64,000 nt of DNA, taken from Candidatus Zapsychrus exili. Lineage in GTDB: Bacteria; Omnitrophota; Gorgyraeia; Zapsychrales; Zapsychraceae. A program made the position numbers and the translations under genes. The stretch is from positions 7,233-71,232 of the forward strand of contig JAVCCJ010000121.1 of assembly GCA_030765585.1 (NCBI GenBank). Direction: 5' to 3'. This document shows, piece by piece, positions 1-64,000 of the stretch; the first letter of the stretch is position 1; the number at the start of each line of letters is the position of its first letter. A model generated the notes under the pieces. The model had not been told where the DNA came from and did not search any database. It saw only the letters and a list, made by a program, of their open reading frames with translations.

Positions 1-573
1 GCATCTGCGATAACAATTGCTTCAAAAGCTATAGATGCTGAGCCAGATGATGTTTCAATTTCTTTGCTTCCAGTTTTTTTGTCAGCTTTGATAGGACTTT
101 TTATTGTATTGCCTTTTATAAGGTTTGTTTTTAGTTTTGAAGATATGGGCTATGGAGTTTTAGCAGGAACAGTGTTGCAATTCACAGGATTTGTTAAAGC
201 GTCAGTTGCAGGGCTTCCCGCAGAAGTTAAAACGATAGCGCTTTCAATTAAGGCAATAAGATATGTTGGCTTATTGCTTGTGATACCTTTGTTTGCTAGT
301 TTTGTAAAAGGCAAAATGTATTTTCCATGGTATTTGTGGTGTTTTTTAGGTGCTGGAGTTTTATGTAGTTTTGCGCCAGATACTGCTGCTGTATTGCGAC
401 CAACATTTAAATTAATATTAAATATATTGTGGAGCATTGCTATGGCCGCAATTGGTCTAAATGCTAATTTAAAAGATTTGTTTACGAAGAGAGGTTTAAG
501 GGCATTTTTTGCAAGCTTTATTTCATTTATGCTCGCAGTTTCTGTTTTTATTATAGGTACAATTTATATATAA
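1..573 (+). CDS. C-terminal part of a YeiH/UPF0324-like polytopic membrane transporter (5' end outside window; frame open from nt 1)
   Basis: Frame 1 is open from the window edge. Hydrophobic multi-TM protein ending ...AIGLNANLKDLFTKRGLRAF..., which resembles the YeiH family. Not a prepilin peptidase (no GDxKL motif). Confidence 0.4.
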   Translation, partial: ASAITIASKAIDAEPDDVSISLLPVFLSALIGLFIVLPFIRFVFSFEDMGYGVLAGTVLQFTGFVKASVAGLPAEVKTIALSIKAIRYVGLLLVIPLFASFVKGKMYFPWYLWCFLGAGVLCSFAPDTAAVLRPTFKLILNILWSIAMAAIGLNANLKDLFTKRGLRAFFASFISFMLAVSVFIIGTIYI

Positions 574-605
574 ATTAATTTTTTTGGTTTTAAGAAATAT
601 TTATT

Positions 606-2321
606 ATGAGAATACTTTCAAGATTAACAATTTCATTTTTAGTAGTAGCTTTGTTTGTTTTAATGGTTGGCTATTATTCAGCAAGCAAAAGTTATGTGAT
701 TTTAAAAGAGAGCATAGAAAAGCAAGCTATTGTTTTAACACAAGAAATTGCTAATAAAATAGACAGGAATCTTTTTAATAAAATAGAGAAGGTGTATATA
801 TTTCTTGATGATCCATTGTTAAAAGATAAGCTTGTTGAGTCTAATAGAGAGTTTGCCGCAAGAGAGAATGTTCAAGAGTATATTTTAGAGAACGATAAAA
901 CTTGGGTAGGGGCAGCACAGGGAACAAGAACATCTTTTATGGAAGATATTATTAATAATCAAATGTCAGGAAGAATAAAATTAAGATTTGATCAACATAA
1001 TGTTAAACAAGAGCATAAAGAGTTTGGGGAAGTATTTATAACGAATAGATACGGTGTAAATATTGCGCAAACATCAAAAACATCTGATTATTATCAGGCA
1101 GATGAAGAGTGGTGGAGGAAAGCTAAAGATGATGGGCTTTATGTTTCTAATGTTGCATATGATGAAAGCTCTCGAATGCTCTCTATTGCTGCTTGTATGA
1201 GAATTGATTCTGATCAAGGTGATTTTTTAGGAGTTATTAAGGGTGTTATAAATTTAGAGGATACTATTGCTATTGTAAAAGAATTAGAGAACAGAAACAT
1301 CGAAGAGGAGGATCTTGTAGATTATAAGCTAGTAACTAGTACGGGGAAGATTATGTATGCGACAGAAGATCTTGAGTTTTTTTCAGTTCTTAGTGAGCAT
1401 TTGATGTCGCACATTATAGCGCAAGGGAGAGTAGGTACTTTTTTAGATCAGGGTGATGTAGATAAAAGAAAACAAGAGATGTTTGTGTTTGCTCAATTAG
1501 AAGGATATAAATATTATGATGGTTTAGGGTGGATTGTAATTATGGAATATGATGCGAAGAAATTGTTTTTTTCTGTAGAAAAATTTAAAAAAGATTTACT
1601 TTTAGTATCATTTTTTGCAGCGCTCTTTGTTATTGCATTGGGTTTAATAGTTGCTAATTCTATAGCAGACCCACTTAACAAACTAACAGATATGGTAAAA
1701 GCAGTAGATAGAGGGGAGATTGGTGTAAAAGTAGATATTAATACAAAAGATGAGATGGCAGATTTAGCAAAGTTATTCAATGAAATGGTTGCTAACTTAT
1801 CAGAAAAAACTGTCTCAAAAGAATATTTAGACAACATAATAAAAAGTATGGTTGACTCTCTTGTTGTAATTAATGTAGAAGGCAAAATTATTGATGCCAA
1901 CAAGTCTTTGGTAAATCTTTTGGGATATGATAAAAAAGATTTAATTGGTTGCGATATAAAGGATTTGTTTTCTTTAGAGGATGCTCAGACGGTAAGCCTT
2001 ACAGGAGGTTGGTTGGGCAGGCTAATAGAAGAAGGTGTTCTTAAAGGATGTGAATTAAACTATAAAACTAAGAATAATAAAGAAATACCTATTGTTTTAA
2101 GTGGTTCTGTTGTGAATAGCAAAGAAGGACAAACTCTTAGCATTGTTTGTGTGGCGCACGATATTACGAATCGTAAAAAGTCTGAGAGCGCCTTGCAAGC
2201 AAAACAAAAAGAGCTACAAGAAAGTAATGCAGATTTGGCTAAAAATGAGAAAGCTTTAAGAAATATGTTTTTTGATCTTCAAAAAGCACATGAGGATTTA
2301 AAGTGGCACACAAGCAATTGA
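606..2321 (+). CDS. Membrane sensor protein: periplasmic Cache-like domain, TM, HAMP, PAS and a C-terminal coiled coil; no recognizable kinase, GGDEF or MCP output domain
   Basis: N-terminal TM (LTISFLVVALFVLMVGYY), a second TM followed by a HAMP-like segment (PLNKLTDMVKAVDRGEIGVKVDINTKDEMADLAKLFNEMVANL), a PAS-like block, then a heptad-rich tail. Confidence 0.55.
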   Translation: MRILSRLTISFLVVALFVLMVGYYSASKSYVILKESIEKQAIVLTQEIANKIDRNLFNKIEKVYIFLDDPLLKDKLVESNREFAARENVQEYILENDKTWVGAAQGTRTSFMEDIINNQMSGRIKLRFDQHNVKQEHKEFGEVFITNRYGVNIAQTSKTSDYYQADEEWWRKAKDDGLYVSNVAYDESSRMLSIAACMRIDSDQGDFLGVIKGVINLEDTIAIVKELENRNIEEEDLVDYKLVTSTGKIMYATEDLEFFSVLSEHLMSHIIAQGRVGTFLDQGDVDKRKQEMFVFAQLEGYKYYDGLGWIVIMEYDAKKLFFSVEKFKKDLLLVSFFAALFVIALGLIVANSIADPLNKLTDMVKAVDRGEIGVKVDINTKDEMADLAKLFNEMVANLSEKTVSKEYLDNIIKSMVDSLVVINVEGKIIDANKSLVNLLGYDKKDLIGCDIKDLFSLEDAQTVSLTGGWLGRLIEEGVLKGCELNYKTKNNKEIPIVLSGSVVNSKEGQTLSIVCVAHDITNRKKSESALQAKQKELQESNADLAKNEKALRNMFFDLQKAHEDLKWHTSN

Positions 2322-2328
2322 GAAAATT

Positions 2329-2610
2329 ATGATGGATCCGCCAGATGTTGCTTTAGTTAATTTAAGTCTTGTTGATTTGCTTGGGGATTTGGTCGTGCAG
2401 CGTTTAGCAAGAATGTCTAAAACGTCAGATGTTAAATATATATTGTATGCGCAAACAGGAGAACATCAGCAGTCTATTATTGATCATTTTGCTGAGAAAA
2501 CAGGTGTAGTCAAATGTATGGAGTATGCGCATCCAGATGAGCTATTGGCAGCGACTGATAATCTTTTTAATAAGAAGTTAATTTCTTGCGTAATAAGCAA
2601 TAATATATAA
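2329..2610 (+). CDS. Small ORF resembling the C-terminal two-thirds of a response-regulator receiver domain (possible remnant of a hybrid kinase)
   Basis: PDVALVNLSLVDLLGDLVVQRLARMSKTSDVKYILYA...GVVKCMEYAHPDELLAATDNLF parallels the REC pattern PDLVLLDLxLPDxxGxEV..PIIxLTA..GAxDYLxKP. It lacks the phospho-acceptor Asp region. Different frame from the upstream sensor. Confidence 0.25.
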   Translation: MMDPPDVALVNLSLVDLLGDLVVQRLARMSKTSDVKYILYAQTGEHQQSIIDHFAEKTGVVKCMEYAHPDELLAATDNLFNKKLISCVISNNI

Positions 2611-2632
2611 AGGGCCACTTTTATAAGTGGTC
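2604..2632 (+). terminator. Rho-independent terminator candidate after the sensor/REC-remnant unit
   Basis: gccactt-ttata-agtggtc hairpin followed by a T6 run. Confidence 0.5.
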
Positions 2633-2710
2633 TTTTTTATTGATGATGCGAAATTTTCGGAGTATAATCAAAAAGCTACTGACAAACAATGCATAACAGT
2701 TTTTAATTGA

Positions 2711-4114
2711 GTGTTACAGGAGAGTTATATGACAAGTAAAAAGAATAGAAAGACCCCTAGAAGAAAAGTGCGGATTCCTGTTTTTGCTTGGGATGCAAGT
2801 GATGAGAAAAAAGAAGGAGAAGGAAAGACTCTTGTTACAAGAGACTTGAGTGCAAATGGTATAGGGTTTTATTCTAATGATATATCTACAGTTGGTACTG
2901 TTTTAAATGTTGATATGTATTTTCCTAAAAAAGAAACACCTGTATCTTGTCAAATTAAAATCACTTTTGTTAAAGCTTTAACACAATCTTCGAAATATAT
3001 TTTAGGTGCTTTTTTTGTTGATTTAAGCGCAGAAGATAAGGAGTTTATTGTAATGTCTTTAAAGGGTATGGATCTTTATTTGCTTTTAGAGAGCATGTTA
3101 AAAGGCGGTGCTTCAGATTTGCATTTAACTGTTGGTAGACCTCCTATGGTGCGACGAGATGGAAAAATTTTGGAAATGGCAGCAGAGCCTTTAGAAGAAG
3201 GACAAATAGAGGCAATGCTATATCCTCTATTGACTGATGAACAAATTAGCCTTTTTGAACAGGTACGTGAAATGGATTTTGCTTTTTCTCCTGATGTAAG
3301 CTCTAGATTTAGAGTTAACATGCATTGGCAAAAAGGATTTGTTGAGGCAGCAATAAGAAATATTCCAACAAAAATAGCTTCCTTTCAAGAGCTTGGGCTT
3401 CCCGAGAAACAGTTAGAAGATTTTTGTAGTGAACAGGCAGGACTTCTCTTGATTGCTGGAACAACAGGATCTGGAAAAACAACGACATTATCTTCTATAG
3501 TGAATTTTATTAACAATAATTACAAAAAAGTTATTATTACTGTGGAAGACCCTATTGAATATACCTTTAAAAGTAATAACAGTATTATAAAACAAAGAGA
3601 GCTGGGGAGCGATACTCGCTCATATGCTGAGGCCTTAAAAAGAGGTCTAAGGCAAGACCCTGATATTCTTTGTGTTGGAGAAATCTTAGACGGAGAGTGT
3701 TTGTCGGCAGCATTGCGAGCAGCCGAAACAGGACATTTGGTTATATCAACTGTTCATGCTCCTAATGCAATTTCTGCCATCGAAAGATGCGTAAACTTTT
3801 TTCCACCAGAACATTCAGCGTCTATTTGTCAGCAAATATCTTCTTGTCTTTCTTCTATATTGTTTCAGGTGCTTATTCCTAGAAAAGACCAAAAAGGGAG
3901 GTTGCTTGCTACAGAATTGTTGTTAAACAATCATGCTGTAAAAAATTTAATAAGAGAAGGCAGATTTAGTATGATGCCTAATGTAATGCAAACTGGTCGT
4001 AATGTTGGAATGTATACTATTGAAAATAGTTTAGAGGAGTTTTATAAAAAAGGTCTTATAGAAGAAAGCGTTATGTTAGATTATATAAATCAAGATTATA
4101 CTCAAAAGTTATAA
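2711..4114 (+). CDS. pilT: PilZ-domain / PilT-family retraction ATPase fusion
   Basis: N-terminal PilZ signatures (RRKVRIP ... DLSANGIGFYS). C-terminal PilT/GspE core: Walker A GTTGSGKTTTLSS, VEDPIEY, ILCVGEILD, TGHLVISTVHA. Confidence 0.8.
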   Translation: MLQESYMTSKKNRKTPRRKVRIPVFAWDASDEKKEGEGKTLVTRDLSANGIGFYSNDISTVGTVLNVDMYFPKKETPVSCQIKITFVKALTQSSKYILGAFFVDLSAEDKEFIVMSLKGMDLYLLLESMLKGGASDLHLTVGRPPMVRRDGKILEMAAEPLEEGQIEAMLYPLLTDEQISLFEQVREMDFAFSPDVSSRFRVNMHWQKGFVEAAIRNIPTKIASFQELGLPEKQLEDFCSEQAGLLLIAGTTGSGKTTTLSSIVNFINNNYKKVIITVEDPIEYTFKSNNSIIKQRELGSDTRSYAEALKRGLRQDPDILCVGEILDGECLSAALRAAETGHLVISTVHAPNAISAIERCVNFFPPEHSASICQQISSCLSSILFQVLIPRKDQKGRLLATELLLNNHAVKNLIREGRFSMMPNVMQTGRNVGMYTIENSLEEFYKKGLIEESVMLDYINQDYTQKL

Positions 4115-4145
4115 TTTTAATAAAGAATTTGTAATGTGATTATGT

Positions 4146-4175
4146 TGCCTCGCCTAAAATGCGAGGCATTTTAGT
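4146..4175 (+). terminator. Rho-independent terminator candidate
   Basis: tgcctcgc-ctaaaat-gcgaggca hairpin followed by attttag. Confidence 0.5.
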
Positions 4176-4204
4176 AAAACTATAAAACAAAAGGAAATGG
4201 AATT

Positions 4205-5164
4205 ATGCTGGATGTAATGTTTTATGAGGTTTTTAAAGAAGAGGAAATTGCTATAAAGAAATATTTGCCAAGCAATATTAAAGCCGATTTTACTTTTAAG
4301 ACAATACAGGCAAGTGGCGACGCTGATGTGTGTGCTAAGATAATTTCTATAAGAACGCAATCCATTGTTCCTTTGAATTGGGCAAATAGTTTAAAGGGAA
4401 TATTGTCGAGAAGCCAAGGCTATGATCACTTGCTTGATTATAAAAGCAAGATAGATAGCGATATTGTTTGTGGATATTTAGATAAGTATTGTTCTTTCAG
4501 TGTCGCCGAGCATGCGATAATTTTAATGATGATGTTGTTTAAGAACATAAAAAAGCAATTGAGTAATTTTGATACGTTTAAAAGAGATGACATAACAGGG
4601 GTTGAGCTAAGAAATAAAAACGTTCTTGTTGTTGGAGTAGGAAGCATTGGATCTGAAATTGCTTCAATAGCTCAGGCTTTAAAAATGAATGTGCAAGGAG
4701 TTGATATTGATAAAAAATTAGAGTGCATTAAATATGTTGCATTAGAAGATGGCATAGCTGATGCGGATATTGTTTTTTGTGCGCTTCCTTTGACTAAAGA
4801 AACTGATGGAATATTAAATTATCAGAGTTTAAACAAAGCTAAAGAAGGCCTTATCTTTGTTAATATAGCTCGAGGAGAAATATCTCCAATGAAAGATTTA
4901 AAAAAGTTGTTAGATGAAGGTATTCTAGGAGGACTAGGGCTTGATGTTTATGAGCAAGAACAAACATTAGCATCTTTTTTAAGGGACAATGGAGAGCAAA
5001 AAGATATTGTTGATATCGTCTTAGAACTTAAAGGAAAAGACAACTGCCTGTTTACTCCGCACAATGCTTTTAATACACAAGAAGCTTTGGATAAGAAGGC
5101 GAGTTTTAGTGCTCAGGCCATTGTTGAATTTTTAAAAGACGGAAAGTTTCCGCGTCAATTATGA
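4205..5164 (+). CDS. D-isomer-specific 2-hydroxyacid dehydrogenase family protein (NAD-binding)
   Basis: Rossmann motif VLVVGVGSIGSEIA. Family-typical ...LPLTKETDGILN..., GLGLDVYEQE, FTPHNAF. Confidence 0.75.
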   Translation: MLDVMFYEVFKEEEIAIKKYLPSNIKADFTFKTIQASGDADVCAKIISIRTQSIVPLNWANSLKGILSRSQGYDHLLDYKSKIDSDIVCGYLDKYCSFSVAEHAIILMMMLFKNIKKQLSNFDTFKRDDITGVELRNKNVLVVGVGSIGSEIASIAQALKMNVQGVDIDKKLECIKYVALEDGIADADIVFCALPLTKETDGILNYQSLNKAKEGLIFVNIARGEISPMKDLKKLLDEGILGGLGLDVYEQEQTLASFLRDNGEQKDIVDIVLELKGKDNCLFTPHNAFNTQEALDKKASFSAQAIVEFLKDGKFPRQL

Positions 5165-5194
5165 TATATACGATAAAATAAATATAACAAGAGA

Positions 5195-5986
5195 GTGAAA
5201 ATGAAAATAGCCACCATTCAATTTAATTCTACTGATAATAAAGTCAGAAATATAAAAGAAGCTGTGCGTCTAGTAGAGAAAGCAGCTAAAGCTGGAGCTC
5301 AATTTATTCTTCTTCCAGAACTTTTTGTCTTTAGAGGAAAATTGACAAGTAAGGTTTTAAATGAAATATCTGAGAATGTCGACGGAGATACTGTAAAAAT
5401 CTTTTCTATTTTAGCTAAGAAATATAAAGTTTTTATTTTATTGGGCTCTATTTATGAGAAATCCAAAAACCTAAAGAAGATATACAATACATCTGTTTTG
5501 ATAAATGATAAGGGTAATACAATTGCACAATATAGAAAGATTAATTTATTTGATGCCATTGTTGATGGCAAAAAAATACAAGAGAGTAAGTTTTTCTTAA
5601 AAGGAAAGAATTTAATAACAGCAAAGGTTGGCGATTTTAAGGTAGGGTTATCGATTTGTTATGATGTTCGTTTTTCTGAATTATATAAGGAATATAAAAA
5701 TAAGAAAGTAGATATTGTATGTGTTCCGGCTGCATTTACTAAAACAACGGGAGAGGCACATTGGGAGATTTTAATACGAGCGCGTGCCATAGAAGGACTT
5801 TGTTATGTTTTGGCTCCAAATCAAGTAGGTAAAGATAATAGGGGTAGATATTCGTATGGACATAGTATGATAGTTGACCCTTGGGGTAAAATTTTAAAAG
5901 AGGCAAAGTCTAATAAAGCCGAAATTCTTTTTGCTGAGCTTGATAAAAATCAAATAAAAAATAATAGAAAAGCTTTAATGTCGTAG
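5195..5986 (+). CDS. Carbon-nitrogen hydrolase (nitrilase superfamily) protein
   Basis: MKIATIQFN... N-terminus. Catalytic-Cys context GLSICYDVRFSELY. Lys context YRKINLF. Confidence 0.75.
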   Translation: MKMKIATIQFNSTDNKVRNIKEAVRLVEKAAKAGAQFILLPELFVFRGKLTSKVLNEISENVDGDTVKIFSILAKKYKVFILLGSIYEKSKNLKKIYNTSVLINDKGNTIAQYRKINLFDAIVDGKKIQESKFFLKGKNLITAKVGDFKVGLSICYDVRFSELYKEYKNKKVDIVCVPAAFTKTTGEAHWEILIRARAIEGLCYVLAPNQVGKDNRGRYSYGHSMIVDPWGKILKEAKSNKAEILFAELDKNQIKNNRKALMS

Positions 5987-6034
5987 TACAATGTTTTTGC
6001 AAATTAACATTGTTTTTAAAAGGAAAGGTTTGTT

Positions 6035-7024
6035 ATGCAGAAAAAAAGCGTTCGAATAGCTGTTACAGGTGCAGCTGGACAAATAGGATATGCATTACTT
6101 TTTAGAATAGCATCAGGTCAGATGTTTGGACAAGATACTGAAATACATCTTAATTTAATAGAATTAGTTCCTGCCTTAGGTGCTTTAAAGGGTGTTGTTA
6201 TGGAGCTTGATGATTGTGCCTTTCCGCTACTAAAGGCAATTACGCAAACAGCTGATCCGAGTATAGGATTTAAAGATGTGGATTGGGCTTTGCTTATAGG
6301 TAGCGTTCCTAGAAAGGAAGGGATGGCAAGGAAAGACCTTATTAATATTAATAGTAATATATTTTCAATTCAAGGAAAAGCAATTGCTGAGCATGCAAAG
6401 AAAACTTGCAAAGTCCTTGTGGTTGGAAACCCTTGTAACACAAATGCTTACATCGCTAAGGAAGTGGCAAAAAACATTCCAAAAGAGAATTTTTTTGCAT
6501 TAACTATGTTAGATCAAAGTAGGGCGAGCGCATTATTAGCAGAGAAAGCTGATGTAAGCGTGTCTGTTGTTCAAAACCTTATTATTTGGGGCAATCATTC
6601 TGCAACGCAATATCCAGATTTTTATAATGCAACAATAAATGGTCAAAAAGTAATTGATGTGATTTTAGATGAAGATTGGCTTCAAACGGAATTTATAGAA
6701 AAAGTACAGAAAAGAGGGTCTGAAATCATTAAAGCTCGTGGTTTTTCTTCGGCAGCATCTGCAGCAAATGCAGTTGTTGATACAGTTAAAAAGCTAACAG
6801 AGCCTACAAAAGAAGATGAGTTTTTCTCTTTAGCTGTTTGTTCTGATGGTAGTTATGGCACAGAAGAGGGGCTTATTTTTAGTTTTCCAGTATATTTTGA
6901 TGGTCAAGATGTAAAAATTGCACAAGGTGTTGAGCTTAATGATTTTTCTTTAGCTAAGATAAAAGCTACTTTAGAAGAACTTCAGTCTGAAAAAGAAACA
7001 GTGAAAGGTCTTCTATCTCCTTGA
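6035..7024 (+). CDS. mdh: Malate dehydrogenase (NAD-dependent, cytosolic-type/type 2)
   Basis: [49 protein letters not shown] - canonical MDH motifs. Confidence 0.9.
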
Positions 7025-7274
7025 TAGCAAAGACTCTGCGGCAGCGTATGTTTTAAAGTCCCACCTATATATAGTATAATTTATATAAAATTAAAATAAG
7101 TGCAAATATGTTAGACCCTAAGGTCAAAATATGTTAAGATTTTTAAAAAGGCGTGTTTAGGGGTGTCTTTTGAAGATTTGTTGCGCTTGCCCCAAGACCT
7201 TGTTTTTTAAAATCTTATAGTATATACTTGTATAACATATATTTTTTATTATATATAGAGGGGGAGAAAATTTA

Positions 7275-8210
7275 ATGGATAGAGTTAATAAAAACATAGG
7301 GATTTTGTGCCTTTGTTTGCTTGTGATGTTTGTTGTTGGGTGTGATCAAATAAAAGCAATTTCAGAATATTTTAATAAGACAAACAAAGAAGTAGAAGTG
7401 AGCCAGGATGTTGTAATTCCGCAAGAATTAAAAGCTGCCACACCTGCAATTATCGAAGCAAATGTTTTAGCCGCAGTAGGCTCTTGGAGCATAACAGTTG
7501 AAGAATTTAAAGAAAGATTAGCTGCGCTTAAAGCCGCCATGCCAGAATTTAATATTGATAGCGTTGAAGATAAAAAGGCAGTATTAAATGAGATAATTAA
7601 TCAACAGCTATTAGTTCTAGATGCTGAGCAAAAAGATATTGATGAAGAAAAAGATGTTTTAGCTGCAGTAGATGAATTTAAAAAAACAATTTTAGTCAGA
7701 GAACTAATAATGCGTAAAACACAAGAAATAGCAGTTACGGATGAAGAAATAGCCGCATTTTATGACGAGAGGAAAGATGTTTTAATAACGTCGATAGAAT
7801 TGAGAGTTAGAGAAATTGTTGTTGGATCTCAAGAAGCTGCAAATGAAATTTTAGCTGATATTTTAAAGGGAGCTGATTTTGTTAAAGCAGCAACAGAAAA
7901 ATCAATAGCACAAAGCGCGGCTAATGGTGGAGATCTAGGTTTTATTAAGGAAGCTCCTTTTGCTGAGATGGTAAATCCATTACTTGCACTTGAAAAAGGA
8001 GGAGTTAGTAGTGTTTTTAAGGGGCCGGAAGGATTTTATATTGCTAGATTAGAAGATAAAAAAGGTGGAGAACAGATTCCTTTTGAGGAAATTAAAGCAG
8101 ATATATCGCAAAATTTAACAGCTGTAAAACAACAACAAATGATTTTAGATTATATCAATCAGTTGCGAGCTCAGATAGATATAAATATTAACGAAAGTCT
8201 TTTAGAATAA
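7275..8210 (+). CDS. Lipoprotein peptidyl-prolyl cis-trans isomerase (SurA/PrsA-like N-domain plus parvulin PpiC domain)
   Basis: Lipobox LLVMFVVGC. Parvulin block VREIVVGSQEAANEIL...GGDLGFIKEAPFAEMVNP...GPEGFYIARLEDK. Confidence 0.65.
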   Translation: MDRVNKNIGILCLCLLVMFVVGCDQIKAISEYFNKTNKEVEVSQDVVIPQELKAATPAIIEANVLAAVGSWSITVEEFKERLAALKAAMPEFNIDSVEDKKAVLNEIINQQLLVLDAEQKDIDEEKDVLAAVDEFKKTILVRELIMRKTQEIAVTDEEIAAFYDERKDVLITSIELRVREIVVGSQEAANEILADILKGADFVKAATEKSIAQSAANGGDLGFIKEAPFAEMVNPLLALEKGGVSSVFKGPEGFYIARLEDKKGGEQIPFEEIKADISQNLTAVKQQQMILDYINQLRAQIDININESLLE

Positions 8211-8222
8211 AGAGAGGTAAAA

Positions 8223-9068
8223 ATGAACATAGAAAATAAAAAACAATTTGCAACGATCTTGCTTGCAGTAGGCCTTGGTCTTTTTGCTGCTTTTTTGACC
8301 AGTCAATATGTCAGAAAAAGTGTTGAGAATCAAACAACAATATTAGCTGAAGACTATGCAAAACAAAATGCAATGCAGGCAGAGAAAATGAAGCAAGACA
8401 TTGTTATGTTACGTCAACAGCTTGAGAAAGAAATACAAGGTGTTATGAAAAAACAAGGGACAGCTAAAAAAGTTGATGCGCCAAGAGAAAAAATGGTTCG
8501 CGCAGAAGCTTTTTCTGTTAAGACTCCTATTGGTAAAAGAGCAATTACTATTTTAATTGATCCTCTTTCTGCCGTTGGTGGTTTAGTTAATCCAGGCGAT
8601 TCAGTAGATATTATTGCTCATTTAGAGATTCCAAATGCTTACGATGAAGAAGAAGCTCCAGAGGATGTGACAACAATTTTATTTCAAAATATAGAAGTTT
8701 TAGCTATTAATACTAATTTTGAGCCAATAAATAATGCTCCAAATTATGTAGCACAACAACAAGCTAAGAAATTAAATATCACCTTAGCACTGGAGCCAGA
8801 GGCTGCAGCGCTTCTTACTTTTGCTGAAAAGAATGGCAAGTTACAATTATCTTTAAGGGGACCCAATGAAGATGAAACAGGAGTCTTTAGAGTTGCATCT
8901 TGGGAATCTTTATCTAATTTTGTTTTAGAAAGACAAGGAACAAATTTAATAGTTCCAGGAGCATATAAACAAGAAGTGCCAATTAAGAAAAATATTATTA
9001 TAAATCAAGAAGTAGAAGAAAGCGGACCGTATATTCAAATTTTTAAATCAGGGATAGAATACGAATAG
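8223..9068 (+). CDS. cpaB: Flp pilus assembly protein CpaB/RcpC
   Basis: N-terminal TM, then RAITILIDPLSAVGGLVNPGDSVDIIAHL, the SAF/CpaB signature. Confidence 0.8.
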   Translation: MNIENKKQFATILLAVGLGLFAAFLTSQYVRKSVENQTTILAEDYAKQNAMQAEKMKQDIVMLRQQLEKEIQGVMKKQGTAKKVDAPREKMVRAEAFSVKTPIGKRAITILIDPLSAVGGLVNPGDSVDIIAHLEIPNAYDEEEAPEDVTTILFQNIEVLAINTNFEPINNAPNYVAQQQAKKLNITLALEPEAAALLTFAEKNGKLQLSLRGPNEDETGVFRVASWESLSNFVLERQGTNLIVPGAYKQEVPIKKNIIINQEVEESGPYIQIFKSGIEYE

Positions 9069-9200
9069 ATAAAAAAATAAAATCTTTTGGGAAACCAATG
9101 GAAGTGTTTGATGCTGTTGTAGACGCATCAGGCATAAAATCGCATTTATAATTTATGTTTTTGTTTGCATAAATTATGTGCTTATTTAAGGAAATGAACT

Positions 9201-11087
9201 ATGAAAAAATACAGCATATCAAAAAAGAGCATACTTTCTATTATGTGCATGTCGTTATTATTAATGACGTGTATTGCCACATCTTTTGCTTTAGCTGAAG
9301 ATGCGGCCGAAACAAAAGAAACCATTGATACTCTGGGTATTGCCGAAATTAGCATGATAAAAGGAGAACTTGATACACTTAAAGTTTATTCTTTGACCAG
9401 AGTTTCTTTAACTGATCCGTCTGTAGCTGATATTGTTGATGCAAACGCTAACGAGATTTTACTTATCGCAAAAGAAGAGGGCCAAACAGCGCTTTTTATT
9501 TGGGATAAACATGGAAAAAGAACTCTTGCGGTAAATGTTTTTAATCAACATTTAGAAAGTATTAAAGGTAGACTTGAAGACTTGCTTGATTCTGCTGGTA
9601 TTTCTGGAATAGTGGTCGAAGTCAACAAAAAAGAAGGAAAGGTCATTGTTGTTGGAGATATAAACGAAGAGCAACAAGAACATTTTGATAAAATTATAGC
9701 ACCTTTTGACAGAGATCTTATTTTATTGACCAGAGAAGAAAAAGCCGAAGATCTTATTCAAATAGATTTGCAAATCACAGAGCTAATTACAACTTTATCT
9801 GAAACCATAGGTGTAGATTGGTCTGCAGGTGATGAAAATAGTGTTGTGTTAACATACGCAGAAAATATGCCTACTTTCAATCAAGGGGGAGTTCAGGATA
9901 TTGTAAAAGTAGGAGCTTTTAATAGAACCTCAGCTTTGCTTGCAACAGTAAATGCTCTTGTATCAGAAGGAAAAGCAAGAATACTTTCTCAACCAAAACT
10001 AGTTGTTGTTAGTGGAGAAGAAGCAAGTTTTTTAGTTGGAGGTGAGATACCAGTTAGGACAACAACTGTTAATGATGATGGTACTGCGGAAAATATAGAA
10101 TATAAAGAATATGGCATTGGTATGACAATTCAACCTACTATTAGAAAAGAGAAAATTGATATAATTCTTGATACAGAAATAAGTGATATAGACGGTTCTT
10201 CTCCTGCAGGAGCAGATGATGTTGCATTCTTAACTAGAGCAGCTCAAACACAACTTTATCTTGAAGACGGGCAAACGATTGTTATCGCTGGTTTGATTAA
10301 AAGTAATAAAAATGAAAGTAGAACTTCGGTTCCATTTTTTAGCAAAATTCCTGTTTTAGGGCTTTTGTTTAGAAGTAGATCTAATCCAGCGGCGAATCAA
10401 GATACAGAAATTGTTATATCTCTTACACCTCATATTTTAGTGGAAGAGAAGAGAAAAGAGGTTGTGGTAGATGAGATAAAAGAAATAGTTAGAAGAGAAG
10501 AAATTATTACTATAATTAATAATGTTTTAGAAGAAGAGATTGTGGAAATTGATGAAGTGGTTGAAGAGACAGAAGGAATGGAAAATGTAGCAGAGAATGC
10601 AGAAGCGGCAAATAAAGGTACTATTTATACAGAGGAAGCTACAGAATTAGAAGAAGTTGAGGCAATTATTGAGGAAGAAAAGGAAGCAGAAGAAGTTGAT
10701 TTGTTTTTTTTAGCAGACGATGATTCTGTTCCAATAGATGAAAAGCCTTATCAAGCGCCAGAAAATGATTATATTTTAGAAGGTATTCCTGAAGAGATGC
10801 AGAACTATGTAAAGGGTGTTCAGCAAGCAATTTTTGAGTCCATATCCTATCCTATCGAAGCAGAAAATTATGGCTGGGAAGGTATGGTTAAGTTAGGTAT
10901 GCTTATTTTAGACGACGGAACACTTGCTTTTGCTCTTGTTAAAGAATCTTCAGGATACGAAGTTTTTGATAACAACGCTTTAGAAACAGCTAAGAATTTA
11001 GCACCATATCCGGCATTTCCATCTGATACTGATCTTATGGAGTTAAGCGTAACAATACCTATCGTATATTCCTTAGATAGTAAATAG
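9201..11087 (+). CDS. cpaC: Tad/T2SS-family secretin (CpaC/RcpA-like) with an acidic linker and a C-terminal TonB_C-like domain
   Basis: Signal peptide. Secretin core ILSQPKLVVVSGEEASFLVGGEIPV...IVIAGLIKSNKNESRTSVPFFSKIPVLGLLFRS. Glu-rich linker. C-terminus ISYPIEAENYGWEGMVKLGMLILDDGTLAFALVKESSGYEVFDNNALETAKNLAPYPAFP...IPIVYSL matches the TonB C-terminal pattern. Confidence 0.8.
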   Translation: MKKYSISKKSILSIMCMSLLLMTCIATSFALAEDAAETKETIDTLGIAEISMIKGELDTLKVYSLTRVSLTDPSVADIVDANANEILLIAKEEGQTALFIWDKHGKRTLAVNVFNQHLESIKGRLEDLLDSAGISGIVVEVNKKEGKVIVVGDINEEQQEHFDKIIAPFDRDLILLTREEKAEDLIQIDLQITELITTLSETIGVDWSAGDENSVVLTYAENMPTFNQGGVQDIVKVGAFNRTSALLATVNALVSEGKARILSQPKLVVVSGEEASFLVGGEIPVRTTTVNDDGTAENIEYKEYGIGMTIQPTIRKEKIDIILDTEISDIDGSSPAGADDVAFLTRAAQTQLYLEDGQTIVIAGLIKSNKNESRTSVPFFSKIPVLGLLFRSRSNPAANQDTEIVISLTPHILVEEKRKEVVVDEIKEIVRREEIITIINNVLEEEIVEIDEVVEETEGMENVAENAEAANKGTIYTEEATELEEVEAIIEEEKEAEEVDLFFLADDDSVPIDEKPYQAPENDYILEGIPEEMQNYVKGVQQAIFESISYPIEAENYGWEGMVKLGMLILDDGTLAFALVKESSGYEVFDNNALETAKNLAPYPAFPSDTDLMELSVTIPIVYSLDSK

Positions 11088-11114
11088 CAAATTTTAATAA
11101 AGAAATTTTAGTTT

Positions 11115-13274
11115 ATGAGCTGTAAAACAATTACTATCTTTAGTAACAAAGGTGGCGTAGGAAAAACTTTTGTTACTATTAATTTAGCTACCGCACTTGC
11201 ATCCGCAGGTAAAAAGACACTTGTCATCGATTTAGATTTTCAAGCAGGCCAAGATATGGCAAGAATGCTTAATTTATCTCCTAGAGGGTCTGTTGCTGAC
11301 TCTTTGTCTAACATAGAAAGCGCAGAGAATCCTGATGTAATAAAAGAATACGTAGCACAACATAAGTCAGGCTTGCACTTTATTCCTGCCGTTAAGAATA
11401 CCAAACAAATAGGTCATGTTACCCCAGACAATATTAAGCTTTTTATGAAGAAAGTAGCTAAGGTATATGATTATATTTTAGTTGATGCCGGTAGATCATT
11501 TAATGAAACTCTTGTAACAGTATTTGATTATTCTAATCTTATATTGCTTGTTGCTACTCCAGATGTTTTGGCAGTTTATCAGGTAAAGTGGTGTTTAGAT
11601 ATTTTGCAAAATCTACAGTTTCCTGCAAATATGATAAAGCTTATATTAAATAGATCTGAGAGCAAAGGCTCTGTGGCGTGGCAAGAAATAAGGACTGCCT
11701 TGCCTTGTGAAATCTTTAGTCATATTCCTTCTGACGGCAAAATAGTTGGTACTGCGATGAATAGAGGTGTTCCATGTGTTTTAGATAGCCCTAAATCTAA
11801 GGTTGCGGAAGCGTTTGTTAAGATGACACATATGCTAAGTCGAGAAGATATTTTTGTTGATGTAGCTGATACTGATAAGATTCGATCAACAGAAGGATTT
11901 GTGAAACCTGGTCAATTTTGGGAGAAGTTTGGGATATTTAAACAAAGCGGGCAAACAGAAAATGTTCTCGGCACTGTAGAAGATGAATTTGCTAATTTAA
12001 AACAAAAAATACATGAAAAACTTATTGAAAGACTTAACTTAGAAGGCATTACTCTTGAGAATTTGAATGATCAGCAGACAATAGAAAAAGTTAAAAAGTC
12101 TTCAGAAGATATTGTAAGAGATTTGTTGGCAGAAGAAATGGGTGGTAATATTTCTTCTCATGAAGAGCGAGCCAGAATAATTAAAGATATTGTAAACGAG
12201 GCTCTTGGATTAGGTCCCTTGGAAGATCTTCTCGCTGATCCGGACGTAACTGACATTATGGTTAATAGTAAAAATGAAATTTATGCTGAAAAGAACGGAA
12301 AAATAATATTAACTAATAAAACTTTTGTGTCAGATTCAAAGATGAGGGCGATTATTGATAGAATTATTGCTCCTTTAGGAAGACGTATTGACGAATCAAC
12401 ACCTATGGTTGATGCGCGACTTCCGGATGGTTCAAGAATTAATGCTATTATCCCACCTTTAGCATTAAACGGACCAATGATTACTATTAGAAAATTTGGA
12501 CAAGAAAGACTTACTATCGCAGATTTGCTTACTATGCATAAAAGTATTACACCTGAGATATCGTCTTTTTTGCAGGCTGCTGTTGTTGCGCGTAAAAATA
12601 TTATTGTCTCCGGAGGAACAGGTGCTGGTAAAACAACACTTTTAAATGTACTTTCTGAGTTTATTCCCGACGGAGAGCGTATTATTACAATAGAAGATGC
12701 TGCTGAGCTTAGACTCAAGAAAACTCATTGTGGAAGGCTTGAATCTAGACCAGCAAACGTTGAAGGAAAAGGAAAAATAACGATAAGAGATTTATTTGTT
12801 AATTGTCTTCGTATGCGTCCAGATAGAATTGTTATTGGTGAGTGTCGTGGTGGAGAGGTATTAGATATGCTTCAGGCAATGAATACAGGACACGATGGAT
12901 CCCTTACAACAATTCATGCTAATTCTACGAGAGATGTTTTGACGCGTCTTCACTCTTTGATTTTATTAAGTGGTATTGAACTTCCAGTTCGTGCAATAAA
13001 CGAGATGGTAGCCTCTGCAATAGATTTGATTGTCCACATAAGCCGTTATTCTGATGGTACAAGAAAAGTAACAGGAGTGTCTGAGGTAATTGGGATAGAT
13101 GATGAATTCCAAATAATTTTAAATGATGTTTTTATCTTTAATCAGCAAGGTATTGATGAGAATGGCAATATTATTGGAAATTATGAAGCCACTGGATATG
13201 TTCCTGAATGTTACGAAGATTTTTCAACGCGCGGTATTAAGATTGATAAAGCAATATTTAATAAACCAAAATAA
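11115..13274 (+). CDS. cpaF: Fusion of a CpaE/TadZ-like ParA/MinD ATPase with a CpaF/TadA secretion ATPase
   Basis: N-terminal deviant Walker A SNKGGVGKTFVTINLA...VIDLDFQ. C-terminal TadA core GGTGAGKTTLLNVL, ITIEDAAEL, RPDRIVIGECRGGE, NTGHDGSLTTIHAN. Confidence 0.8.
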   Translation: MSCKTITIFSNKGGVGKTFVTINLATALASAGKKTLVIDLDFQAGQDMARMLNLSPRGSVADSLSNIESAENPDVIKEYVAQHKSGLHFIPAVKNTKQIGHVTPDNIKLFMKKVAKVYDYILVDAGRSFNETLVTVFDYSNLILLVATPDVLAVYQVKWCLDILQNLQFPANMIKLILNRSESKGSVAWQEIRTALPCEIFSHIPSDGKIVGTAMNRGVPCVLDSPKSKVAEAFVKMTHMLSREDIFVDVADTDKIRSTEGFVKPGQFWEKFGIFKQSGQTENVLGTVEDEFANLKQKIHEKLIERLNLEGITLENLNDQQTIEKVKKSSEDIVRDLLAEEMGGNISSHEERARIIKDIVNEALGLGPLEDLLADPDVTDIMVNSKNEIYAEKNGKIILTNKTFVSDSKMRAIIDRIIAPLGRRIDESTPMVDARLPDGSRINAIIPPLALNGPMITIRKFGQERLTIADLLTMHKSITPEISSFLQAAVVARKNIIVSGGTGAGKTTLLNVLSEFIPDGERIITIEDAAELRLKKTHCGRLESRPANVEGKGKITIRDLFVNCLRMRPDRIVIGECRGGEVLDMLQAMNTGHDGSLTTIHANSTRDVLTRLHSLILLSGIELPVRAINEMVASAIDLIVHISRYSDGTRKVTGVSEVIGIDDEFQIILNDVFIFNQQGIDENGNIIGNYEATGYVPECYEDFSTRGIKIDKAIFNKPK

Positions 13275-13305
13275 ATCCCACCATAAATAAGTTGTAATCC
13301 TTCGT

Positions 13306-13647
13306 ATGCAAATTATAAATATAACAAATAATACCACAATTGCAACTGATGTTGTCGTTGCCGATACTTTTAAAACTCGAGCAATAGGCCTTTTAAATAG
13401 AGAGGGCATTAATGATGGCGAGGCTCTTGTGATCACAAGATGCCAGTCAATACATATGTTTTTTATGAAATTTGCTATTGATGTAATTTTTGCAGATAAA
13501 AATAATCGTGTTGTTGGGCTAGTTAAAACGATAAAACCTTTTTGTTTGAGCCCTCTATTCTTTAAAGCAAATTATGCTGTTGAGCTTTCATCTGGCACAA
13601 TACTTGCCACAAATACCTCTATTGGAGATCAAATAGAGCTAGCGTAA
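13306..13647 (+). CDS. DUF192 (COG1430) family protein
   Basis: ...GLLNREGINDGEALVITRCQSIHMFFMKFAIDVIFADKNNRVVG... fits the DUF192 pattern (GLM.R..L....GMLF.F.....HM..M.FPLDVIF). Confidence 0.5.
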   Translation: MQIINITNNTTIATDVVVADTFKTRAIGLLNREGINDGEALVITRCQSIHMFFMKFAIDVIFADKNNRVVGLVKTIKPFCLSPLFFKANYAVELSSGTILATNTSIGDQIELA

Positions 13648-13922
13648 CCAAAGCCCCTACCTTTTTATTGACCACAAACATACCTATGTTATACTACAAG
13701 TAAGAAATGTCCAATCTGAATGAGCGCATAATTTACGCGACTAAAAGAAGCGCCAATTGCAGTGTGAATTTCTACTTGTTGGTAGACAGGCATCCCTGCG
13801 AAGGTACGTAAAGTCCCGTTGGGACCACGTCCCTTTACGGGCAGGGATCTAAATGGACTCCCGCCTACGCGGGAATGACATTTGATACATTATAAAATTC
13901 AAACATAAGCGAAAGTTCATAT

Positions 13923-15905
13923 ATGGGAGTAATTTACAAGTTTAAACAAGAAGTAATTGATTTTATATTAAGTCAAAAGAAAGAAAACTCTGTGCTTAGT
14001 TGTCGTAAGCTTGCGGATATTGTGTCAAAGAAGTTTAGCTTGGTTGTATCAAAGTCTTCTATAAATACTATTCTTAAAAAAGCTCAATTAAGTAGTTCTG
14101 TTGGAAGAAGAGCTACAAAAAGTGAAAAAGGATTTAAAATTCCTGAAGCAAAGAAAATGCAAATTCAGGAGAATTTAAGGCAGGTTGGTCTTGATTTGTC
14201 TGGAAAAGATCAAAAAGATGAAAAAATGGTACAGTCTTCAGCTTTAGAATCTGATCAAGTTAAAATATTAGATAGCGAGCGTTTGGCAGCTAGTATTGAA
14301 TCTTTAATACAGGAGCCATCTGAAGAATCGCAAGAGTCTGTTATTTCTCATCAGCCTGAACCCGAGTTGGATAATGATTTAGAAGCAAAAGAAGAATTTA
14401 TTAGTCTTCAAAAAGATATTTTTGAGCAAGATATTGAGAAAGTAGAGTCACATCAGGAGAAGGAAGTAATAGAAGAAATAGATGAAGATGTTGATATTGG
14501 AGATGTTGAAAGAAAATATAATGATTTTCTTGATTATGTGGGTCATCTGCGTTCGCAAAAGAAATCATTGTCTTTCTTGAGTCGTTTTGAAGGAATGGGT
14601 GCGATTTTCTTGAAAATATTGCAATGGGAATTTGATAGTGAGGCATTTTTCAGAGATTTTCTTAAAAATAAGATAAATGGAGTGCTTTTAGACGGATTTG
14701 AAAAAGTATGCGATGCTTTTCTTTGTTTTAAACTTTTAGGGATAGATGGGCTAGAGCATATTGATAAGTATAAACATTATGCTTTGCCAGTTTTAGGTGA
14801 TTATGGAGAAGAATTCTCAAGGTTGATAGAAAATAAAGAAGATCTTGAAAATGTTTTGGTCAATTTTTCTGATGATAAATTTTTGCAAAATATAAAAGGA
14901 GAATATGTAAGAGAAAAAGAACAGCTGTTTTTAAAAGTTCGAGGATTTAAAATAATTTTTGAAGATGCAGAATCTTTGTTTATTGATGCTGGGCTTAAAT
15001 CGTTTTATAAAAATATACCACCAGAGAGACTGGCATGTTCTTTTAAAAAATCTTTTAGTTGTCTTTCAAGAAGTTTTGTAAGTAATAATTATCCAGCGGT
15101 GTTTTATCATATTGATGACGAGACACAAGAATTAGTTAGCCTAGTGAACATTGTAGATATTTTAGAGAATTTAAGCTTAAAAGTAATAAAAGAAATAGAG
15201 ATGTTGGGTTTAGATGGCGAGAATTTATCAACGTTTTCAATAATACCTAATATTAAGCGCAAGATAATTTTTGGGCTAAACGCTTCTTGTCAGGCAGTAA
15301 AGATACAGTTGCAGCAGCTGGATTCTTCCTTAACAAAACCTTTTTATCATGAACAAGCAGACAAAATTTATTATTACTGTGAAGATACTATTATTTCTTC
15401 TGAAGATAAAAACGGCAAGCAAACAGATTTAAAATTGATAGCACTTTGTTCTGATAAGACTAAAGATTTTGAACTTGTTATTGTTACAAATATGGTTTCA
15501 TCTGTGGCTTTTGATATAATTTCTGCTTATTTTGACAGAATTCCATATTTGCCAAGTTCTTTTTCTGTTTGTGATGCAATAGATTGTGATAATGCTTTTG
15601 ACAATGTAGACGTTTTAAGTGTTTTGGATGTCATAAATGACCTTAAAAGTGTGTTTGATAATTGTTTCCAGCGTTATCTCTTTGGAGCTGGGATATCTTC
15701 TGATAATGTAAGTGACTTTAAGGCAAAGCTTTATGAACTTCCAGGCTATTTGCAAAAGGATAATGAGCTTCTAAAGGTTATTTTAGATGCATCTGAAGAC
15801 TTTCCTTATTTTAAGGAATTGCAGAATATTGTTAAGGTTGTAAATAGTCAAAATATTTTAGATAAAGAAAATCGTAAGATTTTCATTGAAATTGCTCCTT
15901 CTTGA
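13923..15905 (+). CDS. Hypothetical 660-aa protein between the tad machinery and the pilin array; N-terminal HTH-like segment, acidic linker, large uncharacterized C-terminal domain
   Basis: Long ORF with codon usage like its neighbours. N-terminus SCRKLADIVSKKFSLVVSKSSINTILKK is HTH-like. No recognizable catalytic motifs. Confidence 0.5.
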   Translation: MGVIYKFKQEVIDFILSQKKENSVLSCRKLADIVSKKFSLVVSKSSINTILKKAQLSSSVGRRATKSEKGFKIPEAKKMQIQENLRQVGLDLSGKDQKDEKMVQSSALESDQVKILDSERLAASIESLIQEPSEESQESVISHQPEPELDNDLEAKEEFISLQKDIFEQDIEKVESHQEKEVIEEIDEDVDIGDVERKYNDFLDYVGHLRSQKKSLSFLSRFEGMGAIFLKILQWEFDSEAFFRDFLKNKINGVLLDGFEKVCDAFLCFKLLGIDGLEHIDKYKHYALPVLGDYGEEFSRLIENKEDLENVLVNFSDDKFLQNIKGEYVREKEQLFLKVRGFKIIFEDAESLFIDAGLKSFYKNIPPERLACSFKKSFSCLSRSFVSNNYPAVFYHIDDETQELVSLVNIVDILENLSLKVIKEIEMLGLDGENLSTFSIIPNIKRKIIFGLNASCQAVKIQLQQLDSSLTKPFYHEQADKIYYYCEDTIISSEDKNGKQTDLKLIALCSDKTKDFELVIVTNMVSSVAFDIISAYFDRIPYLPSSFSVCDAIDCDNAFDNVDVLSVLDVINDLKSVFDNCFQRYLFGAGISSDNVSDFKAKLYELPGYLQKDNELLKVILDASEDFPYFKELQNIVKVVNSQNILDKENRKIFIEIAPS

Positions 15906-16082
15906 TAGACTTTGTAATTTATTGTAGCGTTTTTCGCTAACTTGCCTAAAGGAAGCGTTATTCATATTTCCTCCGATGCTTCTTGACGATACTTATACAT
16001 ATGATATACTTTATAGTACTAAGGGTTTTGTGCTTAGTTTTGATAAAAACGCTTAAAATAGTATTTGAGGCGTTTTGGTTAT

Positions 16083-16111
16083 TTGACATGTTATATTTAT
16101 ATGTTATATTT
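16083..16111 (+). promoter_or_regulatory. Sigma70-like promoter candidate upstream of the pilin array (TTGACA-N16-TATATT), embedded in a tandem 13-mer atgttatatttat x2
   Basis: Perfect -35 hexamer. Acceptable -10 after a 16-17 nt spacer. Lies about 180 nt upstream of the first flp gene. Confidence 0.3.
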
Positions 16112-16144
16112 ATTGGATAAAATGCCTAAAATTAGGCTTTTAAT

Positions 16145-16210
16145 TCTTCAAAAATTTAAGAGGATATGAAATATCCTGATTTTTGAAGAGATTCTGAATA
16201 ATCAGAATCA
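16145..16210 (+). promoter_or_regulatory. Two adjacent perfect hairpins/palindromes between the promoter candidate and flp1 (possible operator or attenuator)
   Basis: tcttcaaaaat-ttaagaggatatgaaatatcctgatt-atttttgaaga is a nested palindrome. It is followed by gattctgaataatcagaatc. Confidence 0.3.
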
Positions 16211-16294
16211 TACAGCCCCTTTTGCATAGGAGAAGAAGACGTTAAAGGAAGAGTGGGGGCAAGGTCATTTGTAGCAACAGATAGGTAAACCGCG

Positions 16295-16459
16295 ATGATG
16301 CATTTAATAAAAACAAAAGGAAACAAGGGTCAACACTTAATAGAATATGCCATGGTCGCGGCTATTGTAGCAGCAGCAGTGGTCGCTATGAGTACCTATG
16401 TGTTTAGGTCAGTTCAGTCTACGCAACAAATGATTCATAAAGAGTCTAGAAACGAATAA
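16295..16459 (+). CDS. flp: Flp-family prepilin (54 aa); below the ORF-track size cut-off
   Basis: MMHLIKTKGNKGQHLIEYAMVAAIVAAAVVAMSTYVFRSV.. has the G/QHLIEY class-III prepilin motif and a hydrophobic helix. Read directly from the DNA. Confidence 0.6.
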   Translation: MMHLIKTKGNKGQHLIEYAMVAAIVAAAVVAMSTYVFRSVQSTQQMIHKESRNE

Positions 16460-16517
16460 CAAGAAGTTAGAACAAAAGTAAAATAGAATTGATAACCTTT
16501 TAAGGAGGTCATAAGCG

Positions 16518-16739
16518 ATGTTAAAAAGAAATAAATTAAAAGTACAAACAAAGAAAAAAGGACAAAGCACGGTTGAATATATTATTTTAGTTGCTGGTGT
16601 TTTAGCAGCTTTAATTGTATTTCTACGACCAGGTGGTCCATTTAATAATGCATTAGACTCAACTTTAAATTCACAATTAAGCGAAATGAACACTATGTCT
16701 AGTAGATTAGCGGATTCTCATAATCCAGACGTAAGATGA
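16518..16739 (+). CDS. flp: Flp-family prepilin
   Basis: Strong SD aaggagg. KKGQSTVEYIILVAGVLAALIVF contains G/QSTVEY. Confidence 0.75.
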   Translation: MLKRNKLKVQTKKKGQSTVEYIILVAGVLAALIVFLRPGGPFNNALDSTLNSQLSEMNTMSSRLADSHNPDVR

Positions 16740-16781
16740 CGAACGCTATGTTTAGTAGATTAGCGGATTCTCATAATCCAG
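16693..16781 (+). repeat. 36-nt tandem duplication (period 53 nt) spanning the stop codon of the second flp gene
   Basis: ctatgtctagtagattagcggattctcataatccag (16693-16728) and ctatgtttagtagattagcggattctcataatccag (16746-16781). Confidence 0.7.
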
Positions 16782-16873
16782 GCTAATCTAGGCGTATAGT
16801 TTTTTTTGTAGTAGAATTAATTGTAGAATTTAATCAGTTGAAAGTTAAATTTTATTTTAGGAGGATTAAACAA

Positions 16874-17245
16874 ATGTTAAGAAAATTAATTAAAAATAAG
16901 AAAGCTCAGAATACTGCAGAATACGCTATTTTGATATCTCTTGTTGTAGCTGGTATTGTTGCTATGCAGACGTATGCGCAACGTGCTCTTCAAGCAAGAG
17001 TTTATTCAGCATCTGAGTTGTTATCAACTTCTGCAAATAGTACAGAGGCCGCAGGTTGGTCTTTAGGCGAAGAAAAACAATATGAACCTTATTATCTTAA
17101 TCAAAGTTATGATGTTACATCAGAAGATCAAGAACGCCGTAGTCTAGGAAATCAAGATGTTTCCATGGATACAGCTTCTAATAGAACTAGACAAACAGGT
17201 GGCTATCAAAATACGATGTGGAATGCAGACGACCACATGAACTAA
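16874..17245 (+). CDS. Flp/TadE-like prepilin with an extended C-terminal domain (start taken at the internal Met with SD ggagg, not 16838)
   Basis: MLRKLIKNKKAQNTAEYAILISLVVAGIVAM contains A/QNTAEY. Confidence 0.65.
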   Translation: MLRKLIKNKKAQNTAEYAILISLVVAGIVAMQTYAQRALQARVYSASELLSTSANSTEAAGWSLGEEKQYEPYYLNQSYDVTSEDQERRSLGNQDVSMDTASNRTRQTGGYQNTMWNADDHMN

Positions 17246-17296
17246 GAGTTTAGTTTAAGTACTAAGGTTTAAACTTTATTTAGGAGGATATAAAAG

Positions 17297-17632
17297 ATGT
17301 TAAAATATTTAAATAAAAGACGTAAAAAAGGACAAAGCACACTAGAATATGCTGTTTTAATTATTATTATTATTGGTGCTCTGCTGTCTATTCAGGTTTA
17401 CATTAAAAGAGGTATTCAGGGTCGTCTTAAAAGTGCAACAGATGACATCGGCGATCAATTCTCGCCAGGTAATACAAATGTTAAAGCTTATACTAGAACT
17501 GAGTCCAGGACAATAGAGACTAATGATAAAGGAGCAGCAAGTTCTGTTCTGAGGGAAGATGAGTTAACAGTTTCTAATATGGTTTCCAATGTTATTGATG
17601 TTGAACAAGAATATTGGGGTGGACCAGAGTAG
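17297..17632 (+). CDS. flp: Flp-family prepilin
   Basis: SD ggagg. RRKKGQSTLEYAVLIIIIIGALLSI. Confidence 0.7.
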   Translation: MLKYLNKRRKKGQSTLEYAVLIIIIIGALLSIQVYIKRGIQGRLKSATDDIGDQFSPGNTNVKAYTRTESRTIETNDKGAASSVLREDELTVSNMVSNVIDVEQEYWGGPE

Positions 17633-17854
17633 AGATTAGATGTATTTGTATTTAAATATAAAAGGGGGCATGTTTTTACAACGTGTCCTCTTTTTTGTGT
17701 TTGAATCTATTAGGCGCGGTCTCATCTGGGGCGTTGGGTAGCTACTGTCGCCAAGTATATTTCTTGTATGTGTTATTGTCTTTATAAAAAACATAGTGTA
17801 TACTTAATATACGAATATTAGTATTAATTTTTATTAGTAAGGTAAAATAATATT

Positions 17855-18289
17855 ATGTTAAGACTGTTTAAAGAAAAAAAAGCACAGACCAGCATAGGCG
17901 AATATGCTCTAACTTTCTTTTTGGTCATTGGAGCTATAGCTACAATGACTATTTTTGTTAGAAGAGCCATTCAAGCAAGAATTTATTCAGCACATAAAAT
18001 AATAGCTGATACTGTTGAAACTCGTGCCGCAGGATACAAAATGGCAGGAAATGTTTTTGTTGAATATGAGCCTTATTATACGAACACAGTTATGCAGAGA
18101 AGCATGAGCGCGTCTGCCAATGCTGAGCTTATGTCAAGTGGCGTAGGAACGTCGGGAATTTTTACGAAAGAGTCGTCAGAAGAATCGACTGTTGATAGTA
18201 CAAGCGGTGTAGCAGCGCCTAGCGGAGAGTCAGGTGCGGCTAGAGTGATAGGAGACAATGCAAGCGTACCGCCGCCCAATGGTGATTAA
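17855..18289 (+). CDS. Flp/TadE-like prepilin with a Ser/Gly-rich C-terminal extension
   Basis: EKKAQTSIGEYALTFFLVIGAIATMTIF. Confidence 0.6.
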   Translation: MLRLFKEKKAQTSIGEYALTFFLVIGAIATMTIFVRRAIQARIYSAHKIIADTVETRAAGYKMAGNVFVEYEPYYTNTVMQRSMSASANAELMSSGVGTSGIFTKESSEESTVDSTSGVAAPSGESGAARVIGDNASVPPPNGD

Positions 18290-18305
18290 GAATAGGTAAA
18301 GAATT

Positions 18306-18647
18306 ATGAAAATAAAGAAAATATTATTTGAAAACAAAGCGCAAACAATTTTAGAATATGCTGCTATTTTAAGCATTGTGTCTATAGCGCTTATTACAAT
18401 GAATCCTATGATAAAAAGAGCGCTGCAGGGAGCTATTAGAACTGTTGCTGACCAAATTGGAACTCAAAATGGAGCAGAGCAGGATTTTGATTCAGGTTTT
18501 CTTAATGAATCTCAGACTTCTTCTAGAGCTACAAGTTTTAAGCAAGTAGAGCAACAATTAGGCAATACTATTTATACCTACGATGATAGTACTGATATGG
18601 AGTCGACTGCTTATTCAGACTTAGGGGTAACAGATATAGATAATTAA
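18306..18647 (+). CDS. Flp/TadE-like prepilin
   Basis: ENKAQTILEYAAILSIVSIALITM. Confidence 0.6.
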   Translation: MKIKKILFENKAQTILEYAAILSIVSIALITMNPMIKRALQGAIRTVADQIGTQNGAEQDFDSGFLNESQTSSRATSFKQVEQQLGNTIYTYDDSTDMESTAYSDLGVTDIDN

Positions 18648-18684
18648 GGTAAAAGTTAAAACATAAAGGATAAAGGTACATAAA

Positions 18685-19014
18685 ATGTTAAGAATAAAGA
18701 AAAAAGGCCAGTCGTCATTAGAATATGCAACTCTTATTATTGTTGTCATTGGCGTGTTGCTTACAATGGGGGTTTATTTTAAAAGAGGTATTCAGGGAAG
18801 ATGGAAAGCATCAGCTGATGGTCTAGGCGAACAATATGATCCTAGATATACTATTTCAAATACAGTACATACAATAGAATCAAATACAGAAACATCGCTT
18901 TTTATTGTTCCTGTAGACCCCTTAAATCCTAATGATACGTTTGCAACGCATAGAGTTGATACTACTAGCGCAACTGAAACTAGAGTAGGCAATACAATAG
19001 TTGCTGGATATTAG
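18685..19014 (+). CDS. flp: Flp-family prepilin
   Basis: KKKGQSSLEYATLIIVVIGVLLTM. Confidence 0.7.
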   Translation: MLRIKKKGQSSLEYATLIIVVIGVLLTMGVYFKRGIQGRWKASADGLGEQYDPRYTISNTVHTIESNTETSLFIVPVDPLNPNDTFATHRVDTTSATETRVGNTIVAGY

Positions 19015-19102
19015 AGAAGCAGGGAATAGGTATTAGAAAAATAGGTTCTAGGGGCTAGGTGTTAGGCGATAGGTGTTAGGTTTAAACTAAAAGAAATTAA
19101 TT

Positions 19103-20773
19103 ATGAGAAAATTAAAAGAATATTTATATAAACATCCTAAGGCTCAGACAGCTATTGAATTGGCTGTTTTTGGAGCAATCTTGATATTTGTTTTAGGAGC
19201 CATAATAAAGCAAACTTTGGGCTTTAGTTATGCGCAGAACCAGGGTCTTAAGTCAATGCGTATGGCAATGACAATGTCTTTAAAGAATTCATTTTTTGGT
19301 AATGGATATCCGCAAGGAGGAGAATATGATGATACTGGTATAATTTATGGAAACAGTTCTCGTAATTCCGCATCAGTGCTTTTAGTCGAAGACAGGCTTA
19401 CTGCCGGTTCAGCCAAACATGGTACTGTTGATCGCGTTCCGCACATGTCATCGGGCGCAGGCACATTTTCAATAAATCTTTTTATGCCTCTTGATGACGA
19501 AGAAGATGTAAATATTCCGATACTCGACGTGTATGTAAATGGTAAACATTTTCCATTTCAAATGGCAAAATTTAAAACAGTTGAATTTCCTGTTCCAGAT
19601 AATCCTGATGCAGAGCCAGGAGATGATGATTATGATTATGATCGTGGTTATGGTTGGGATAAGACATGTTATCTGGCGGAAGATCCAGTATCTTCTCTTA
19701 TGTTTGATGTTGGATGTGCGCGAATATATACTTTCATTCCAAACCATCTAAGCATGAGAGGTGAAAATGGTTCAGGCATGGGTAAAGACAGGTGGTGTTC
19801 GACCAGTCCTTGTCCAGATATTAGAACAGTAGATGAAGCCTTTGATTTAGATAGAGATTTTAGGACATCGTGTTCTGGATGTCCAGAAGGCTCTGAAGTA
19901 TTGCCCGAATATAGAGAGTCTTTTGCTTGGCAATGGTATGGTGTTAAAGCGCTTAACGAAGATAAAGACTTTTTAAAAAAAGTTGAGGATGATCATTTTA
20001 TGATGGCGGCTTTTCTCGATGGAGGGACAGGTGTAAATTTAGAAACCGGATTAAACTTAATGGTTGATGTTGACGGAGATTGGCAAGAAGAATTTATTAC
20101 AAAAATATTAAAGACATCAACTAATACTGATAAAGTAAAGCATGATGCTCCTCCAGAGGACGAGAATTATGACCCAGAAAAATATCGTAGATGGTATGGA
20201 CAAATTGAAGAAGTTAGAGTTCTTGATTATCAAGAAGGAGATTTGAATTTTTCGACAGTATACAAAAATTATAATTCTGCGAATCCTAAGCCTGGTTTTA
20301 CTAGAGATGTTGCAATGTATACTTTTATAAGCGCAACAGGTGATGGTAGTAATGGAGAAGGAACATATCTTAGCATTGAAGAAGGCCAGCTTTTTGATGG
20401 TGATGAAAAACGATACATACGTAATGTTCAGAGAAAAGATCAGATTGATCTTATTTCTCGTACTATGCAATTAAGTAATAATACGGGACGCTTTTGTGGA
20501 ACCTCGCCTCTTGGGCCAATGCCTGGTGGACTTGAGCTGATTGGTTTAGCAGCAGGAGAACCTAATCCTGTTGATGTTTGTTGTATAAATGGGGCATGTA
20601 ATGGAGGCGGATCAAGTTGTTTTAGTGACGAAACCATTGCGCATACTTGTATGGATTTAAATGGTACTGCGACAGGTCCTGTTATTTATGTAAGAAGTCG
20701 CATTGCTGATTTAAGAGGTAAAAAATGGATTACTAATACTTCTGAAGATGATTATATTGAGTTTGCAAGATAA
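19103..20773 (+). CDS. Large (556 aa) TadG/pseudopilin-like protein: prepilin-type N-terminus plus a Cys-rich acidic extracellular domain
   Basis: HPKAQTAIELAVFGAILIFVLGAI N-terminus. C-terminal domain has more than 20 Cys in CxxC-like pairs and Asp-rich stretches. Confidence 0.6.
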   Translation: MRKLKEYLYKHPKAQTAIELAVFGAILIFVLGAIIKQTLGFSYAQNQGLKSMRMAMTMSLKNSFFGNGYPQGGEYDDTGIIYGNSSRNSASVLLVEDRLTAGSAKHGTVDRVPHMSSGAGTFSINLFMPLDDEEDVNIPILDVYVNGKHFPFQMAKFKTVEFPVPDNPDAEPGDDDYDYDRGYGWDKTCYLAEDPVSSLMFDVGCARIYTFIPNHLSMRGENGSGMGKDRWCSTSPCPDIRTVDEAFDLDRDFRTSCSGCPEGSEVLPEYRESFAWQWYGVKALNEDKDFLKKVEDDHFMMAAFLDGGTGVNLETGLNLMVDVDGDWQEEFITKILKTSTNTDKVKHDAPPEDENYDPEKYRRWYGQIEEVRVLDYQEGDLNFSTVYKNYNSANPKPGFTRDVAMYTFISATGDGSNGEGTYLSIEEGQLFDGDEKRYIRNVQRKDQIDLISRTMQLSNNTGRFCGTSPLGPMPGGLELIGLAAGEPNPVDVCCINGACNGGGSSCFSDETIAHTCMDLNGTATGPVIYVRSRIADLRGKKWITNTSEDDYIEFAR

Positions 20774-20783
20774 AGGTAAAAAG

Positions 20784-21056
20784 ATGAAAGATAAAAGAAA
20801 AAATAAAAGACAAAAGGCAAAATACAAGAATAGTAATTCAGCTCAGATTATTATTGAGTTTATTTTTTGTATGACTATTTTGCTTTTAATGATTTATGGA
20901 ACGCTGATGATTTTTAAATGGACGGGTTCGGATCTTGTTCACAGGCGTATCGCGCATGATGAATTATTAATAGGAGGCGGTGGCGTCCCTCTTAATCAAA
21001 TAGACCCATATTTTTATACACCTATTAAGATGAATGCTGTTTGGTCAGGGAATTAA
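20784..21056 (+). CDS. TadE-like pseudopilin (start at the internal Met 20784 with SD aaagg, not 20748)
   Basis: NSNSAQIIIEFIFCMTILLLMIYGTLMIF. Confidence 0.55.
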   Translation: MKDKRKNKRQKAKYKNSNSAQIIIEFIFCMTILLLMIYGTLMIFKWTGSDLVHRRIAHDELLIGGGGVPLNQIDPYFYTPIKMNAVWSGN

Positions 21057-21072
21057 AGAGTAAGGATAAAAA

Positions 21073-24000
21073 ATGTTTAGACGATTAAATTATATTCTGA
21101 GAAATAATTATTTTACAAGATCTTTAAAAAATATCGGTCAAGATATTGGCCAAGACAAAAGAATGCGTTCTTCAAAAGGGCAGATTGCTCTCTTACTTGT
21201 TTTGGTAATTGCAATTGCTCTTATTTTTTATGCAGTTTCTCTTAATTTAGGTAAAGTGTCTCAAACAAAAACAATGGTTACTATCGCCTCAAATGTTGCG
21301 ACTGGTTATTTGGCATCACAAATGGCAAGTTGGGGACAAGCAAAGGCAGATCAACTAGAAGGAAAGAGAAAGCATTGTGCGCTTACGGGTGTTGTTGCAG
21401 CGATAGTTGGTTTTGTTATCCTTATTATTGCAATAGTTTTGATGCCTGAATCAGCAGGCTTATCAGCAGGTTTAATAGAAGTATCAATCGGACTTGCTGT
21501 TGCTGCTATTGTTATTGAACTCGTATGGGTTAATCCTCAGATATCAAGTTTGTGGGATAGGATAATGGCAAATTCTTTGTCTCAAGAGTCTCAGTTTTCA
21601 GAAAGCTCAATACAAAAAGCATTGCAGAATGTTATTACTGATCAAGTTCAGGTGCCCGATCTCCATGATGATGATATGGACCAAGTATGGTGGGCAGATG
21701 CTCCTAATGGCTCATCGCCAGATATGATGAGCAGATATGCATATTATTATAAAACAAGGCTTAATAGGGTTGTTCCAAGAAATTGGACAGTGGTATCAGA
21801 ATTTCTTGAAGCTTTAGGTGATTTTATTTATTACAGGCCACCTGATATTGATCCAAACGATGATTGGGGGCTTATGGATTCTGAAAATGATTGTAATCCC
21901 TTATCAAATTCAGAATGTCAACCGTGTTGTGTTTCTGCGGATGCAAGAGATGCTGATCTTGATTGTAGTAGTTTAATAGCAACTTATGGAAGCGTTGAAG
22001 GCTGGTGTAGCGCACATAGTCCTTATTCGGGAGGATCTACAGAATATCCGTACATTTATAATCCGTATCCATTTTTTGAAAAGATAGATAATAGTCGTGA
22101 CTCTTTAAGAGAATTGATAGGTCGTGATGATGAGAATACAAAATATTATGCTGATTATGATGCTTTTCTTGGGACACAATTAGAGCATGGTATTCCTGAT
22201 CCTGATGCGTGGAACAATAATAATGATTTCCATATTGAAGACACTGTTGGGTTTTATAATAACGATAATAGAAAAGATGTTTTTTCTTTCTTTCATCAAA
22301 TAGCAGAAAATATAACTGATTGGAATTGGGGAGGCGGAGTTGATTTAAACGATCTTGCGCCTCGTGAGCAGTATGGCGCTGAAGAGGACCTTGTTTATTT
22401 AGAGCAATGTAATTGGTGTGATAGGAACTTTGTTACTCCTGCAGGAGATCCTCTTGGAAACTGTAGGCATCGTACGTCAGGACCAGGCGGTTTTGAATTA
22501 GGCATGAGTCAACTTGCTTTGTTAAATTCGCCTGATCATAATGCTAGTTATTGTGTAGAAGGAACAGAGGCTGCAGCAGAGGCGGGTAATCCTCTTTTAG
22601 CTGTAGATAAATTTACAGTTGCGGATGGAATTCAAGCGTCAAAGGACAGTTGTCCTGAAGCTGGACCAGGCGGTAGTACAGGTTTTTGGAAACCAGGATC
22701 GGATCAATTTTGTTCAAACAGTTTTCCTTATCCTGCAAATTGCGCTAAACATAGCTTGCCTTGTGATGTTTACGGAGTTTATACAAATTGCCCTACTTGT
22801 GAGGCTTCTCCTGATAAGACATTGTGGCGCGATGATATGATTGACGATTTTCTTTATAACTTTCAACATTTCTTTAAATGGGCGTCATTTTCGATGAATA
22901 TAGGGGTAGATATTATTAGAAATGATTTTGTTGGTTGGTATGATAGTTCAGCGGAAAAGTGGATAGATGAAACTTCTAATCCGGAGGATAATGATAACAT
23001 TCTTCTTGGCGTTAAAAATAATTTTACAGAAATGGCAAGGAGGCTTAAAAATTGGAAAAATAGCACAGAATATATTGGTAATGTTTGGTGTGTTCCTTCT
23101 AATGGCACAATACCGTTACCAACGGTTGTGCCACCTTATGTAAACCTTTTAACTCCCGAAGAAGAAGTTATTGATAATGCGGGAAATAGGGGAACCTTGG
23201 GAAATATTATTGCGTGTTTGAATTGGAACATTAGCGGCGGAAGCGGCATAGTAAATAAAATGAATAATTGTACGTCAGCTTGTCAAGTTTATACTACTAA
23301 CCCAGGAGACCCAGAAGACCCAAGTGATACTGTAACTGCTTATGCTGCAAACCAGGCATGTTATAATCTTCCGACCAGATCACTTTCAGGGATTAACTTG
23401 CAAGGACAATACCACTCAATTGGGTCAGCAGTACCAGGAGATACTTTAGACACGGCTTGTGCAGATTCTGACTTTTTGAGCAATCTTTCAGAAAGTGCTC
23501 ATCAGGGGGTTAATCAGACTGTAAAATTTCAAAAAAGGCGAGAGTTTCTTTCTTCCTTAGAAATTGGCTTGGACAATGCAATTGTTACATTTAATTATGC
23601 TGCAGAAGGATTTGCTGATTTCTTAGAAAGCGATGAAGTCGCGGCATTAAAAGAATTTAGAGCAGATTTCTTTAATGTTGATGACTTTACAGAAAACTCT
23701 CCTTATCAATTAATTTATGGATGGAAAGATGATGAATCAAAAGTAAAAGATCCGTTGTGGCATCTTGTTCGTGTTGATGCTCGTTTGCCGAAAAAGTGTG
23801 ATCAAGAAAATTCTTCCTTATGCGGCAATTGGCAATGGCCAGATATTGACGAGTATACTAAGGGGATTTTCGCAACAACACGTTGTTATGAGCTGAAGAA
23901 TCATACAGGTGGAGTTAAAATTCGCGTTACTAGATATGACGAAAGTCCAAAAACAGGTAATTTAATTTTTCCAAACGGCGTGCCAATTTGGGATTTTAAA

Positions 24001-24306
24001 TACAAGCGTTCTGGTTTAGACAACACAGAAAACATTCCAGCCCTTGAGGCTGCTTGTCTAGGAGCTAGTAATGATCTTCTTCCGCCTATTTTAGCTGAAA
24101 GTTCAATATATAAACCTGTTTATCAACAGGCCTTTATTCTAAATAAAGCTGATGAATATCCTGCTTGTTGGAACAAAGCGATGGATCATATTAAAATGGG
24201 AGTTATGACAGAAACATGTGCGCAGTATTTTTGGTTGGGACCCGACTATGGTGGTTCAATGAATTTAAAGTTTGTTCCATGCCCTGGGTCGAACGCAGTT
24301 CAGTAA
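21073..24306 (+). CDS. Giant (1,077 aa) TadG-like minor pilin / tip-adhesin candidate: prepilin-like N-terminus, second TM, then a Cys/Trp/Asn/Asp-rich extracellular domain
   Basis: ...MRSSKGQIALLLVLVIAIALIFYAV (G/QIALL). Remainder rich in C, W, N and D with many CxxC pairs. No enzymatic motif seen. Confidence 0.6.
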   Translation: MFRRLNYILRNNYFTRSLKNIGQDIGQDKRMRSSKGQIALLLVLVIAIALIFYAVSLNLGKVSQTKTMVTIASNVATGYLASQMASWGQAKADQLEGKRKHCALTGVVAAIVGFVILIIAIVLMPESAGLSAGLIEVSIGLAVAAIVIELVWVNPQISSLWDRIMANSLSQESQFSESSIQKALQNVITDQVQVPDLHDDDMDQVWWADAPNGSSPDMMSRYAYYYKTRLNRVVPRNWTVVSEFLEALGDFIYYRPPDIDPNDDWGLMDSENDCNPLSNSECQPCCVSADARDADLDCSSLIATYGSVEGWCSAHSPYSGGSTEYPYIYNPYPFFEKIDNSRDSLRELIGRDDENTKYYADYDAFLGTQLEHGIPDPDAWNNNNDFHIEDTVGFYNNDNRKDVFSFFHQIAENITDWNWGGGVDLNDLAPREQYGAEEDLVYLEQCNWCDRNFVTPAGDPLGNCRHRTSGPGGFELGMSQLALLNSPDHNASYCVEGTEAAAEAGNPLLAVDKFTVADGIQASKDSCPEAGPGGSTGFWKPGSDQFCSNSFPYPANCAKHSLPCDVYGVYTNCPTCEASPDKTLWRDDMIDDFLYNFQHFFKWASFSMNIGVDIIRNDFVGWYDSSAEKWIDETSNPEDNDNILLGVKNNFTEMARRLKNWKNSTEYIGNVWCVPSNGTIPLPTVVPPYVNLLTPEEEVIDNAGNRGTLGNIIACLNWNISGGSGIVNKMNNCTSACQVYTTNPGDPEDPSDTVTAYAANQACYNLPTRSLSGINLQGQYHSIGSAVPGDTLDTACADSDFLSNLSESAHQGVNQTVKFQKRREFLSSLEIGLDNAIVTFNYAAEGFADFLESDEVAALKEFRADFFNVDDFTENSPYQLIYGWKDDESKVKDPLWHLVRVDARLPKKCDQENSSLCGNWQWPDIDEYTKGIFATTRCYELKNHTGGVKIRVTRYDESPKTGNLIFPNGVPIWDFKYKRSGLDNTENIPALEAACLGASNDLLPPILAESSIYKPVYQQAFILNKADEYPACWNKAMDHIKMGVMTETCAQYFWLGPDYGGSMNLKFVPCPGSNAVQ

Positions 24307-24385
24307 TGCGAAAATTATTTTACGAGAAGGTTGCAGAATTAATAATGTGGCAGGGATTGCTTTTAATACACAAGGGAAATGAAAA

Positions 24386-24730
24386 ATGTTGAAATCATTA
24401 AAAAAACATAAGAAGCCAAAAGGACAATCTTTTTTAGAATATGTTCTGCTGATTGTTTTTATTATTGCTGCTTTATTGGTTTTTCAGAAATATATTTCTC
24501 GAGCAATATGGGGAAGATATAAGTCAGTAGGAGATGCGCTTGGCAGTGGTTTGATATACGATCCAGAGAAAACGTTAGAATGTGGGTATGATCATCTGTA
24601 TGGATCTGGTTGGTACAATGCTGCTTGTTACGACGAGAATGATTGTGCACAGTATTGTGCAGCTAAGAAGCAGGCACCGTGCGTTAGTTGCATAGGGGCT
24701 TGTTTCGCTGCAAAATGTAGTGAAAATTAA
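24386..24730 (+). CDS. Flp-like prepilin with a Cys-rich C-terminal knot
   Basis: KPKGQSFLEYVLLIVFIIAALLVF. C-terminus has 9 Cys (CAQYCAAKKQAPCVSCIGACFAAKC). Confidence 0.65.
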   Translation: MLKSLKKHKKPKGQSFLEYVLLIVFIIAALLVFQKYISRAIWGRYKSVGDALGSGLIYDPEKTLECGYDHLYGSGWYNAACYDENDCAQYCAAKKQAPCVSCIGACFAAKCSEN

Positions 24731-24990
24731 ATGTTTGATGTTGGAAAATTGATATGAATATGGTGATTCCGCATGAGTCATTATTTTGATAAAAATTAAA
24801 TAAAGATATTAGGTATTTTTTTTGTTGTGATAAAATAAATTAGTAGACAGTTCGTGGGAACACAAATTGTAGGCCAAAGGCCGTCTGCGAATTTATCCCA
24901 AGCGTTAGTCGAGGGATTTTAATTAAGAGATTTTGGTAGTTTTGCTTTGCAAAAAACCGGAATGATAAACTTACGGGAGAAGTTCATTTA

Positions 24991-25848
24991 ATGTTAGTTT
25001 TTGTATTATTTTTAATATTTTGTACTGCATGTATTTTTGGATATGCCATTGTACCGCATCTCTACAAACACGCCACTGTAATACAAGAGAAAAGAGAACA
25101 AAAGTATTCAATCCAGATGGAGCAGGTGCTTACTCGTGCAGAAGCAAGAAAGATGAGTCGGCTTTTTGTTTTTGCTCCACTTGTTTTATCTGCAGGTCTT
25201 TACTTTTTAGTACCTGCTGAGATAAGGATTTTTGCTGTTGCATTTGGCGTTGTTATTGGGCTTTTGATTCCTGGCATGTATGTTAAATCGATGGCTGATA
25301 GGGCAAGGCGTAAATTTCAATTTCAGCTTGTAGACGGGTTGATGATTATGTCTAGTTCTTTTAGAGGTGGTTTAAGTTTGATGCAGGCAATGGAGGCTGT
25401 TGTTGAGGAAATGCCTGATCCAATTAATAGAGAATTCGGAACAGTTTTAGGTGAAAACAAAATGGGTGTTTCTTTAGACGATGCTTTAAATCATCTTGAA
25501 AGGCGCATGCCTTCTGTCGCGCTTCGCCAGATGATCACTGCCGTTTTGCTTGCTCGTGAAACAGGTGGTAATTTGCCTGTTATTTTTACCCGTATTGCAA
25601 ATAATATTCGCGAAAACAGAAAGATTCAACAAAATATAGATACGTTGACCATTCAGGGTAAAATTCAGGGTGTAGTAATGACGCTTTTGCCTTTTGCTTT
25701 TGCTAGTATTGTTTTCTCGGCGAATAAACAGATATTTTTAAATATGTTTGAGTCTGAGTTAGGACGAATGATGTTAATTTATGCTGCTATCTCAAATATT
25801 ATTGGCGCATTTATGATTTGGAAAATTAGTAGTTTTAAGGACTTTTAA
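24991..25848 (+). CDS. tadB: Tad pilus inner-membrane platform protein TadB (T2SS-F family)
   Basis: Polytopic. GspF-like block FRGGLSLMQAMEAVVEEMPDPINREF...ALRQMITAVLLARETGGNLPVIF. Confidence 0.8.
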   Translation: MLVFVLFLIFCTACIFGYAIVPHLYKHATVIQEKREQKYSIQMEQVLTRAEARKMSRLFVFAPLVLSAGLYFLVPAEIRIFAVAFGVVIGLLIPGMYVKSMADRARRKFQFQLVDGLMIMSSSFRGGLSLMQAMEAVVEEMPDPINREFGTVLGENKMGVSLDDALNHLERRMPSVALRQMITAVLLARETGGNLPVIFTRIANNIRENRKIQQNIDTLTIQGKIQGVVMTLLPFAFASIVFSANKQIFLNMFESELGRMMLIYAAISNIIGAFMIWKISSFKDF

Positions 25849-25860
25849 TAAGAGGAAAAT

Positions 25861-26754
25861 ATGTTAGAACTAATTTTAGCCCTAGTGTTTACATTTGCTT
25901 ACCTTTCAGGGTTTTTCTTTATTTTGGCAGTTATCCCTATTCAATGGGATTATCGTCCGACTTTAAATGTTGCTGGTATTGGCGATGAGAAATCTCTTAG
26001 GCAAAAAAAGAAAAAGACACCATTTCATTTCTTAAGAAGTGTGGCTTTAATAAATAAGCCAATATGTCTTGGTGCATTAAGGGCAAGAATTGAAAAAGAT
26101 TTAGCAATAGCACACGTTAACATGACAGCAGAGGAGTTTCTTTTTATTAAGGAAGTTGGAATCTTTTTAATGCTTTTTCTTACATATCCAGTAGTTGCTT
26201 CTGATTTTGTTATGTTCTGGGGGATTATGTGTGTTGCGTTAGGATACATGATTCCTGAATTTTGGCTTAAAGGTAAAATTAAAACTTCTAAAGCCACAAT
26301 AATTAAAGAACTTCCTGATGCAATTGATTTGCTCGGACTTTGCGTTAATGCTGGACTTGATTTTATGCTTGCATTAAGATGGGTTGTTGAAAAGTCTCCG
26401 CCATCAGTTATGACCGACGAGCTAAACACAATATTGCAAGAAATTAGCGTTGGTAAGACGCGTAGGGATGCTATTAGAGATTTGTCTTACCGTTACCAAT
26501 TGCCTGATTTGTCTACTTTTGCTAGAACTTTAATCCAAGCAGATAAAATGGGAACTTCGGTTAGTGAAGCGCTGAATATGCTCTCAGAAGATATGCGTAT
26601 TGCGCGCTACAGACGAGGTGAACAGCTAGCATTAAAAGCCCCATTAAAACTTCTTGTGCCGCTTCTTTTCTTTATCTTTCCGGTTGTAGGTATTCTTGTT
26701 GCTGGACCGATATTGCTCGATTTTATCGAGAACAATCCTTTCGCTGCGCATTAA
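25861..26754 (+). CDS. tadC: Tad pilus inner-membrane platform protein TadC (T2SS-F family)
   Basis: ELPDAIDLLGLCVNAGLDFMLAL...TFARTLIQADKMGTSVSEAL is the GspF-domain signature. Confidence 0.8.
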   Translation: MLELILALVFTFAYLSGFFFILAVIPIQWDYRPTLNVAGIGDEKSLRQKKKKTPFHFLRSVALINKPICLGALRARIEKDLAIAHVNMTAEEFLFIKEVGIFLMLFLTYPVVASDFVMFWGIMCVALGYMIPEFWLKGKIKTSKATIIKELPDAIDLLGLCVNAGLDFMLALRWVVEKSPPSVMTDELNTILQEISVGKTRRDAIRDLSYRYQLPDLSTFARTLIQADKMGTSVSEALNMLSEDMRIARYRRGEQLALKAPLKLLVPLLFFIFPVVGILVAGPILLDFIENNPFAAH

Positions 26755-26859
26755 AACAAAGATAAAAATAGTAGATAGTAGTTTGTAGCTAGTACAACTG
26801 TCCCTCTGTGGACTATCCCTCTGTTCTGGATTTTTATTAATTATTGAATTTGATACATG

Positions 26860-27135
26860 ACATTTTCTGCATATCGGTAGGCAGTATTTCGTGCGGACTG
26901 AGTGAACCCAAGGCTCTAGCGCAACGTTTTAATAAGAAATAGTTAGCAAAAATATTACAGCTTTAAAAAAGTCTGTCATTCCTGCCTTCGCAGGAATGAC
27001 AGCACGGATAGGAATGACAGCAAGTGTTGCACTAGCATCTTGAATCTGCGCTGTCTTTATTTCCTTTAAGGTTAGCCCTTACGCAAATTCTTTACTTGAT
27101 ACCTGACACTTGCTGCCTATCGGTAGGTAGGTACA
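26860..27135. repeat. ~37-bp imperfect direct repeats (ttgatacaYKgacaYttKctgcMtatcggtaggYagta) flanking a 190-bp segment that contains the perfect hairpin tgtcattcctgccttcgcaggaatgaca (26974..27001)
   Basis: Copies at 26860-26897 and 27092-27130. Related ctgcctaccggtag / cggtaggtaggcac motifs recur at 29056 and 29296. Confidence 0.5.
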
Positions 27136-27140
27136 TTCTT

Positions 27141-28010
27141 TTAGAATATTTTCGCAAATCCCTCGTCGATGAGTTCTTGGTTTAAATAGTATCCTTCTGT
27201 AAATATTTTATCGCGATTAGCTTCTGTTTTTGAATAAAAGATATGTGCTACATATCGGCCGTAAATATCTTGCTTGTTTGTTTTTATCATTACAAATGTA
27301 AGGCCACCGAGCAATGCATCTTCTGTGTATTTGCGCGCAGCTTCGCCCTCCTCGGTTCCCATCTCAGGGCAATCAATTGATGCTAGACGTATTCTTTGCT
27401 CGCGAGAAGTACAGAACCCTAAGTCAATGCGCGCAAGAATAGTATCGCCGTCAATTACACGCAAAACCTCTGCCTTGTAGACAAAACTTGCTTTAGTTGG
27501 ACGTTTTAAATCTGTTTTCTTTGTGATTATTTTTTCTTCGGCAGATGTCTCTTTAAAACTTTTTTCTTCGTAATATTTGTCTTTTATCTTTTGTGCAAGT
27601 TTGCGCTTACCCCATTTTTCTTGATTAGCTTCTTTAAAATAGAAATCACGCTTAGCATCATTTTCAATAGCGAGCAATTGTTTGTAATGATTCCAGCTTA
27701 AGCCGGAATCTTGAGGCATTCCATTTGGCCACAATTGAAAGAATTTTACCATTCTAGTAAGTAAACTGTATTCTATTTTGAGATCTTCTGCTATTTGTTT
27801 TAAGATGTTTTGTTTTTTTTCTAATCCTTGTTCTTGAGCAATTCTTTGGCCAAATTCCCAATATCCTTCTGCAATAATATTAGAGATGCTCTCTTTAACT
27901 TTATCTTTTGTATTATTAAGAATTGTTTTAAGGTCAGCAATAAGTTTTTCATATCCAATAATATTTGCTTTAGTATCTTTATCTGCCACTTTATTTCTCC
28001 TAATTTGCAT
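27141..28010 (-). CDS. Nuclease: YhcG/DUF1016 N-terminal domain fused to a staphylococcal-nuclease (SNase/thermonuclease)-like domain
   Basis: N-terminus IAEGYWEFGQRIAQEQ...LKQIAEDLKIEYSLLTRMVKFFQLWP (DUF1016_N pattern). C-terminus VIDGDTILARIDLGF...IRLASIDCPE...GRYVAHIF (SNase catalytic pattern). Confidence 0.7.
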   Translation of the reverse strand: MQIRRNKVADKDTKANIIGYEKLIADLKTILNNTKDKVKESISNIIAEGYWEFGQRIAQEQGLEKKQNILKQIAEDLKIEYSLLTRMVKFFQLWPNGMPQDSGLSWNHYKQLLAIENDAKRDFYFKEANQEKWGKRKLAQKIKDKYYEEKSFKETSAEEKIITKKTDLKRPTKASFVYKAEVLRVIDGDTILARIDLGFCTSREQRIRLASIDCPEMGTEEGEAARKYTEDALLGGLTFVMIKTNKQDIYGRYVAHIFYSKTEANRDKIFTEGYYLNQELIDEGFAKIF

Positions 28011-28247
28011 TTATTAGAGTTTTTAACAAAGAATCGATTGCCCCAATTGTTCCGCGGGGCAACTGGGGCAACTATTATTGTACTAAAAATGTGATAGCGC
28101 TGCAAGTAGAAATTTTAAAAAATGTTAGGGAAATAGGTGAGGGGCAGGTGAGGGTCAGACCCTTGTATTTTTGTCCCTTAGGTTTTCAGTGTTTTTAAGA
28201 GACAAGGTAGCGGCTACCTTTGGCGTGTTGGATGTTTTGTGCTAATG

Positions 28248-28730
28248 CTGGATATTAGAAAAACAAAGAGATGTTGTCATTGCGGGTCCTTTAGGGTGAA
28301 GCAATCTTAATGATATTTTATGGGATTCTACGGGGTCAGACCCCTTTTCTGTCCCCGCACTTGTTCCCCTGTTTCTTGTTTGCTCCTTGTAACGACATGT
28401 GTATTTGTCGTAAGATCGCAATGCGTAAGGTAAGGGTGAGAGCAAAGACTAAGGGGTAATGAGTATGTGTGAGGTTAATTTTGTTGGCTATGTAGCTGTT
28501 GCGTAGTTTTCTTAGGATAAAACCTTTTTGTTGACAGTGCTTTAGGTCTTTGCTTGAATAGTTTTTTTGCATTGATGTTTTATCAAAGCTTGATTTAGAG
28601 TCAATGGAAAAAGAAAGAGGTACTAGACCCTAGATTTTGGATACTTGATACTAGATGCTTGATGCTAGAAAAACAAAAAGATGTTGTCATTGCGAGCCCT
28701 TTAGGGTGAAGTAATTTCAATAAGATTAGA
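28248..28730. repeat. Two ~73-bp direct repeats, ~85% identical (agaaaaacaaaRagatgttgtcattgcgRGYcctttagggtgaagYaat...), 410 bp apart
   Basis: Copies at 28248-28320 and 28658-28730. Region GC is higher than the surrounding genes and has no long ORF. Confidence 0.55.
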
Positions 28731-29055
28731 TTATTTGTCATTAGGTTAGTAGGCCGCATCAAGTGTTGGATGACAAAAGAGGGTGGATAGGCTAGGGTTT
28801 ATCCCTATGTTTCTAAATGCTGCCATTATTAATGTCCAATCTGATTATGCTTTGTAACAAGAAGGTAGGACCATCCTGAGCAAAGCTAAGGATGACTTTT
28901 TTGTCATTTTTGCCTAGGGTCTGACCCTCGTACTTATAAATCAGATTGCTGGGCCGCTCGCCTCTGCGAAGCTTTACGGTTTCGCTACAGCGAAGCAGGG
29001 CAAATTCACATACATGACCTATTGAAATACTTGATGTAATCATAGAAGCATCAAG

Positions 29056-29314
29056 CGCAAATTTCTGCCTACCGGTAGTGTACTACTTCACAATTTTGGT
29101 AACACTTTAAAATTATTTAATAATTTTTTTTCCTTCTCCCCTTTGGGGAGAAGGCCTGTCTTTCTTTAGGAAGACAGAGATGAGGGGTAAGAATAAAAGC
29201 CCCTCACCTTAACCCTCTCCCCAAAGGGGAGAGGGAAAATTTCTTTTTGAAATCAATTATTTCTTCTACTAATTTGTTACCAAAATAGTGAAGAATTACA
29301 CGGTAGGTAGGCAC
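29056..29314. mobile_element. MITE-like foldback element (~260 bp) with ~40-bp imperfect terminal inverted repeats and two internal perfect hairpins
   Basis: Left end ctgcctaccggtagtgtactacttcacaattttggtaaca. Right end tgttaccaaaatagtgaagaattacacggtaggtaggcac (reverse-complement match ~80%). Internal hairpins ccttctcccctttggggagaagg and ccctctccccaaaggggagaggg. Central palindrome ctgtctttctttaggaagacag. Confidence 0.45.
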
Positions 29315-29476
29315 ACAGGCTAAGTTAATGTTCGCCTTGTCAATAAGTTGGCTTCATAAGTTAGGTGCTCGTTTAATGTCCAATCTGAGGGTTTAAAGCA
29401 AGTTTGAGTAATTTGTTGGAATGCTAGCTAAAGGGTTTGTTTTAAATGAGTTAAGATAAGAATTTTAAGCAAGATA

Positions 29477-29680
29477 AATGTCCAATCTGACTCTGTTTTG
29501 TGGCAAGAAAACAGAGTCATTTTGAGCGAAGCGAAGGATCTCTAAGGTGATTGTCATCTACGCAGGTATTTTTGTCTATTGGGCAGGTAGTGTGGCAAAG
29601 GGACAGGCGAGTAGAGGGATAAATCTCCGACTGTCCCTCTATGTTGCGGGACAGACGAGGGTCTGACCCTCCTGTTTTAG
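29477..29680. repeat. One member of a dispersed repeat family beginning AATGTCCAATCTGA; other starts at 13706, 28841, 29376
   Basis: Identical 14-mer at four places. The 28841 and 29477 copies share ~60 further bp (..ttgt..caagaa...gagcRaagcKaaggat..). All lie in intergenic space. Confidence 0.5.
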
Positions 29681-30254
29681 GCTGGAGCCTGACTCTTTTT
29701 GGGTTTTTGAGCAGAAAAATAGTAGTTTTTGAGGTAAAATGGACAGTTTTTGACAAGAAATAGGTTGTTTTTGATAAAAATGGATGTCATTGGATGAAAA
29801 TAAGTGATTTGGGCTAATATTTGGAGCTCAATAGCCTAAAAACTAGAAAAAATGGGAAATTTGTCAAGTGCTTGCCAAAAAAATATTTTTTTTAATGCTT
29901 TTGGACCCCCAAAAGGGGCTGAGTTGATGATCATTTTTTTGCTAGAATTGTGGCAATTTCTTTATTAGAACTATTATATTTCTCGTCGAGATTCTCATAA
30001 ATTGCTTAAAATTTTTTGCTTGACAAAATATTTATAATAAATATAATACTTAGTATTAATAATATAAAAAAAGCGCTTTCTTAAAACTTGCAAGAAAGGT
30101 CCTTTTATTGTCTCGACGAGGAAACGTATAAAAATTCAAGGAAATTAATAAAACATCAATTGTGTATTGTAACTCCTTTGTTTTCAACTAGTTAGAATAT
30201 AAAAAAAATATCTTCTGACCTTGTTGCAATACAATAATATGCTATACTTTCAAT

Positions 30255-33200
30255 ATGAAATCAGCCGCGGAACAAAATAGAGAGCCAGAAGATGATAGAA
30301 AAGCCGACAGCTCAATTGGCAATATGAGCGAGAATACGGCTTTTACTCATCAACATTCTTATGTTCCTACCAATAGGACTTTCTTAAACTCTGAAGATTG
30401 TTCTGCTGATGCTCAAAATATTTCAAATACCCAACCACAAGAAGAACCAATTCCACATAAATCACGCTTTAAATCTTGGATTAAGACAGTTGCATTAATA
30501 ATAATATTGGTTTTTGTTCCTGAGCAAATTAGTTGGGCATTTAGCTATAATCCTCTTGTACTTTGGAAAGATAAGGCTACTGTTGCTTCACAGTATCTTG
30601 GTGATGGAAATACTATTGCAGCAGAGAACCAAATGACAGAAGAGCAAATAGTCTCTTTACGTGTGTCAGAAAGTGTTAGCCATTTTTTAAAACAACTTCA
30701 AAACAAAAATGCTCAACAAATACAATTACAACTTCCAAATCCACACAAATCAAAGCTAGTTAAGGATAATCAATATAATATATTAATTAATACTGATTTG
30801 GCTTTTAATGAGTCAAATATTGCTGAAATTGCAACTTGGTTAAGAGAACCTGCAATTCACCCATTAAATTGTGGCGTTTATGCTCTTAATGATATCCTTG
30901 CTAATTATGATGTTAAATTAAGTCTAGAAGAAATCTCAGTTATGTCTCTTTTAGTTGATTTAATCAACGATATCGTTCGCCCTGGCGAACCAAAGCTTAA
31001 AACATCTCTTTACGCGATAAACAAGATTACAGAAGCATACGGAATTAACTTAAAAGCAGCAAAGCTTGCACCAGCTGATATTTTTGATTTAGAGCCACCT
31101 TTTATCGCTAATTTTGATGATGAGCATTTTGTGACTGTTACAAAAGTAGACGATACAAGCGTTTATTACAATGATATAGGTCGCGCGTCATCAAGTTCAA
31201 GATTAGATTTCTTAGACCAAGTAACAGGTTTTGTTTTAGCTCCTGAGCTAGAAGCTCAAGATGATGTAAAATTTGAGTATGTCCCTGATGCAATGCAGGC
31301 ATTTATTTGGGGTTCAAAATGGCATGGTAATCTTGATAATCTTCCAGGATTGTACAGCTGGGGAGATGTTGCTATTGGAGCTGCTTTTCAAGTTGTTGGT
31401 CTTTTTACCGGTGGTCTTGCTAGTAGCGTATTAAGTTTAGGTGCAGGTAGTTTTCTAGGTTCTCTTACAACAGCTATTGCTTTAAGTGAGTGTTATGATG
31501 CAGAAACTGGTGCGGCAGATCAGGGTTGTTTAGATACAATGTTTGTTTTAAATATTGTAGGAACTTCAGCAATATCAGCCGGCAGTGGCGCATTAAATGC
31601 TGATAGCTTTGATTTAGGCGCTTTCGCAGGAGACTTTGCTAAAGGCGCTGTTGTTGGGCTTGGACAAGGGTTGATTATGCTTTATGTAGGTAAATTGCTT
31701 AATGATTTACTTGAAGATTGGGATGCGCCTGATGCTCTAAAACAAGCAATTATTGGCGCGGTTTCATCTGTTGTAGCAACAACTGCAATGGGCTTAGTTG
31801 TAGATGGCCTAGACGCTGCTCTTAAAGAAATGGGTGTCGGAGAAGGCGCTAAAGTTGATTTGTCTTTAAAGAGCGTATATGCCGGAGACACACAGGTAAA
31901 GGTAGAGCCCGAATGGGCAGTTTGGAAAGCAACGGCTATGGGTAACGTTTTATCCGGCTTAAACAAGGTTGTAACATTTATAGGAAAATATACTGGAATT
32001 TCATGGGCGTTAAATCAACTTAATAAAGGCTGGAACAAGCTAGTAAAGGGCATGATAGGCTCAAATTCAGGAGCTGCAAAAACTTTAACTGCTACAGGAA
32101 AAGCTTTTAACGGCATAAAAAAGGGAGTTAATTATGCGCTAAACGGAAAGTTTAGTCCAGTAACTTATGTAATCAAAGCTCTTGCGGTTATTCCAAGAAC
32201 TGTTAGAAATCTTATGTCTGAAGGTAAAAAGGTTTGGGGAGTAAAGCATCTAGTTTTTGCATTAGAACAACATAATTTTTTAAGACAAATGACAGTGTTG
32301 GCAGTTAGATACATTTTATCAGAAGGTAAAATTCTTGGAATTGATGATGGCAATAAAGAAAATAATGGAGATGATGGAGAAGACCGCGGAATAGCATTTG
32401 ATTCATTCCTTTCTCAAGCAATAGGCATGGGCGTTGGTATGTTTTATGATCATGTTTCTATTGGATTAGATAATCGTGATAATTTAACTAAAAGAACGGA
32501 AAATGAAATTGCACAAAAGAAAGCAGAGGCAGAAGGGTTAGATAAAAACGATCCAGAATATGGTGATTTTATACAGAACAATATTGTCTCAATGACAGGT
32601 ATGTCTTTAGAGGATATTTTCGCTAAACGAGCAGAGTTTGGTTTAAGCGAAAACAGTGATTTTGCTCAATACCAAGGAAAAAGAACTTCTGCTTTTATAG
32701 CAATACTTGGAAAGTCGGTAGCCTCAGTATTATTAGCTAAACATTATGATAAAAAGGAATGTGCAAGAGTAGATTGTAATGAAACTGAAAGACTTGGAGA
32801 AGACCCGAATAGAGATCGCATAGGCTTGCTTAAGTTCAGGGCAACGCAGTTTCTTATAGGCGGACTTATTGAGGGCGGAATTGCTATTTTAACTGAAAGT
32901 AATAGAAGGCCAGATGGTGCTGAGCTTACTCAAACAGATAAAAAAGTAGAGCTTGATAAAAAGATAATTAATAAATTAGCTAATAAAGATGCAGATAAAC
33001 TCGAGAATGCTTTAAATACAAGCATGATGTTAGTAAATGAAAAAGGAGAATTGATAGATAATCTTAATGCTACAGAGAAAACATCTAATGAAATGCTTCT
33101 AGCAGCAAAGAAAAAATATGAACAAGCTTATAGTGAAGGCGGCGGAGCAAATGGAGAAGGCATTGAGAAAGTTTTAGCAGCAGCAGGATTGTCAAAGAAA

Positions 33201-36200
33201 GAGTCAAAAGAATATTTGAAACAACGCGCGAAAGAATTAGATAAAACTAATGATGTTTCTAAGCTTTTCTTATTATTTAATGGCAACTTTGTAGCTAAAA
33301 CTATTCAATCGATGTATTCCGCTAATGGCAACAGTCCATATGGAATAGTTGGATATGATGATGGTGTTGCTGTTTATGATCAAAGAGGATTTGTAAGAGC
33401 TGATGAGGATGCATCGCCTACAGAAAAATTAATTTCAAGCATAGCTGCTCGTTCTTCCTATATTAATGAAATGGTTGGTATGTATGGAGGAATGACTCTT
33501 ACAAAGAGATTAATGGTAAGAGAGCAAAATGAAAAAATGGAAGCAGATATGCGCAGAACTAATGAAGTCTCATCAGCTGCTCCTATATCTGAAGAAGAGC
33601 TTGCGCGTCAAATAGGCGCTGCTCAGATGAGAGCAAATGTTAAAACATTAGATGTAATACATAATAGTAACAATTATTTCTTAGATGCGATCAATCAGTC
33701 CTTAGCAACAGCATTATTCTCACCTCAAGATAGCCCTATTTTACACGCACTTGATTCTTTAGCATTTGATTTTGTTGATGCATCAATAGAGCAACAAGCA
33801 CAGGCTGCCTGGGAAGATGAGAGTAAAAAACCAGATACAAATAAATTAGCATTTCTTCAAAACAAACGTCAAGAGCTTCGCGATGAGGTAGCAATGAATT
33901 CTGATGACAAGTTTGGTTATTCGCCATCTGATTCTGTAGATGTATCAATAGAACAACAAGCACAGGATGCTTGGGCAAAAGAGGGCAAAAAGCCAGATAC
34001 AAATAAACTAGAATTCCTTCAAAACAAACGCAAAGAGCTTCACGAAGAGGCAGCAATGAATTCTCCATGGTTAGGCTTGGGTATGGATTATAGATATCTT
34101 GCTAGCGAACAAATAGGCGAGGGAATAGATAGCAATAAAATTACTTATAAAATGAGTGAGAATTTAGTATTTAATTCAGGCAAGGGTATTTTGCTAGGAA
34201 CATCTCTTGAAAAGAAGGGTGATCTTTTAGAATATGGTTTAGAAAAGTTAAATGTTTATTATCAGGATGAAGTTGGTAAAGGAGATTATATTGGTGAAGG
34301 CTCTGATCGTGATTTTAGCGGAACAATAGTTAGAGATATTTCTGGCTTAAGCGAAATAGACAGAAGAGAATTAGGTTTTGATCCAGAAAAGATGAAAATT
34401 GCGACTGAAAATGATGGAGATAAAGAAATAGTTGCAGTAGGACTTGCACAAAAACTTAGACAAACAGATAGAAAAGAAGACGTATCTGCTCTTAATGAAG
34501 AGAAAAAGGGCAAAATCATTACTAAAATAGATGGTACAACACGTCTTGTTTTTGGTTATGAAGCAGAGCATTTAGCAGAACAAGGCAAGAAATATGATAT
34601 GACAGTTGATGTTGGTAAGTTTACTGTTAATGAAGAAACAGGCGACAGAATTCATTTATCAGCTCAGAGACAAGCTGCTCCTGATGCACAACTTTCAGAT
34701 AGTTGGGTAGTTACGCGACAAGATTTTAATGCAGCAACACCAAAAGATATAACAGCTACTACAATGTTTTTTGCTTCTCAGGGGGAAGTTATAGATGAGC
34801 AAGGCAATGTATTAGAACAGTATGTTGCTAGCATTAGTTCTGAAGATTGTGTTACAGGTTGCACAGATCCTAAAAAAACCTGGTATGTTAATCGTTCTCT
34901 TTTTGCAAAAGAAGGTGATAAAAAAATAAGTGATATGGATGATCTTGGTTTTGATACAAATCTTAAGACTTTTGCGAATAAAGATGTAAAAACAGAAATA
35001 GCAGCTCTTAAAAAAGATTATAAAAGAATTGATGATTCTACAGAAAAAGATGAGAACCGTTTAGCTGTAGTTAATACAATTATTGATCATGCAATTGAGG
35101 ATAAAGAGTCAAATCAAATCGCAAAAGAGCTTTATGGTTTCGCAAAGATGGTTGAAGAACATAAAGTAGCATCATCTCTTGAAATTGGAGCTTATACCAA
35201 TAATAAGGAAGGCTCTAACCAAGAAGGAGAAGAATTATATCTTGGAATAGCAAGATACAACACAGATGATAAGGGTAATGTAAAAGATACTTCAACAGTT
35301 CTTATTAGTGAACCTCAAATATATGATAAAAATGGCGCTGTTGCAACGACTAATTTTATTTATCAAACAGAACAAACAAGCGCTTTTAATGTGGGTGATT
35401 CTGCAGTTTATGGAAAAGTTGTTGATGGTAAAGAAACACTTGTTAGTGCAGAAGAAATAGATACATATAAAGATAAAAAAGGAATAAAGGGAGATGTTAA
35501 ATCAATTGCTGTTGTTCGTCAGGTAGCAAAAGGCGATATAGATCTTTCTAGCGCAGTTGAAATGGCAAAAGGCTTTGATAAAGATGGAGTTGATAAGTTT
35601 GGAGATACGCCAGAGAATTTTAATGGCAAAGATTATATGAGTTTTGTTGCTGCTTCAACAGAAGATGGCCAGACAGCTGTTTTAGAAGCAAGCAAATCTA
35701 AACTAGTTCAAGGATATTCTGAGATTAAAAGTTCAGTTAAAGTTCATTATGATCATGATTCTTATAAATTAGAAGCAAAAGCCAAAAAAGATTTAGATAG
35801 TGCAGCAGCAACATTAAATGATAACGATCAAAAAAATATCATTATAAATGGAAGAACAGATTCGTCAGGTACAAATCAATACAATGTGAAGTTAAGTTTA
35901 AATCGTGCGCTTGCAGCAAAAGATTATTTAATGGAGCAAGGTATATCAGAAGATAGAATAATAATTCGCGCTCTTGGAGAAGGAGAAGCTGATCAAAGTA
36001 TTGCTGAAAGCATCCGTTCTGATAAAGAGATTGGTCGTAAAGATAGAAATAGTTCTTTTGAGATAGTAGAGAAATCGCCTCTGGGAGATTCTAAGATTAC
36101 TTTTAGGGTAGATAAAGAAGGCTTTGTTAAGAGAGCTAGCACAAATTTCTATACCGCAGGGTTGGATAACGAGGGTAGCAGTATTGTTTATGATTTAGCT

Positions 36201-39200
36201 CCTAAAGCAAGTCTATTAGCTGATGCTCTTATACTTTTAGCAGCAGATGTTGCAGATGCTTTAGGACCTGAAGAAAATAAAATTCAAGAAATTGTGACTT
36301 CAAACGCTACAAGCGCTAAGGCAGCACAATTAGATGGAGCATTAGTTGCTATCGTCCCTGATATAAGAGCATACGAGCTTGGTAAAAACGATCTTCTTCA
36401 CATAGTAGATGGAGAGATAATTGCGCCTAACGAAATTCGTTTTGATGATTATGCTCCAGATCCTACATCTACTCCTAAAAGAGATTCAAAAGGTAATGTT
36501 GTTGCTGGTTCGTTTATAAAAGATACTGTTGCAACTAAACAAGGCGATGGAACATATGCATATTCAAGCGCAGATGGAAAAGTTGGTAAAGCAGCTTCGT
36601 TAACCGTAGATCAGTTAGTTGTAACTAAGTTTGGAGTAGTTGGTGTTGATGAAGCAGCAATTGTATCAGATAAGCCATTAATATTAGGGAACAATAGCCA
36701 ATGGTTAGCATCTTCTTCTGATGCAACACTTGAAGTTGCTTTTGGTAGCAAAACAACACAAGCGCTTGATAGCAAAGGTAATATTGTCGGGCCAGTAGAA
36801 GAAGTTAATTATAACGGCGGATATCGCATTGATGAGAGTAAGGCTATTGTTTTAAGAAGCAAGGTTGGAGAAGGCGCATTATTAGGTTCTATTTATATAA
36901 ATAATGAAGGGGCTCCAAAGGTTCTTGATAAAGAAGCTTTTGAAGAGGAGTCTTTAGAAGACAATAAAAAATATGTTAGCGCAACTACACAATCAGAAAC
37001 TGTTGGATCGTTAAGTGTTGCAGGAATTTCAACAGAATCTAAATGGACCGCAACTCCTGTTGTCGACGGGAAAATTAATAAATATGCAGCTGATGAAGAT
37101 GGTGTTTTAGAGTCTGCTTTAGTTGGAAACAGAATAGTTTCTCTTCATGGAAATGCTAAAGAAAACAATATGACATTTAAGGATATGAAAGATAAGGCAA
37201 ACGTAGGCTTTATTTCTAAGAGTGGACGCATGATTCTTACTCCTAATAATAATAATATTTCTGGTGGATGGTCTAAAGATGCAAATGATCAATTAAGTTT
37301 TAATGTAGGGATAAAAGATACTAAGAAAATGAATGGTAGTGAAGAGGGCAAAGGCACAGCATTAGGACTACAGCAAGAGAATGTTCTTGTTTACAACAAA
37401 GGAATTGGCAATATTCTCTATCAAGGTTCAGAGCAGACCAGCGTTGATCCTGTAACAGGTCTTGTAGGAGCAAATCGTTTTGTAACAATGAACTTAACAG
37501 GTGATATGGGCGTAAATCAAGGAACTGTTTTAGCTTCTAAGGTTGATTTAGCACAGGGAAATATTGAAGGACAGGTAAGAAACCATAAAGATTTAGATGC
37601 TCCGAGCATATTTAGCGCTAAATTAAATACTTTTGATATCAAGGATAGTGAGATTATTTTAAAGGTTTCACAAGAACTCGGTGATGTTTCGCAATTACCG
37701 GTTGCTGCTGATTTTGCTTACTCTAAAGAAGGAAAGGGTGAAGCACCAGTACAAACCCCTGCAAATTTAGCCGCTTTAAAAGGTGTTGAAAATAATCCAA
37801 ATGTTTTAATGCTTGAGGTAAGTAAAGAAGCCGGCCAAGATCTTACAAAAGTCTTAGGAACACCAACAAGTAGCGTTCTTAATTTCGCATTTTCTACAGA
37901 TGGACTTAAATTTAATCCAAAGGCAGAAGGTTCTGTTTATTCTAATTTTGATCGTGTTTCTGTATTGTCAGGAGTTGAAGCCCCTACTGTGATACTTAAA
38001 AGAGAAGCAACGCCGACAGAATCAAATTCAACCCCAGCTATTCAATTTATAGCAGATGCTAATAATAATGTTAAGATGCAGTGGAAAGGTATTTGGAATA
38101 TACAAAGAGATAGCGCATATACAAATCATTCAACTAAGTGGATGAGCGCCGATGGAAAATCAGAAGCTCCACTAGTGCTTAATACTACAATAATAGGAGA
38201 AGAAATAACTGCAAGTGCTGGATGGAATGATACTGCAGTATGGAATTGGGCTGCAGGCGCACCTAAAATGCGGGGAACAATAACAGATAAAGATGGTAAT
38301 TCTGTAAGTAGCTTAGGAATACAAAGAGTAGATGGCGCAGGTGCAGGTTGGACGATACAAGCTCGTGGTAGCAAAGATGGAAGTACTCTTGTTGCACCAA
38401 ATCACGTTAATGTTGAAGAAAATGGTTATGTTGATCCAGATGCTAAAAAAGATGTAGATAAAACAGTATCTAATAAATTTTTCAAATTACCTCAAGCTCA
38501 AAGCTATGATGTTTATAAGGATGGAAGCAGAGAAGATGGTTTAGTCGAAGTTAGATTGAACCAAGGCTTCCCAGAAGGCGTTGAAACACCAGCAGATTTT
38601 GAGATTAAAAGCGGTCAAAGCATTAATTTACTTGTTCAAGACCATGATGGATTATCTTCTGTATCAACAACTGAGAATATGGTTGGTACTGATGTAAGGA
38701 AGATGATTTATCATGCAAAAGCTCCAGAACAAGAAAAGGCTGCTGTTGAGAAAGAAGTATCTGAGCAAGAGACAGATTTGAATAAGTTTTCTATGCCAAT
38801 AGAAAATTTTGTTGCTAAACAAGACAATACTCGTTTAGCCAAGGTTAATATTCCAGTAATAATTGATAATTTTATCACACCAGAGCCTAATGTAGATAAA
38901 ATCACAGTTCAAGAATGGAGAGTAGAACGTGCTCCAGAGACTATGGTAGTAGAAAATCCTTACAGCGTATTAACTTTGGATGGTAGTCGAGCAATAGAGC
39001 GCGATGTATGGGGCAGTAAAGTAGGTACCATACCTATTAAAGAAACAGTTTCTTTTGAGCCAGGAGATTATCAATCATTTGGCGATGTCAATAAAACTGT
39101 ACTTATTACAAAGACTGCAGCGACTTCGTACAATATTGATTATTCTAATTCAGATAAAATTACTGCAACAAAATCAAGTGAAGGTCTTAATTTCGTTGAT

Positions 39201-42200
39201 TATAGCGGAGAAATGTCTTTTATAAAAGGAAGAACCTCTAAAGAAATAGAACAGATAAAAGAAAATGATATAACAGAGTGGTTTCCTAATGCAACAGAAG
39301 GCAAAGAAAAAGTTAGCGTACAAATGGACTCAGATGCGATTACGTCAGAGGCGATGCAAATTAAGCGTTATGATCCAAAAACAGGCGCTCATGTTACTGA
39401 CAGATATCTTGCAGGCATGACAGCAATAAAGGGAAATGACGGAATAATTAGATCACAATTTACTACAGAAGCTAGTTTGTATAATGCTGATACTAAAGAA
39501 ATTGGTAATGCAGGTAATTTATTATATGATGCTGCAGCATCTTTCTTGCTAGATTCTGTTGAAACAGATAAAGGTAAAAAGGCAGTATTTAAATTTGTTC
39601 CAGAAGGGCAAGATCCAACTGTTTTTACTGCCACATCTAAGGGAGGCATAGAAACAGTTAATACGATCTATACAGACCCTGCCACGATTAAAGAGGCTAA
39701 TGAGGCAAATTCATCAGGTGCTTTATTGCCAGAAGCTATAGCGCAAACTTTAGATCCTAACAATACTGGTTCAATTCAAAGAGTTTATCAATATCAGGGC
39801 AAGAAGCTTGTTAATGAATATTTTGCTGTTACGAGAGCTAAAGAAGACAGTAGTAAGGTAGAAAAATTTTATGTAGACGGTAAATATGCTAATCCAAATA
39901 ATGCAAATGAATTAAAATCTCTTATTGCAAGCGAATTAAATCTTGATTTAAAAGAAACCAAGACTTCAACATTACAAGATTTTTCGTATTCTAAAACAAT
40001 AGAAGATGATGCCGAGGTAGTGTATGTTTCTCCTCAAGGAAAAGTTTACTTAAGGATGGTAACAGGCAGAACTATTATAGAAACACCAAATAGTTATTCT
40101 AGTTCATCAACTTCTACTAGCGAGCAACATGATGTTTTTGCCTATGATCTTGTAACAGGCGATGTTGAAGAAGTAGATGTAGAGAAGACTTTTGTAGATG
40201 TTGTTACTGATAAAGATGGTGCTAAGAGATATGCACTTAAATATCTTGTTCCTGAGAGTAGAACACGATATTCGATAGGATTGCCTATTTCGTATAAGCC
40301 TGCTGGCGTACAAGGCATAGAATTTAAAGATGAAGATGGAAAAGAAATTTGGGCTGATATCAATTATATAAAATCAGGCCAATTAAATGGCGTAGGAGAA
40401 GAAAAACAGTTTGTCGCTGTAAGTATTCAAGATGCAGGATGGTCTAAAAACAAAAGAAACAGAATAATTGATTTAAGCACCGGTCGTGAAATTACAAGAG
40501 AAGGTTTTATTGAAACACCAGAAGGCGGAAAATGGGACTTAAATAGATATAAAGGCAAAATAGTTGAAATGGTTAAGGCTAAAGGTTTCTGGGGAGACGT
40601 AGGAGATGTTGCTTGGAATGGTCTTAGAGGAGAAGGAAAAGAAACTTATGTGAAGAATATGTTGATGGATTGGGGCATGTCTTATGCTTCAGCCGGGGCA
40701 TTAGATGTTTCTAACCCAAGTGTTGCAGGAGTTGTAACAACCGCTCTTATGTTTACTGGCGTAGGTTCAGGACTTGGGCTTATAGGTAAGGGTGCTAAAG
40801 CAGGTTCTACAGCTGCTAGGGTTTATTCGATATCGCGAGCAGCTTTAAAGACAGGCCTTATATTCGGAGGAATAGATACCGCAGCATATGTTGGAATAGG
40901 AGCGCTTACTGGACAAGATTTAAACTTTTCAGATGGACTTGCAGCTTTTGCAGGTGGGGTTAAGATGGGCGCTACTATGACTCTTGGTATAACTGGATTA
41001 GGAGCTGTCAGCGGAAGAATCGCTAATTCTATTAATGCTGTTAATGGTGTTGCTGGCACTGGTAAAGGATTTAAATTTGTTAGTAAGACATATAAAGGTT
41101 TTGGAAAAATGGCAGAATGGAAGCAAGCAGCAATTTTAAATGGTTCATCTGGTGCAGCAGTTAATGTTACGCGCGGTATGGTTGCAAATTATTATGAAAA
41201 TGGTGGAGAATTAGATTATAGCTTGAGATCTTTTGCAATAGATGCAACAGCTGGAGCTATTATTAGCGTAGCATTAGGCGGCGTTGGATCAAAAGTGATG
41301 AAAGGATCGTTTAACACTAAACAATTGCTTGGTAACAATATGATTCATTATGGTTTAGTTGGTTTAGGTGGCGAAACTGTTTCAACAGGAATATTTAGCG
41401 ACAAGGAAATGACATGGACAAGAGCAGCAGGAAGTTTTGCTATGGGCGCTATTGGTGGATTAGTCTTTAGATCGACATGGATTCCAGAGATGATGGGTGT
41501 TAAACCTGCTGAAATTATAGGTGAAACAGCTAAAGTAACAGAAGGAGTAACAGAAGGAGCTACAAGTTTATTTAGAAATATTAAGAATCCATTGAAGCTT
41601 ACAAAAGCTGCTCAAGGTGTAGAATCTGGCGCAACCGTTCTTAATTTCTCTAAATTACGAACAATAGGAACTTTAACTGGTTTAGGTGTAGGCGCAGGCG
41701 CAGGTATGGCAGCTATGGATGCTAGAGTTCATGCTAAACAAGATGCAAGAAAAGCGGGATTCAAAGAAGGAACTAAAGCATTTGATTCTTTTGTTTCAAA
41801 GGAAACTAGTAATAATTTTAGGAGTTGGAAAACAGCAAAATACATGGGTGCAGGCGCACTAGCTGCAAACGTAATGTTCTTTGGAAGAAGAGCGATACAG
41901 ATGAAAGGCAGAGCAAAACTTTTAGGCACACATAGCAATAAGCGCATTACGCTTCCTCTTATTGCTGATGAACCTCATTTAATTGCAAGCCTATCTTTAT
42001 TAGGAGCTGCGGATTTTGCAATGATCATGCCAGCTTGGGGTGCACTAGATTCAGTTATATATACAGGATTAACCGGTGGAAATCTAGAAGAAGGTTTTTA
42101 TCATTCGTTCCAGCAAAAAGATGTTGATGGAAACGATTTGGGTGTTTTTAGCAATTTAGCTGTTCATTCTATTGGTGGTGCAAAATTAGGTGCTCGCTTA

Positions 42201-45200
42201 GGACCTGTTTTAGGTATTGCTCAAATGCCTCTTTCAGCTTTAGGTAAAAAATCAGCGTTAGCACCAAAGAGTATTTCAAAATTTTCTGCCAATAAATCTA
42301 GCGGTTTGAGTATTTCAAAAATCTTAAGTAGTCCAACTGCGCATAGTATGCCAGTAACTGTAGCTCAATTAGCTACTGTTGAAGTCTTAGCTGAAAAAGT
42401 ATTAGAAAATACATATTTTAAAACAGCTGCAGAAAATAAAGCTGATACTCTTTATAACTCGCATTTAGAAGAAACAAAGATAATGACTGGCGCATATCCT
42501 ACAACAACAAAGGCGCAGTTTAGAGAAGAATATGCTAAGAATAAAATAAAAGAAGATGCGGGACAAATAGCTTTTGCTTCACTTTTATTTAAGCCAAGTT
42601 CGATGCCTGGAGCAGAACCAGAAACAGGTGGTAAAGGAAATAAAGGATCTACAGCAGAGGCAAAAATAGAAACACCTCCCAACAAACCTTCTGACAACGC
42701 ACTCTCTGCGGATGCACAAATTAAATTATCAACTAAGCAAACAAATATAGATCAAGCACCAGTTGCTAAGCCAGAGAAATCGATGCTTTCTCGCATGACT
42801 ACCGCTGTTGATTATATCGGTTCTAAGTTCAAAGGTCATAATAATAACATACTAAGACAAAAAATAGGAACGCAATCTTTAGAACAGAATGTTATTATCA
42901 CAAGTTCTTCTAAACAATATGTTAAGGCGGCAAAAGAAGCGAGACGCAGAGGCACAGAATCAAAAGATAAAGAATACAGAGATTTAGATGAAATAGATCA
43001 AGTATTTAATATGTCAATGGATAGCTTAAGGGAGAGCATTGAAGCAGACGGAAGAACAAAATTTAAAGTAAAACCGAAACAATTAGCTCTTGTGTATTCA
43101 GTTATAGAACATGCAATTAAGGGAGAGAAGCTGTTGGCAATAGAGCCTGTTAGTGGCGGTAAAACAGTTTTAACAGCAGCTATTGTTGATTCTTTAGCTA
43201 AAAAAGGCAAAACAGTTGTTGTTATTGTACCGTCAGGTAAACTTGTAGATCAATATATGAATAGTGCTCTTTTCGAGAATGGCAGATTTACAACTCCTCA
43301 GACTCGCAATAATGGCAAAGATGCTGTTCCTGAGGCTTTAAAAAAGGGAATGGTTTATTTTATGACTGATGCTCAAGCTAAAGATTTTGTTCTTCATAAG
43401 AATAAAACAGGAGAAAACTTTTTTAAAGATGCACAAGGATTTTATGATGAAGCTCATAATCTTTTTACTATGTCAGACAAAATTATAGGCGGCGGTTCAG
43501 AGCGAGCCGCAAAGATTGTCGCAGAGAATTCTTCTCAAGCAAAGAGACTGCAAAGACAATATGATACAGATACGGAACTTGCTAGAATAACTGTTGATTT
43601 GGTTAGAGAAGTTGGCGGAGAAGTTGAATATTTAGTTGAGAATAAGAATTCAGACAGAATGTCACATCAATTTAAAGAGCAGGCAACTTATAGAAACGGT
43701 AAGAATGTTTGGGCTGTTAAAGACGCTAATGGAAAATTAAGCATTGTTAAGAAAGGTACAGCAGGAGCAGAGATTTTAAGACCAAAAGATATTGTTTTAG
43801 AGAGATTTAATAAGTCTGTTAAAGAGAAGAAATTAATAAGATTTAAATCAGATCATTCAAAAGCTTTGCTCGAAGATTTTGCAGGTTTAGCTAAGTCAGC
43901 TTTTCAAGAAGCTAGAATAAGGACAAAAAATAAACAGGGAAATCTAGAATCTGCTCCTTTAGATGCTTATACAGGCGAAGCACGTTGGGGTGAAATTTTT
44001 AGCGATCCTACAGGAAGAAATACAAAGGCAAGGGCTCTTGTTGCATTAGAAAGAGTACTTGCTCTTGAACGAGAAGGAAATGTTAATCTAGAATCGTATA
44101 TTAAAAGCGCCATTAATAGTACAGAACATAAAGCTCGTGGTGCTGATTTCTTAGATATGTTTGATAATGTGACTTTATTGACTGGTACTGCTGGTGAGGT
44201 AAAAGGTATGGCCAAAATGAAGAATATTAATATGGTTCAGTTTAGACCAGAGTATACATTAAAAGACATAGGACCTGAGAATGTGACTTTTGAGACTTCA
44301 GGAAAGTCTAAGATCGATATGATAGTAGACATTATTAGAGATGAAATTAATTTAGCTAAGAAAGCAGGCGATAATTTTGTATTGATTACTACTAATTCAA
44401 GGGAAGCAGGCGTATTGGGCGCTAGAAAAGCGCGTCAAACACAAAACCTTAAAGATAAGGGTTACAAAGTAGAGTATGTTTCTGATGCAAAATTAGCTGA
44501 GAGAATAAAAGAGATTAATAATTCTAATGCTAAAGAAAAGATTGTTATTGTTACCCAGGTAATTGAAGGCATTTCGGTTGAAGCTAAGGGTTCTGGTGTT
44601 GTGATGGAGACAGCTGTGCTCTCTGCGGCAGATACTACGCAAGCCCTAGCTCGTATGAACACATTTGCAGAGGCAAAGGATTCTTCGAGAACAAAGGCTA
44701 AAGCTAAGGTTAAATTACATATAGATGATCACTTAATCTTAACGGCAGAAAAACAAAAAATACTTGAAGCCCAGGGAAAACTTGATCAAGCAAGAAAAAC
44801 TAATAGCTCTGATGCAATAAAGAATGCCGAAGCCAATCTAGATTTAATTTGGAGAGAGATGATGCACTCTCTAACAGAATTTAAAACAAATCAAGGCCTA
44901 GCCACTATAAGTACAACGGTTGTAGAAGGGGTTAAAAGTAAAGTAGCAAAAGAGTCGGTACAACAGCAATTGAGATCAACAACACATGGCATTTTATCTG
45001 ATATAAGACAGGAAGCTCATAAAGACATTGCATTAGATTATATGAACAAAACAGGCAAAACATCTGCACAAATATCTTTGTCTGATAATAAAGGATTTGA
45101 AATATTTTCATCAAGCAAAGAAGGTGACGAGATATCAGTTGATAATATAAATAATGTTGGGCTTGTAGCAACAGAAGAAATAGAATTAATCCACGGAGCA

Positions 45201-48200
45201 AAATTAAAAGCTGGGCAAACATTAGATTATGAAACTGGATTTGTCTATGAAGCGCCACAAAATGAATTTGATATAAAAGATTTTAGTCAAATAAAGAGCG
45301 AGTATCTTCCTGTTGGCGTTATTAGTATAACAAGAGAAGATGTAAATAATCCTAAAGCTAACTATAATCCTGTTGTTAATACAGTTGTAAATGGAAAAAA
45401 GGCAGCAGCAATTGAGCTTTCTGATTTGGGTAAAAATACCTTGTTAGATAGACAAATAGTATATGCAGAAAACAGTGATGGCAAGATTGATCAAGTAGCT
45501 TATAGGGTTAAGCCAATCATCTCCAATGTAACAGTAGGAGCAGCTTTAAGTGCAATTAATATTAATGATGATTCTTATGAAATAGATAATGATGGATTTG
45601 CTATTGTTCCTATAGAAACATTTAATAAAGCTTTTAGCAAAGAAAATGCTCTAGATAATAGCGTATTTGATGGCATAGGCTTTAAGTTTGCGCAAGATAT
45701 AACAATACATGAAGGTTTTAAAGAAAAACGTTCAGACGCGATTACTGGTAGAACTAGAAAATCAAAGAATAAAGTTGCGAAAGATGCATTAAAACTATCA
45801 ATTCAAAAAACAGTAGAAACTCCAGAAATAGCTATTGCATTGCCTGACGGTCAAGGTGGCACAAAAACACAAAGAATTAAAATGGATGATTTAAGAGAAC
45901 TGCAAACTCGTATGGCAAGTTCTAAATCACCTGACTCAGACGTTAATCTTTATTTTGCTGATTATGATTCAGAAGAGTCTAAGGCAAAAACTAATAAAGC
46001 ATTAAACAATTTAGTTAGATTTTCAAATCCAACAACACAAGATGACAAAGATTGGGTTGCAAGTCTAAATACAGAAGAAGTGGTTCATTATGATACAGCA
46101 GCTAAATCATTAAAAACACGCGGCATATCTCCAGTTGAATTTGCTATGCGTTTTCAACATCAAATGGGTGGAAAGAATTTTGGCGGACATACTGGTTCTG
46201 GCGGTCAAGATGCATTAGGCAATAAGAGGGATCAACAAAACGTATATGTTAATGAATCAGCTACACATATTTTTGATTACTATCAAGACATAGAACGAGA
46301 CAAAGGATTTGAAGCTGCTAGTGATACTGAAAAGATGATGGAAACAGTTCTTCATGAGCAAATAGGTTTTGCTAATAGAGATTTTTCTCATTATCAAAAC
46401 GTTGAGGTTCGTCGTGTATGGTTAAAGGCAACTGAAGCTGTGAAGCAAATGAAAGAAAACAATGTAGATACAGTAGAGCTTCAATTAGTTGATGGATCAG
46501 GTTATGAAATTTACGAAGCTATTAAAGAAAACGGTAAGACAATTGGTGCGCAACCTATAAAATTAGTTGCACAAAATTCGGACGTTAAATTACGTCATTT
46601 AAACACAACACTAGCAAAAGGCGAAACACTAGATTATAAGGCATCATCTAAAACAGCATCATTGGATACTGGAAGCATTAAATATAAAAGTGTCGATAAT
46701 CAAGAAGACAAAATAGTATCAAAATTAAAAGTAGGACAAGATATTGTAAATATTACAGATCCTAATTTAAATGGACATACAAAACTTGCTCAAAGAGCAG
46801 TAGCTGATGTTGAGGATGCTGCTAGTATTTTAAACAAGATTGATTTATCTTTAAATGGAACAAGAAAAGAATTTGCGTTAGACAGACATATAAAGACTAT
46901 TGAGCAGTTAAGAAATACAAACAATGTATTTATTTCTAAAAATGCTGGCGCTATGAGTACTGATGACGGAAGAATGATTGTTGGAAGACTTGATAACAAC
47001 AATAATAGACTTGTATTAAATTCAGAGGCTAATGGAGAAATGGCTGATATTTATTTAAGAGGACAGAAAATAGTTGAGAACGTTCCTTTAAGAGTAGCTG
47101 CCATTATTAGTGAAGTAGATAGAAAACATGATGCAGGATTTGAAGTATACAAAGCTAAAAATGATGCACCAGCACAATCTAAAGCATCTGACAACGCATT
47201 AACTGCTGATACATTCCACCCTGCAAACATCACAACAAGAAAACAAATTCAAGGTATGATGCGCGATGGTGTTGATCAAGCACTTATGACATTAAGAGCT
47301 GGTGGATATGATTCTAAAGCTAAAATAATGAATTTTACAAAAGCTAATTTACCTGATAGCTTCAACAAACGTGTTAAAGATTTTGCAATGCGCGCTCGCG
47401 TTCGTGCAACAACAGCAAGAGAAAGAGCTCAAAAGGATACATTTGGTTCTGTAATTCATGCTTCTTCAGGTCGTGTTAGTACATTAGAATGGGGACTTCA
47501 CGAAGCAGGATATAAAACAGACGAAGCAATGGTTGCAAAAATAGCTGATATCGTTGCAGGCGACCCACGTAGAGTAGAAGGTGATATTGCAGTTTATGAT
47601 TTTAGTGATGTTAAAGGCACTACAAGATTAGACAATTATGAACTCCATGTAGATACAACTCGTAATTTTGATGATAAATCAATGCTTTCAATATTTGCAG
47701 ACGCTCCACAAGGTCAAACAATTGCATGGTTAGGTGAAAATATTGCTGTTGTAAATACAGATATATCAGTTGGTGGCGAAAGCGAACTTGCACGCAGCTG
47801 GTCAAAGATAGAGAAAAAATTAGGAAATCAAAATTTTGATGAGCAATTAGCAATGGTAATGCAATTTGATATTATCGATCTTAATAAGTTAGTTGCTTTA
47901 GCTGTTGAAGATGCTAATACAGAAGAAGCCATACTTGCTCGCGCTAAAGGTTTAAGTGTTGATGCTCCAATTTATGTAGCTGTTATGCGTGACGAATGGG
48001 TATTCTTTGCAGTTGTAGATGGCAAGCTTGTAGGCGAGCCACAAAAAGCAGAAGATATTTCTAACGGACTTGTGTTAATGTCTAAGGAAAGCATTCCAGG
48101 ACATGTTGTAGCTAAGTTTAGCGAAAAATATGTTGTTGCTCAATCTGTTCTTAATCCAGAAACTAGCATACCTACAGCGCTTGGAAAAGGCCAGTGGGCA

Positions 48201-51200
48201 CCTATTGAAGGTCAATTAGCGTCTATGAGCGCTACTGCAATGCTGTCAGTTGTTCCAAGCGTTGCTAAGCATGAAAAGATTGTTGTTGTTCAATCTGATG
48301 CAGGACAAGCAGAGAAAACAGCCATAGAGTTTGCTCTTGCAATACCAGAGAAACAAATTTATGTAGTTAATCATACAAAGACAAATCAATGGTTCGTTAA
48401 AGTTACAGTAGCGGATGGTGAAGCTAATATATCCAATGTATTTATTACAGCTGATAAGCTAGAAAATGGCGTTGTGGTTGTTGATGCTGCAATGTTGTCA
48501 GAAGCTGCATTTGATATACTTCGCGCAAATGGCGCAATAATAAGCAAAGCTGCAATGCCAGATAGTTTTGGTGGCGAAGATAATGTTAGCGCAAAAGCAG
48601 TTAAAGCAGTATTCAATACAGACTACAGACAAAAGACCATAGACCAAAGACTAAAAACAAAAGAAGCAGCAGAAGAACCAGTAATTGTCGTTCCTGTTGC
48701 TCCTCGCAATGACGCAATTGATATGCCAGCAATGGTTCCTGCTGCAACAATACCTGTTACTGTTCCGATGCTTATGAGCAGTGGCGTAGGCGATAATAGT
48801 CCTAATGTAGAGCTTGCTGATGCTGCAATGACAAGTGGTCCTGGAAATAACAGCCCTAATTACAAAGATATAATAGCTAAGAGTGAAGAGCTGATAGCTG
48901 ATAGTGAAAAGACAATAGCGATTAGTCAAAAGATAAGAGCTGCAAGTGAAGAGATAAGAGCAAATAGCAGAGCGATAAGGAAAAAGATTGCTACGTCAGG
49001 TTCTGACGATGCAATGTTAGCGGCAGCAAAAACAGACGATATTATGCAATATCTGCCTTATGATCGCAAGATTGAAAATGATGTCTTAGTCAAAATGAAA
49101 CAAGATGTCGGTAGAATAGTAGATATCATAAATGAAACAAATAGAAAGATTGAACCTGAGTTTAGCGTAAGAGACGATCAAGTTAAAATGGCTGAAGCCT
49201 TGATAGAGGGTAAGGTTGTTGTTGCTGAAAATGCTGCTGGTAAAACACTTGCTAAATTTATTGCAGGACTTGCAAATATAGTGAATGGTCGTCAGGCAAC
49301 TATTTTAACTCGTGATGAAAACGATAGTGCTAAGTGGATATTAGAAGCTCCAGAAGAAGGGTTCGGAGCAAATTATAGCCAAATGTTAGCTGCTACAATG
49401 AAGGAATATGAACTTGAAAGTTCTGGTATCGTAGACTTAGATGGTTTAATGAAGAGATATGATGATGCGCTTAAGAAAAGAAGAACAATTGTAGCTAATA
49501 AAGAAATTAATGAAATAAAGGGACAGATATTAAGAGCATTACAATCTAAAGATATGTTAAAGATTGTTTCAATCAATGCTCGTGGTCATATGCCGAACAG
49601 ATTCCTTGATGATGATTTAATTTTACAAGGTATTAAATCAATCAAGGATGACGGCGATACTATTTTAGATGAGGCAGACGACCTTCTTCTACTTGAAACT
49701 ACATATATCCAATCACAATCACAATCTGTTAAGAAGAATAGTAATTTACGCAAGATTGTATCACAAGCCAAGAAAATATTTGATCAAGTTAAAATAGGCA
49801 CAGACGAAGAAGATGCTATAAAAGTTGCTGCATCAATTCAAGACTTCGAAAAGCTTAATAAAGCAAATAAGAAAGCTGTTTGGTATAGTCAAGGTTCAGG
49901 TTTAATTGGTGCACCAGACTTGCTTATTTCTGATGCTGTTTATGAAAGTTTTAAAGAAGGTACATTGCCTACTATGATTGAAGGCGTTATTAGAGGAAAG
50001 ATAGAAGAAATAGGCACAAGACTTGCAGCAGATCTTAATAAGGGCGAACTTGTTCCAGTAACTCGTACTGGTGAACTTCAAAGCGATATGATCTTTAGCC
50101 AAATACCATACAAGGTAGCTCAAACGCTTAAGATTAATGAAATACTAAAAGCTCGTGGAGATAGTCAACTTAAACTAAACAATATTACTGTTACAGGTGA
50201 TACTGTTCGTGAGAATCCTATATCAGAAATGCTTCAAGGAAAAGGTAGAGTTGTTGGTGCAACTGCTAATAAGGCGGGTGCTGAGTATATTATACAAGCT
50301 AAGACAGGTTCAACAGAAGGTATAGTTACTATTGGAGAAGAAAGTAATGTCTTTAAACAAGCAGCTCTTCCAACAAAGAATTATCGTCATGTTGATATTA
50401 CAGGACAAGCAGGCGGGCTAGTTGATCAGCTAGCTTCTATGGCAGAAAAATCACTTGCCGATAATAAAGGTACGTTGATATTTACATCAGATCATGTTCA
50501 GTTACGTAAGATAGCTGAAGACTTAAAGAAGAGATTTCCTAATACAGAAGTTGGCGTTATTGACGAAGATACAAAGCCAGAACAAATAGAAAAGTATAGA
50601 AATGAAATAGGAACTCATAAAGGCAACTCTACTCCACGTATTGTTGTATCTCTTCCACGTGTTGCTAAGCAGGTTAGTTTTAAGGGTAATTTAGATGTAA
50701 TAGTTTCTGATGGTGCAAGTTGGCCAAAGGCTGATCTTACTCATGCTGTTAACAGAAACAACAGAAGCGAGAAGCTTGAATTAAGATTAGGTCGCTCTTA
50801 TGTATTAGTAGACAAAGAAGCTTTAAATAAGAAATTTGAATTTGTTCGCAATCTTGTGCCAGAAATAAAGGGCTTAAGCAAAGCGGATGATGTAAATAAA
50901 TTAGTTGATGAAATAGAAAAAGCAGGCGCTGGCGATACTTTAGCATTGTCTAAAAAACATAGACTAGTTGCTGAATTCTTACAAGCACAACAACGTTCAA
51001 GCTCACACAAGCATACTATACTTACTTTATTTAGAAACAATCGTCAAACTGAGCCAATGCAAGATCTTTATGATTCAAGAGTTGGTTCAGATAAAAAGAT
51101 TGTACAAGAAATTCTGTTTAAGGAACGTGCAGGTCTTTATGGAAACACAATGCAAAAACTTCATGATAATCCATTTACCGGCGAAGAATGGGTAAGGGAA

Positions 51201-54200
51201 GCTTCTAGACAAAGCTGGGAAGCCGCAGTTAGAGAATGGAATGATTTACTTGAGCTGGCTAAAACAAAGGGTGGTTCAGCTGAACTTCTTGCGCGTGTTG
51301 AAGAACAAATTGATCTTATGAGGGATCGTCAAACTAATGAGCCTGGTGAATATTTAAATGTAGTTGCTAATGGCAAGGTGTTGAATCAATTTGCTGATGT
51401 TTTAAAAGATGCAAATAAAGAGCAGAACAAAGAAGTTCGTCTAAGAAAATTAGAAGCAGGTCATAAAGGTATATTAATGGCCGCTAAGTATCTTGGTGAA
51501 GGAATTATACCAACACGTGTTACAGCATTCTTCAAAGCAGATAATATTAAGTCAGTTGCATCAAAGACAGATAAAAGTAAAGATATGACTTATGTTGAAT
51601 TTGTTAAAGGACTTACATCCGAAGAAAAGAATAAGTTTAATTTATCTATGTATGGTTTTGTTGTTGAATTAAAAGGTGAATATACTCTTGCTCGTCGTGG
51701 ACATCAATTAATATCCATGTTGGATGCTTTTGAGAATTTAAGCCAACAAGATATGGATAAACTTGGAGCGACAGTTGGAAGCCATACTCCATTTACAATC
51801 GCAGTTCAATTGGTTCAAGCAGATATAGTAGATATAAAAGAAGCTAAACAGTTAGCATCAATGGTTAATTTCTGGTTAGAGAATGCTGGTCAAACAGAGC
51901 ATATAGTTTCTTTAAGTGAAGAACAACAATCTAATTTCTTAAGCAAACTTAAAAAATTGACATTGCTAATATCTGATAAAACTTACACATTGCTTGCTTC
52001 TATTGGAGAAGAAATTGGAATAATTGATAATGTTGATATGCTTACTCAGATAAAGTCAAGATCTGATGCAATTACGCAGGCATTAGAAGGGGTAAAAGAT
52101 TTAGAAGCGCAAAAAGCAAAAGCAGGATTATTAGGAATTAGATTTAATGGAAAATTAAAAACTGCTGTTAAGACATTAGTTGAGCTGGTTAATCCTACAA
52201 TAGCGAAGATGGCATCTCTTCAAAATGAAATTGCATCTGATAAATTAGATATAGGCCCAATTGAATTTGCCGCTATTCTTCTAAATAGTGACGAGTTAAG
52301 AAACATTGAAGATATTAGTCGTGCAGAGAAGACATTAATATATATAGGAGAGACAATAGGCTATAAGCAATTAGATAAAAAACAAATAAATTTTGTTGCT
52401 TCTTTATTAGAAGAGTCGCTAGTATTACCTGCAGTTCTTTTAGTTGAAAGTGAAAGTATATCTGATGCTCAAAGAGAGCAACATATTAGAGTAGCTGCTA
52501 ATAAGATTGATCAAAACGCAAAGGTTAAGAAGCAAGACCTTCAAATGCTATTCTATCAAATGTTATCTAATCCTCATAAATTTGGTTTAACAGCATCAGC
52601 TGCAAAGAAAAAAGTAAGAAAGTTCAATTGGAAGCTAGATAAAGCAGATACATTTAAGAAGATAAGAACTACTTTAGGAAATGAACTTGCATCTAGATTA
52701 AATCCAAAATTAGGCTTCTTGGATAAGTTTAGTGTTTCTGATAATGAAGAGTTTAAGCTTGTTTCAGGTCGCATAGATTGGACAGATGAGCAAGCCGAGC
52801 AAGAATATAATAAATTAGCTGATAAAGAAAAAGAAATACAAGAAAAGACAGAAGAGCTTGTTCAGAAATTAAAAGAAAAACAAGAAGAGACGAAAGGCAA
52901 TGTTCAAGAATCAGTCAAAGAGGTTAAGAAAGCAAGCTTCTTAAACAGATTTAAGCCAACAATTGTTTTTGAAGGCAACAATATGGCAGAAAAGGTGCTT
53001 AAGGCAGGAATTAAAATAGGTTCTGTTACTTTAGGTTGGATGTTAGTGCCTTCGGTGTTGATTGCATCTCTTGTGTTTGGCACATCAGGTCTTGGGATTA
53101 TTGGAATGGTATTGGTTAGTGCCACTATTCATGAAATAGGTCATATTGTTGCAGCTAGAATATTAGGAGGAAGCCAAACTTATCAAGGAATGGGCGTATA
53201 TGGTCCAATAGCACAGGCTACGCTTAATACGAGAGGACTTTCTAAAAATGCTATAAGAATTATTGCAGCTATTGGTCCTATAACAAATATATTGGTTGGT
53301 ACTGTGGCCTTAGCTTTTGGAGTTGATCCATTTACTGCATATCAAGGAATAGAATTCTGGGGCGTTCCTGTTAATTTAGTTACTATAAACCTTGTTTTCT
53401 TAGCTGCGGTAAATCTTCTACCAATACCTGCGTTTGATGGTCTTACAGTTATAACAGGTAAAAACACTAAGACATCTATGGCTTCAGGGTCTGGAAAAGC
53501 TTTCTATTCAAGTATTCCACTATATGAATTTGTGTTATATGTTGCTTCTGTTCTGTCATTGCGAGGAGTAAAGCGACGCGGCAATCTAGAAGAAGAGATT
53601 GCTTTGCAAAAACCGCTCGCAATGACCGATAATGAGAAACATACTCAACAGTCAGCTATATTTGAGTCACAAGACAAGATTGAGGCAATTAATTTGAACA
53701 TTGAGCTTGAAAAGGCTGTAATGCCTGAAATTCCAGCTATGCCAGATAGAAGTATGCCGTTTGATCCATTAGGTATACCAGTAGCTCCGATGATTCCTCT
53801 TGGAGCACCAGCTTTAATGCTGTTAGGGTCTGTTTCAGGCAGTGGTCCAGGTGGAAAAGCACCTGTTAGTATGGTAGAACAACAAAGAGAATTTGGTCAA
53901 AATGAAGCAGATATTAAAGTAGCACAAGCTCAGACAGGTAGCGAGGTAGGGTTCTTATTAGCGTTTGCTCTCGATCTTAAGAGTCGAATGAATTTTAGTA
54001 GTACCGGTCTGAGTCCAAATGCGATAAGCGCTGCCATCCTTTTCCGCAAAGGATCAGGCAGAGCAAATGTAGTAGCGCGGATAATAGTAAATGTAGTACA
54101 TGTTGTAGCAAATGCAGTAAACGTAGTAAGTAGCAATGGTTCTAAGCCGTTGATATCTAGTGACTTCGGTCATAAAGGTAAAAATAACGGAGAGCCTGGT

Positions 54201-57200
54201 TCACGTAGTGTGTCAAAAAGCCGAGCAATTGAAGTTAAGGCTGGTAGTAAAGCAGTAGTAGCAAAGCTTGTAAGAAACACTTTGGTCAGCATGATAGAGT
54301 ACTTCAAACAAGTTGCAGTAAGGGTTAAGTTGGCAATGAAGGTTCAGGATGATCGCACTGAAACAAGGTTACGTGAAAGCAGAACCACAACAGTAGCAAA
54401 AGCAGTAAACGTAACAAATGAAGCAGAAGTAAATGCAGTAAAAGCAATTGTCATAGAAGAAGCACAAGTAGTATCAGTAGCACAAGTAGCAAGTGCATCT
54501 AATGTTAAGGCTACCGTTGCGGAAGGATTGGAATCCGTATCTAGATCTGCATTATTAAGATCTATGATTAGCTCATCTGCCACAATGGCAGGAATTGTTC
54601 TATTCACAATTAGAGATGAAGTTACTCAAGGCGTTGGTGAACTTTACGCCCAAGTTGTATTTAGGGGTGTGAAAAATGTGTCATCTGAAACTAGTCTTGA
54701 ATATAATGACGCTCAAGGTGCGTCTAATATCAAGATAAGGATAGTAAGCCTTGCTAAGAACATATATAGAAGTCTTAGAGTGCGCGAAGAATCAGGAGAC
54801 GCGGAACCAGGGGCTTCACCAGTTTATAAGTTTGTCCCAACAATTAACACCCAAGGAAACCAAGCCCTGGGTGTGCCTGTATTCCTATCAGCGAATATCA
54901 TAACTATAGGATCATTAAATTCTATCCACTTCTTATTAGGGGCAGCTGCTATAGCTGTTATGCTTGCAATGTTAGCATATGCAATCTATAGAGGTGCGCC
55001 AAATACTATTCATGTAAATTCAATTAAATCAAACACAGATAACAGCCTTATAAATAAAGCACGTGCATATATACGCGCGCGAGTTACTTATAAGGCTGTT
55101 TTATTTGGTAGTTTAAACCATAACGAGTCACAAGCCACGGACTCCAAACAAGGAGGTACATTATGGTCTGCATCAATACAATCAATTCAAGAAGTTTTAG
55201 CAAAAATACAGAAGGCTTACAAATCACACATTTTGTCGAATATCCAAACTCAAGCTGCTTTATCGCAACCGCAAATAACAAAGACACGAATAGAACAAAA
55301 GTCTATCTTGTTGGACAAGATGAACGTATTTATGAACGCTGTGGACTTAAAAGCACTTGGAATGAGCTTCAAAGCGAAAACAAGCGATTTCTTACAAAGC
55401 TTGTTAAAGAAGCTTTCAGCAACGAAGATGTACCATGTTATACAGCTAATAGTTCAAGCATACTTAACTAAGAAAGAAGTAATAAAGAATAGTAATGAAG
55501 TGGAAGTCGTTAGTTCCGTGGCTGGAGGCTTCTCGGCTCCACTTCTTACTAAGCAATTTGTTGAACAAATTGCTAATAATGGGGAAGAAAAATATTTAGT
55601 ACAAGCTAGTAATGGAGTGGAAGTCGTTAGTTCCGTGGCTGGAGACTTTTTGACTACACTCCTTGCTGGCATAAACAGATTTAAAGTAGCATTTGCTACA
55701 GTAGCCATATTACTTTTAAATACAGCAGTTAAAGCGCAAAGTGCTATAGCTGATACAGCTGCCGTTGTTGTAGATTCCGTGGCTGGAGGTCTTAACACAA
55801 CGGCAGCTGTTACTGATTTAAGCAGCCCAACATCTGAATTTTTTGCTCAAATAGGCAATATTACATCAGAGAGTGTATTGATAATGATCGCAGCGGCATT
55901 AATCGCAAGTGTAGTTACATGGTTTGTTATATATGTTGCATCAAAGAAATTAGCAGTAAATATAAGTAGAAGCGGTGCTTTAACGTTAGGTTTTGCTGTG
56001 GCATTTTCAGGATTAAAATTGTTTACAATAGCAGCTCCTATAATTAAGGAAGTGTTTGCCACTACAACATCTTTAGGGATGTTAGAACATTTTGCAACAA
56101 TGGCACCAGTTGTGCTTATACCTGTTTTTGCATTAATGCTTGGAATTTCGCTTGTTGCTTGGAACATTCAAAGAATTTATAAGAGCAAGACAACAGCTAT
56201 AGCTTCGCCATACAATTTTAATACTCTTTCTAAGGCAGAAAAACAAGTTTATAAGAAGGAATTTAAGAAACAATATAAACCGCTTAGAATGAGTTTTAAA
56301 GAATTTGGTCGTTTTGTTTCAGCAAGAAGAGAAATTGTTATTTCTTTAACAGTTATTGGAGCAATTGTAGGTGTTTTAACAAGCACGTCTACTCTATTAA
56401 CAATGGTTTCAGCAGGTGTTCAAGGAGCTTTAGTAGGATTTGTTTCAGTGTATCTGTTATCAGTGCTTTGGAATTTCTTCTTTGGATATGTTTGGAAGAA
56501 CACACAATTTGTTGAGTTTGTTGAAGATAATAGAGGAAGATTTAGCTCAGATGAAACAATCATACAAGAAGTAAAGAATTTAGAAGAGAAGCTAAGTAAT
56601 ACAGGCGTTTTAGAAAATAGCATATATGTAATAAAAGATCTGTTGATTTCGCTGACACTAAGATTCCCAGTTACTGGAGGAATCATACAGTTTGTGATTG
56701 GTCGTGGTTTCTTAGCTTTAGCTGGAAGCTATGTAGCCGGACCAATCACTGCTTTAATCAGCCCTTCAATAACAACTACATCTATATTAGGTTTTTGGCC
56801 AGCTGTAGTAAGTTTCTTAAAAGGCATATACCTTGATACAACAATAGGCGGATTTATAAGATTAGCTCTTATGGTTATTTTCCTTAACCTTAAAAAGATA
56901 CCTGCTTATTACAATATGACGTTTAAATTGTTCACAGGTGAGGCAATTAATACATTTAATCTTAAGAGCCATTTAAGAGAACTTCATAAGAAGCTACCTT
57001 TACATATATTAGCAGCGTTTGTGTCAGTAGCTTCTATTGTTTTAGCCCCTGCTTTTGGTATTATTTATTTAGCTAATATATCAGCTGAAGCTAATGCACG
57101 GGATGTAAATAAATATGCAAAGGTTATTGGCGATATGGGTAAAGATTTTTGGGTTGGAATGTGGAACATGTGGTTAATCTCAATGGAAATTGGTCTTATC

Positions 57201-60032
57201 ACTGATGCTGGTGCTGCACTTGATGGAGAAGATTCAGTTCTTCGTGATATTGGTGGTGCTCAAGTTCATAAGTTAGTTGATGCATTTGAAGGTGAAAATG
57301 GCGCAATAGCAGTTGGTAATTATTTATTACCTCAATATACCGCAGATGGCGTAAATATTCCTCAAGCTATTCACAACTGGGTTGGCGAGACAATTGGAGT
57401 TGAGACAATTTCTTTAGATTTTTATAATATGATAATTGCAGCGAATTCAGCAACAGAGTATAAAGATTATAAATCAACTAGAAAAGCCTTCGATGCTTAT
57501 ATTAACAAAGGACAAGATTCAATATCAGCTGATCTTAGATTTGGAAAACAAACAGCAGTTATAGTAAAAGATGAAAATAATAATTTTGTTAAGATATCAG
57601 TTGATGGCGTTCAAACACTAGGCAATTATTCAGCAAGCGTTAATATAGAAGAATTAGCAAATCAAAATGTAATCTTTATTGTGTCTGAAGAAGATGTTAA
57701 AGCCGGCACATTTGAAGATAAGTTAGATGTAATATTTACAAAGCTAGCTGAAAACAGAGGCGTTGATCAGATAGCAATAAATGCTTTTAACAAAATTACT
57801 CTTGTAGATTTAGAAAGATATCCACCAGCAGGTATTAAATTAAGAAACTATGCAGAACAACAACAAGCAGCTCAAAGAGCAATGCAAGATACTAAAGAAG
57901 CTACAGATGGTGGATACAATGGATACACAGTTGCACAAGCAAGAGAGCAAATAAAGAAATATGAAGCATTAGGAATTACAATTGAAACTGTTAATCTTAA
58001 AAATGAAGTTAGTATAAAGGCTGCAATTGATAAAGCATTAGCTTTCTTAACAACACAAGGAAGAATAGATTATACTCGCGGACCACCAACAGTTAACCTA
58101 GTCAATTCTTCTGATATAACTTTTGCAGCATTTTATGAAGTAGATGACAACACCCTATATATAGAGAAGACAGTACTTAGCGATTTAGCATATGATTTAA
58201 CTTCAGTATTTGTTCATGAGCTTAATGGTGACACTCACGAAGAGAATATAATAGCTGAGAAAGCTTATAAATTAGTACAACAACAAGAAATAGAAAAAGC
58301 AACCGATGAAAGAGCAAAGGTAATTAATAGTGCAATTGAAAGAGCAATAAAGACAGGCGATTTTGATAAAGCTGAAGATATATACAGAGACGATCTTATT
58401 ATTAGATACATAAACGATAAAGATATTTTAACTGATAAAGAAAAAGAAGATATAAGGGCTATTTTAGCTCGTGAGCAACAAAAAAGAGCAAACAAAGTAA
58501 GATCAGAAAGCGGAATACAAGTTAGTAACAATATAGAAGTTGATTCTTACGGAAATGTAGCATCGTTTATTTCGCCATTACCTACAGGCGCATTACAACT
58601 TACAAGCAACGGAATATTTGGCGCAAGCAGAGCAAGAGAAGATGGGAGTCGTTATCTTCACGAAGGTGCAGATTTTAGAGCTGTTGTGGGAACAAAGACA
58701 TTCTCTATATTAGATAATGCTGAAGTTACTCATGTGGCTAATTTTAATACAGGCCGCGCTGGTAAATATGTAACAATTTCAAGCCAAATTGGTGAACATA
58801 AAGTACAAGTATCTTATATGCATTTAAGTTCTGTTGAAGTTGAGTTAGGTCAAGCTTTATTATTAGGCGATATTATTGGTTTAACTGGAAAAACAGGAAA
58901 TGCTAATAATACTGACGAACCTCATCTACATTTAGCGATTAAAATTGATGGTAAGCTTGTTGATCCTGTTAAATTATTTAATGGAGATGTTACATTTGCA
59001 TCGGATACAAGAAACGTAGCACCTATCTTTGGATTACAAATAAGTAATGCAGCATTCGATACTTACAAAGCTCATGATGCTGATGGCTTTTTATCTAAAT
59101 ATTTTAGTTCACGAGCAGATTTTGAGAAATTCGTTTTAGCTATTATTAGATGGGAAAGCAGTTTTGATGCTGATGCGACTAGTAGCGTTGGAGCAAGAGG
59201 TCTAATGCAAATTATGCCTGGTACTTGGGCTGAAGAAGTAGCAGAGCTAGGATATAATTGGACGGCTGCTGATATTACAAATCCATTTAAGAATGTACGC
59301 ATTGGTTCACGTTATCTTGTTGAGCAATTAAGAGAATTTGGTTCTATAGAACTTGCGCTAGCAGCTTATAATCGCGGACCTGGAAAAGTAGAAGATGCGA
59401 TAGCGGCTGGTTTCGCAGACGGCATACCTACAAGCAATGGAACAACGCATGATTATATAGAAAGAATTAAGAAAGTTTATAATGGTGGAATTTTATTAAC
59501 TAATTTCATTGCTAGTCCAGTTGATGCATTAACTAAATGGCTTGCGATAGAAGAGTATAGAAACAATCCAAGATCTTGGATAGAAAAAGTAGTAAGCGAA
59601 GAAGAGAATGGCTCAAACGTTATATTCCCAGTTGTTGATGTAATTATAACTGATAGAGTAGGTGAAAAAGAGAAACAAGCTCATTTAGTTGGATCACATA
59701 ATCTTGATGTGATTACAGATGAACAAGTTTATAACAAAGTTAAAACAATACTTGGGCAAAAAGTTCTTATGGATAAACAAGGTTCTCAAGCCGGAGTTGT
59801 TCTTGTTATAAGTAAGCGAGCATTGTTTAGTGGTGAAAGTAATGTAAGGGCTATAGTAAAAGATTTATTCTCAGAGCTTATAGGAGAAATGAAGATGCAA
59901 CTATATAAAATAGTCATTTGTTTATTTTCTCTAAATCTCCTGTTTACTTATATAGAGAAAATACTTCTGAAGAAAAATATAATTTATCAGAACTTCTTGG
60001 ATTTATTGTTCCTGATGAAGACGGTGATATAG
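30255..60032 (+). CDS. Giant multi-domain membrane protein (9,925 aa as called; probably the N-terminal ~88% of a protein of more than 11,200 aa). Contains C39-like peptidase, OmpA-like, two SecA-type DEAD ATPase modules, M50 protease, M23 peptidase, SLT transglycosylase and several TM clusters
   Basis: Single uninterrupted frame of 29.8 kb with coherent codon usage. The domain motifs are listed individually in the findings. Confidence 0.85.
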   Translation: MKSAAEQNREPEDDRKADSSIGNMSENTAFTHQHSYVPTNRTFLNSEDCSADAQNISNTQPQEEPIPHKSRFKSWIKTVALIIILVFVPEQISWAFSYNPLVLWKDKATVASQYLGDGNTIAAENQMTEEQIVSLRVSESVSHFLKQLQNKNAQQIQLQLPNPHKSKLVKDNQYNILINTDLAFNESNIAEIATWLREPAIHPLNCGVYALNDILANYDVKLSLEEISVMSLLVDLINDIVRPGEPKLKTSLYAINKITEAYGINLKAAKLAPADIFDLEPPFIANFDDEHFVTVTKVDDTSVYYNDIGRASSSSRLDFLDQVTGFVLAPELEAQDDVKFEYVPDAMQAFIWGSKWHGNLDNLPGLYSWGDVAIGAAFQVVGLFTGGLASSVLSLGAGSFLGSLTTAIALSECYDAETGAADQGCLDTMFVLNIVGTSAISAGSGALNADSFDLGAFAGDFAKGAVVGLGQGLIMLYVGKLLNDLLEDWDAPDALKQAIIGAVSSVVATTAMGLVVDGLDAALKEMGVGEGAKVDLSLKSVYAGDTQVKVEPEWAVWKATAMGNVLSGLNKVVTFIGKYTGISWALNQLNKGWNKLVKGMIGSNSGAAKTLTATGKAFNGIKKGVNYALNGKFSPVTYVIKALAVIPRTVRNLMSEGKKVWGVKHLVFALEQHNFLRQMTVLAVRYILSEGKILGIDDGNKENNGDDGEDRGIAFDSFLSQAIGMGVGMFYDHVSIGLDNRDNLTKRTENEIAQKKAEAEGLDKNDPEYGDFIQNNIVSMTGMSLEDIFAKRAEFGLSENSDFAQYQGKRTSAFIAILGKSVASVLLAKHYDKKECARVDCNETERLGEDPNRDRIGLLKFRATQFLIGGLIEGGIAILTESNRRPDGAELTQTDKKVELDKKIINKLANKDADKLENALNTSMMLVNEKGELIDNLNATEKTSNEMLLAAKKKYEQAYSEGGGANGEGIEKVLAAAGLSKKESKEYLKQRAKELDKTNDVSKLFLLFNGNFVAKTIQSMYSANGNSPYGIVGYDDGVAVYDQRGFVRADEDASPTEKLISSIAARSSYINEMVGMYGGMTLTKRLMVREQNEKMEADMRRTNEVSSAAPISEEELARQIGAAQMRANVKTLDVIHNSNNYFLDAINQSLATALFSPQDSPILHALDSLAFDFVDASIEQQAQAAWEDESKKPDTNKLAFLQNKRQELRDEVAMNSDDKFGYSPSDSVDVSIEQQAQDAWAKEGKKPDTNKLEFLQNKRKELHEEAAMNSPWLGLGMDYRYLASEQIGEGIDSNKITYKMSENLVFNSGKGILLGTSLEKKGDLLEYGLEKLNVYYQDEVGKGDYIGEGSDRDFSGTIVRDISGLSEIDRRELGFDPEKMKIATENDGDKEIVAVGLAQKLRQTDRKEDVSALNEEKKGKIITKIDGTTRLVFGYEAEHLAEQGKKYDMTVDVGKFTVNEETGDRIHLSAQRQAAPDAQLSDSWVVTRQDFNAATPKDITATTMFFASQGEVIDEQGNVLEQYVASISSEDCVTGCTDPKKTWYVNRSLFAKEGDKKISDMDDLGFDTNLKTFANKDVKTEIAALKKDYKRIDDSTEKDENRLAVVNTIIDHAIEDKESNQIAKELYGFAKMVEEHKVASSLEIGAYTNNKEGSNQEGEELYLGIARYNTDDKGNVKDTSTVLISEPQIYDKNGAVATTNFIYQTEQTSAFNVGDSAVYGKVVDGKETLVSAEEIDTYKDKKGIKGDVKSIAVVRQVAKGDIDLSSAVEMAKGFDKDGVDKFGDTPENFNGKDYMSFVAASTEDGQTAVLEASKSKLVQGYSEIKSSVKVHYDHDSYKLEAKAKKDLDSAAATLNDNDQKNIIINGRTDSSGTNQYNVKLSLNRALAAKDYLMEQGISEDRIIIRALGEGEADQSIAESIRSDKEIGRKDRNSSFEIVEKSPLGDSKITFRVDKEGFVKRASTNFYTAGLDNEGSSIVYDLAPKASLLADALILLAADVADALGPEENKIQEIVTSNATSAKAAQLDGALVAIVPDIRAYELGKNDLLHIVDGEIIAPNEIRFDDYAPDPTSTPKRDSKGNVVAGSFIKDTVATKQGDGTYAYSSADGKVGKAASLTVDQLVVTKFGVVGVDEAAIVSDKPLILGNNSQWLASSSDATLEVAFGSKTTQALDSKGNIVGPVEEVNYNGGYRIDESKAIVLRSKVGEGALLGSIYINNEGAPKVLDKEAFEEESLEDNKKYVSATTQSETVGSLSVAGISTESKWTATPVVDGKINKYAADEDGVLESALVGNRIVSLHGNAKENNMTFKDMKDKANVGFISKSGRMILTPNNNNISGGWSKDANDQLSFNVGIKDTKKMNGSEEGKGTALGLQQENVLVYNKGIGNILYQGSEQTSVDPVTGLVGANRFVTMNLTGDMGVNQGTVLASKVDLAQGNIEGQVRNHKDLDAPSIFSAKLNTFDIKDSEIILKVSQELGDVSQLPVAADFAYSKEGKGEAPVQTPANLAALKGVENNPNVLMLEVSKEAGQDLTKVLGTPTSSVLNFAFSTDGLKFNPKAEGSVYSNFDRVSVLSGVEAPTVILKREATPTESNSTPAIQFIADANNNVKMQWKGIWNIQRDSAYTNHSTKWMSADGKSEAPLVLNTTIIGEEITASAGWNDTAVWNWAAGAPKMRGTITDKDGNSVSSLGIQRVDGAGAGWTIQARGSKDGSTLVAPNHVNVEENGYVDPDAKKDVDKTVSNKFFKLPQAQSYDVYKDGSREDGLVEVRLNQGFPEGVETPADFEIKSGQSINLLVQDHDGLSSVSTTENMVGTDVRKMIYHAKAPEQEKAAVEKEVSEQETDLNKFSMPIENFVAKQDNTRLAKVNIPVIIDNFITPEPNVDKITVQEWRVERAPETMVVENPYSVLTLDGSRAIERDVWGSKVGTIPIKETVSFEPGDYQSFGDVNKTVLITKTAATSYNIDYSNSDKITATKSSEGLNFVDYSGEMSFIKGRTSKEIEQIKENDITEWFPNATEGKEKVSVQMDSDAITSEAMQIKRYDPKTGAHVTDRYLAGMTAIKGNDGIIRSQFTTEASLYNADTKEIGNAGNLLYDAAASFLLDSVETDKGKKAVFKFVPEGQDPTVFTATSKGGIETVNTIYTDPATIKEANEANSSGALLPEAIAQTLDPNNTGSIQRVYQYQGKKLVNEYFAVTRAKEDSSKVEKFYVDGKYANPNNANELKSLIASELNLDLKETKTSTLQDFSYSKTIEDDAEVVYVSPQGKVYLRMVTGRTIIETPNSYSSSSTSTSEQHDVFAYDLVTGDVEEVDVEKTFVDVVTDKDGAKRYALKYLVPESRTRYSIGLPISYKPAGVQGIEFKDEDGKEIWADINYIKSGQLNGVGEEKQFVAVSIQDAGWSKNKRNRIIDLSTGREITREGFIETPEGGKWDLNRYKGKIVEMVKAKGFWGDVGDVAWNGLRGEGKETYVKNMLMDWGMSYASAGALDVSNPSVAGVVTTALMFTGVGSGLGLIGKGAKAGSTAARVYSISRAALKTGLIFGGIDTAAYVGIGALTGQDLNFSDGLAAFAGGVKMGATMTLGITGLGAVSGRIANSINAVNGVAGTGKGFKFVSKTYKGFGKMAEWKQAAILNGSSGAAVNVTRGMVANYYENGGELDYSLRSFAIDATAGAIISVALGGVGSKVMKGSFNTKQLLGNNMIHYGLVGLGGETVSTGIFSDKEMTWTRAAGSFAMGAIGGLVFRSTWIPEMMGVKPAEIIGETAKVTEGVTEGATSLFRNIKNPLKLTKAAQGVESGATVLNFSKLRTIGTLTGLGVGAGAGMAAMDARVHAKQDARKAGFKEGTKAFDSFVSKETSNNFRSWKTAKYMGAGALAANVMFFGRRAIQMKGRAKLLGTHSNKRITLPLIADEPHLIASLSLLGAADFAMIMPAWGALDSVIYTGLTGGNLEEGFYHSFQQKDVDGNDLGVFSNLAVHSIGGAKLGARLGPVLGIAQMPLSALGKKSALAPKSISKFSANKSSGLSISKILSSPTAHSMPVTVAQLATVEVLAEKVLENTYFKTAAENKADTLYNSHLEETKIMTGAYPTTTKAQFREEYAKNKIKEDAGQIAFASLLFKPSSMPGAEPETGGKGNKGSTAEAKIETPPNKPSDNALSADAQIKLSTKQTNIDQAPVAKPEKSMLSRMTTAVDYIGSKFKGHNNNILRQKIGTQSLEQNVIITSSSKQYVKAAKEARRRGTESKDKEYRDLDEIDQVFNMSMDSLRESIEADGRTKFKVKPKQLALVYSVIEHAIKGEKLLAIEPVSGGKTVLTAAIVDSLAKKGKTVVVIVPSGKLVDQYMNSALFENGRFTTPQTRNNGKDAVPEALKKGMVYFMTDAQAKDFVLHKNKTGENFFKDAQGFYDEAHNLFTMSDKIIGGGSERAAKIVAENSSQAKRLQRQYDTDTELARITVDLVREVGGEVEYLVENKNSDRMSHQFKEQATYRNGKNVWAVKDANGKLSIVKKGTAGAEILRPKDIVLERFNKSVKEKKLIRFKSDHSKALLEDFAGLAKSAFQEARIRTKNKQGNLESAPLDAYTGEARWGEIFSDPTGRNTKARALVALERVLALEREGNVNLESYIKSAINSTEHKARGADFLDMFDNVTLLTGTAGEVKGMAKMKNINMVQFRPEYTLKDIGPENVTFETSGKSKIDMIVDIIRDEINLAKKAGDNFVLITTNSREAGVLGARKARQTQNLKDKGYKVEYVSDAKLAERIKEINNSNAKEKIVIVTQVIEGISVEAKGSGVVMETAVLSAADTTQALARMNTFAEAKDSSRTKAKAKVKLHIDDHLILTAEKQKILEAQGKLDQARKTNSSDAIKNAEANLDLIWREMMHSLTEFKTNQGLATISTTVVEGVKSKVAKESVQQQLRSTTHGILSDIRQEAHKDIALDYMNKTGKTSAQISLSDNKGFEIFSSSKEGDEISVDNINNVGLVATEEIELIHGAKLKAGQTLDYETGFVYEAPQNEFDIKDFSQIKSEYLPVGVISITREDVNNPKANYNPVVNTVVNGKKAAAIELSDLGKNTLLDRQIVYAENSDGKIDQVAYRVKPIISNVTVGAALSAININDDSYEIDNDGFAIVPIETFNKAFSKENALDNSVFDGIGFKFAQDITIHEGFKEKRSDAITGRTRKSKNKVAKDALKLSIQKTVETPEIAIALPDGQGGTKTQRIKMDDLRELQTRMASSKSPDSDVNLYFADYDSEESKAKTNKALNNLVRFSNPTTQDDKDWVASLNTEEVVHYDTAAKSLKTRGISPVEFAMRFQHQMGGKNFGGHTGSGGQDALGNKRDQQNVYVNESATHIFDYYQDIERDKGFEAASDTEKMMETVLHEQIGFANRDFSHYQNVEVRRVWLKATEAVKQMKENNVDTVELQLVDGSGYEIYEAIKENGKTIGAQPIKLVAQNSDVKLRHLNTTLAKGETLDYKASSKTASLDTGSIKYKSVDNQEDKIVSKLKVGQDIVNITDPNLNGHTKLAQRAVADVEDAASILNKIDLSLNGTRKEFALDRHIKTIEQLRNTNNVFISKNAGAMSTDDGRMIVGRLDNNNNRLVLNSEANGEMADIYLRGQKIVENVPLRVAAIISEVDRKHDAGFEVYKAKNDAPAQSKASDNALTADTFHPANITTRKQIQGMMRDGVDQALMTLRAGGYDSKAKIMNFTKANLPDSFNKRVKDFAMRARVRATTARERAQKDTFGSVIHASSGRVSTLEWGLHEAGYKTDEAMVAKIADIVAGDPRRVEGDIAVYDFSDVKGTTRLDNYELHVDTTRNFDDKSMLSIFADAPQGQTIAWLGENIAVVNTDISVGGESELARSWSKIEKKLGNQNFDEQLAMVMQFDIIDLNKLVALAVEDANTEEAILARAKGLSVDAPIYVAVMRDEWVFFAVVDGKLVGEPQKAEDISNGLVLMSKESIPGHVVAKFSEKYVVAQSVLNPETSIPTALGKGQWAPIEGQLASMSATAMLSVVPSVAKHEKIVVVQSDAGQAEKTAIEFALAIPEKQIYVVNHTKTNQWFVKVTVADGEANISNVFITADKLENGVVVVDAAMLSEAAFDILRANGAIISKAAMPDSFGGEDNVSAKAVKAVFNTDYRQKTIDQRLKTKEAAEEPVIVVPVAPRNDAIDMPAMVPAATIPVTVPMLMSSGVGDNSPNVELADAAMTSGPGNNSPNYKDIIAKSEELIADSEKTIAISQKIRAASEEIRANSRAIRKKIATSGSDDAMLAAAKTDDIMQYLPYDRKIENDVLVKMKQDVGRIVDIINETNRKIEPEFSVRDDQVKMAEALIEGKVVVAENAAGKTLAKFIAGLANIVNGRQATILTRDENDSAKWILEAPEEGFGANYSQMLAATMKEYELESSGIVDLDGLMKRYDDALKKRRTIVANKEINEIKGQILRALQSKDMLKIVSINARGHMPNRFLDDDLILQGIKSIKDDGDTILDEADDLLLLETTYIQSQSQSVKKNSNLRKIVSQAKKIFDQVKIGTDEEDAIKVAASIQDFEKLNKANKKAVWYSQGSGLIGAPDLLISDAVYESFKEGTLPTMIEGVIRGKIEEIGTRLAADLNKGELVPVTRTGELQSDMIFSQIPYKVAQTLKINEILKARGDSQLKLNNITVTGDTVRENPISEMLQGKGRVVGATANKAGAEYIIQAKTGSTEGIVTIGEESNVFKQAALPTKNYRHVDITGQAGGLVDQLASMAEKSLADNKGTLIFTSDHVQLRKIAEDLKKRFPNTEVGVIDEDTKPEQIEKYRNEIGTHKGNSTPRIVVSLPRVAKQVSFKGNLDVIVSDGASWPKADLTHAVNRNNRSEKLELRLGRSYVLVDKEALNKKFEFVRNLVPEIKGLSKADDVNKLVDEIEKAGAGDTLALSKKHRLVAEFLQAQQRSSSHKHTILTLFRNNRQTEPMQDLYDSRVGSDKKIVQEILFKERAGLYGNTMQKLHDNPFTGEEWVREASRQSWEAAVREWNDLLELAKTKGGSAELLARVEEQIDLMRDRQTNEPGEYLNVVANGKVLNQFADVLKDANKEQNKEVRLRKLEAGHKGILMAAKYLGEGIIPTRVTAFFKADNIKSVASKTDKSKDMTYVEFVKGLTSEEKNKFNLSMYGFVVELKGEYTLARRGHQLISMLDAFENLSQQDMDKLGATVGSHTPFTIAVQLVQADIVDIKEAKQLASMVNFWLENAGQTEHIVSLSEEQQSNFLSKLKKLTLLISDKTYTLLASIGEEIGIIDNVDMLTQIKSRSDAITQALEGVKDLEAQKAKAGLLGIRFNGKLKTAVKTLVELVNPTIAKMASLQNEIASDKLDIGPIEFAAILLNSDELRNIEDISRAEKTLIYIGETIGYKQLDKKQINFVASLLEESLVLPAVLLVESESISDAQREQHIRVAANKIDQNAKVKKQDLQMLFYQMLSNPHKFGLTASAAKKKVRKFNWKLDKADTFKKIRTTLGNELASRLNPKLGFLDKFSVSDNEEFKLVSGRIDWTDEQAEQEYNKLADKEKEIQEKTEELVQKLKEKQEETKGNVQESVKEVKKASFLNRFKPTIVFEGNNMAEKVLKAGIKIGSVTLGWMLVPSVLIASLVFGTSGLGIIGMVLVSATIHEIGHIVAARILGGSQTYQGMGVYGPIAQATLNTRGLSKNAIRIIAAIGPITNILVGTVALAFGVDPFTAYQGIEFWGVPVNLVTINLVFLAAVNLLPIPAFDGLTVITGKNTKTSMASGSGKAFYSSIPLYEFVLYVASVLSLRGVKRRGNLEEEIALQKPLAMTDNEKHTQQSAIFESQDKIEAINLNIELEKAVMPEIPAMPDRSMPFDPLGIPVAPMIPLGAPALMLLGSVSGSGPGGKAPVSMVEQQREFGQNEADIKVAQAQTGSEVGFLLAFALDLKSRMNFSSTGLSPNAISAAILFRKGSGRANVVARIIVNVVHVVANAVNVVSSNGSKPLISSDFGHKGKNNGEPGSRSVSKSRAIEVKAGSKAVVAKLVRNTLVSMIEYFKQVAVRVKLAMKVQDDRTETRLRESRTTTVAKAVNVTNEAEVNAVKAIVIEEAQVVSVAQVASASNVKATVAEGLESVSRSALLRSMISSSATMAGIVLFTIRDEVTQGVGELYAQVVFRGVKNVSSETSLEYNDAQGASNIKIRIVSLAKNIYRSLRVREESGDAEPGASPVYKFVPTINTQGNQALGVPVFLSANIITIGSLNSIHFLLGAAAIAVMLAMLAYAIYRGAPNTIHVNSIKSNTDNSLINKARAYIRARVTYKAVLFGSLNHNESQATDSKQGGTLWSASIQSIQEVLAKIQKAYKSHILSNIQTQAALSQPQITKTRIEQKSILLDKMNVFMNAVDLKALGMSFKAKTSDFLQSLLKKLSATKMYHVIQLIVQAYLTKKEVIKNSNEVEVVSSVAGGFSAPLLTKQFVEQIANNGEEKYLVQASNGVEVVSSVAGDFLTTLLAGINRFKVAFATVAILLLNTAVKAQSAIADTAAVVVDSVAGGLNTTAAVTDLSSPTSEFFAQIGNITSESVLIMIAAALIASVVTWFVIYVASKKLAVNISRSGALTLGFAVAFSGLKLFTIAAPIIKEVFATTTSLGMLEHFATMAPVVLIPVFALMLGISLVAWNIQRIYKSKTTAIASPYNFNTLSKAEKQVYKKEFKKQYKPLRMSFKEFGRFVSARREIVISLTVIGAIVGVLTSTSTLLTMVSAGVQGALVGFVSVYLLSVLWNFFFGYVWKNTQFVEFVEDNRGRFSSDETIIQEVKNLEEKLSNTGVLENSIYVIKDLLISLTLRFPVTGGIIQFVIGRGFLALAGSYVAGPITALISPSITTTSILGFWPAVVSFLKGIYLDTTIGGFIRLALMVIFLNLKKIPAYYNMTFKLFTGEAINTFNLKSHLRELHKKLPLHILAAFVSVASIVLAPAFGIIYLANISAEANARDVNKYAKVIGDMGKDFWVGMWNMWLISMEIGLITDAGAALDGEDSVLRDIGGAQVHKLVDAFEGENGAIAVGNYLLPQYTADGVNIPQAIHNWVGETIGVETISLDFYNMIIAANSATEYKDYKSTRKAFDAYINKGQDSISADLRFGKQTAVIVKDENNNFVKISVDGVQTLGNYSASVNIEELANQNVIFIVSEEDVKAGTFEDKLDVIFTKLAENRGVDQIAINAFNKITLVDLERYPPAGIKLRNYAEQQQAAQRAMQDTKEATDGGYNGYTVAQAREQIKKYEALGITIETVNLKNEVSIKAAIDKALAFLTTQGRIDYTRGPPTVNLVNSSDITFAAFYEVDDNTLYIEKTVLSDLAYDLTSVFVHELNGDTHEENIIAEKAYKLVQQQEIEKATDERAKVINSAIERAIKTGDFDKAEDIYRDDLIIRYINDKDILTDKEKEDIRAILAREQQKRANKVRSESGIQVSNNIEVDSYGNVASFISPLPTGALQLTSNGIFGASRAREDGSRYLHEGADFRAVVGTKTFSILDNAEVTHVANFNTGRAGKYVTISSQIGEHKVQVSYMHLSSVEVELGQALLLGDIIGLTGKTGNANNTDEPHLHLAIKIDGKLVDPVKLFNGDVTFASDTRNVAPIFGLQISNAAFDTYKAHDADGFLSKYFSSRADFEKFVLAIIRWESSFDADATSSVGARGLMQIMPGTWAEEVAELGYNWTAADITNPFKNVRIGSRYLVEQLREFGSIELALAAYNRGPGKVEDAIAAGFADGIPTSNGTTHDYIERIKKVYNGGILLTNFIASPVDALTKWLAIEEYRNNPRSWIEKVVSEEENGSNVIFPVVDVIITDRVGEKEKQAHLVGSHNLDVITDEQVYNKVKTILGQKVLMDKQGSQAGVVLVISKRALFSGESNVRAIVKDLFSELIGEMKMQLYKIVICLFSLNLLFTYIEKILLKKNIIYQNFLDLLFLMKTVI
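30790..31200 (+). other. Peptidase C39-like (papain-fold Cys peptidase) domain of the giant protein
   Basis: PLNCGVYALNDILANYDVKLSLEEISV ... DDEHFVTVTKVDDTSVYYNDIG parallels the C39 pattern (..CGxAxL..vsleEl.. / ..NHFVVLykid..vyiaDP). Confidence 0.5.
33781..34065 (+). repeat. In-frame tandem duplication (2 x ~123 nt, period 162 nt = 54 aa) inside the giant gene
   Basis: SIEQQAQAAWEDESKKPDTNKLAFLQNKRQELRDEVAMNS / SIEQQAQDAWAKEGKKPDTNKLEFLQNKRKELHEEAAMNS, ~85% nt identity. Confidence 0.8.
35740..36070 (+). other. OmpA-like peptidoglycan-binding domain of the giant protein
   Basis: IIINGRTDSSGTNQYNVKLSLNRALAAKDYLMEQGISEDRIIIRALGEGEA matches the OmpA_C pattern (GHTDxxGsxxYNxxLSxxRAxaVxxYL...Gi...ri...GxGE). 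Confidence 0.65.
43080..44700 (+). other. First SecA-type DEAD/SF2 ATPase module of the giant protein
   Basis: KPKQLALVYSVIEHAIKGEKLLAIEPVSGGKTVLTAAIVDSLAKKGKTVVVIVPSGKLVDQY (SecA motor pattern Q-L-iGg..L..Gki-aEM-kTGEGKTL-a-l-ayLnAL-GkgVHvVTvND-La-rD). DEAH-like box FYDEAHNLF. Later TTQALARMNTF. Confidence 0.6.
49150..50830 (+). other. Second SecA-type DEAD ATPase module of the giant protein
   Basis: DDQVKMAEALIEGKVVVAENAAGKTLAKFIAGLANIVNGRQATILTRDENDSAK. DEAD box TILDEADDLLL. Motif-VI-like LTHAVNRNNRSEKLELRLGRSYVLV. Confidence 0.65.
53000..53470 (+). other. Peptidase M50 (site-2 protease-like) intramembrane metalloprotease domain of the giant protein
   Basis: HExxH in a TM helix (VSATIHEIGHIVAARILGG) and NLLPIPAFDGLTV (S2P pattern NLLPIPxLDGG), flanked by hydrophobic helices. 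Confidence 0.6.
58560..58990 (+). other. Peptidase M23 (LytM-type peptidoglycan endopeptidase) domain of the giant protein
   Basis: YLHEGADFRAVVGT (HxxxD), GKYVTISSQIGEHKVQVSYMHL, TGNANNTDEPHLHLAIKIDGKLVDP (HxH). Confidence 0.7.
59060..59470 (+). other. SLT-type lytic transglycosylase domain of the giant protein
   Basis: AIIRWESSFDADATSSVGARGLMQIMPGTWAE (catalytic E-S plus GLMQ), ..NVRIGSRYL.., LALAAYNRGPGKV (AYNxG). Confidence 0.7.
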
Positions 60033-63000
60033 AAGCACCAGCTGATGCAACTTACAATCCTATTTATAACAGAATTAGTGGAAAGATAGTAGAAAAGCTA
60101 GATACTGAAGATGGAATTATTATAACTGTAAAAGATGGAGAGAAAGAGGCTTCTTATATAGTTGTTGCAACTCATTTAAATGAAGACGACATAGTAATGG
60201 AGGGAGCTCTTTTAGGTGTATCTTTTGATAAACAAGCTTCTGATGAAACTTTAGAAGAACAAATAGAGATGCAAATAGCAGATATAAGAGAAGGCATAGA
60301 AGATAAAGAAGAAAGAGTTGATGAGATTTTAGATGATGTTGCAAAATTCTTATCTACAAAAGCTATGTTTGTAGATCAAGGATCATTTGAGTATGAAACA
60401 TTGGTTGAGAAATTAAAAAACAATGATTTAAGTACAAGATTAGCTGTTGTATCAGCTTTGGTTAATGCATATGGCGTTGATCCTAAAAATACAATTAATG
60501 GTCTTTTTGCAAGAAATAGCGAGTTAAGAGGCGAAGATCAAACAACTAATTTATTAGCATATGTAGGTCTTAATTATGTTCCAGGAAATGCAGTATTTAC
60601 AAAGGGTATTAATTTAGGCGGAAATAATAGTTTAGATATTGGTCTTGCAATTAATAGTCGTTATTCACAATTCTTACAAATTTTAAATATGACATTAGGA
60701 TATGAAGACCTTATTGCGAAACAAGGCGTAGGTGCTGTTTTAGGATGGATATTCTATGTAGAGGCTGCAGCAGAAGTATTTAATGGATTTCAAGGAATGA
60801 TAACAGGTTTTTCAGATAGAGGTGGAATTATAAGACCAATAAAAAGAGGAGTATGGACTGCTGTTTATGATGCGGCAGAAGAAAAAGGCGATCCTAGGAT
60901 AGTTGAAAAAGACGGAGAAACCATACTTAAGAAAGAGACTAAATCTTATTCAGTACATGTATCAGCTGCCAGCGCTATTAAAGATCTTATGAGAGAAACT
61001 TTAGGACATGTTATTCCTTCATTATTTGGTGATCCAGAGAAAGTTGCTATTTGGGAAGCAAGATACCCAATTTATCTTCCAGGAAATGTTCAACTAAGAT
61101 TCCTTAAAGAAGGTATTGCAAATACTGATGAGAATATTATTTATTCAATACAAAGAGGACGTGAAGGGGAGAAAGCAGAAGGACTTAAGGGAGATGCATC
61201 TGAGTATATCTTTGGCTATAAGATTGATTTAAACAAAACAACAGTGACTGAAGAGAATCCTTTAGGAACTAAAGAATTAATGTTTGCTTCTCGTATGTTT
61301 GCCAAAGATAAAAATGGTGAGCTTTTACTTAAAGAGTGGTTAGAAAAACCATATAACGCTATGTATAATAAAGAACCTGGCGAGATGTATATAGTTCCTT
61401 CAAGACATACATTAGAGAATGTTGGCGATCTAAGAGACGTTGCAAGGGGTTATGATTTTGATGCTGATGGAGAAAAAAGAACAATACTAGCTGCAGCAAT
61501 TCATCCTACAACTGGTGTTGTTATGAGAAAGTATTATAAATATGATGGTATACCTGCATCAAATCCTGTTCCTGCATTTGAGCGTGATGGTATGACAATA
61601 TATGTTGCTGAAAATGAATATACTTATGAAGACATAAAAGTTAAGTCTAATCAAGATCCAAGTTTATCAATAGGAACAGTAGATGATAAGCCAATTCATC
61701 CATATATTATATATAGCAAGCCTTTAGCTGATATAGGTTATTGGTTTGGTGCAGAGTCAACAGATAATACAACAGCACATATTATGAAATTTAGCAAAGT
61801 AGCAACAAATGAGTCAGTGAATATGTATGAATATGCAGGTACTCAAGAATGGACTGAAGATGTAAAAGATATTAAAACAACTGAATTGGTTTGGAAAAAA
61901 TATGACGACAAAAAAGAAACTCCAATTAGAACAGCTGTTAAAATGTTTAACCCTAACAAGGGTGTTGTTGATACAGATAAAATAACAGGTGAGGATAAAT
62001 ATTCAGGAGATTATACAGAAATTACATTACCTGAAGGTTTAATTATAGTTGATGAGAATACAGGCAATATTACAGGCGCAGATGAAATAGGAATTATCGT
62101 TGAAAAACCAGCTGAGGTACCTATTGCGGTTGCTCATCTTATTGATCGCTCAGTATATTTATACACTCAAGAAGAAGTTGATGCGCTTTATTTACATGAG
62201 GCAGGTAAAGATTTAAAAGTTAATTTTGTTTGGGATTTTGCTGGAGCAGATTCTAGAAAAATTAATGTAATAAGAAATAATTCTAATCATGATGATCAAA
62301 CTGTAATGATAGTTGGTGGTCTAGGTCTTGATACAAAGGTAGACGAAAATGATTCAAAAGATCAACCTGAGGTAGGAATTTTAGAATATAGCAGAGCTAG
62401 CAGCCTTGAATATCAAAAAATATTTACAAAAATGGTAAACAATAAAGCGTTAGGTATGATTACTCGCGAAGATGGAACTATTGAGCTTATAACAAAAGAT
62501 AACTTCCCTGTTACAGAGCAGATAATAGAAAGTGTACCTGAGAAAGAATCTGATGATTTAGCAAGATATGCAAGAAAAGACCTTATGAATGTTGGCGAGG
62601 TTGAAGGTTTAATATCTATAGCTGGCATAGATGATATAGATGGAGAAATCAAAGCGCTTATAAATAAGACATTAGGATTAGAAGCTGATATATCAAGTAA
62701 AGATGCAGCTTATATTAAGGCAAAAGCAGAATATGAAAAAGATTTAGATCAGCTTGTATCAATTGAAGCTGTTTTAGGCCAAGAAAGTTTCTTTGCAAGA
62801 ACACATGCAATAAACGCTATGTTAAGAGGTTTTGAAGAAGAACAAAAGAAATTAGATGATGCTATTACAATAGGCGAAATTATAGCAAAGATGTCTGTAG
62901 GTGAAAATTCTGAGACTGGCGAACTTCAAATTAATTATAAAGATTTTATGACAGATTTAAGAGAAGAAGCAGTAGATAGAAATATGGATATTAATGATTT

Positions 63001-64000
63001 ATTAGAAAAGAAGATTATAAATTATTTTAATTCACAATTCTTTAAGAGTAGCGATGTTGCAGCTCTTGAAGAAGAAATTAGAAAAGCACAAGCTGCTCTT
63101 AATAAACTATATCATTTTAATGAAAATGATCCATTTGTAACATTTGATGAAGCTTATTTACATGTATATGGTCCTTGTGGAGTTGTACCAGGAACACTTG
63201 TTCAATCAGCAGATTTATTACTTCCAGCAGCGCAAATATCATTAGATTCGCTTCAAATGAATTTAACTACTGCAGAAGCTCTATTAAGCGATATAGAAGT
63301 AAATGGCTATGCTGACAATAGTAATACTTACAACAATATAGTCTTTACTCAAGAGAAGATATCAGAAGGCTTTACATATGAAAAAACAGATGACGGACAA
63401 TCAGATATATTATGCTCAACTATGGGTCGTATACAAAGATTAGAGCATGCTGTTATAAAGTGGCAAGCTGAATTAGTTAAAGCACAAAGTAATGTAGAGT
63501 GGAAAGCAATGGTAGAAGAGAATTTAGCACAAACTCAAAGTTGGTTAGCTTTAGAGAAAGACACATTTATTTTATTGCTTAAGATGAGTGTTATTTATTA
63601 TGATCCTACAGGTTTATTCTACACCGAAGCAAAAGAGATGCTTAAAGATGTTATTGCTCTTGCAGAAAGAAGAGTAGCATTAACATCAGAAGATATTAAT
63701 TTATTAGAGAGAGCAAAAAATACTAATATTCCAAATTATCAAGGACTATTCCTTATACCTCTAGAGTGGGACGAAGCAGAACTAGGCCCTCGCGATTCTG
63801 ATGTTTATACAATACCAGAAGTAGAAGCATATTGGATGTCTCGTCTTGTTGCAATTGATATGGAAATAAGAGCAATGCAAGAAATTATAACGAATAATGA
63901 AATAAGTGATGAAGCAAAGGCGCTGTTCGTACAGCTTATAGCTAATTTAGAACAAGAAAGAGACGACTACTATACAAATCATGCTAAGCCTGAGTTAGAA
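59909..64000 (+). CDS. Open frame (-1 relative to the giant ORF) running from 59909 to the window edge with no stop and no credible start codon; most likely the 3' continuation of the giant gene
   Basis: Frame 2 translation (NSHLFIF...ELLGFIVPDEDGDIEAPADATYNP... to ...YYTNHAKPELE) is protein-like for 4.1 kb. Inserting one A into the A4 run at 59907-59910 joins it in frame to the giant ORF (…MQLYKNSHLF…). Confidence 0.6.

Follow-up and report, generated by a model that had tools for sequence, protein, structure and literature searches.

A predicted divergent site-2 protease (M50) module embedded in giant proteins of the Omnitrophota

Introduction

Few known proteins are as large as the giant proteins of the Omnitrophota (10,000 to >100,000 aa). 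Whether such a protein functions undivided or is cleaved has been put forward as an explicit open question, with possible cleavage attributed to C39 and S8 domains (West-Roberts 2023, 10.1101/2023.11.21.568195). The DNA analysed here, a stretch of 64,000 nucleotides from Candidatus Zapsychrus exili (the window), holds one such giant gene, and an earlier note made from its sequence had picked out a site-2 protease (S2P, family M50) motif pair inside the product, suggesting that it could drive autoproteolytic maturation. The locus therefore raises two questions: does a giant protein carry an intramembrane metalloprotease within its own chain and, if so, what might that enzyme cut?

Results

The M50 motif pair occurs once, within or next to predicted membrane helices

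Features of the locus are collected in Table 1. The motifs HEIGH and NLLPIPAFDG (NLLPIPAFDGL in the earlier note, which had located the pair between 53000 and 53470) are found at nt 53130–53144 and 53412–53441, the codon for D7728 being nt 53436–53438. HEIGH was described there as lying within a hydrophobic helix, and both hydropathy and the AF2 model agree, placing it in the C-terminal half of the helix LGIIGMVLVSATIHEIGHIVAARIL (module residues 36–62). The second motif had been put two helices downstream. That spacing is confirmed: the Asn of NLLPIPAFDG closes the hydrophobic helix two on from the HEIGH helix (module 126–146), and the Pro and Asp of the motif fall in a kink and then a short helix, in agreement with the motif alignment to the S2Ps mjS2P and SpoIVFB. 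Each motif of the pair falls within a predicted TM helix or at its end. The description of the host as a giant polytopic protein also holds, with ~20–25 hydrophobic segments, mostly at aa 7590–8940. A further family motif, GPITN, absent from the earlier note, is on the helix between the HEIGH and NLLPIPAFDG helices.

Table 1. Positions of the module, its motifs and the surrounding features. Nucleotides are numbered along the window and residues (aa) along the giant ORF.
Feature	Residues	Nucleotides	Strand	Basis or remark
Tad/T2SS-like secretion and pilus locus		7275..26754	+	upstream of giant gene
Giant ORF, host of the module	9,925 aa	30255..60032	+	Pfam domains C39, OmpA, ResIII/DEAD, M23, SLT
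Peptidase C39 domain, the other protease of the giant	205-328	30867..31238	+	Pfam 1.3e-7
ResIII/DEAD helicase-type ATPase domain	4270-4406	43062..43472	+	Pfam; should be cytoplasmic
Walker A motif AENAAGKT; tentatively a second ATPase, SF2/SecA-like and divergent	6326	49224..49247	+	conserved in L001
M50/S2P module	7575-7776	52977..53582	+	N-terminal beta-hairpin, TM1-TM4, weakly hydrophobic helix 5
TM1, VTLGWMLVPSVLIASLVFG	7591-7609	53025..53081	+	hydropathy; AF2 helix module 23-34
TM2, bears HExxH	7610-7636	53082..53162	+	AF2 helix module 36-62; hydropathy
HEIGH; H7626 and H7630 predicted zinc ligands, E7627 predicted catalytic	7626-7630	53130..53144	+	
TM2-TM3 predicted beta-hairpin		53172..53228	+	AF2; aligned with S2P membrane re-entrant loop
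TM3, bears GPITN	7664-7687	53244..53315	+	AF2 helix module 90-113
GPITN, third M50 motif, on TM3	7674-7678	53274..53288	+	
TM4, ends at Asn of NxxPxxxxDG	7700-7720	53352..53414	+	AF2 helix module 126-146; hydropathy
NLLPIPAFDG; D7728 predicted third zinc ligand	7720-7729	53412..53441	+	conserved Asn and Pro precede Asp
SMVEQQREFG, ~145 residues downstream	7872-7881	53868..53897	+	longest identical string with L001
Peptidase M23 and SLT lytic transglycosylase	9468-9571 and 9624-9717	58656..59405	+	Pfam
Probable giant gene continuation, -1 frame, past window end		59909..64000	+	colinear with single L001 ORF

The module is a divergent member of the M50 family

We next considered how far the M50 assignment holds beyond the motifs. 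Peptidase_M50 (PF02163), the HMM that the earlier note had proposed for a check, was the top Pfam match of the module (E 5e-5 to 7e-5), but the score of 22.8–23.1 bits is below the gathering threshold of 27.2 bits; the corresponding modules of two homologous giants, L001 (27.5 bits) and P0010 (27.2 bits), are at the threshold. In NCBIfam the module matched just two models, each weakly: RseP (TIGR00054) and the daptide intramembrane metalloprotease. When 1.84 billion proteins were searched exhaustively with phmmer, 39 matched at E<1e-3, with 27–40% identity. Alignment of the 33 stand-alone matches (147–287 aa), every one of which matches Pfam Peptidase_M50, showed H52, E53, H56, G100, P101, P149 and D154 to be invariant and N146 and G155 to be conserved in at least 90%. 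The module aligns end to end with M50 proteins over ~140 residues, and comparison with 37 stand-alone M50s by hhalign gave a probability of 99.7% (E 4e-26).

A phmmer search of PDB sequences with the module alone gave no meaningful match, and mjS2P and SpoIVFB were reached by profiles only. A profile of the three giant-embedded modules alone matched mjS2P (3B4R) at E 2.7e-7 and SpoIVFB at E 9.5e-4, and all seven of its matches at E<=1 were S2Ps with the ligands aligned. HEIGH aligns with HELGH of both enzymes, and NLLPIPAFDG with NLIPAFPMDG (mjS2P) and NLLPIWPLDG (SpoIVFB). The zinc ligands of SpoIVFB are H43, H47 and D137 (PMC11486902). The Asp on which the earlier assignment turned is present, aligning with the invariant zinc-ligand Asp, which is D137 in SpoIVFB and D148 in mjS2P (alignment numbering).

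The shortness of the motifs relative to the great length of the protein, together with the weak Pfam score, might be taken to mean that the motif pair arose by chance in a hydrophobic stretch or that the ORF is not real. HExxH and NxxPxxxxDG, however, each occur once in the 9,925-aa ORF against 0.085 and 0.067 expected, and the ordered triplet of HExxH, GPxxN and NxxPxxxxDG has a chance expectation of ~2.5e-7. The length of the M50 alignment and the presence of the module in homologous giants also speak against chance, and a 29.8-kb open frame is not possible by chance. The chance reading of the motifs is refuted by the phmmer matches, the M50 alignment, hhalign and the three-module profile, and the probability we leave to it or to an unreal ORF is negligible. 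The hhalign probability and the match of the three-module profile to mjS2P offset the sub-threshold Pfam score. The module is almost certainly a genuine but divergent M50. Sequence and profile matches, the motifs, the fold and conservation together give good support to the site-2 protease assignment of the earlier note.

The module is a minimal core with a zinc site predicted to open to the cytoplasmic side

The AF2 model of the module (pLDDT 79.9, pTM 0.74) has the expected pattern of hairpin and TM helices. The best four Foldseek matches in the PDB were to 3B4R (mjS2P) and 8VJL/8VJM (SpoIVFB), with a probability of 1.00 and a TM-score of 0.53, although, since the model was guided by the M50 alignment, this fold match is not independent evidence. 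The TM2-TM3 loop is ~27 residues long, with strands at module residues 66–70 and 80–84 in the alignment-guided model (pLDDT ~56 in part of the loop); a membrane re-entrant loop has been described for SpoIVFB and mjS2P (PMC11486902). In the window module TM5 shows weak hydrophobicity; in L001 it is not hydrophobic, and no equivalent of TM6 follows. Relaxed Pfam scans (E<=10 and E<=1) identified neither a PDZ nor a CBS domain within the module or near it, and relaxed scans of its flanks gave nothing significant. Judged by its sequence, the module is of a minimal-core type, neither RseP-type (PDZ) nor SpoIVFB-type (CBS).

Topology was predicted from hydropathy and the positive-inside rule. The N-flank, the TM2-TM3 loop and the segment after TM4 are rich in K/R, and the TM3-TM4 loop is acidic. 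Because of this charge distribution and the cytoplasmic N-flank, we infer that the N-terminus is inside, which would open the zinc site to the cytoplasmic leaflet, the orientation known from mjS2P and SpoIVFB. By hydropathy, the stretch from the helicase domain to the module has no convincing TM segment, and the module is the first membrane-embedded element after ~3,650 TM-free residues, a stretch that should be cytoplasmic because it contains ATPase domains. On its C-terminal side come a polytopic cluster and then the M23 and SLT cell-wall hydrolases.

Catalytic residues are conserved in homologous giants

In L001, an Omnitrophota MAG, the homologous giant ORF carries the motifs HELGH, GPVFD (with Asp for the Asn of GPxxN) and NLLPLPKTDG in a colinear place, and the partial Omnitrophota protein P0010 has HEIAH and GPLTN and then reaches the contig end. 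Overall identity is 27–35%. The zinc ligands and catalytic Glu are all kept in the window and L001, GP is conserved in all three modules and NxxP wherever it is covered. Retention of every catalytic residue at such identity argues for selection on catalysis.

The module is, as far as these sequences indicate, at a fixed position in a colinear block of a giant-protein subfamily of three sequences (window, L001 and P0010), and homologues of the host protein were found in Candidatus Omnitrophota MAGs only. Word-indexed searches of 5.8 billion proteins gave no match with the module alone, four stand-alone M50s and no giants with the 3-sequence profile, and no match with a profile of two sequences that covers the conserved block in 845 columns. 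Module scans found nothing in metagenome contigs and a single locus, L001, in genome contigs.

These comparisons bear on whether the module is an enzyme at all. A degenerate, non-catalytic M50 fold serving only as a membrane anchor or scaffold would fit the score below the Pfam threshold, the loss of the outer helices TM5/TM6 and of all accessory domains, and the Asn to Asp exchange in L001. Pseudo-enzymes, however, typically lose catalytic residues, whereas the three zinc ligands and the catalytic Glu stand in the window and L001, P0010 keeps those that it reaches, and GP and NxxP are also conserved despite the low overall identity. We regard a non-catalytic role as improbable. Because all catalytic residues are kept in divergent homologues, the module is predicted, with good confidence, to be catalytically active.

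The locus has the layout of an Omnitrophota giant-gene region

The upstream secretion and pilus locus includes genes for a Rotamase_2 PPIase, RcpC, a secretin, a CpaE/F-type (T2SS E) ATPase and two T2SS-F proteins. In the C39 domain of the giant itself, NCG and EHF may be the motifs bearing the catalytic Cys and His. A SecA_DEAD assignment for the Walker A region at aa 6326 was unconfirmed by a relaxed Pfam scan, which gave DEAD at E 0.11 only, and PDB sequence searches with flanking blocks of ~1,600–1,700 aa were all empty. The SLT domain is present in L001 too. Beyond the giant ORF, the -1 frame has 27% identity (E 2e-92) to the single L001 ORF. The giant ORF therefore probably goes on in the other frame after ~nt 59,905, and its last ~40 residues, among them what looks like a C-terminal TM helix, probably belong to the wrong frame. 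A run of four A at nt 59,900–59,915 may in truth be five, which would make the gene continuous, or the frameshift may be real.

The window locus matches the usual published layout, in which rcpC, gspD/E/F-like genes and a Rotamase_2 PPIase stand ahead of an Omnitrophota giant gene; the same work reports small genes encoding class III signal peptides near the giant genes (West-Roberts 2023, 10.1101/2023.11.21.568195). Housekeeping dehydrogenases are also found in the neighbourhood. An Rfam search of the 2.2-kb gene-free stretch 5' of the giant gene gave sub-threshold miRNA noise only.

A quite different origin would place the giant among the polyvalent proteins that phages or conjugative elements encode, with the protease as its self-processing peptidase. 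The domain mix (helicase, M23, SLT, peptidases) is alike, and in the polyvalent proteins of phages and plasmids an embedded zincin MPTase has been proposed to release the other domains by autoproteolysis (Iyer et al. 2017, PMC5512222). Those MPTases resemble the present case in being metallopeptidases inside very large multidomain proteins, but they are soluble zincins of mobile elements, whereas the window module is a membrane-embedded M50 at a chromosomal locus. Moreover, tblastn against 50,697 phage and 72,556 plasmid records gave no match, the window contains no tRNA gene, and the setting, with its Tad-like system and the dehydrogenases noted above, is that of an Omnitrophota giant-gene locus. 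Given the empty tblastn searches and the chromosomal context, we reject the idea of a phage or plasmid polyvalent protein as very improbable.

Candidate substrates of the protease

The explanation that we favour, at a probability of roughly 0.6, is that the module is a divergent core M50 fixed within Omnitrophota giants that cuts membrane-inserted segments. As an active protease it would cleave a hydrophobic peptide segment inserted in the membrane, and cutting of such segments would free soluble portions after export. The autoproteolysis suggested in the earlier note is a reasonable and plausible hypothesis, other substrates being about equally plausible, and we give the giant protein itself a minority chance of being the substrate.

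No cleavage site or repeated junction motif was found in the giant protein. In the comparison of such motifs between the window giant and L001, SMVEQQREFG, which is preceded by a Pro/Gly-rich hydrophobic stretch, proved to be unique and not repeated. When aa 7575–8045 were modelled with AF2, the conserved downstream segment was not docked and added no strand to the TM2-TM3 hairpin; pLDDT after residue 7820 was mostly ~35–65 (~65–76 in the final helix), with one-sequence coverage there. It is conceivable, though we think it unlikely, that the module is a dedicated maturation protease that cuts the giant's own anchors from the cytoplasmic side after ATPase-driven export, with SMVEQQREFG as a tethered recognition or regulatory segment.

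Alternatively, an active M50 may work in trans on other proteins, the giant being merely the carrier of a fused enzyme. Candidate substrates would be the remnant signal peptides or anchors of Tad/T2SS-like exports, or a membrane-tethered regulator subject to regulated intramembrane proteolysis. Action in trans would fit the secretion and pilus locus directly upstream of the giant gene, and every characterised S2P acts, to our knowledge, on a separate substrate; RseP, for example, cuts RseA and signal peptides. SpoIVFB likewise acts on separate Pro-sigmaK (PMC11486902). Small genes with class III signal peptides occur near giant genes (West-Roberts 2023), and Omnitrophota giants have been described as many unrelated enzymes concatenated, signal peptidase II included (10.64898/2026.06.07.730766). 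On the other hand, the fixed position of the module in the colinear conserved block suggests a role tied to the giant, and the window yielded no candidate for a separate substrate, an anti-sigma factor for example. We consider exclusive service to other proteins possible but rather doubtful.

Discussion

Small stand-alone M50s are the best sequence matches of the module (27–39% identity over ~105–155 residues). They come from Planctomycetota, Terracidiphilus and others, and are annotated as 'M50 family metallopeptidase', 'site-2 protease family protein' or 'stage IV sporulation protein FB'. They have HExxH, GPxxN, NxxPxxxxDG and the order of hairpin and helices in common with the window module, but they are independent proteins with two more TM helices past the DG, whereas the module sits inside a >10,000-aa protein. 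By profile and fold the closest solved structures are mjS2P (M. jannaschii MJ0392, 3B4R) and B. subtilis SpoIVFB (8VJL/8VJM), with which the predicted catalytic Glu, zinc ligands and TM2-TM3 beta-hairpin align. Their TM-score to the model is only ~0.5. Both are six-TM enzymes, whereas the window module is without clear TM5 or TM6, and SpoIVFB in addition has a CBS domain, is inhibited by BofA and SpoIVFA and has a separate substrate.

The PDZ-containing S2Ps RseP, RasP and Eep, which clear signal peptides and cut anchors after a site-1 cut, provide the functional model used here. They have the same catalytic motifs and were weak profile matches (TIGR00054, 7W6X/7W6Y, 9J82), but the window module has no PDZ domain and a different helix arrangement, and the likeness is limited to the motif regions.

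In its overall plan the window protein resembles other Omnitrophota giants, with an N-terminal C39 domain by a signal anchor, an ATPase/helicase, many TM helices and SLT, although at 9,925+ aa it is shorter than the >30,000-aa proteins on which the giant-protein papers focus. Neither West-Roberts 2023 nor the 2026 preprint (10.64898/2026.06.07.730766) mentions M50 or any intramembrane protease, and this absence may be explained by the sub-threshold Pfam score. Literature searches for M50 in Omnitrophota returned unrelated titles only, and those for a giant protein with a site-2 protease, or for archaeovorus with intramembrane, returned nothing. Since the window module scores below the threshold (23 against 27.2 bits) and its two homologues are at it, threshold-based domain catalogues of giant proteins could miss such modules.

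What is new here is a conserved and, from its sequence, apparently active intramembrane metalloprotease that comes shortly before the polytopic membrane region and the hydrolases of the cell wall. The prediction that follows is of cleavage inside hydrophobic segments, dependent on E7627, H7626, H7630 and D7728. If the protease acts in trans, it would be a modest addition to the enzymes fused into Omnitrophota giants. If it instead matures its own chain, the M23/SLT cell-wall-degrading part or the cytoplasmic parts would be released as separate products, the module would be the first known case of an intramembrane protease acting on its own polypeptide, and the question of how Omnitrophota giants mature would have a concrete answer. 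The module thus adds a second, mechanistically different candidate cutter to the soluble C39 and S8 domains of these proteins.

A site-2 protease core within the giant protein

The earlier note had read a pair of motifs in the giant protein, HExxH and LDG, as the mark of a site-2 protease (S2P) of family M50. Translation of nt 52353-54152 gave '...LGIIGMVLVSATIHEIGHIVAARILGG...AIRIIAAIGPITNILVGTVALAF...VNLVTINLVFLAAVNLLPIPAFDGLTVITG...', which holds both motifs and also the third motif of the family, GPITN, absent from the earlier list (see the table). HExxH and NxxPxxxxDG each occur once in the entire giant protein, where 0.085 and 0.067 occurrences, respectively, are expected from its own composition; for the ordered motif triplet at family-typical spacing the same composition gives an expectation of approximately 2.5e-7. 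The motif pattern is therefore real, and its chance occurrence is ruled out by the triplet expectation, the homologue alignments, the hhalign comparison and a profile search of PDB sequences.

Features of the giant protein, its M50 module and the adjacent locus
Feature	aa	nt	Strand	Basis or remark
Giant ORF, 9,925 codons		30255-60032	+	single open frame in the window
Peptidase C39	205-328	30867-31238	+	Pfam
OmpA	1832-1911		+	Pfam
ResIII/DEAD	4270-4406		+	Pfam
Second Walker A, AENAAGKTL	6324-6331	49224-49247	+	kept in L001, with preceding 'DDQ...' context
M50 module	7575-7776	52977-53582	+	predicted S2P core
HEIGH	7626-7630	53130-53144	+	translation
GPITN	7674-7678		+	on intervening helix
NLLPIPAFDG	7720-7729	53412-53441	+	translation
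SMVEQQREFG	7872-7881	53868-53897	+	longest string identical in L001
Peptidase M23	9468-9571		+	Pfam
SLT	9624-9717		+	Pfam
Tad/T2SS-like locus, complete-looking, upstream of giant gene		7275-26754	+	ORF domain scan

When the module was searched on its own, Pfam Peptidase_M50 was its top match (E 5e-5 to 7e-5), at 22.8-23.1 bits and thus short of the gathering score of 27.2 bits. The NCBIfam matches were weak, those of M50 type being to RseP and to a daptide intramembrane metalloprotease, and neither phmmer against PDB sequences nor a word-indexed search of 5.8 billion proteins returned a match. This single-sequence evidence for M50 is weak but consistent. At the level of sequence, membership is settled by an exhaustive phmmer search of 1.84 billion cluster representatives, which gave 39 matches at E<1e-3 (best 5.8e-6, identity 27-40%). 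Small stand-alone matches of 147-287 aa were taken into an alignment, and Pfam Peptidase_M50 was matched by all 33 of them. The invariant columns of the joint alignment are exactly the H, E and H of HExxH, the G and P of GPxxN and the P and D of NxxPxxxxDG, with the N and G of the last motif at least 90% conserved; the window sequence carries every one of these residues. Comparison by hhalign with a profile of 37 stand-alone M50 proteins, which excludes the window module, gave a probability of 99.7% (E 4e-26, 137 columns). Together with the match in predicted fold, these results bear out the S2P assignment.

Predicted fold and topology

The AlphaFold2 model of the module (mean pLDDT 79.9, pTM 0.74) comprises, in order, an N-terminal β-hairpin, TM1, TM2, a β-hairpin, TM3, TM4 and a short helix. 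The best four Foldseek matches in the PDB were to mjS2P (M. jannaschii site-2 protease, 3B4R) and to SpoIVFB (8VJL/8VJM), each with a probability of 1.00 and a TM-score of 0.53. Since the alignment of M50 proteins guided the model, the fold match corroborates the assignment and is not independent proof of it. As had been proposed, HEIGH sits in a hydrophobic helix, the C-terminal half of TM2 as judged by the model and by hydropathy. TM4 closes with the Asn of the second motif, so that the motifs do not fall outside the TM helices, and the Pro and Asp of that motif lie in a kink and short helix past TM4, at positions that agree with those of the aligned mjS2P and SpoIVFB. The Asp that would be the third zinc ligand is present, and it aligns both within the M50 alignment and with these two enzymes.

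Topology was assigned from hydropathy, the AlphaFold2 helices and the distribution of charge. Net charge is positive in the N-terminal flank (KKASFLNRFK..., EKVLKAGIK), and basic residues also mark the TM2-TM3 loop (R, R, K and R) and the segment past the DG motif, which is rich in K/R; the turn from TM1 to TM2 (GTSG) is neutral and the loop from TM3 to TM4 acidic (D, E). From the positive-inside rule we infer that the module is N-in; its zinc site, like those of mjS2P and SpoIVFB, would then face the cytoplasmic leaflet. The approximately 3,650 residues before the module contain no convincing TM segment; they hold the ResIII/DEAD ATPase and the second Walker A and so should be cytoplasmic, with the module as the first membrane element behind them. 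The predicted orientation fits this larger layout of the giant protein.

Past the DG motif, where the stand-alone M50 relatives differ from the module, there is one weakly hydrophobic helix (IPLYEFVLYVASVLSL), the counterpart of which in L001, a homologous giant ORF, is amphipathic and K-rich. No equivalent of TM6 follows, and Pfam scans of the module and its flanks found no PDZ or CBS domain. The module is therefore a minimal-core S2P.

Conservation in related giant proteins

One relative, L001 (contig JADFXT010000008.1, a Candidatus Omnitrophota MAG), came from a scan of GTDB representative genomes; its 18.5-kb locus is a single frame of 6,184 codons, open from end to end and colinear with window residues 5729-9885. 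It has HELGH ... GPVFD ... NLLPLPKTDG at the matching position, and the same order of elements: the M50 module follows a long TM-free part and is itself followed, approximately 600 residues further on, by a polytopic cluster and then by SLT. A phmmer match, P0010 (GenBank HNV24573.1), is a 351-aa partial hypothetical protein from a Candidatus Omnitrophota bacterium; its N-terminal part resembles the region upstream of the window module, with an 'R-x-DWT' block in common, and it reads HEIAH ... GPLTN ... NL, where its 1,053-bp contig ends.

A profile built from these three giant-embedded modules alone matched mjS2P over 139 positions (E 2.7e-7) and also SpoIVFB (E 9.5e-4), and all seven PDB sequences that it retrieved at E<=1 belong to the S2P family. 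The His, Glu, His and Asp of the giants align onto HELGH and ...PMDG / ...PLDG of mjS2P and SpoIVFB; in the latter the zinc ligands are H43, H47 and D137, and the catalytic Glu is E44 (PMC11486902). All catalytic residues are kept at an overall identity of 27-35% among the giant-protein sequences, which argues that catalysis by the module is under selection. Scanned singly, L001 and P0010 score 27.5 and 27.2 bits against Pfam M50. With these homologues at the threshold and the window module below it, threshold-based annotation could miss such modules.

Over long aligned blocks the window giant and L001 are 26-29% identical, and the longest identical string that they share is SMVEQQREFG. It lies approximately 145 residues past the Asp ligand, directly behind a Pro/Gly-rich hydrophobic stretch (LGIPVAPMIPLGAPALMLLGSVSGSGPGG), and stands out as an extremely conserved element next to the protease.

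The giant ORF and its locus

The neighbourhood of Omnitrophota giant genes has been described as including rcpC, gspD/E/F-like genes and a conserved Rotamase_2 isomerase, and the giants as having an N-terminal C39 domain, numerous TM helices and occasional SLT domains (West-Roberts et al. 2023). The Tad/T2SS-like locus encodes a Rotamase_2 PPIase, RcpC/CpaB, a secretin, a ParA-T2SS-E fusion ATPase and two T2SS-F proteins, so that by neighbourhood and domains the window is a typical giant-gene locus. Three large ORFs of this locus (660, 556 and 1,077 aa) had no Pfam match, and no prepilin peptidase was matched among the scanned ORFs. Its secretin has a C-terminal TonB_C domain, an unusual fusion. 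An ATPase of the T2SS-E/PilB type at nt 2711-4114 carries a PilZ domain as an N-terminal fusion; this suggests that a secretion/pilus ATPase with its gene apart from the main Tad cluster is under c-di-GMP control.

The 2.2-kb stretch that immediately precedes the giant gene, nt 28010-30255, has no credible ORFs. It contains a 73-nt repeat in two copies (85% identity), a 66-nt repeat in two copies and three copies each of TTAATGTCCAATCTGA and of the palindrome AGGGTCTGACCCT, with a nested long hairpin at nt 29066-29313. Rfam found nothing credible in it; the repeats could be MITE-like or regulatory RNA/DNA.

In the giant protein a single signal-anchor-like helix (aa 78-96) precedes the C39 domain. 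This domain contains NCG and EHF, which we take to be the catalytic Cys and His, so that the domain may be active as a protease rather than a C39-like pseudo-domain. The second Walker A falls inside a conserved block (aa 5729-7104) and presumably resembles motif I of SecA/SF2 ATPases. Pfam gave nothing better there than DEAD at E 0.11, and the region may be a divergent form of the 'SecA_DEAD' domain reported for Omnitrophota giants.

Nt 60032 is not the real end of the giant ORF. From nt 59909 onwards the -1 frame stays open as far as the window reaches, with no ATG before 60197, and its translation extends the colinear alignment with L001 (27% identity, 1,450 columns, E 2e-92), in which both parts form one continuous ORF. 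This puts the probable length of the true protein above 11,250 aa. A single additional A in the A4 run near nt 59,906-59,909, within 'CTATATAAAATAGTC', would fuse the frames to read ...QLYKNSHLFIFSKSPVYLY..., where L001 has ...FISFSKSPTYLY.... The last approximately 40 residues of the 9,925-aa ORF are probably out of frame, so the TM helix that appears at the C-terminus (aa 9886-9904) is an artefact. The break could stem from a sequencing error in the homopolymer, from a genuine frameshift mutation or from -1 ribosomal frameshifting.

Activity and possible self-processing

Sequence comparison shows for the module its M50 membership, a complete set of catalytic residues and conservation of position in other Omnitrophota giants. 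The module is probably an active zinc protease that cuts a membrane-inserted peptide segment reached from the cytoplasmic side. The conserved zinc ligands speak against a third-ranked and unlikely alternative, that it is a non-catalytic anchor.

The earlier note proposed that the protease could drive autoproteolytic maturation of the giant protein. In favour of such self-processing is the fixed position of the module within a conserved block of the giant, and we hold it as a tentative hypothesis with a probability of roughly 0.2-0.3. We rank second the cleavage of separate substrates, for example remnant signal peptides or anchors of proteins of the adjacent secretion and pilus system. To our knowledge all characterised S2Ps work in trans, which counts towards separate substrates, as does the fact that Omnitrophota giants are known to fuse many unrelated enzymes.

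With regard to self-processing, a search for a repeated junction motif common to the window giant and L001 found none, SMVEQQREFG occurring once. In S2Ps the bound substrate is extended and forms a strand paired with the re-entrant loop (PMC11486902). An AlphaFold2 run extended to aa 8045 was mostly of low confidence past 7820 and added no strand to the hairpin; it is uninformative on a substrate in cis because one sequence alone covers the region. The polyvalent proteins of phages and plasmids (PMC5512222) offer a useful analogy for an embedded self-processing peptidase. That the giant is itself such a protein finds no support, given the lack of any tblastn match in phage and plasmid collections, its chromosomal context and the different type of protease.

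The M50 family, its motifs and its mechanism are already known, and Omnitrophota giant genes and their neighbourhood have been published. What appears to be new is an S2P/M50 core, with four clear TM helices left, as an internal module of a protein of >10,000 aa, its conservation at one position in a subfamily of Omnitrophota giants, and its tie to the question of whether and how these giants are processed. Their cleavage is an open question for which C39 and S8 domains have been named as candidates (West-Roberts et al. 2023; 2026 preprint); the main texts and one supplement of these studies make no mention of M50 or any intramembrane protease. While self-processing, the exciting part, is offered as a hypothesis only, the M50 finding is a solid and useful annotation that carries a testable prediction.

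What the first reader, a model, noticed from the sequence alone, without database searches (positions are those of the whole stretch)
59880..60035. Single-base frame break at an A4 homopolymer splits the giant gene into two ORFs
The called ORF ends at 60030-60032 after a 45-aa low-complexity tail (MQLYKIVICLFSLNLLFTYIEKILLKKNIIYQNFLDLLFLMKTVI) that does not look like protein. The -1 frame is open from 59909 to the window end, looks like protein, and has no ATG, GTG or SD nearby. Adding one A to the run at 59907-59910 gives a seamless junction ...ELIGEMKMQLYKNSHLFIFSKSPVYLYRENTSEEKYNLSELLGFIVPDEDG.... The possibilities are a sequencing or assembly indel, genuine pseudogenization or phase variation, or transcriptional slippage on the A-run.
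Basis: seen in the sequence. Interest (0 to 1): 0.7.

Follow-up and report, generated by a model that had tools for sequence, protein, structure and literature searches.

The report
One-base frameshift splits Omnitrophota giant gene
A very large predation-type gene (about 13,400 codons) of the uncultured bacterium Candidatus Zapsychrus exili is cut into two reading frames by one missing A; this looks like an ordinary frameshift allele or an uncorrected assembly error, not a decoding trick.

Summary
ORF 30255-60032 (9,925 aa) stops at TAG 60030-60032. The -1 frame has TAA at 59906-59908 and is open from 59909 to the window end. An A4 run lies at 59907-59910.

The window matches a GenBank MAG of Candidatus Zapsychrus exili (Omnitrophota). 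There the downstream frame is annotated as a separate 3,545-aa protein (MDP8213470.1) starting at TTG 59918.

Omnitrophota homologues read straight through the equivalent position in one frame. The two ORFs are therefore one gene of 13,433 codons. Its domains and its upstream pilus/secretion cluster fit the described Omnitrophota very large genes.

Nothing supports programmed decoding: there is no slippery heptamer, the run is only A4, there is no Rfam match, and no homologue is broken at this position.

In a related population, MAG contigs 99.97% identical differ by one SNP plus two single-A deletions that break the homologous gene. Two separately deposited contigs share one of those deletions.

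Best reading: a non-programmed loss of one A (A5 to A4). A real recent allele (about 0.5) and a consensus error (about 0.37) cannot be separated without reads. Interest is low.

The parts
30255..59909 (+). Upstream 9,885 codons of the giant gene, in frame with ATG 30255. Last in-frame codon is AAA (Lys) at 59907-59909.
   Evidence: ORF list. Pfam hits: Peptidase_C39 at 30867-31238, OmpA at 35748-35987, DEAD/ResIII at 43098-43472. Frame-0 tblastn matches from homologues up to about 59900.
58656..59405 (+). Peptidase_M23 (58656-58967) and SLT lytic transglycosylase (59124-59405) domains just upstream of the break.
   Evidence: Pfam E = 1.4e-13 and 6.1e-24. The same M23-SLT-downstream order is found in one polypeptide in P0002 and P0007.
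59709..60223 (+). Conserved region of about 170 aa that the break cuts in two. The break falls between the segment ...VRAIVKDLFSELIGE and the segment HLFIFSKSP.
   Evidence: The upstream half alone matches positions 16-89 (25.8 bits) and the downstream half positions 85-190 (42 bits). Alignments.
59907..59910 (+). A4 run, the most likely site of the missing base. A5 would give ...MQLYK NSHLFIFSK...
   Evidence: Sequence. The -1 stop TAA at 59906-59908 and the P0012 frame -1 match starting at 59918 confine the shift to about 59900-59918.
59910..60032 (+). Forty out-of-frame codons (IVICLF...KTVI) plus TAG. This is a read-on tail, not protein.
   Evidence: Codon-usage log-odds are -20.2 for frame 0 and +19.8 for frame -1. 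No homologue matches this tail.
59909..64000 (+). Downstream part of the same gene in the -1 frame. It continues beyond the window, for 3,548 codons in all.
   Evidence: Open frame. P0001 is 100% identical and 3,545 aa long. Frame -1 tblastn matches from 16 homologues.
59918..59920 (+). TTG used as the start of the separately annotated GenBank protein MDP8213470.1. Probably not a real start.
   Evidence: P0001 begins at query residue 172, which is this TTG. No Shine-Dalgarno motif upstream. No promoter-like site on the + strand in 59300-60500.
7275..26754 (+). Context: Tad/type II-like secretion and pilus cluster. It contains a Rotamase_2 PPIase, RcpC, a secretin, a T2SSE ATPase, Flp-like pilins and two T2SSF genes. 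This is the conserved neighbourhood of Omnitrophota giant genes.
   Evidence: Pfam. Small pilin ORFs. Description in West-Roberts et al. 2023, bioRxiv 10.1101/2023.11.21.568195, section 11.

Best explanation
The two ORFs are one gene of 13,433 codons: 9,885 codons upstream and 3,548 downstream. It is a very large Omnitrophota cell-envelope and peptidoglycan-attack protein. It lost one A from an A5 run, leaving the A4 at 59907-59910.

The loss is not programmed. As the DNA stands, ribosomes read 40 nonsense codons and stop at TAG 60030. The result is a 9,925-aa product lacking the C-terminal 3,548 residues, which include the C-terminal hydrophobic (probably membrane-spanning) segment.

I take it to be a real and very recent frameshift allele in the sampled population. 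It would be recent because the 3,548 downstream codons carry no further damage.

Shown: it is one gene; the break lies within about 20 nt of the A run; recoding signals are absent.
Inferred: the missing base is an A of that run; the allele exists in cells rather than only in the assembly.
For: - Continuity in homologues. P0002, P0004, P0006 and P0012 align through the junction with no insertion. P0007 and P0009 carry both flanks in order. P0012 switches from frame 0 to frame -1, with its frame -1 match starting at 59918.
- Codon usage puts 59910-60029 in the -1 frame.
- There is no + strand promoter or terminator and no Shine-Dalgarno motif at the break.
- The rest of the window looks clean: no other pair of adjacent same-strand ORFs looks like a gene split by a frameshift, and a 4,205-nt contig from a separate ENA assembly is 100% identical.
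- Direct analogue. In a related Omnitrophota population, L004 is 99.967% identical to L002 over 9,002 nt. The only differences are one SNP and two single-A deletions, which are exactly the two -1 frame breaks of L002.
- L005 is a separately deposited contig of different length. It is 100% identical to L002 over 7,187 nt and shares the first break. That argues against a random assembly slip there.
- Another homologue, L007, carries an in-frame TAG. That is a kind of lesion assemblers rarely invent.
Against: - No reads and no second assembly of this species cover the site, so a consensus error cannot be excluded.
- West-Roberts et al. report that single-base indels and local assembly errors, including in Illumina-only assemblies, split Omnitrophota giant genes. 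In one case two adjacent giant ORFs fused into one after correction.
- The complete intactness of the 3,548 downstream codons fits an artefact as well as it fits a very recent mutation.
- The six codons before the A run (59889-59904) already score like the -1 frame. A simple A5-to-A4 loss does not explain that.
Confidence: 0.5

Rival explanations
1. Assembly or consensus artefact. The cells carry A5 and an intact 13,433-codon gene, and the deposited contig dropped one A.
For: - There is a direct precedent in the same gene class. Single-base indels throw giant genes out of frame in long-read assemblies. Errors also occur in Illumina-only assemblies, and two neighbouring giant ORFs became one 74,983-aa gene after correction (West-Roberts 2023).
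- The break sits in a homopolymer.
- The downstream 3,548 codons are undamaged.
- In the analogue L002/L004, two of the three differences between 99.97% identical contigs are frame-breaking indels. That ratio would be odd for neutral divergence.
Against: - A4 is a short run.
- The window shows no other pair of adjacent ORFs that looks like a gene split by a frameshift across about 55 kb of coding sequence, and it is 100% identical to an independent MEGAHIT contig over 4.2 kb.
- In the analogue, two separately deposited contigs share the same deletion.
Confidence: 0.37
2. Gene fission that is tolerated. The 9,925-aa product and a 3,545-aa product started at TTG 59918 are both made and function as separate pieces, which is plausible for a protein thought to be cut into modules anyway.
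For: - The downstream frame is fully open, and a TTG lies three codons after it opens.
- GenBank annotates it this way.
- An N-terminal C39 peptidase domain has been proposed to cleave giant proteins into smaller polypeptides.
Against: - There is no Shine-Dalgarno motif, promoter or terminator at the break.
- The break cuts a conserved domain in the middle.
- The overlap would be 115 nt (TTG 59918 to the TAG at 60032), and that overlap is not coded in frame 0.
- All homologues are continuous at this position.
Confidence: 0.07
3. Programmed recoding. Either -1 ribosomal frameshifting or transcriptional slippage on the A run restores the full-length protein from A4 DNA.
For: - A GGAG lies at 59883-59886, about 20 nt upstream.
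- An 11-bp AU-rich hairpin (about 59923-59963) starts 12 nt after the run.
- The window break and both L002 breaks are in the -1 direction and sit just before T(A/G)G.
Against: - There is no X XXY YYZ heptamer in frame 0 anywhere in 59850-60032, although 49 occur elsewhere in the ORF.
- tRNA-Lys slipping back from AAA would land on UAA.
- A4 is far below the run lengths known to cause RNA polymerase slippage (established knowledge).
- The fold is not significant, with z = -1.9.
- No Rfam family is matched.
- The break is absent from every homologue at this position.
- In the analogue, near-identical genomes carry the intact allele, so those sites are not obligatory recoding sites.
Confidence: 0.04

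Closest known systems
Omnitrophota giant genes ('Archaeovorin'-type) and their reported splitting by assembly indels (West-Roberts et al. 2023, bioRxiv 10.1101/2023.11.21.568195; Kizina et al. 2022 for Velamenicoccus archaeovorus)
   Same: - Phylum Omnitrophota.
- N-terminal C39 peptidase after a hydrophobic segment, an internal DEAD-type helicase domain, and SLT/M23 cell-wall hydrolase domains.
- Upstream cluster with gspD/E/F-like genes, rcpC, a Rotamase_2 PPIase and small class-III-signal pilins.
- Two adjacent very large ORFs that are really one gene, as in the paper's corrected 74,983-aa case.
   Different: - At 13,433 codons it is below that paper's 30,000-aa 'giant' threshold.
- No glycosyltransferase, methyltransferase, NUDIX or SecA-specific Pfam hits at E <= 1e-3.
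- Here it is not known whether the break is an error or a real allele.
Frameshift-disrupted genes (pseudogenes or null alleles) at short homopolymers in bacterial genomes and MAGs
   Same: A single-base loss in a mononucleotide run, a premature stop after a short nonsense tail, an intact downstream frame, and polymorphism between near-identical genomes in the analogue.
   Different: Nothing beyond the size of the gene. At about 40 kb it is a large mutational and error target.
dnaX / IS3-type programmed -1 ribosomal frameshifting
   Same: The direction of the shift (-1). A GGAG lies upstream and a hairpin lies downstream.
   Different: No slippery heptamer. Spacings of about 20 nt and 12 nt do not fit the dnaX arrangement (established knowledge). 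The structure is not significant. The break is not conserved in homologues.
Transcriptional slippage and contingency-locus phase variation at long homopolymers (for example poly-A tracts of Buchnera or Blochmannia, and Neisseria or Haemophilus contingency genes)
   Same: An A-run at the frame break.
   Different: The run is only four bases, whereas those systems use roughly seven or more, and usually nine or more (established knowledge). The called ORF alone has 327 A-runs of four or more bases, and this is the only frame break in the gene.

Membership tests
Omnitrophota giant ('Archaeovorin'-type) gene | Encoded in an Omnitrophota genome | tested here: met
   The downstream ORF is 100% identical over the 997 residues compared to MDP8213470.1 from a Candidatus Zapsychrus exili MAG. 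The homologues whose source names an organism are Omnitrophota, apart from one weak hit (P0018) labelled Elusimicrobiota.
Omnitrophota giant ('Archaeovorin'-type) gene | C39 peptidase domain near the N-terminus, close to a signal or transmembrane segment | tested here: met
   Peptidase_C39 at residues 205-328, E = 1e-7. Hydrophobic segment WIKTVALIIILVFV at about residues 75-88.
Omnitrophota giant ('Archaeovorin'-type) gene | SecA-like DEAD helicase and preprotein-binding domains | tested here: inconclusive
   Generic DEAD and ResIII hits at about residues 4270-4406. SecA_DEAD itself is not listed here, though it is recorded for the homologous gene in L005.
Omnitrophota giant ('Archaeovorin'-type) gene | Preceded by a type II/IV-like secretion cluster with rcpC and a Rotamase_2 PPIase | tested here: met
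   Rotamase_2, RcpC, secretin, T2SSE, two T2SSF genes and Flp-like pilins lie at 7275-26754, as described.
Omnitrophota giant ('Archaeovorin'-type) gene | Length above 30,000 aa, with glycosyltransferase, methyltransferase or NUDIX domains | tested here: not met
   The repaired length is 13,433 codons, and none of these domains appears at E <= 1e-3. It is a smaller relative, not a 'giant' by that paper's cut-off.
Omnitrophota giant ('Archaeovorin'-type) gene | Followed by small PilZ genes | not testable with these tools
   The gene's 3' end lies about 6.5 kb beyond the window.
Programmed -1 ribosomal frameshift site | Slippery heptamer X XXY YYZ in the upstream frame at the shift site | tested here: not met
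   None in 59850-60032, against 49 elsewhere in the ORF.
Programmed -1 ribosomal frameshift site | Stable stimulatory structure 5-9 nt downstream | tested here: inconclusive
   An 11-bp AU-rich hairpin starts 12 nt downstream. The whole-region fold has z = -1.9, and 11 of 200 shuffles fold as well.
Programmed -1 ribosomal frameshift site | The frameshift is conserved in homologues | tested here: not met
   P0002, P0004, P0006, P0012 and the L002/L004 gene are continuous at this position. Breaks elsewhere in L002 are absent from the 99.97% identical L004.
Transcriptional slippage or homopolymer phase variation | Long mononucleotide tract (about 7-9 bases or more) | tested here: not met
   The run is A4. 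The called ORF holds 232 A4, 68 A5, 24 A6 and 3 A7 runs, and this is the only frame break in the gene.
Genuine boundary between two genes | Start codon with a ribosome-binding site, and homologues that end or start here | tested here: not met
   There is only a TTG without a Shine-Dalgarno motif. There is no + strand promoter or terminator. Homologues are continuous, and the break cuts a conserved domain.

The most novel reading that the evidence does not exclude
Single-A losses just before T(A/G)G might be a recurrent and reversible way for Omnitrophota populations to shorten or switch off their enormous attack proteins. Alternatively, the cell might decode across them by an unconventional -1 event.

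All three localised -1 breaks (this window plus two in L002/L005) remove one A from a short A run directly before TAG or TGG, and repairing them restores an AAT codon. Only about 2% of bases in these genes lie in that context. Intact and broken alleles coexist at 99.97% identity.

This rests on three sites and a motif defined after the fact.
Probability: 0.06. Interest if true: 0.55.

Novelty: already known. Interest (0 to 1): 0.2.

Why it matters
The main value is annotation hygiene. GenBank lists the downstream frame as a separate 3,545-aa protein (MDP8213470.1) beside the 9,925-aa upstream ORF, where there is one 13,433-codon gene. Catalogues of very large proteins therefore undercount and mis-size this one.

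It also illustrates a general point. Genes of about 40 kb are big enough that nearly every MAG copy risks at least one frame break or stop. In the homologous loci examined here I saw five such lesions in about 105 kb. Surveys of giant genes should stitch adjacent same-strand ORFs before measuring length.

If the allele is real, part of the population makes a truncated protein that lacks its C-terminal hydrophobic segment. That would bear on how dispensable this machinery is.

Tried and rejected
**Searches that found nothing**
- Megablast of 58500-61500 against plasmid and phage records gave no match.
- The search for homologous proteins with three junction queries found nothing useful and did not even return P0001, which is in the collection. 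One further call timed out. Its silence is therefore not evidence.
- Single-protein scans of genome, viral and metagenome contigs found no relative. The five-sequence alignment A1 was too divergent to search with. Alignment A2 found nothing in metagenome contigs.
- No second assembly of this species across the break was found. P0001 is alone in its 90% cluster and its contig is not retrievable. The only other contig of this strain, L001, covers 23751-27955.

**Inconclusive analyses**
- AlphaFold2 on the junction region with a five-sequence alignment gave pLDDT 52 and below 50 at the junction, so it cannot say whether one fold spans the break.
- An alternative reading in which the frame changes at about 59888 (...GE NEDATI) scores only 1.4 bits better against the homologue profile and needs an extra in-frame TAA. 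I did not adopt it.

**Signals looked for and not found**
- No Rfam family at gathering thresholds in the whole window and no tRNA.
- No internal paralogue of the junction region within the gene.

**Excluded data**
- Frame changes in L006 (two of three) and L008 coincide with runs of N. They were discarded as scaffold-gap artefacts.

Full report
**1. The observation**

The sequence is as described. ORF 30255..60032 on the + strand is 9,925 aa long. It ends ...SELIGEMKMQLYKIVICLF...KTVI with TAG at 60030-60032. The -1 frame carries TAA at 59906-59908 and is then open from 59909 to the last base of the window, which is 1,363 codons. The run at 59907-59910 is exactly A4.

The open -1 frame cannot be chance. 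Across this gene the -1 frame has 0.126 stops per codon, and its longest other open stretch is 115 codons.

A codon-usage model trained on the rest of the gene assigns the 40-codon overlap 59910-60029 to the -1 frame. Frame 0 sums to -20.2 nats and frame -1 to +19.8 nats.

One correction is needed. A TTG lies at 59918, three codons into the open frame. It has no Shine-Dalgarno motif, and the first ATG is at 60197.

**2. Source and context**

An exhaustive HMMER search used a repaired query of 168 aa upstream plus 1,000 aa downstream. It returned 19 proteins.

The best hit, P0001, is 100% identical over the 997 residues compared. It is 3,545 aa long and begins at the TTG at 59918. It is GenBank MDP8213470.1, a hypothetical protein (locus tag P9X22_09340) of a Candidatus Zapsychrus exili MAG, on a contig of 111,550 bp. 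The window therefore comes from that Omnitrophota MAG, and the public annotation treats the downstream frame as a separate gene. Repaired, the gene has 9,885 + 3,548 = 13,433 codons.

The gene carries these Pfam domains:

| Domain | Position |
|---|---|
| Peptidase_C39 | residues 205-328 |
| OmpA | residues 1832-1911 |
| DEAD/ResIII | about residues 4270-4406 |
| Peptidase_M23 | 58656-58967 |
| SLT | 59124-59405 |

Upstream, at 7275-26754, lie a Rotamase_2 PPIase, RcpC, a secretin, a T2SSE ATPase, several Flp-like pilins and two T2SSF genes. This is the neighbourhood that West-Roberts et al. (bioRxiv 10.1101/2023.11.21.568195) describe for Omnitrophota giant genes. They also describe the N-terminal C39 domain and the DEAD-type helicase.

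**3. One gene or two**

Six Omnitrophota homologues carry matches to both sides in one polypeptide and in the right order. By tblastn, their upstream matches fall in frame 0 and their downstream matches in frame -1.

For P0002, P0004, P0006 and P0012 the alignment runs directly through the break. (P0012) and its counterparts. It is within one residue of their length.

P0012's frame -1 match starts at 59918, and its frame-0 match stops being meaningful around 59900. The missing base is therefore confined to about 20 nt that include the A run.

A profile built only from the four homologues gives these scores:

| Sequence scored | Bits | Profile positions matched |
|---|---|---|
| Upstream product as encoded | 25.8 | 16-89 |
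| Downstream product from TTG | 42 | 85-190 |

There is no + strand promoter-like or terminator-like site in 59300-60500. The break therefore interrupts a conserved domain inside one gene and is not a gene boundary.

**4. Is it decoded across**

Several checks argue against this.
- No X XXY YYZ heptamer exists in frame 0 between 59850 and 60032, although 49 occur elsewhere in the ORF.
- A tRNA-Lys slipping back from AAA would face UAA.
- A run of four A is far shorter than the tracts known to cause RNA polymerase slippage or phase variation (established knowledge). The called ORF alone holds 327 A-runs of four or more bases, and this is the only frame break in the gene.
- An AU-rich 11-bp hairpin starts 12 nt downstream, but the fold is not significant, with z = -1.9.
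- Rfam finds nothing in the window.
- No homologue has a break at this position.

**5. An informative analogue**

A scan with alignment A2 found the homologous gene in another Omnitrophota MAG, L002 (JAHJCZ010000184.1). There it is broken twice, both times in the -1 direction. P0003 is the 833-aa middle piece.

P0003's 90% cluster contains a continuous 3,000-aa protein, P0022, from a third MAG. Its contig, L004, is 99.967% identical to L002 over 9,002 nt. The only differences are one SNP and two single-A indels, which are exactly the two breaks:

| Break | Intact (L004) | Broken (L002) |
|---|---|---|
| 1 | TCAA[A]TGG | TCAATGG |
| 2 | GTTA[A]TAGA | GTTATAGA |

A further contig, L005, has a different length and comes from a different deposited assembly. 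It is 100% identical to L002 over 7,187 nt and shares the first break.

So in a related population the same kind of lesion, one A lost from a short A run, separates otherwise near-identical genomes. The intact allele exists there, which rules out an obligatory recoding site. The shared break in two contigs argues that at least that one is present in real DNA.

Another homologue, L007, has an in-frame TAG between open runs of 3,210 and 3,565 codons. L006 has a +1 break at 7438-7526. The other frame changes in L006 and L008 sit on runs of N and were discarded.

**6. Error or allele**

This cannot be settled here.

For an artefact:
- West-Roberts et al. state that single-base indels throw giant genes out of frame in long-read assemblies.
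- They state that errors also occur in Illumina-only assemblies.
- They report that two adjacent giant ORFs became one 74,983-aa gene after a local correction.

For a real allele:
- The window shows no other pair of adjacent ORFs that looks like a gene split by a frameshift.
- A 4.2-kb contig from an independent ENA assembly is 100% identical.
- A4 is a short run.
- The analogue shows such deletions recurring across assemblies.

Either way the event is recent or unreal, because the 3,548 downstream codons carry no further damage.

I put a real allele at about 0.5, an artefact at about 0.37, tolerated fission with a TTG start at about 0.07, and recoding at about 0.04.

**7. Loose ends**

- The six codons just before the A run (59889-59904, ATG AAG ATG CAA CTA TAT) score like the -1 frame (AAT GAA GAT GCA ACT ATA = NEDATI). 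The net log-odds is -10.4, in the lowest 0.03% of six-codon windows of the gene. That reading runs into TAA at 59906 and gains only 1.4 bits against the homologue profile. I treat it as unexplained.
- The window break and both L002 breaks remove an A directly before T(A/G)G, and repairing them restores an AAT codon. About 2% of bases lie in that context. With three sites and a motif defined after the fact, this is only a lead.

**8. Verdict**

It is a frameshift-interrupted copy of an already described class of very large Omnitrophota genes, of a kind already reported for these genes in metagenome assemblies. Its practical consequence is that the downstream GenBank CDS and the 9,925-aa ORF upstream of it should be read as one gene of 13,433 codons.

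Noticed in passing
window about 55127-55471 (+), inside the giant ORF: The -1 frame is open for 115 codons here (ORF 55163..55471, 102 aa from ATG). That is far longer than any other off-frame run in the gene; the next longest is 71. Codon usage over 40 codons also favours the -1 frame (net -15.5, against a gene mean of +80 and SD of 21). Frame 0 stays open as well. This could be a compensated pair of indels or an odd-composition segment. No homologue covers it.
   Followed up: partly
window 59888-59908: The six codons before the A4 run score like the -1 frame (NEDATI, then TAA at 59906). They fall in the lowest 0.03% of six-codon windows of the gene. P0006 has ENKDAS near the equivalent place. 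A simple A5-to-A4 loss does not explain this.
   Followed up: partly
L002 6003 and 8492; L004 4742 and 7232; L005 10001-10040: The homologous gene in another Omnitrophota population is broken by two single-A deletions in one MAG, and a second MAG contig shares the first deletion. A third MAG that is 99.967% identical is intact. One SNP is the only other difference in 9 kb.
   Followed up: yes
window 59907-59913; L002 6001-6006 and 8491-8495: All three localised -1 breaks remove one A immediately before TAG or TGG, and repairing them restores an AAT (Asn) codon. Only about 2% of bases in these genes lie in an A-run followed by T[AG]G. The motif was defined after seeing the sites and rests on three cases.
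   Followed up: partly
L007 9632-9634 (JBAZLO010000012.1, GCA_041650215.1): An in-frame TAG separates open runs of 3,210 and 3,565 codons in the same frame of a homologous giant gene. The annotation lists a 7,357-aa and a 3,444-aa protein. This is probably a nonsense allele.
   Followed up: partly
L006 7438-7526; L006 2492-2501 and 3706-3779; L008 9809-9908: L006 has a +1 frame break in N-free sequence. The other frame changes in L006 and L008 coincide with runs of N, so scaffold gaps of arbitrary length also split these genes in public assemblies.
   Followed up: partly
window 28011-30254: This is a 2.2-kb stretch with no ORF of 100 aa or more, between a DUF1016/SNase gene on the - strand and the giant gene. 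It holds diverged direct repeats (28245-28317 with 28655-28727; 28828-28893 with 29474-29539) and nested inverted repeats (29066-29109 with 29270-29313; 29128-29154 with 29213-29239). The giant ORF's ATG at 30255 has no Shine-Dalgarno motif.
   Followed up: no
window 59883-59897: GGAG followed 8 nt later by an in-frame ATG (59895) lies inside the giant ORF just before the break. It looks like a ribosome-binding site plus start, but it is in frame 0 and would only encode the 45-aa nonsense tail.
   Followed up: no
window 23751-27955 = L001: A 4,205-nt MEGAHIT contig from ENA assembly ERZ27315536 is 100% identical to the window. The same strain is therefore present in a second public assembly, but that assembly yielded no retrievable contig over the break.
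   Followed up: partly
window 16295-17632: A row of small ORFs has Flp-type class III signal sequences (for example ...KGQSTVEYIILVAG...). They sit between the secretion ATPases and the T2SSF genes, matching the 'small genes with class III signal peptides' described next to Omnitrophota giant genes.
   Followed up: no

Follow-up and report, generated by a model that had tools for sequence, protein, structure and literature searches.

Giant genes of Omnitrophota have been described previously, and SLT domains have been noted in them; giant proteins of this type have already been suspected of wall degradation. The locus studied here lies in a 64,000-nucleotide stretch of DNA (the window) from the uncultured Omnitrophota bacterium Candidatus Zapsychrus exili and follows the published giant-gene layout, with a Tad/T2SS-like locus, a Rotamase_2 PPIase, an N-terminal C39 domain and many membrane segments. 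Its central feature is an open reading frame (ORF) of 9925 codons on the + strand (30255..60032), near the end of which the initial annotation had placed a tandem M23 endopeptidase and SLT lytic transglycosylase with canonical catalytic residues.

Two cell-wall-cutting domains

Profile searches recovered both domains on the + strand at scores exceeding their Pfam cut-offs, in agreement with that annotation. Peptidase_M23 occupies residues 9468-9571 (nt 58656-58967; E 1.5e-13, with a bit score of 51.2 where the cut-off is 28.7), the match spanning profile positions 2-96 of 96, and SLT follows at residues 9624-9717 (nt 59124-59405; E 6.4e-24, with a bit score of 84.2 where the cut-off is 21.3). 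The quoted motifs were likewise found, and all catalytic residues of both domains aligned with those of solved enzymes and of engineered inactive mutants. The M23 domain carries HEGAD (H9469/D9473), YMHLS (H9523) and PHLHL (H9557/H9559); in the 6jmx M23 peptidase series, alanine stands at the exact position of the query histidine in 6jn7 (YYALS) and in 6jn0, 6jn1 and 6jmz (PALHF). The SLT domain carries RWESS (E9634-S9635), GLMQI (9649) and AYNRG (9704), and the inactive E503Q mutant of Pseudomonas aeruginosa Slt (6fc4) has glutamine at the exact position of the query glutamate. M23 and SLT are thus a true pair of domains from enzymes that cut the bacterial cell wall, a solid finding but an incremental one, because wall degradation by giant proteins of this kind was already suspected.

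An apparent C-terminus

The position assigned to the pair fared less well than the domains themselves, as it lies at the C-terminal end only of the ORF as assembled. Codon usage indicates that the coding signal leaves frame 0 around 59909-59921 and continues in the -1 frame, coding potential running across the change without a gap, and the final ∼38 frame-0 positions of the ORF draw on rare codons. No stop codon interrupts the -1 frame between 59909 and the end of the window at 64000, a stretch of at least 1364 further codons, and in three Omnitrophota relatives M23-SLT and a homologue of this downstream sequence occur in a single uninterrupted polypeptide. The codon-usage switch, the open -1 frame and the undivided relatives together argue that the C-terminal placing is probably an artefact and the pair internal to a longer membrane protein, one that exceeds 11,000 residues and has a minimum length of 11,249.

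Possible targets of the pair

The pair may attack the wall of prey. Our best reading is instead that it serves as a tethered cassette acting on the producer's own sacculus, which it would open to let the long arm of the giant protein through. This arm, which has no hydrophobic segments, carries the pair at its base, ∼520 residues downstream of the last cluster of membrane segments.

Active sites of the M23 and SLT domains

A Pfam scan of the giant ORF as assembled (30255..60032, + strand, 9925 codons, frame 0; all features within or downstream of it described here are likewise on the + strand), performed on five pieces, identified a Peptidase_M23 domain (58656..58967, aa 9468-9571) followed by an SLT (GH23) lytic transglycosylase domain (59124..59405, aa 9624-9717). 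Both scored well above their Pfam cut-offs (51.2 bits vs. 28.7 for PF01551, E 1.5e-13, covering profile positions 2-96 of 96; 84.2 bits vs. 21.3 for PF01464, E 6.4e-24). The initial annotation had claimed canonical catalytic residues for both domains, and this claim was borne out. The M23 domain contains HEGAD (the HxxxD of H9469/D9473, nt 58659-58673), YMHLS (H9523), and PHLHL (the HxH of H9557/H9559), and the SLT domain contains RWESS (E9634-S9635, nt 59154-59159), GLMQ (9649), and AYNRG (9704); these residues align with those of solved structures and are conserved in relatives. A phmmer comparison with PDB sequences aligned the M23 part to M23 peptidase structures of the 6jmx series, and the substituted chains 6jn7 (YYALS) and 6jn0/6jn1/6jmz (PALHF) have alanine exactly at histidine sites of the query. 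The SLT part aligned to Pseudomonas aeruginosa Slt, and in structure 6fc4, for which Foldseek gives the label inactive mutant E503Q, a Gln stands opposite Glu9634. The M23 and SLT catalytic residues were invariant in alignment A3, which combines four members of the family with two small tandem proteins; for SLT these are the Glu-Ser pair, Gln in GLMQ, and both Tyr and Gly in AYNxG.

An AlphaFold model covering aa 9190-9885 lent additional support to the SLT assignment: the SLT part (model residues ~400-560) was modelled with pLDDT above 90 and has a goose-lysozyme-like fold, for which Slt, LtgA, Slt70, and MltE were the top Foldseek matches. The M23 part was of low confidence (pLDDT 30-50), as were the flanking domains. 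Because the usable alignment was shallow, M23 was modelled poorly, and its assignment therefore rests on sequence.

Two wall hydrolase domains with predicted intact active sites are confirmed, far beyond chance. M23 is predicted to be a zinc endopeptidase and SLT a family-1 lytic transglycosylase in which Glu9634 would be the acid/base, and by sequence the M23 domain best matches DD-endopeptidases that act on D-Ala-mDAP, among them Pgp3, ShyA, and MepM. From family chemistry it follows that the pair would cut both the peptide cross-links and the MurNAc-GlcNAc glycan bond, and together the two domains could perforate murein. The M23 metal-binding and catalytic residues are missing from degenerate LytM factors. 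All five of them are present in the giant protein, along with the Glu-Ser, GLMQ, and AYNxG of SLT, and are conserved across the family, making it extremely improbable that one or both domains regulate or bind rather than hydrolyze in practice, as do the LytM factors EnvC and NlpD or the degenerate LytM domain of PrgK. PrgK does provide a precedent for such a role, in that its degenerate LytM is inactive and its “SLT” domain is a muramidase regulated by neighboring domains (PMC11323569).

Frame break and cassette position in the giant-protein family

The pair had also been described as lying at the C-terminal end of the giant ORF, which holds true for the ORF as assembled only. By codon log-odds trained on the giant ORF, the coding signal quits frame 0 and enters the -1 frame at ~59909-59921, beside an A4 run (59907-59910) and without a gap; the likeliest position of the break is 59907..59921, with the best frame 0-to-frame 2 switch at 59909-59921. 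From 59909 to 64000 the -1 frame (positions 2 mod 3) continues for 1364 codons with no stop and runs off the window, as compared with 131 and 175 stops in the other two frames. The frame-0 tail left behind (59922..60032, …ICLFSLNLLFTYIEKILLKKNIIYQNFLDLLFLMKTVI*) consists of rare codons and is probably not the real C-terminus. We built a conceptual fusion from 9885 frame-0 codons and the 1364 downstream codons (junction sequence …EMKMQLYKNSHLFIFSK…), which has at least 11,249 aa, at least 1,530 of them after SLT, in a frame that continues past the window end.

The homologues bear directly on this reconstruction. With aa 9001-9925 as the query, we searched 1.84 billion representative proteins exhaustively by HMMER and retrieved the relatives P0221 (3442 aa, spanning the entire 10.3-kb contig of an Omnitrophota MAG) and P0130 (2280 aa), which were compared with the fusion by BLASTP. 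Residues 967-1337 of P0221 aligned with fusion residues 8505-8854 in the membrane-segment cluster (E 2e-16), 1688-2031 with 9396-9720 in M23-SLT (E 3e-20), and 2529-3440 with 10044-10959 in the block downstream of the break (E 3.5e-114); residues 816-1144 of P0130 aligned with 9452-9745 in M23-SLT (E 1e-32), and 1434-2246 with 10031-10813 in the downstream block (E 6e-54). These alignments are collinear, and the multiple alignment crosses the junction unbroken. The region that follows SLT (59412..59906, FPVVDVIITDR … GVVLVISKRAL) is collinear with both relatives, and the downstream block itself, ~930 aa without known function (60344..63130), comes after M23-SLT in the same polypeptide in relatives. 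A genome scan with this block found three loci, all labelled Candidatus Omnitrophota. At the related locus L092, on a 2.0-Mb contig, one frame is open over all 22.7 kb (>7584 aa), and Peptidase_M15_2, M23, and SLT domains occur at aa 2510-2989, ~345 aa ahead of the conserved block. Because the homologues are collinear and the L092 frame is continuous, the M23-SLT cassette is internal in the giant-protein family.

The stop at 60030 thus most likely follows a -1 frame break, caused by a local assembly or sequencing error or a recent lesion, and the M23-SLT pair of the window protein is most likely internal rather than at the true C-terminus. Because at least 1,530 residues follow SLT, the picture of a C-terminal warhead falls; it vanished once the frame break was compared with the homologues, which read through. 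A polymorphic-toxin warhead accompanied by an immunity gene was rejected on similar grounds, as the cassette is internal in homologues and the coding signal continues downstream in the -1 frame with no small gene there. ORF ends in Omnitrophota giant genes should not be taken at face value.

Were the assembly right, the protein would end at 60032 with M23-SLT as a C-terminal module followed by a hydrophobic tail, and the downstream sequence would be a separate gene starting from TTG 59918 or would be reached by ribosomal frameshifting. Several observations are in keeping with this: the stop at 60030 is in the sequence as given, the frame-0 tail includes a 19-residue hydrophobic stretch that could act as an anchor, and a 14-nt inverted repeat (59923-59963) lies just past the putative shift site. 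No repeats were found at the window break, whereas the break of L088 (the locus encoding P0130) borders tandem 450-nt repeats, an array of greater length in L092, whose frame is continuous. Moreover, such breaks recur, with five in three short-read assemblies of the giant family (window 59909-60032; L091 9722-9812, 12217-12274, and 20958-21009; L088 9794-9914), all of them -1 and with 52-124 nt of overlapping open frames. They are absent from the 2-Mb contig of L092 and from L090. We nevertheless regard a correct assembly as unlikely, given that the frame-0 tail is made of rare codons and loses the coding signal where the -1 frame gains it, that the homologues are uninterrupted through the same region, and that the L088 break adjoins a repeat array. 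TTG 59918, the sole start codon of the -1 frame before 60197, lacks the Shine-Dalgarno-like purine run common before window genes, and on inspection the frame overlap lacked a canonical slippery heptamer (X XXY YYZ). West-Roberts et al. (bioRxiv 10.1101/2023.11.21.568195), in the available text, document giant genes split by single-base and local errors of assembly, with Illumina-only assemblies among those affected. A weak hint in the same direction is that the protein collection contains the neighbors, with NCBI accessions, but not the 9925-aa product itself. No independent assembly of the junction was found among metagenome contigs using exact anchors on both sides, and a protein-guided scan of metagenome contigs returned generic SLT genes only, with neither a close relative nor the window's own sequence recovered. 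That the recurrent -1 breaks are biological, through programmed or tolerated frameshifting that yields a ~9,900-aa form with the hydrophobic tail and a longer read-through form carrying the distal arm, is very unlikely; if true, the switch between anchored and extended forms would take place at the wall-cutting module.

With the pair taken as internal, its position relative to the membrane segments could be compared among relatives. In the window protein the last cluster of hydrophobic (membrane) segments identified by hydropathy is at 54897..57092 (aa 8215-8946), with none later up to the window end. The last hydrophobic segment before the cassette is at aa 8912-8946 in the window fusion, where M23 begins at aa 9468 and no further segment follows to aa 11249. 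The corresponding segment is at aa 2300-2334 in L092 (M23 from aa 2699, next segment at aa 6605), aa 428-462 in P0130 (M23 from about aa 880, none afterwards to the end at aa 2280), and aa 1535-1553 in P0221 (M23 from aa 1745, none afterwards to the end at aa 3442). Hence, by hydropathy scan, the cassette lies 170-560 aa past the last hydrophobic cluster in 4 of 4 proteins, and in all four it is followed by 1,300 to 3,600 aa free of hydrophobic segments. The cassette would accordingly form the base of a long arm without membrane segments, a putative topology based on crude hydropathy and on the assumption that the hydrolases act outside the cytoplasm. A merged hydropathy scan gave 22 hydrophobic segments in the fusion, a number that is an estimate only.

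The composition of the cassette varies within the family. Neither M23 nor SLT was detected upstream of the downstream block in L091, and the cassette is therefore frequent but not universal. A third wall hydrolase domain, Peptidase_M15_2 (DUF882 type), is found about 130-190 aa before M23 in L092 (aa 2510-2567) and in P0130. Where these relatives carry Peptidase_M15_2, the window protein has a conserved domain without known function (57858..58307, aa 9202-9351; DGGYNGYT … RGPP … VFVHELNGxTHEEN). Among the residues invariant in it are D, Y, E, and HE-x5-H-x2-N-x3-E, and it may be a zincin-like metallopeptidase. This domain recurs, at times twice, in many unrelated multidomain proteins (P0129, P0131, P0133, P0137, P0158, and P0212); it has no Pfam match, and a PDB profile search and a word-index homologue search (with aa 9190-9365) were both empty.

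Which wall the cassette may cut

Omnitrophota giant proteins are mostly unannotated, and the wall-degradation role proposed for them leans on few recognizable domains. Tandem M23 and SLT domains in one chain are already known from PrgK, CwlP, and tape-measure-like proteins, and SLT is known in Omnitrophota giant proteins. What is new here is the occurrence of intact M23 and SLT, plus M15 in relatives, as one set in a giant-protein subfamily, and the conserved position of this cassette at the putative base of the arm. Although a specialist would find this unsurprising, it offers a testable handle: the substrate preference of an expressible piece of ~310 aa could tell opening of the producer's own wall for export from attack on the wall of prey.

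We propose, with roughly even confidence, that the internal cassette opens the producer's own sacculus while tethered to the membrane. The cassette would be held in the producer's periplasm by its membrane anchor, the tethered M23 and SLT domains would cleave peptide cross-links and glycan bonds alike within a limited area of the producer's own sacculus, and the resulting gap would let the arm of >250 kDa, and perhaps the neighboring secretin/pilus machine, cross the wall. VirB1, EtgA, FlgJ/SltF, and PrgK may be viewed by analogy as doing the same job for other envelope-spanning machines. Omnitrophota retain complete peptidoglycan synthesis (preprint 10.64898/2026.06.07.730766), and because they keep a peptidoglycan wall of their own, an arm of this size would need a gap to cross it. 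We lean toward the producer's wall because the cassette adjoins the membrane anchor rather than the far end of the arm, because the same protein has an OmpA-like peptidoglycan-binding domain (35748..35987, aa 1832-1911; Pfam), because of what its nearest two-domain relatives are, and because machines that span the envelope have, as a rule, their own dedicated wall openers. PrgK of plasmid pCF10, the wall hydrolase of a Gram-positive T4SS, is dedicated to opening the producer's wall for such a machine and resembles the window protein in being membrane-anchored, with LytM (M23) and then SLT in one chain (PMC11323569). It differs in that its LytM is degenerate and its third domain is CHAP, whereas the M23 site of the window protein is complete and no CHAP was found in it; the giant protein is also >10 times larger and comes from a diderm.

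Flagellum-associated peptidoglycan hydrolases locally perforate the wall of the cell that makes them. In a word-index search, the best two-domain matches were P0001 and P0006, which have M23 then SLT, share 31-32% identity with the query, and are encoded in flagellar operons, with fliJ on one side and a rod gene on the other. Similarly, NCBIfam ranked BB0259, a lytic transglycosylase of flagellar assembly, first for the SLT part (BB0259_flg_lyt, NF047373), at 83.8 bits against a full-length cut-off of 234 and with the catalytic domain alone covered. Both matches support the own-wall reading, but they do not identify the window protein as a flagellar assembly hydrolase. Flagellar genes are absent from the window, and FlgJ, SltF, Borrelia BB0259, and P0001/P0006 further differ from it as free proteins of 370-430 aa rather than a module of a giant protein; with this and the sub-threshold score, such an identity was rejected. 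Other small tandem M23-SLT proteins are not always tied to a machine: P0141, which carries a PG_binding_1 domain, stands alone, and two more are on contigs too short for context. The flagellar link is therefore not general and should not be over-read.

The main alternative is that the cassette (plus M15, where present) is a weapon against prey, carried out on the arm or freed by proteolysis to digest the murein of a bacterial host or prey at attachment. This is the published hypothesis, as West-Roberts et al. (bioRxiv 10.1101/2023.11.21.568195) tie giant proteins, including those with rare SLT domains, to degradation of the prey wall in the available text. The secretion/pilus locus upstream of the giant gene fits an export route, two or three hydrolase types together suggest thorough digestion, and a C39 domain and M50-like motifs in the giant protein could free fragments or release the arm. 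The long tape-measure-like proteins P0150, P0210, and P0249 also have M23 then SLT. CwlP (YomI) of the Bacillus subtilis prophage SP-beta is a long protein that combines an M23 DD-endopeptidase with a domain of muramidase/SLT type (Sudiarta et al. 2010, via PMC9662197), read in the available text of PMC9662197 as a virion-associated lysin that attacks the target wall. These proteins are taken to belong to virions or tails and to act on the target from outside, however, whereas the giant gene is chromosomal, with housekeeping neighbors and no phage genes in the window. A phage or plasmid origin was rejected for this reason, the gene context consisting of housekeeping and Tad/T2SS-like genes with no phage structural genes in the window.

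We consider the prey-wall reading a serious but somewhat unlikely rival. In 4 of 4 proteins the cassette is beside the membrane anchor and not at the far end of the arm, it is no C-terminal warhead, and the two-domain proteins nearest to it are encoded in flagellar operons. Since archaeal walls are free of murein, archaeal prey would offer no substrate. The sole cultured Omnitrophota predator attacks archaea, according to a complete-genome preprint (10.64898/2026.06.07.730766) and the available text of bioRxiv 10.1101/2023.11.21.568195. Several points nonetheless temper the own-wall reading: besides the published hypothesis, the tandem shared with tape-measure-like proteins, and the possible release of the arm by C39 or M50-like proteolysis, its flagellar link consists of two loci at modest identity, and PrgK illustrates that domain labels can mislead on activity.

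The giant gene and its locus

The locus is a member of the known class of Omnitrophota giant-gene loci. The host genome belongs to the Omnitrophota by NCBI taxonomy for Candidatus Zapsychrus exili, and the neighboring proteins match exactly. By Pfam gene content, a Tad/T2SS-like locus with housekeeping genes interspersed (2711..26754, + strand) precedes the giant gene; it includes a PilZ-T2SSE ATPase, a Rotamase_2 PPIase, RcpC/CpaB, a secretin-TonB_C fusion, a ParA-T2SSE fusion, and two T2SSF genes. West-Roberts et al. 2023 (bioRxiv 10.1101/2023.11.21.568195), in the available text, describe a secretion system ahead of Omnitrophota giant genes, comprising gspD/E/F-type genes together with RcpC and a Rotamase_2 PPIase, and the window resembles these loci in having T2SSE (two), Secretin, T2SSF (two), RcpC, and Rotamase_2 upstream. 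The same text describes giant proteins with an N-terminal C39 domain and many membrane segments; likewise, the window protein has many membrane segments and a Peptidase_C39 domain (30867..31238, aa 205-328; Pfam) preceded by an N-terminal hydrophobic segment at aa 74-98. SLT is listed there as a “less common” domain of giant proteins, and cell-wall degradation is proposed. M23 has 0 occurrences in that available text and M15 is likewise without mention in it; M23 is also not mentioned in the 2026 complete-genome preprint (10.64898/2026.06.07.730766).

In the part visible here, the window protein also differs from described Omnitrophota giant proteins. Its ATPase domain (43062..43472, aa 4270-4406) is a helicase-type DEAD/ResIII in Pfam rather than SecA_DEAD; the relative at L091 carries SecA_DEAD, SecA_PP_bind, and P-loop_SecA. 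Compared with a giant-protein size of 30,000 aa or more, the window shows at least 11,249 aa of a gene that runs off its end, and in these visible 11,249 aa Pfam found none of the Archaeovorin-type glycosyltransferase, methyltransferase, glycosyl hydrolase, or NUDIX domains. Relaxing the Pfam scan to E values up to 0.1, both for 2000-aa pieces cut at offset positions and for the 1364 aa downstream, yielded no further domains. The ~930-aa downstream block, found in Omnitrophota loci only, had no match in Pfam, a PDB profile search, or PADLOC, and a word-index homologue search with it was empty. Ahead of it lies a short stretch (GIIITVKDGEKEASYIVVATHL…MEGALLG) similar to the C-terminal half of a LytM or barrel-sandwich motif.

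Other features of the giant ORF were observed in passing. A hydrophobic cluster at 53010-53453 (aa 7586-7733) contains HEIGH at aa 7626 and NLLPIPAFDG, motifs typical of site-2 (M50) intramembrane metalloproteases; it had no Pfam match even at E 0.1, and if real it would be a built-in protease able to cut the giant protein. A 162-nt tandem duplication at 33763-34064 (1.9 copies, 85% match) encodes a repeated “SIEQQAQ(A/D)AW…KKPDTNKL(A/E)FLQNKR” segment.

Upstream, two genes are unusual fusions, one (9201-11087) of a secretin with a C-terminal TonB_C domain and the other (11115-13274) of a ParA/CpaE-like ATPase with a CpaF-type T2SSE ATPase, and a separate T2SSE ATPase (2711-4114) has an N-terminal PilZ domain. 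The ~2.2 kb just 5' of the giant gene (28050-30250) showed no coding signal in six frames and no Rfam match. It is repeat-rich, with a 73-nt direct repeat (28245/28655, 85%), a 66-nt repeat (28828/29474), three copies of the palindrome AGGGTCTGACCCTC (one of them variant), and a nested long hairpin at 29066-29313, and could represent MITE/REP-like elements or a regulatory region. Nearly all window genes are on the + strand and the GC skew is positive throughout 1-64000, a pattern that agrees with the one-strand-per-replichore layout reported for complete Omnitrophota genomes.
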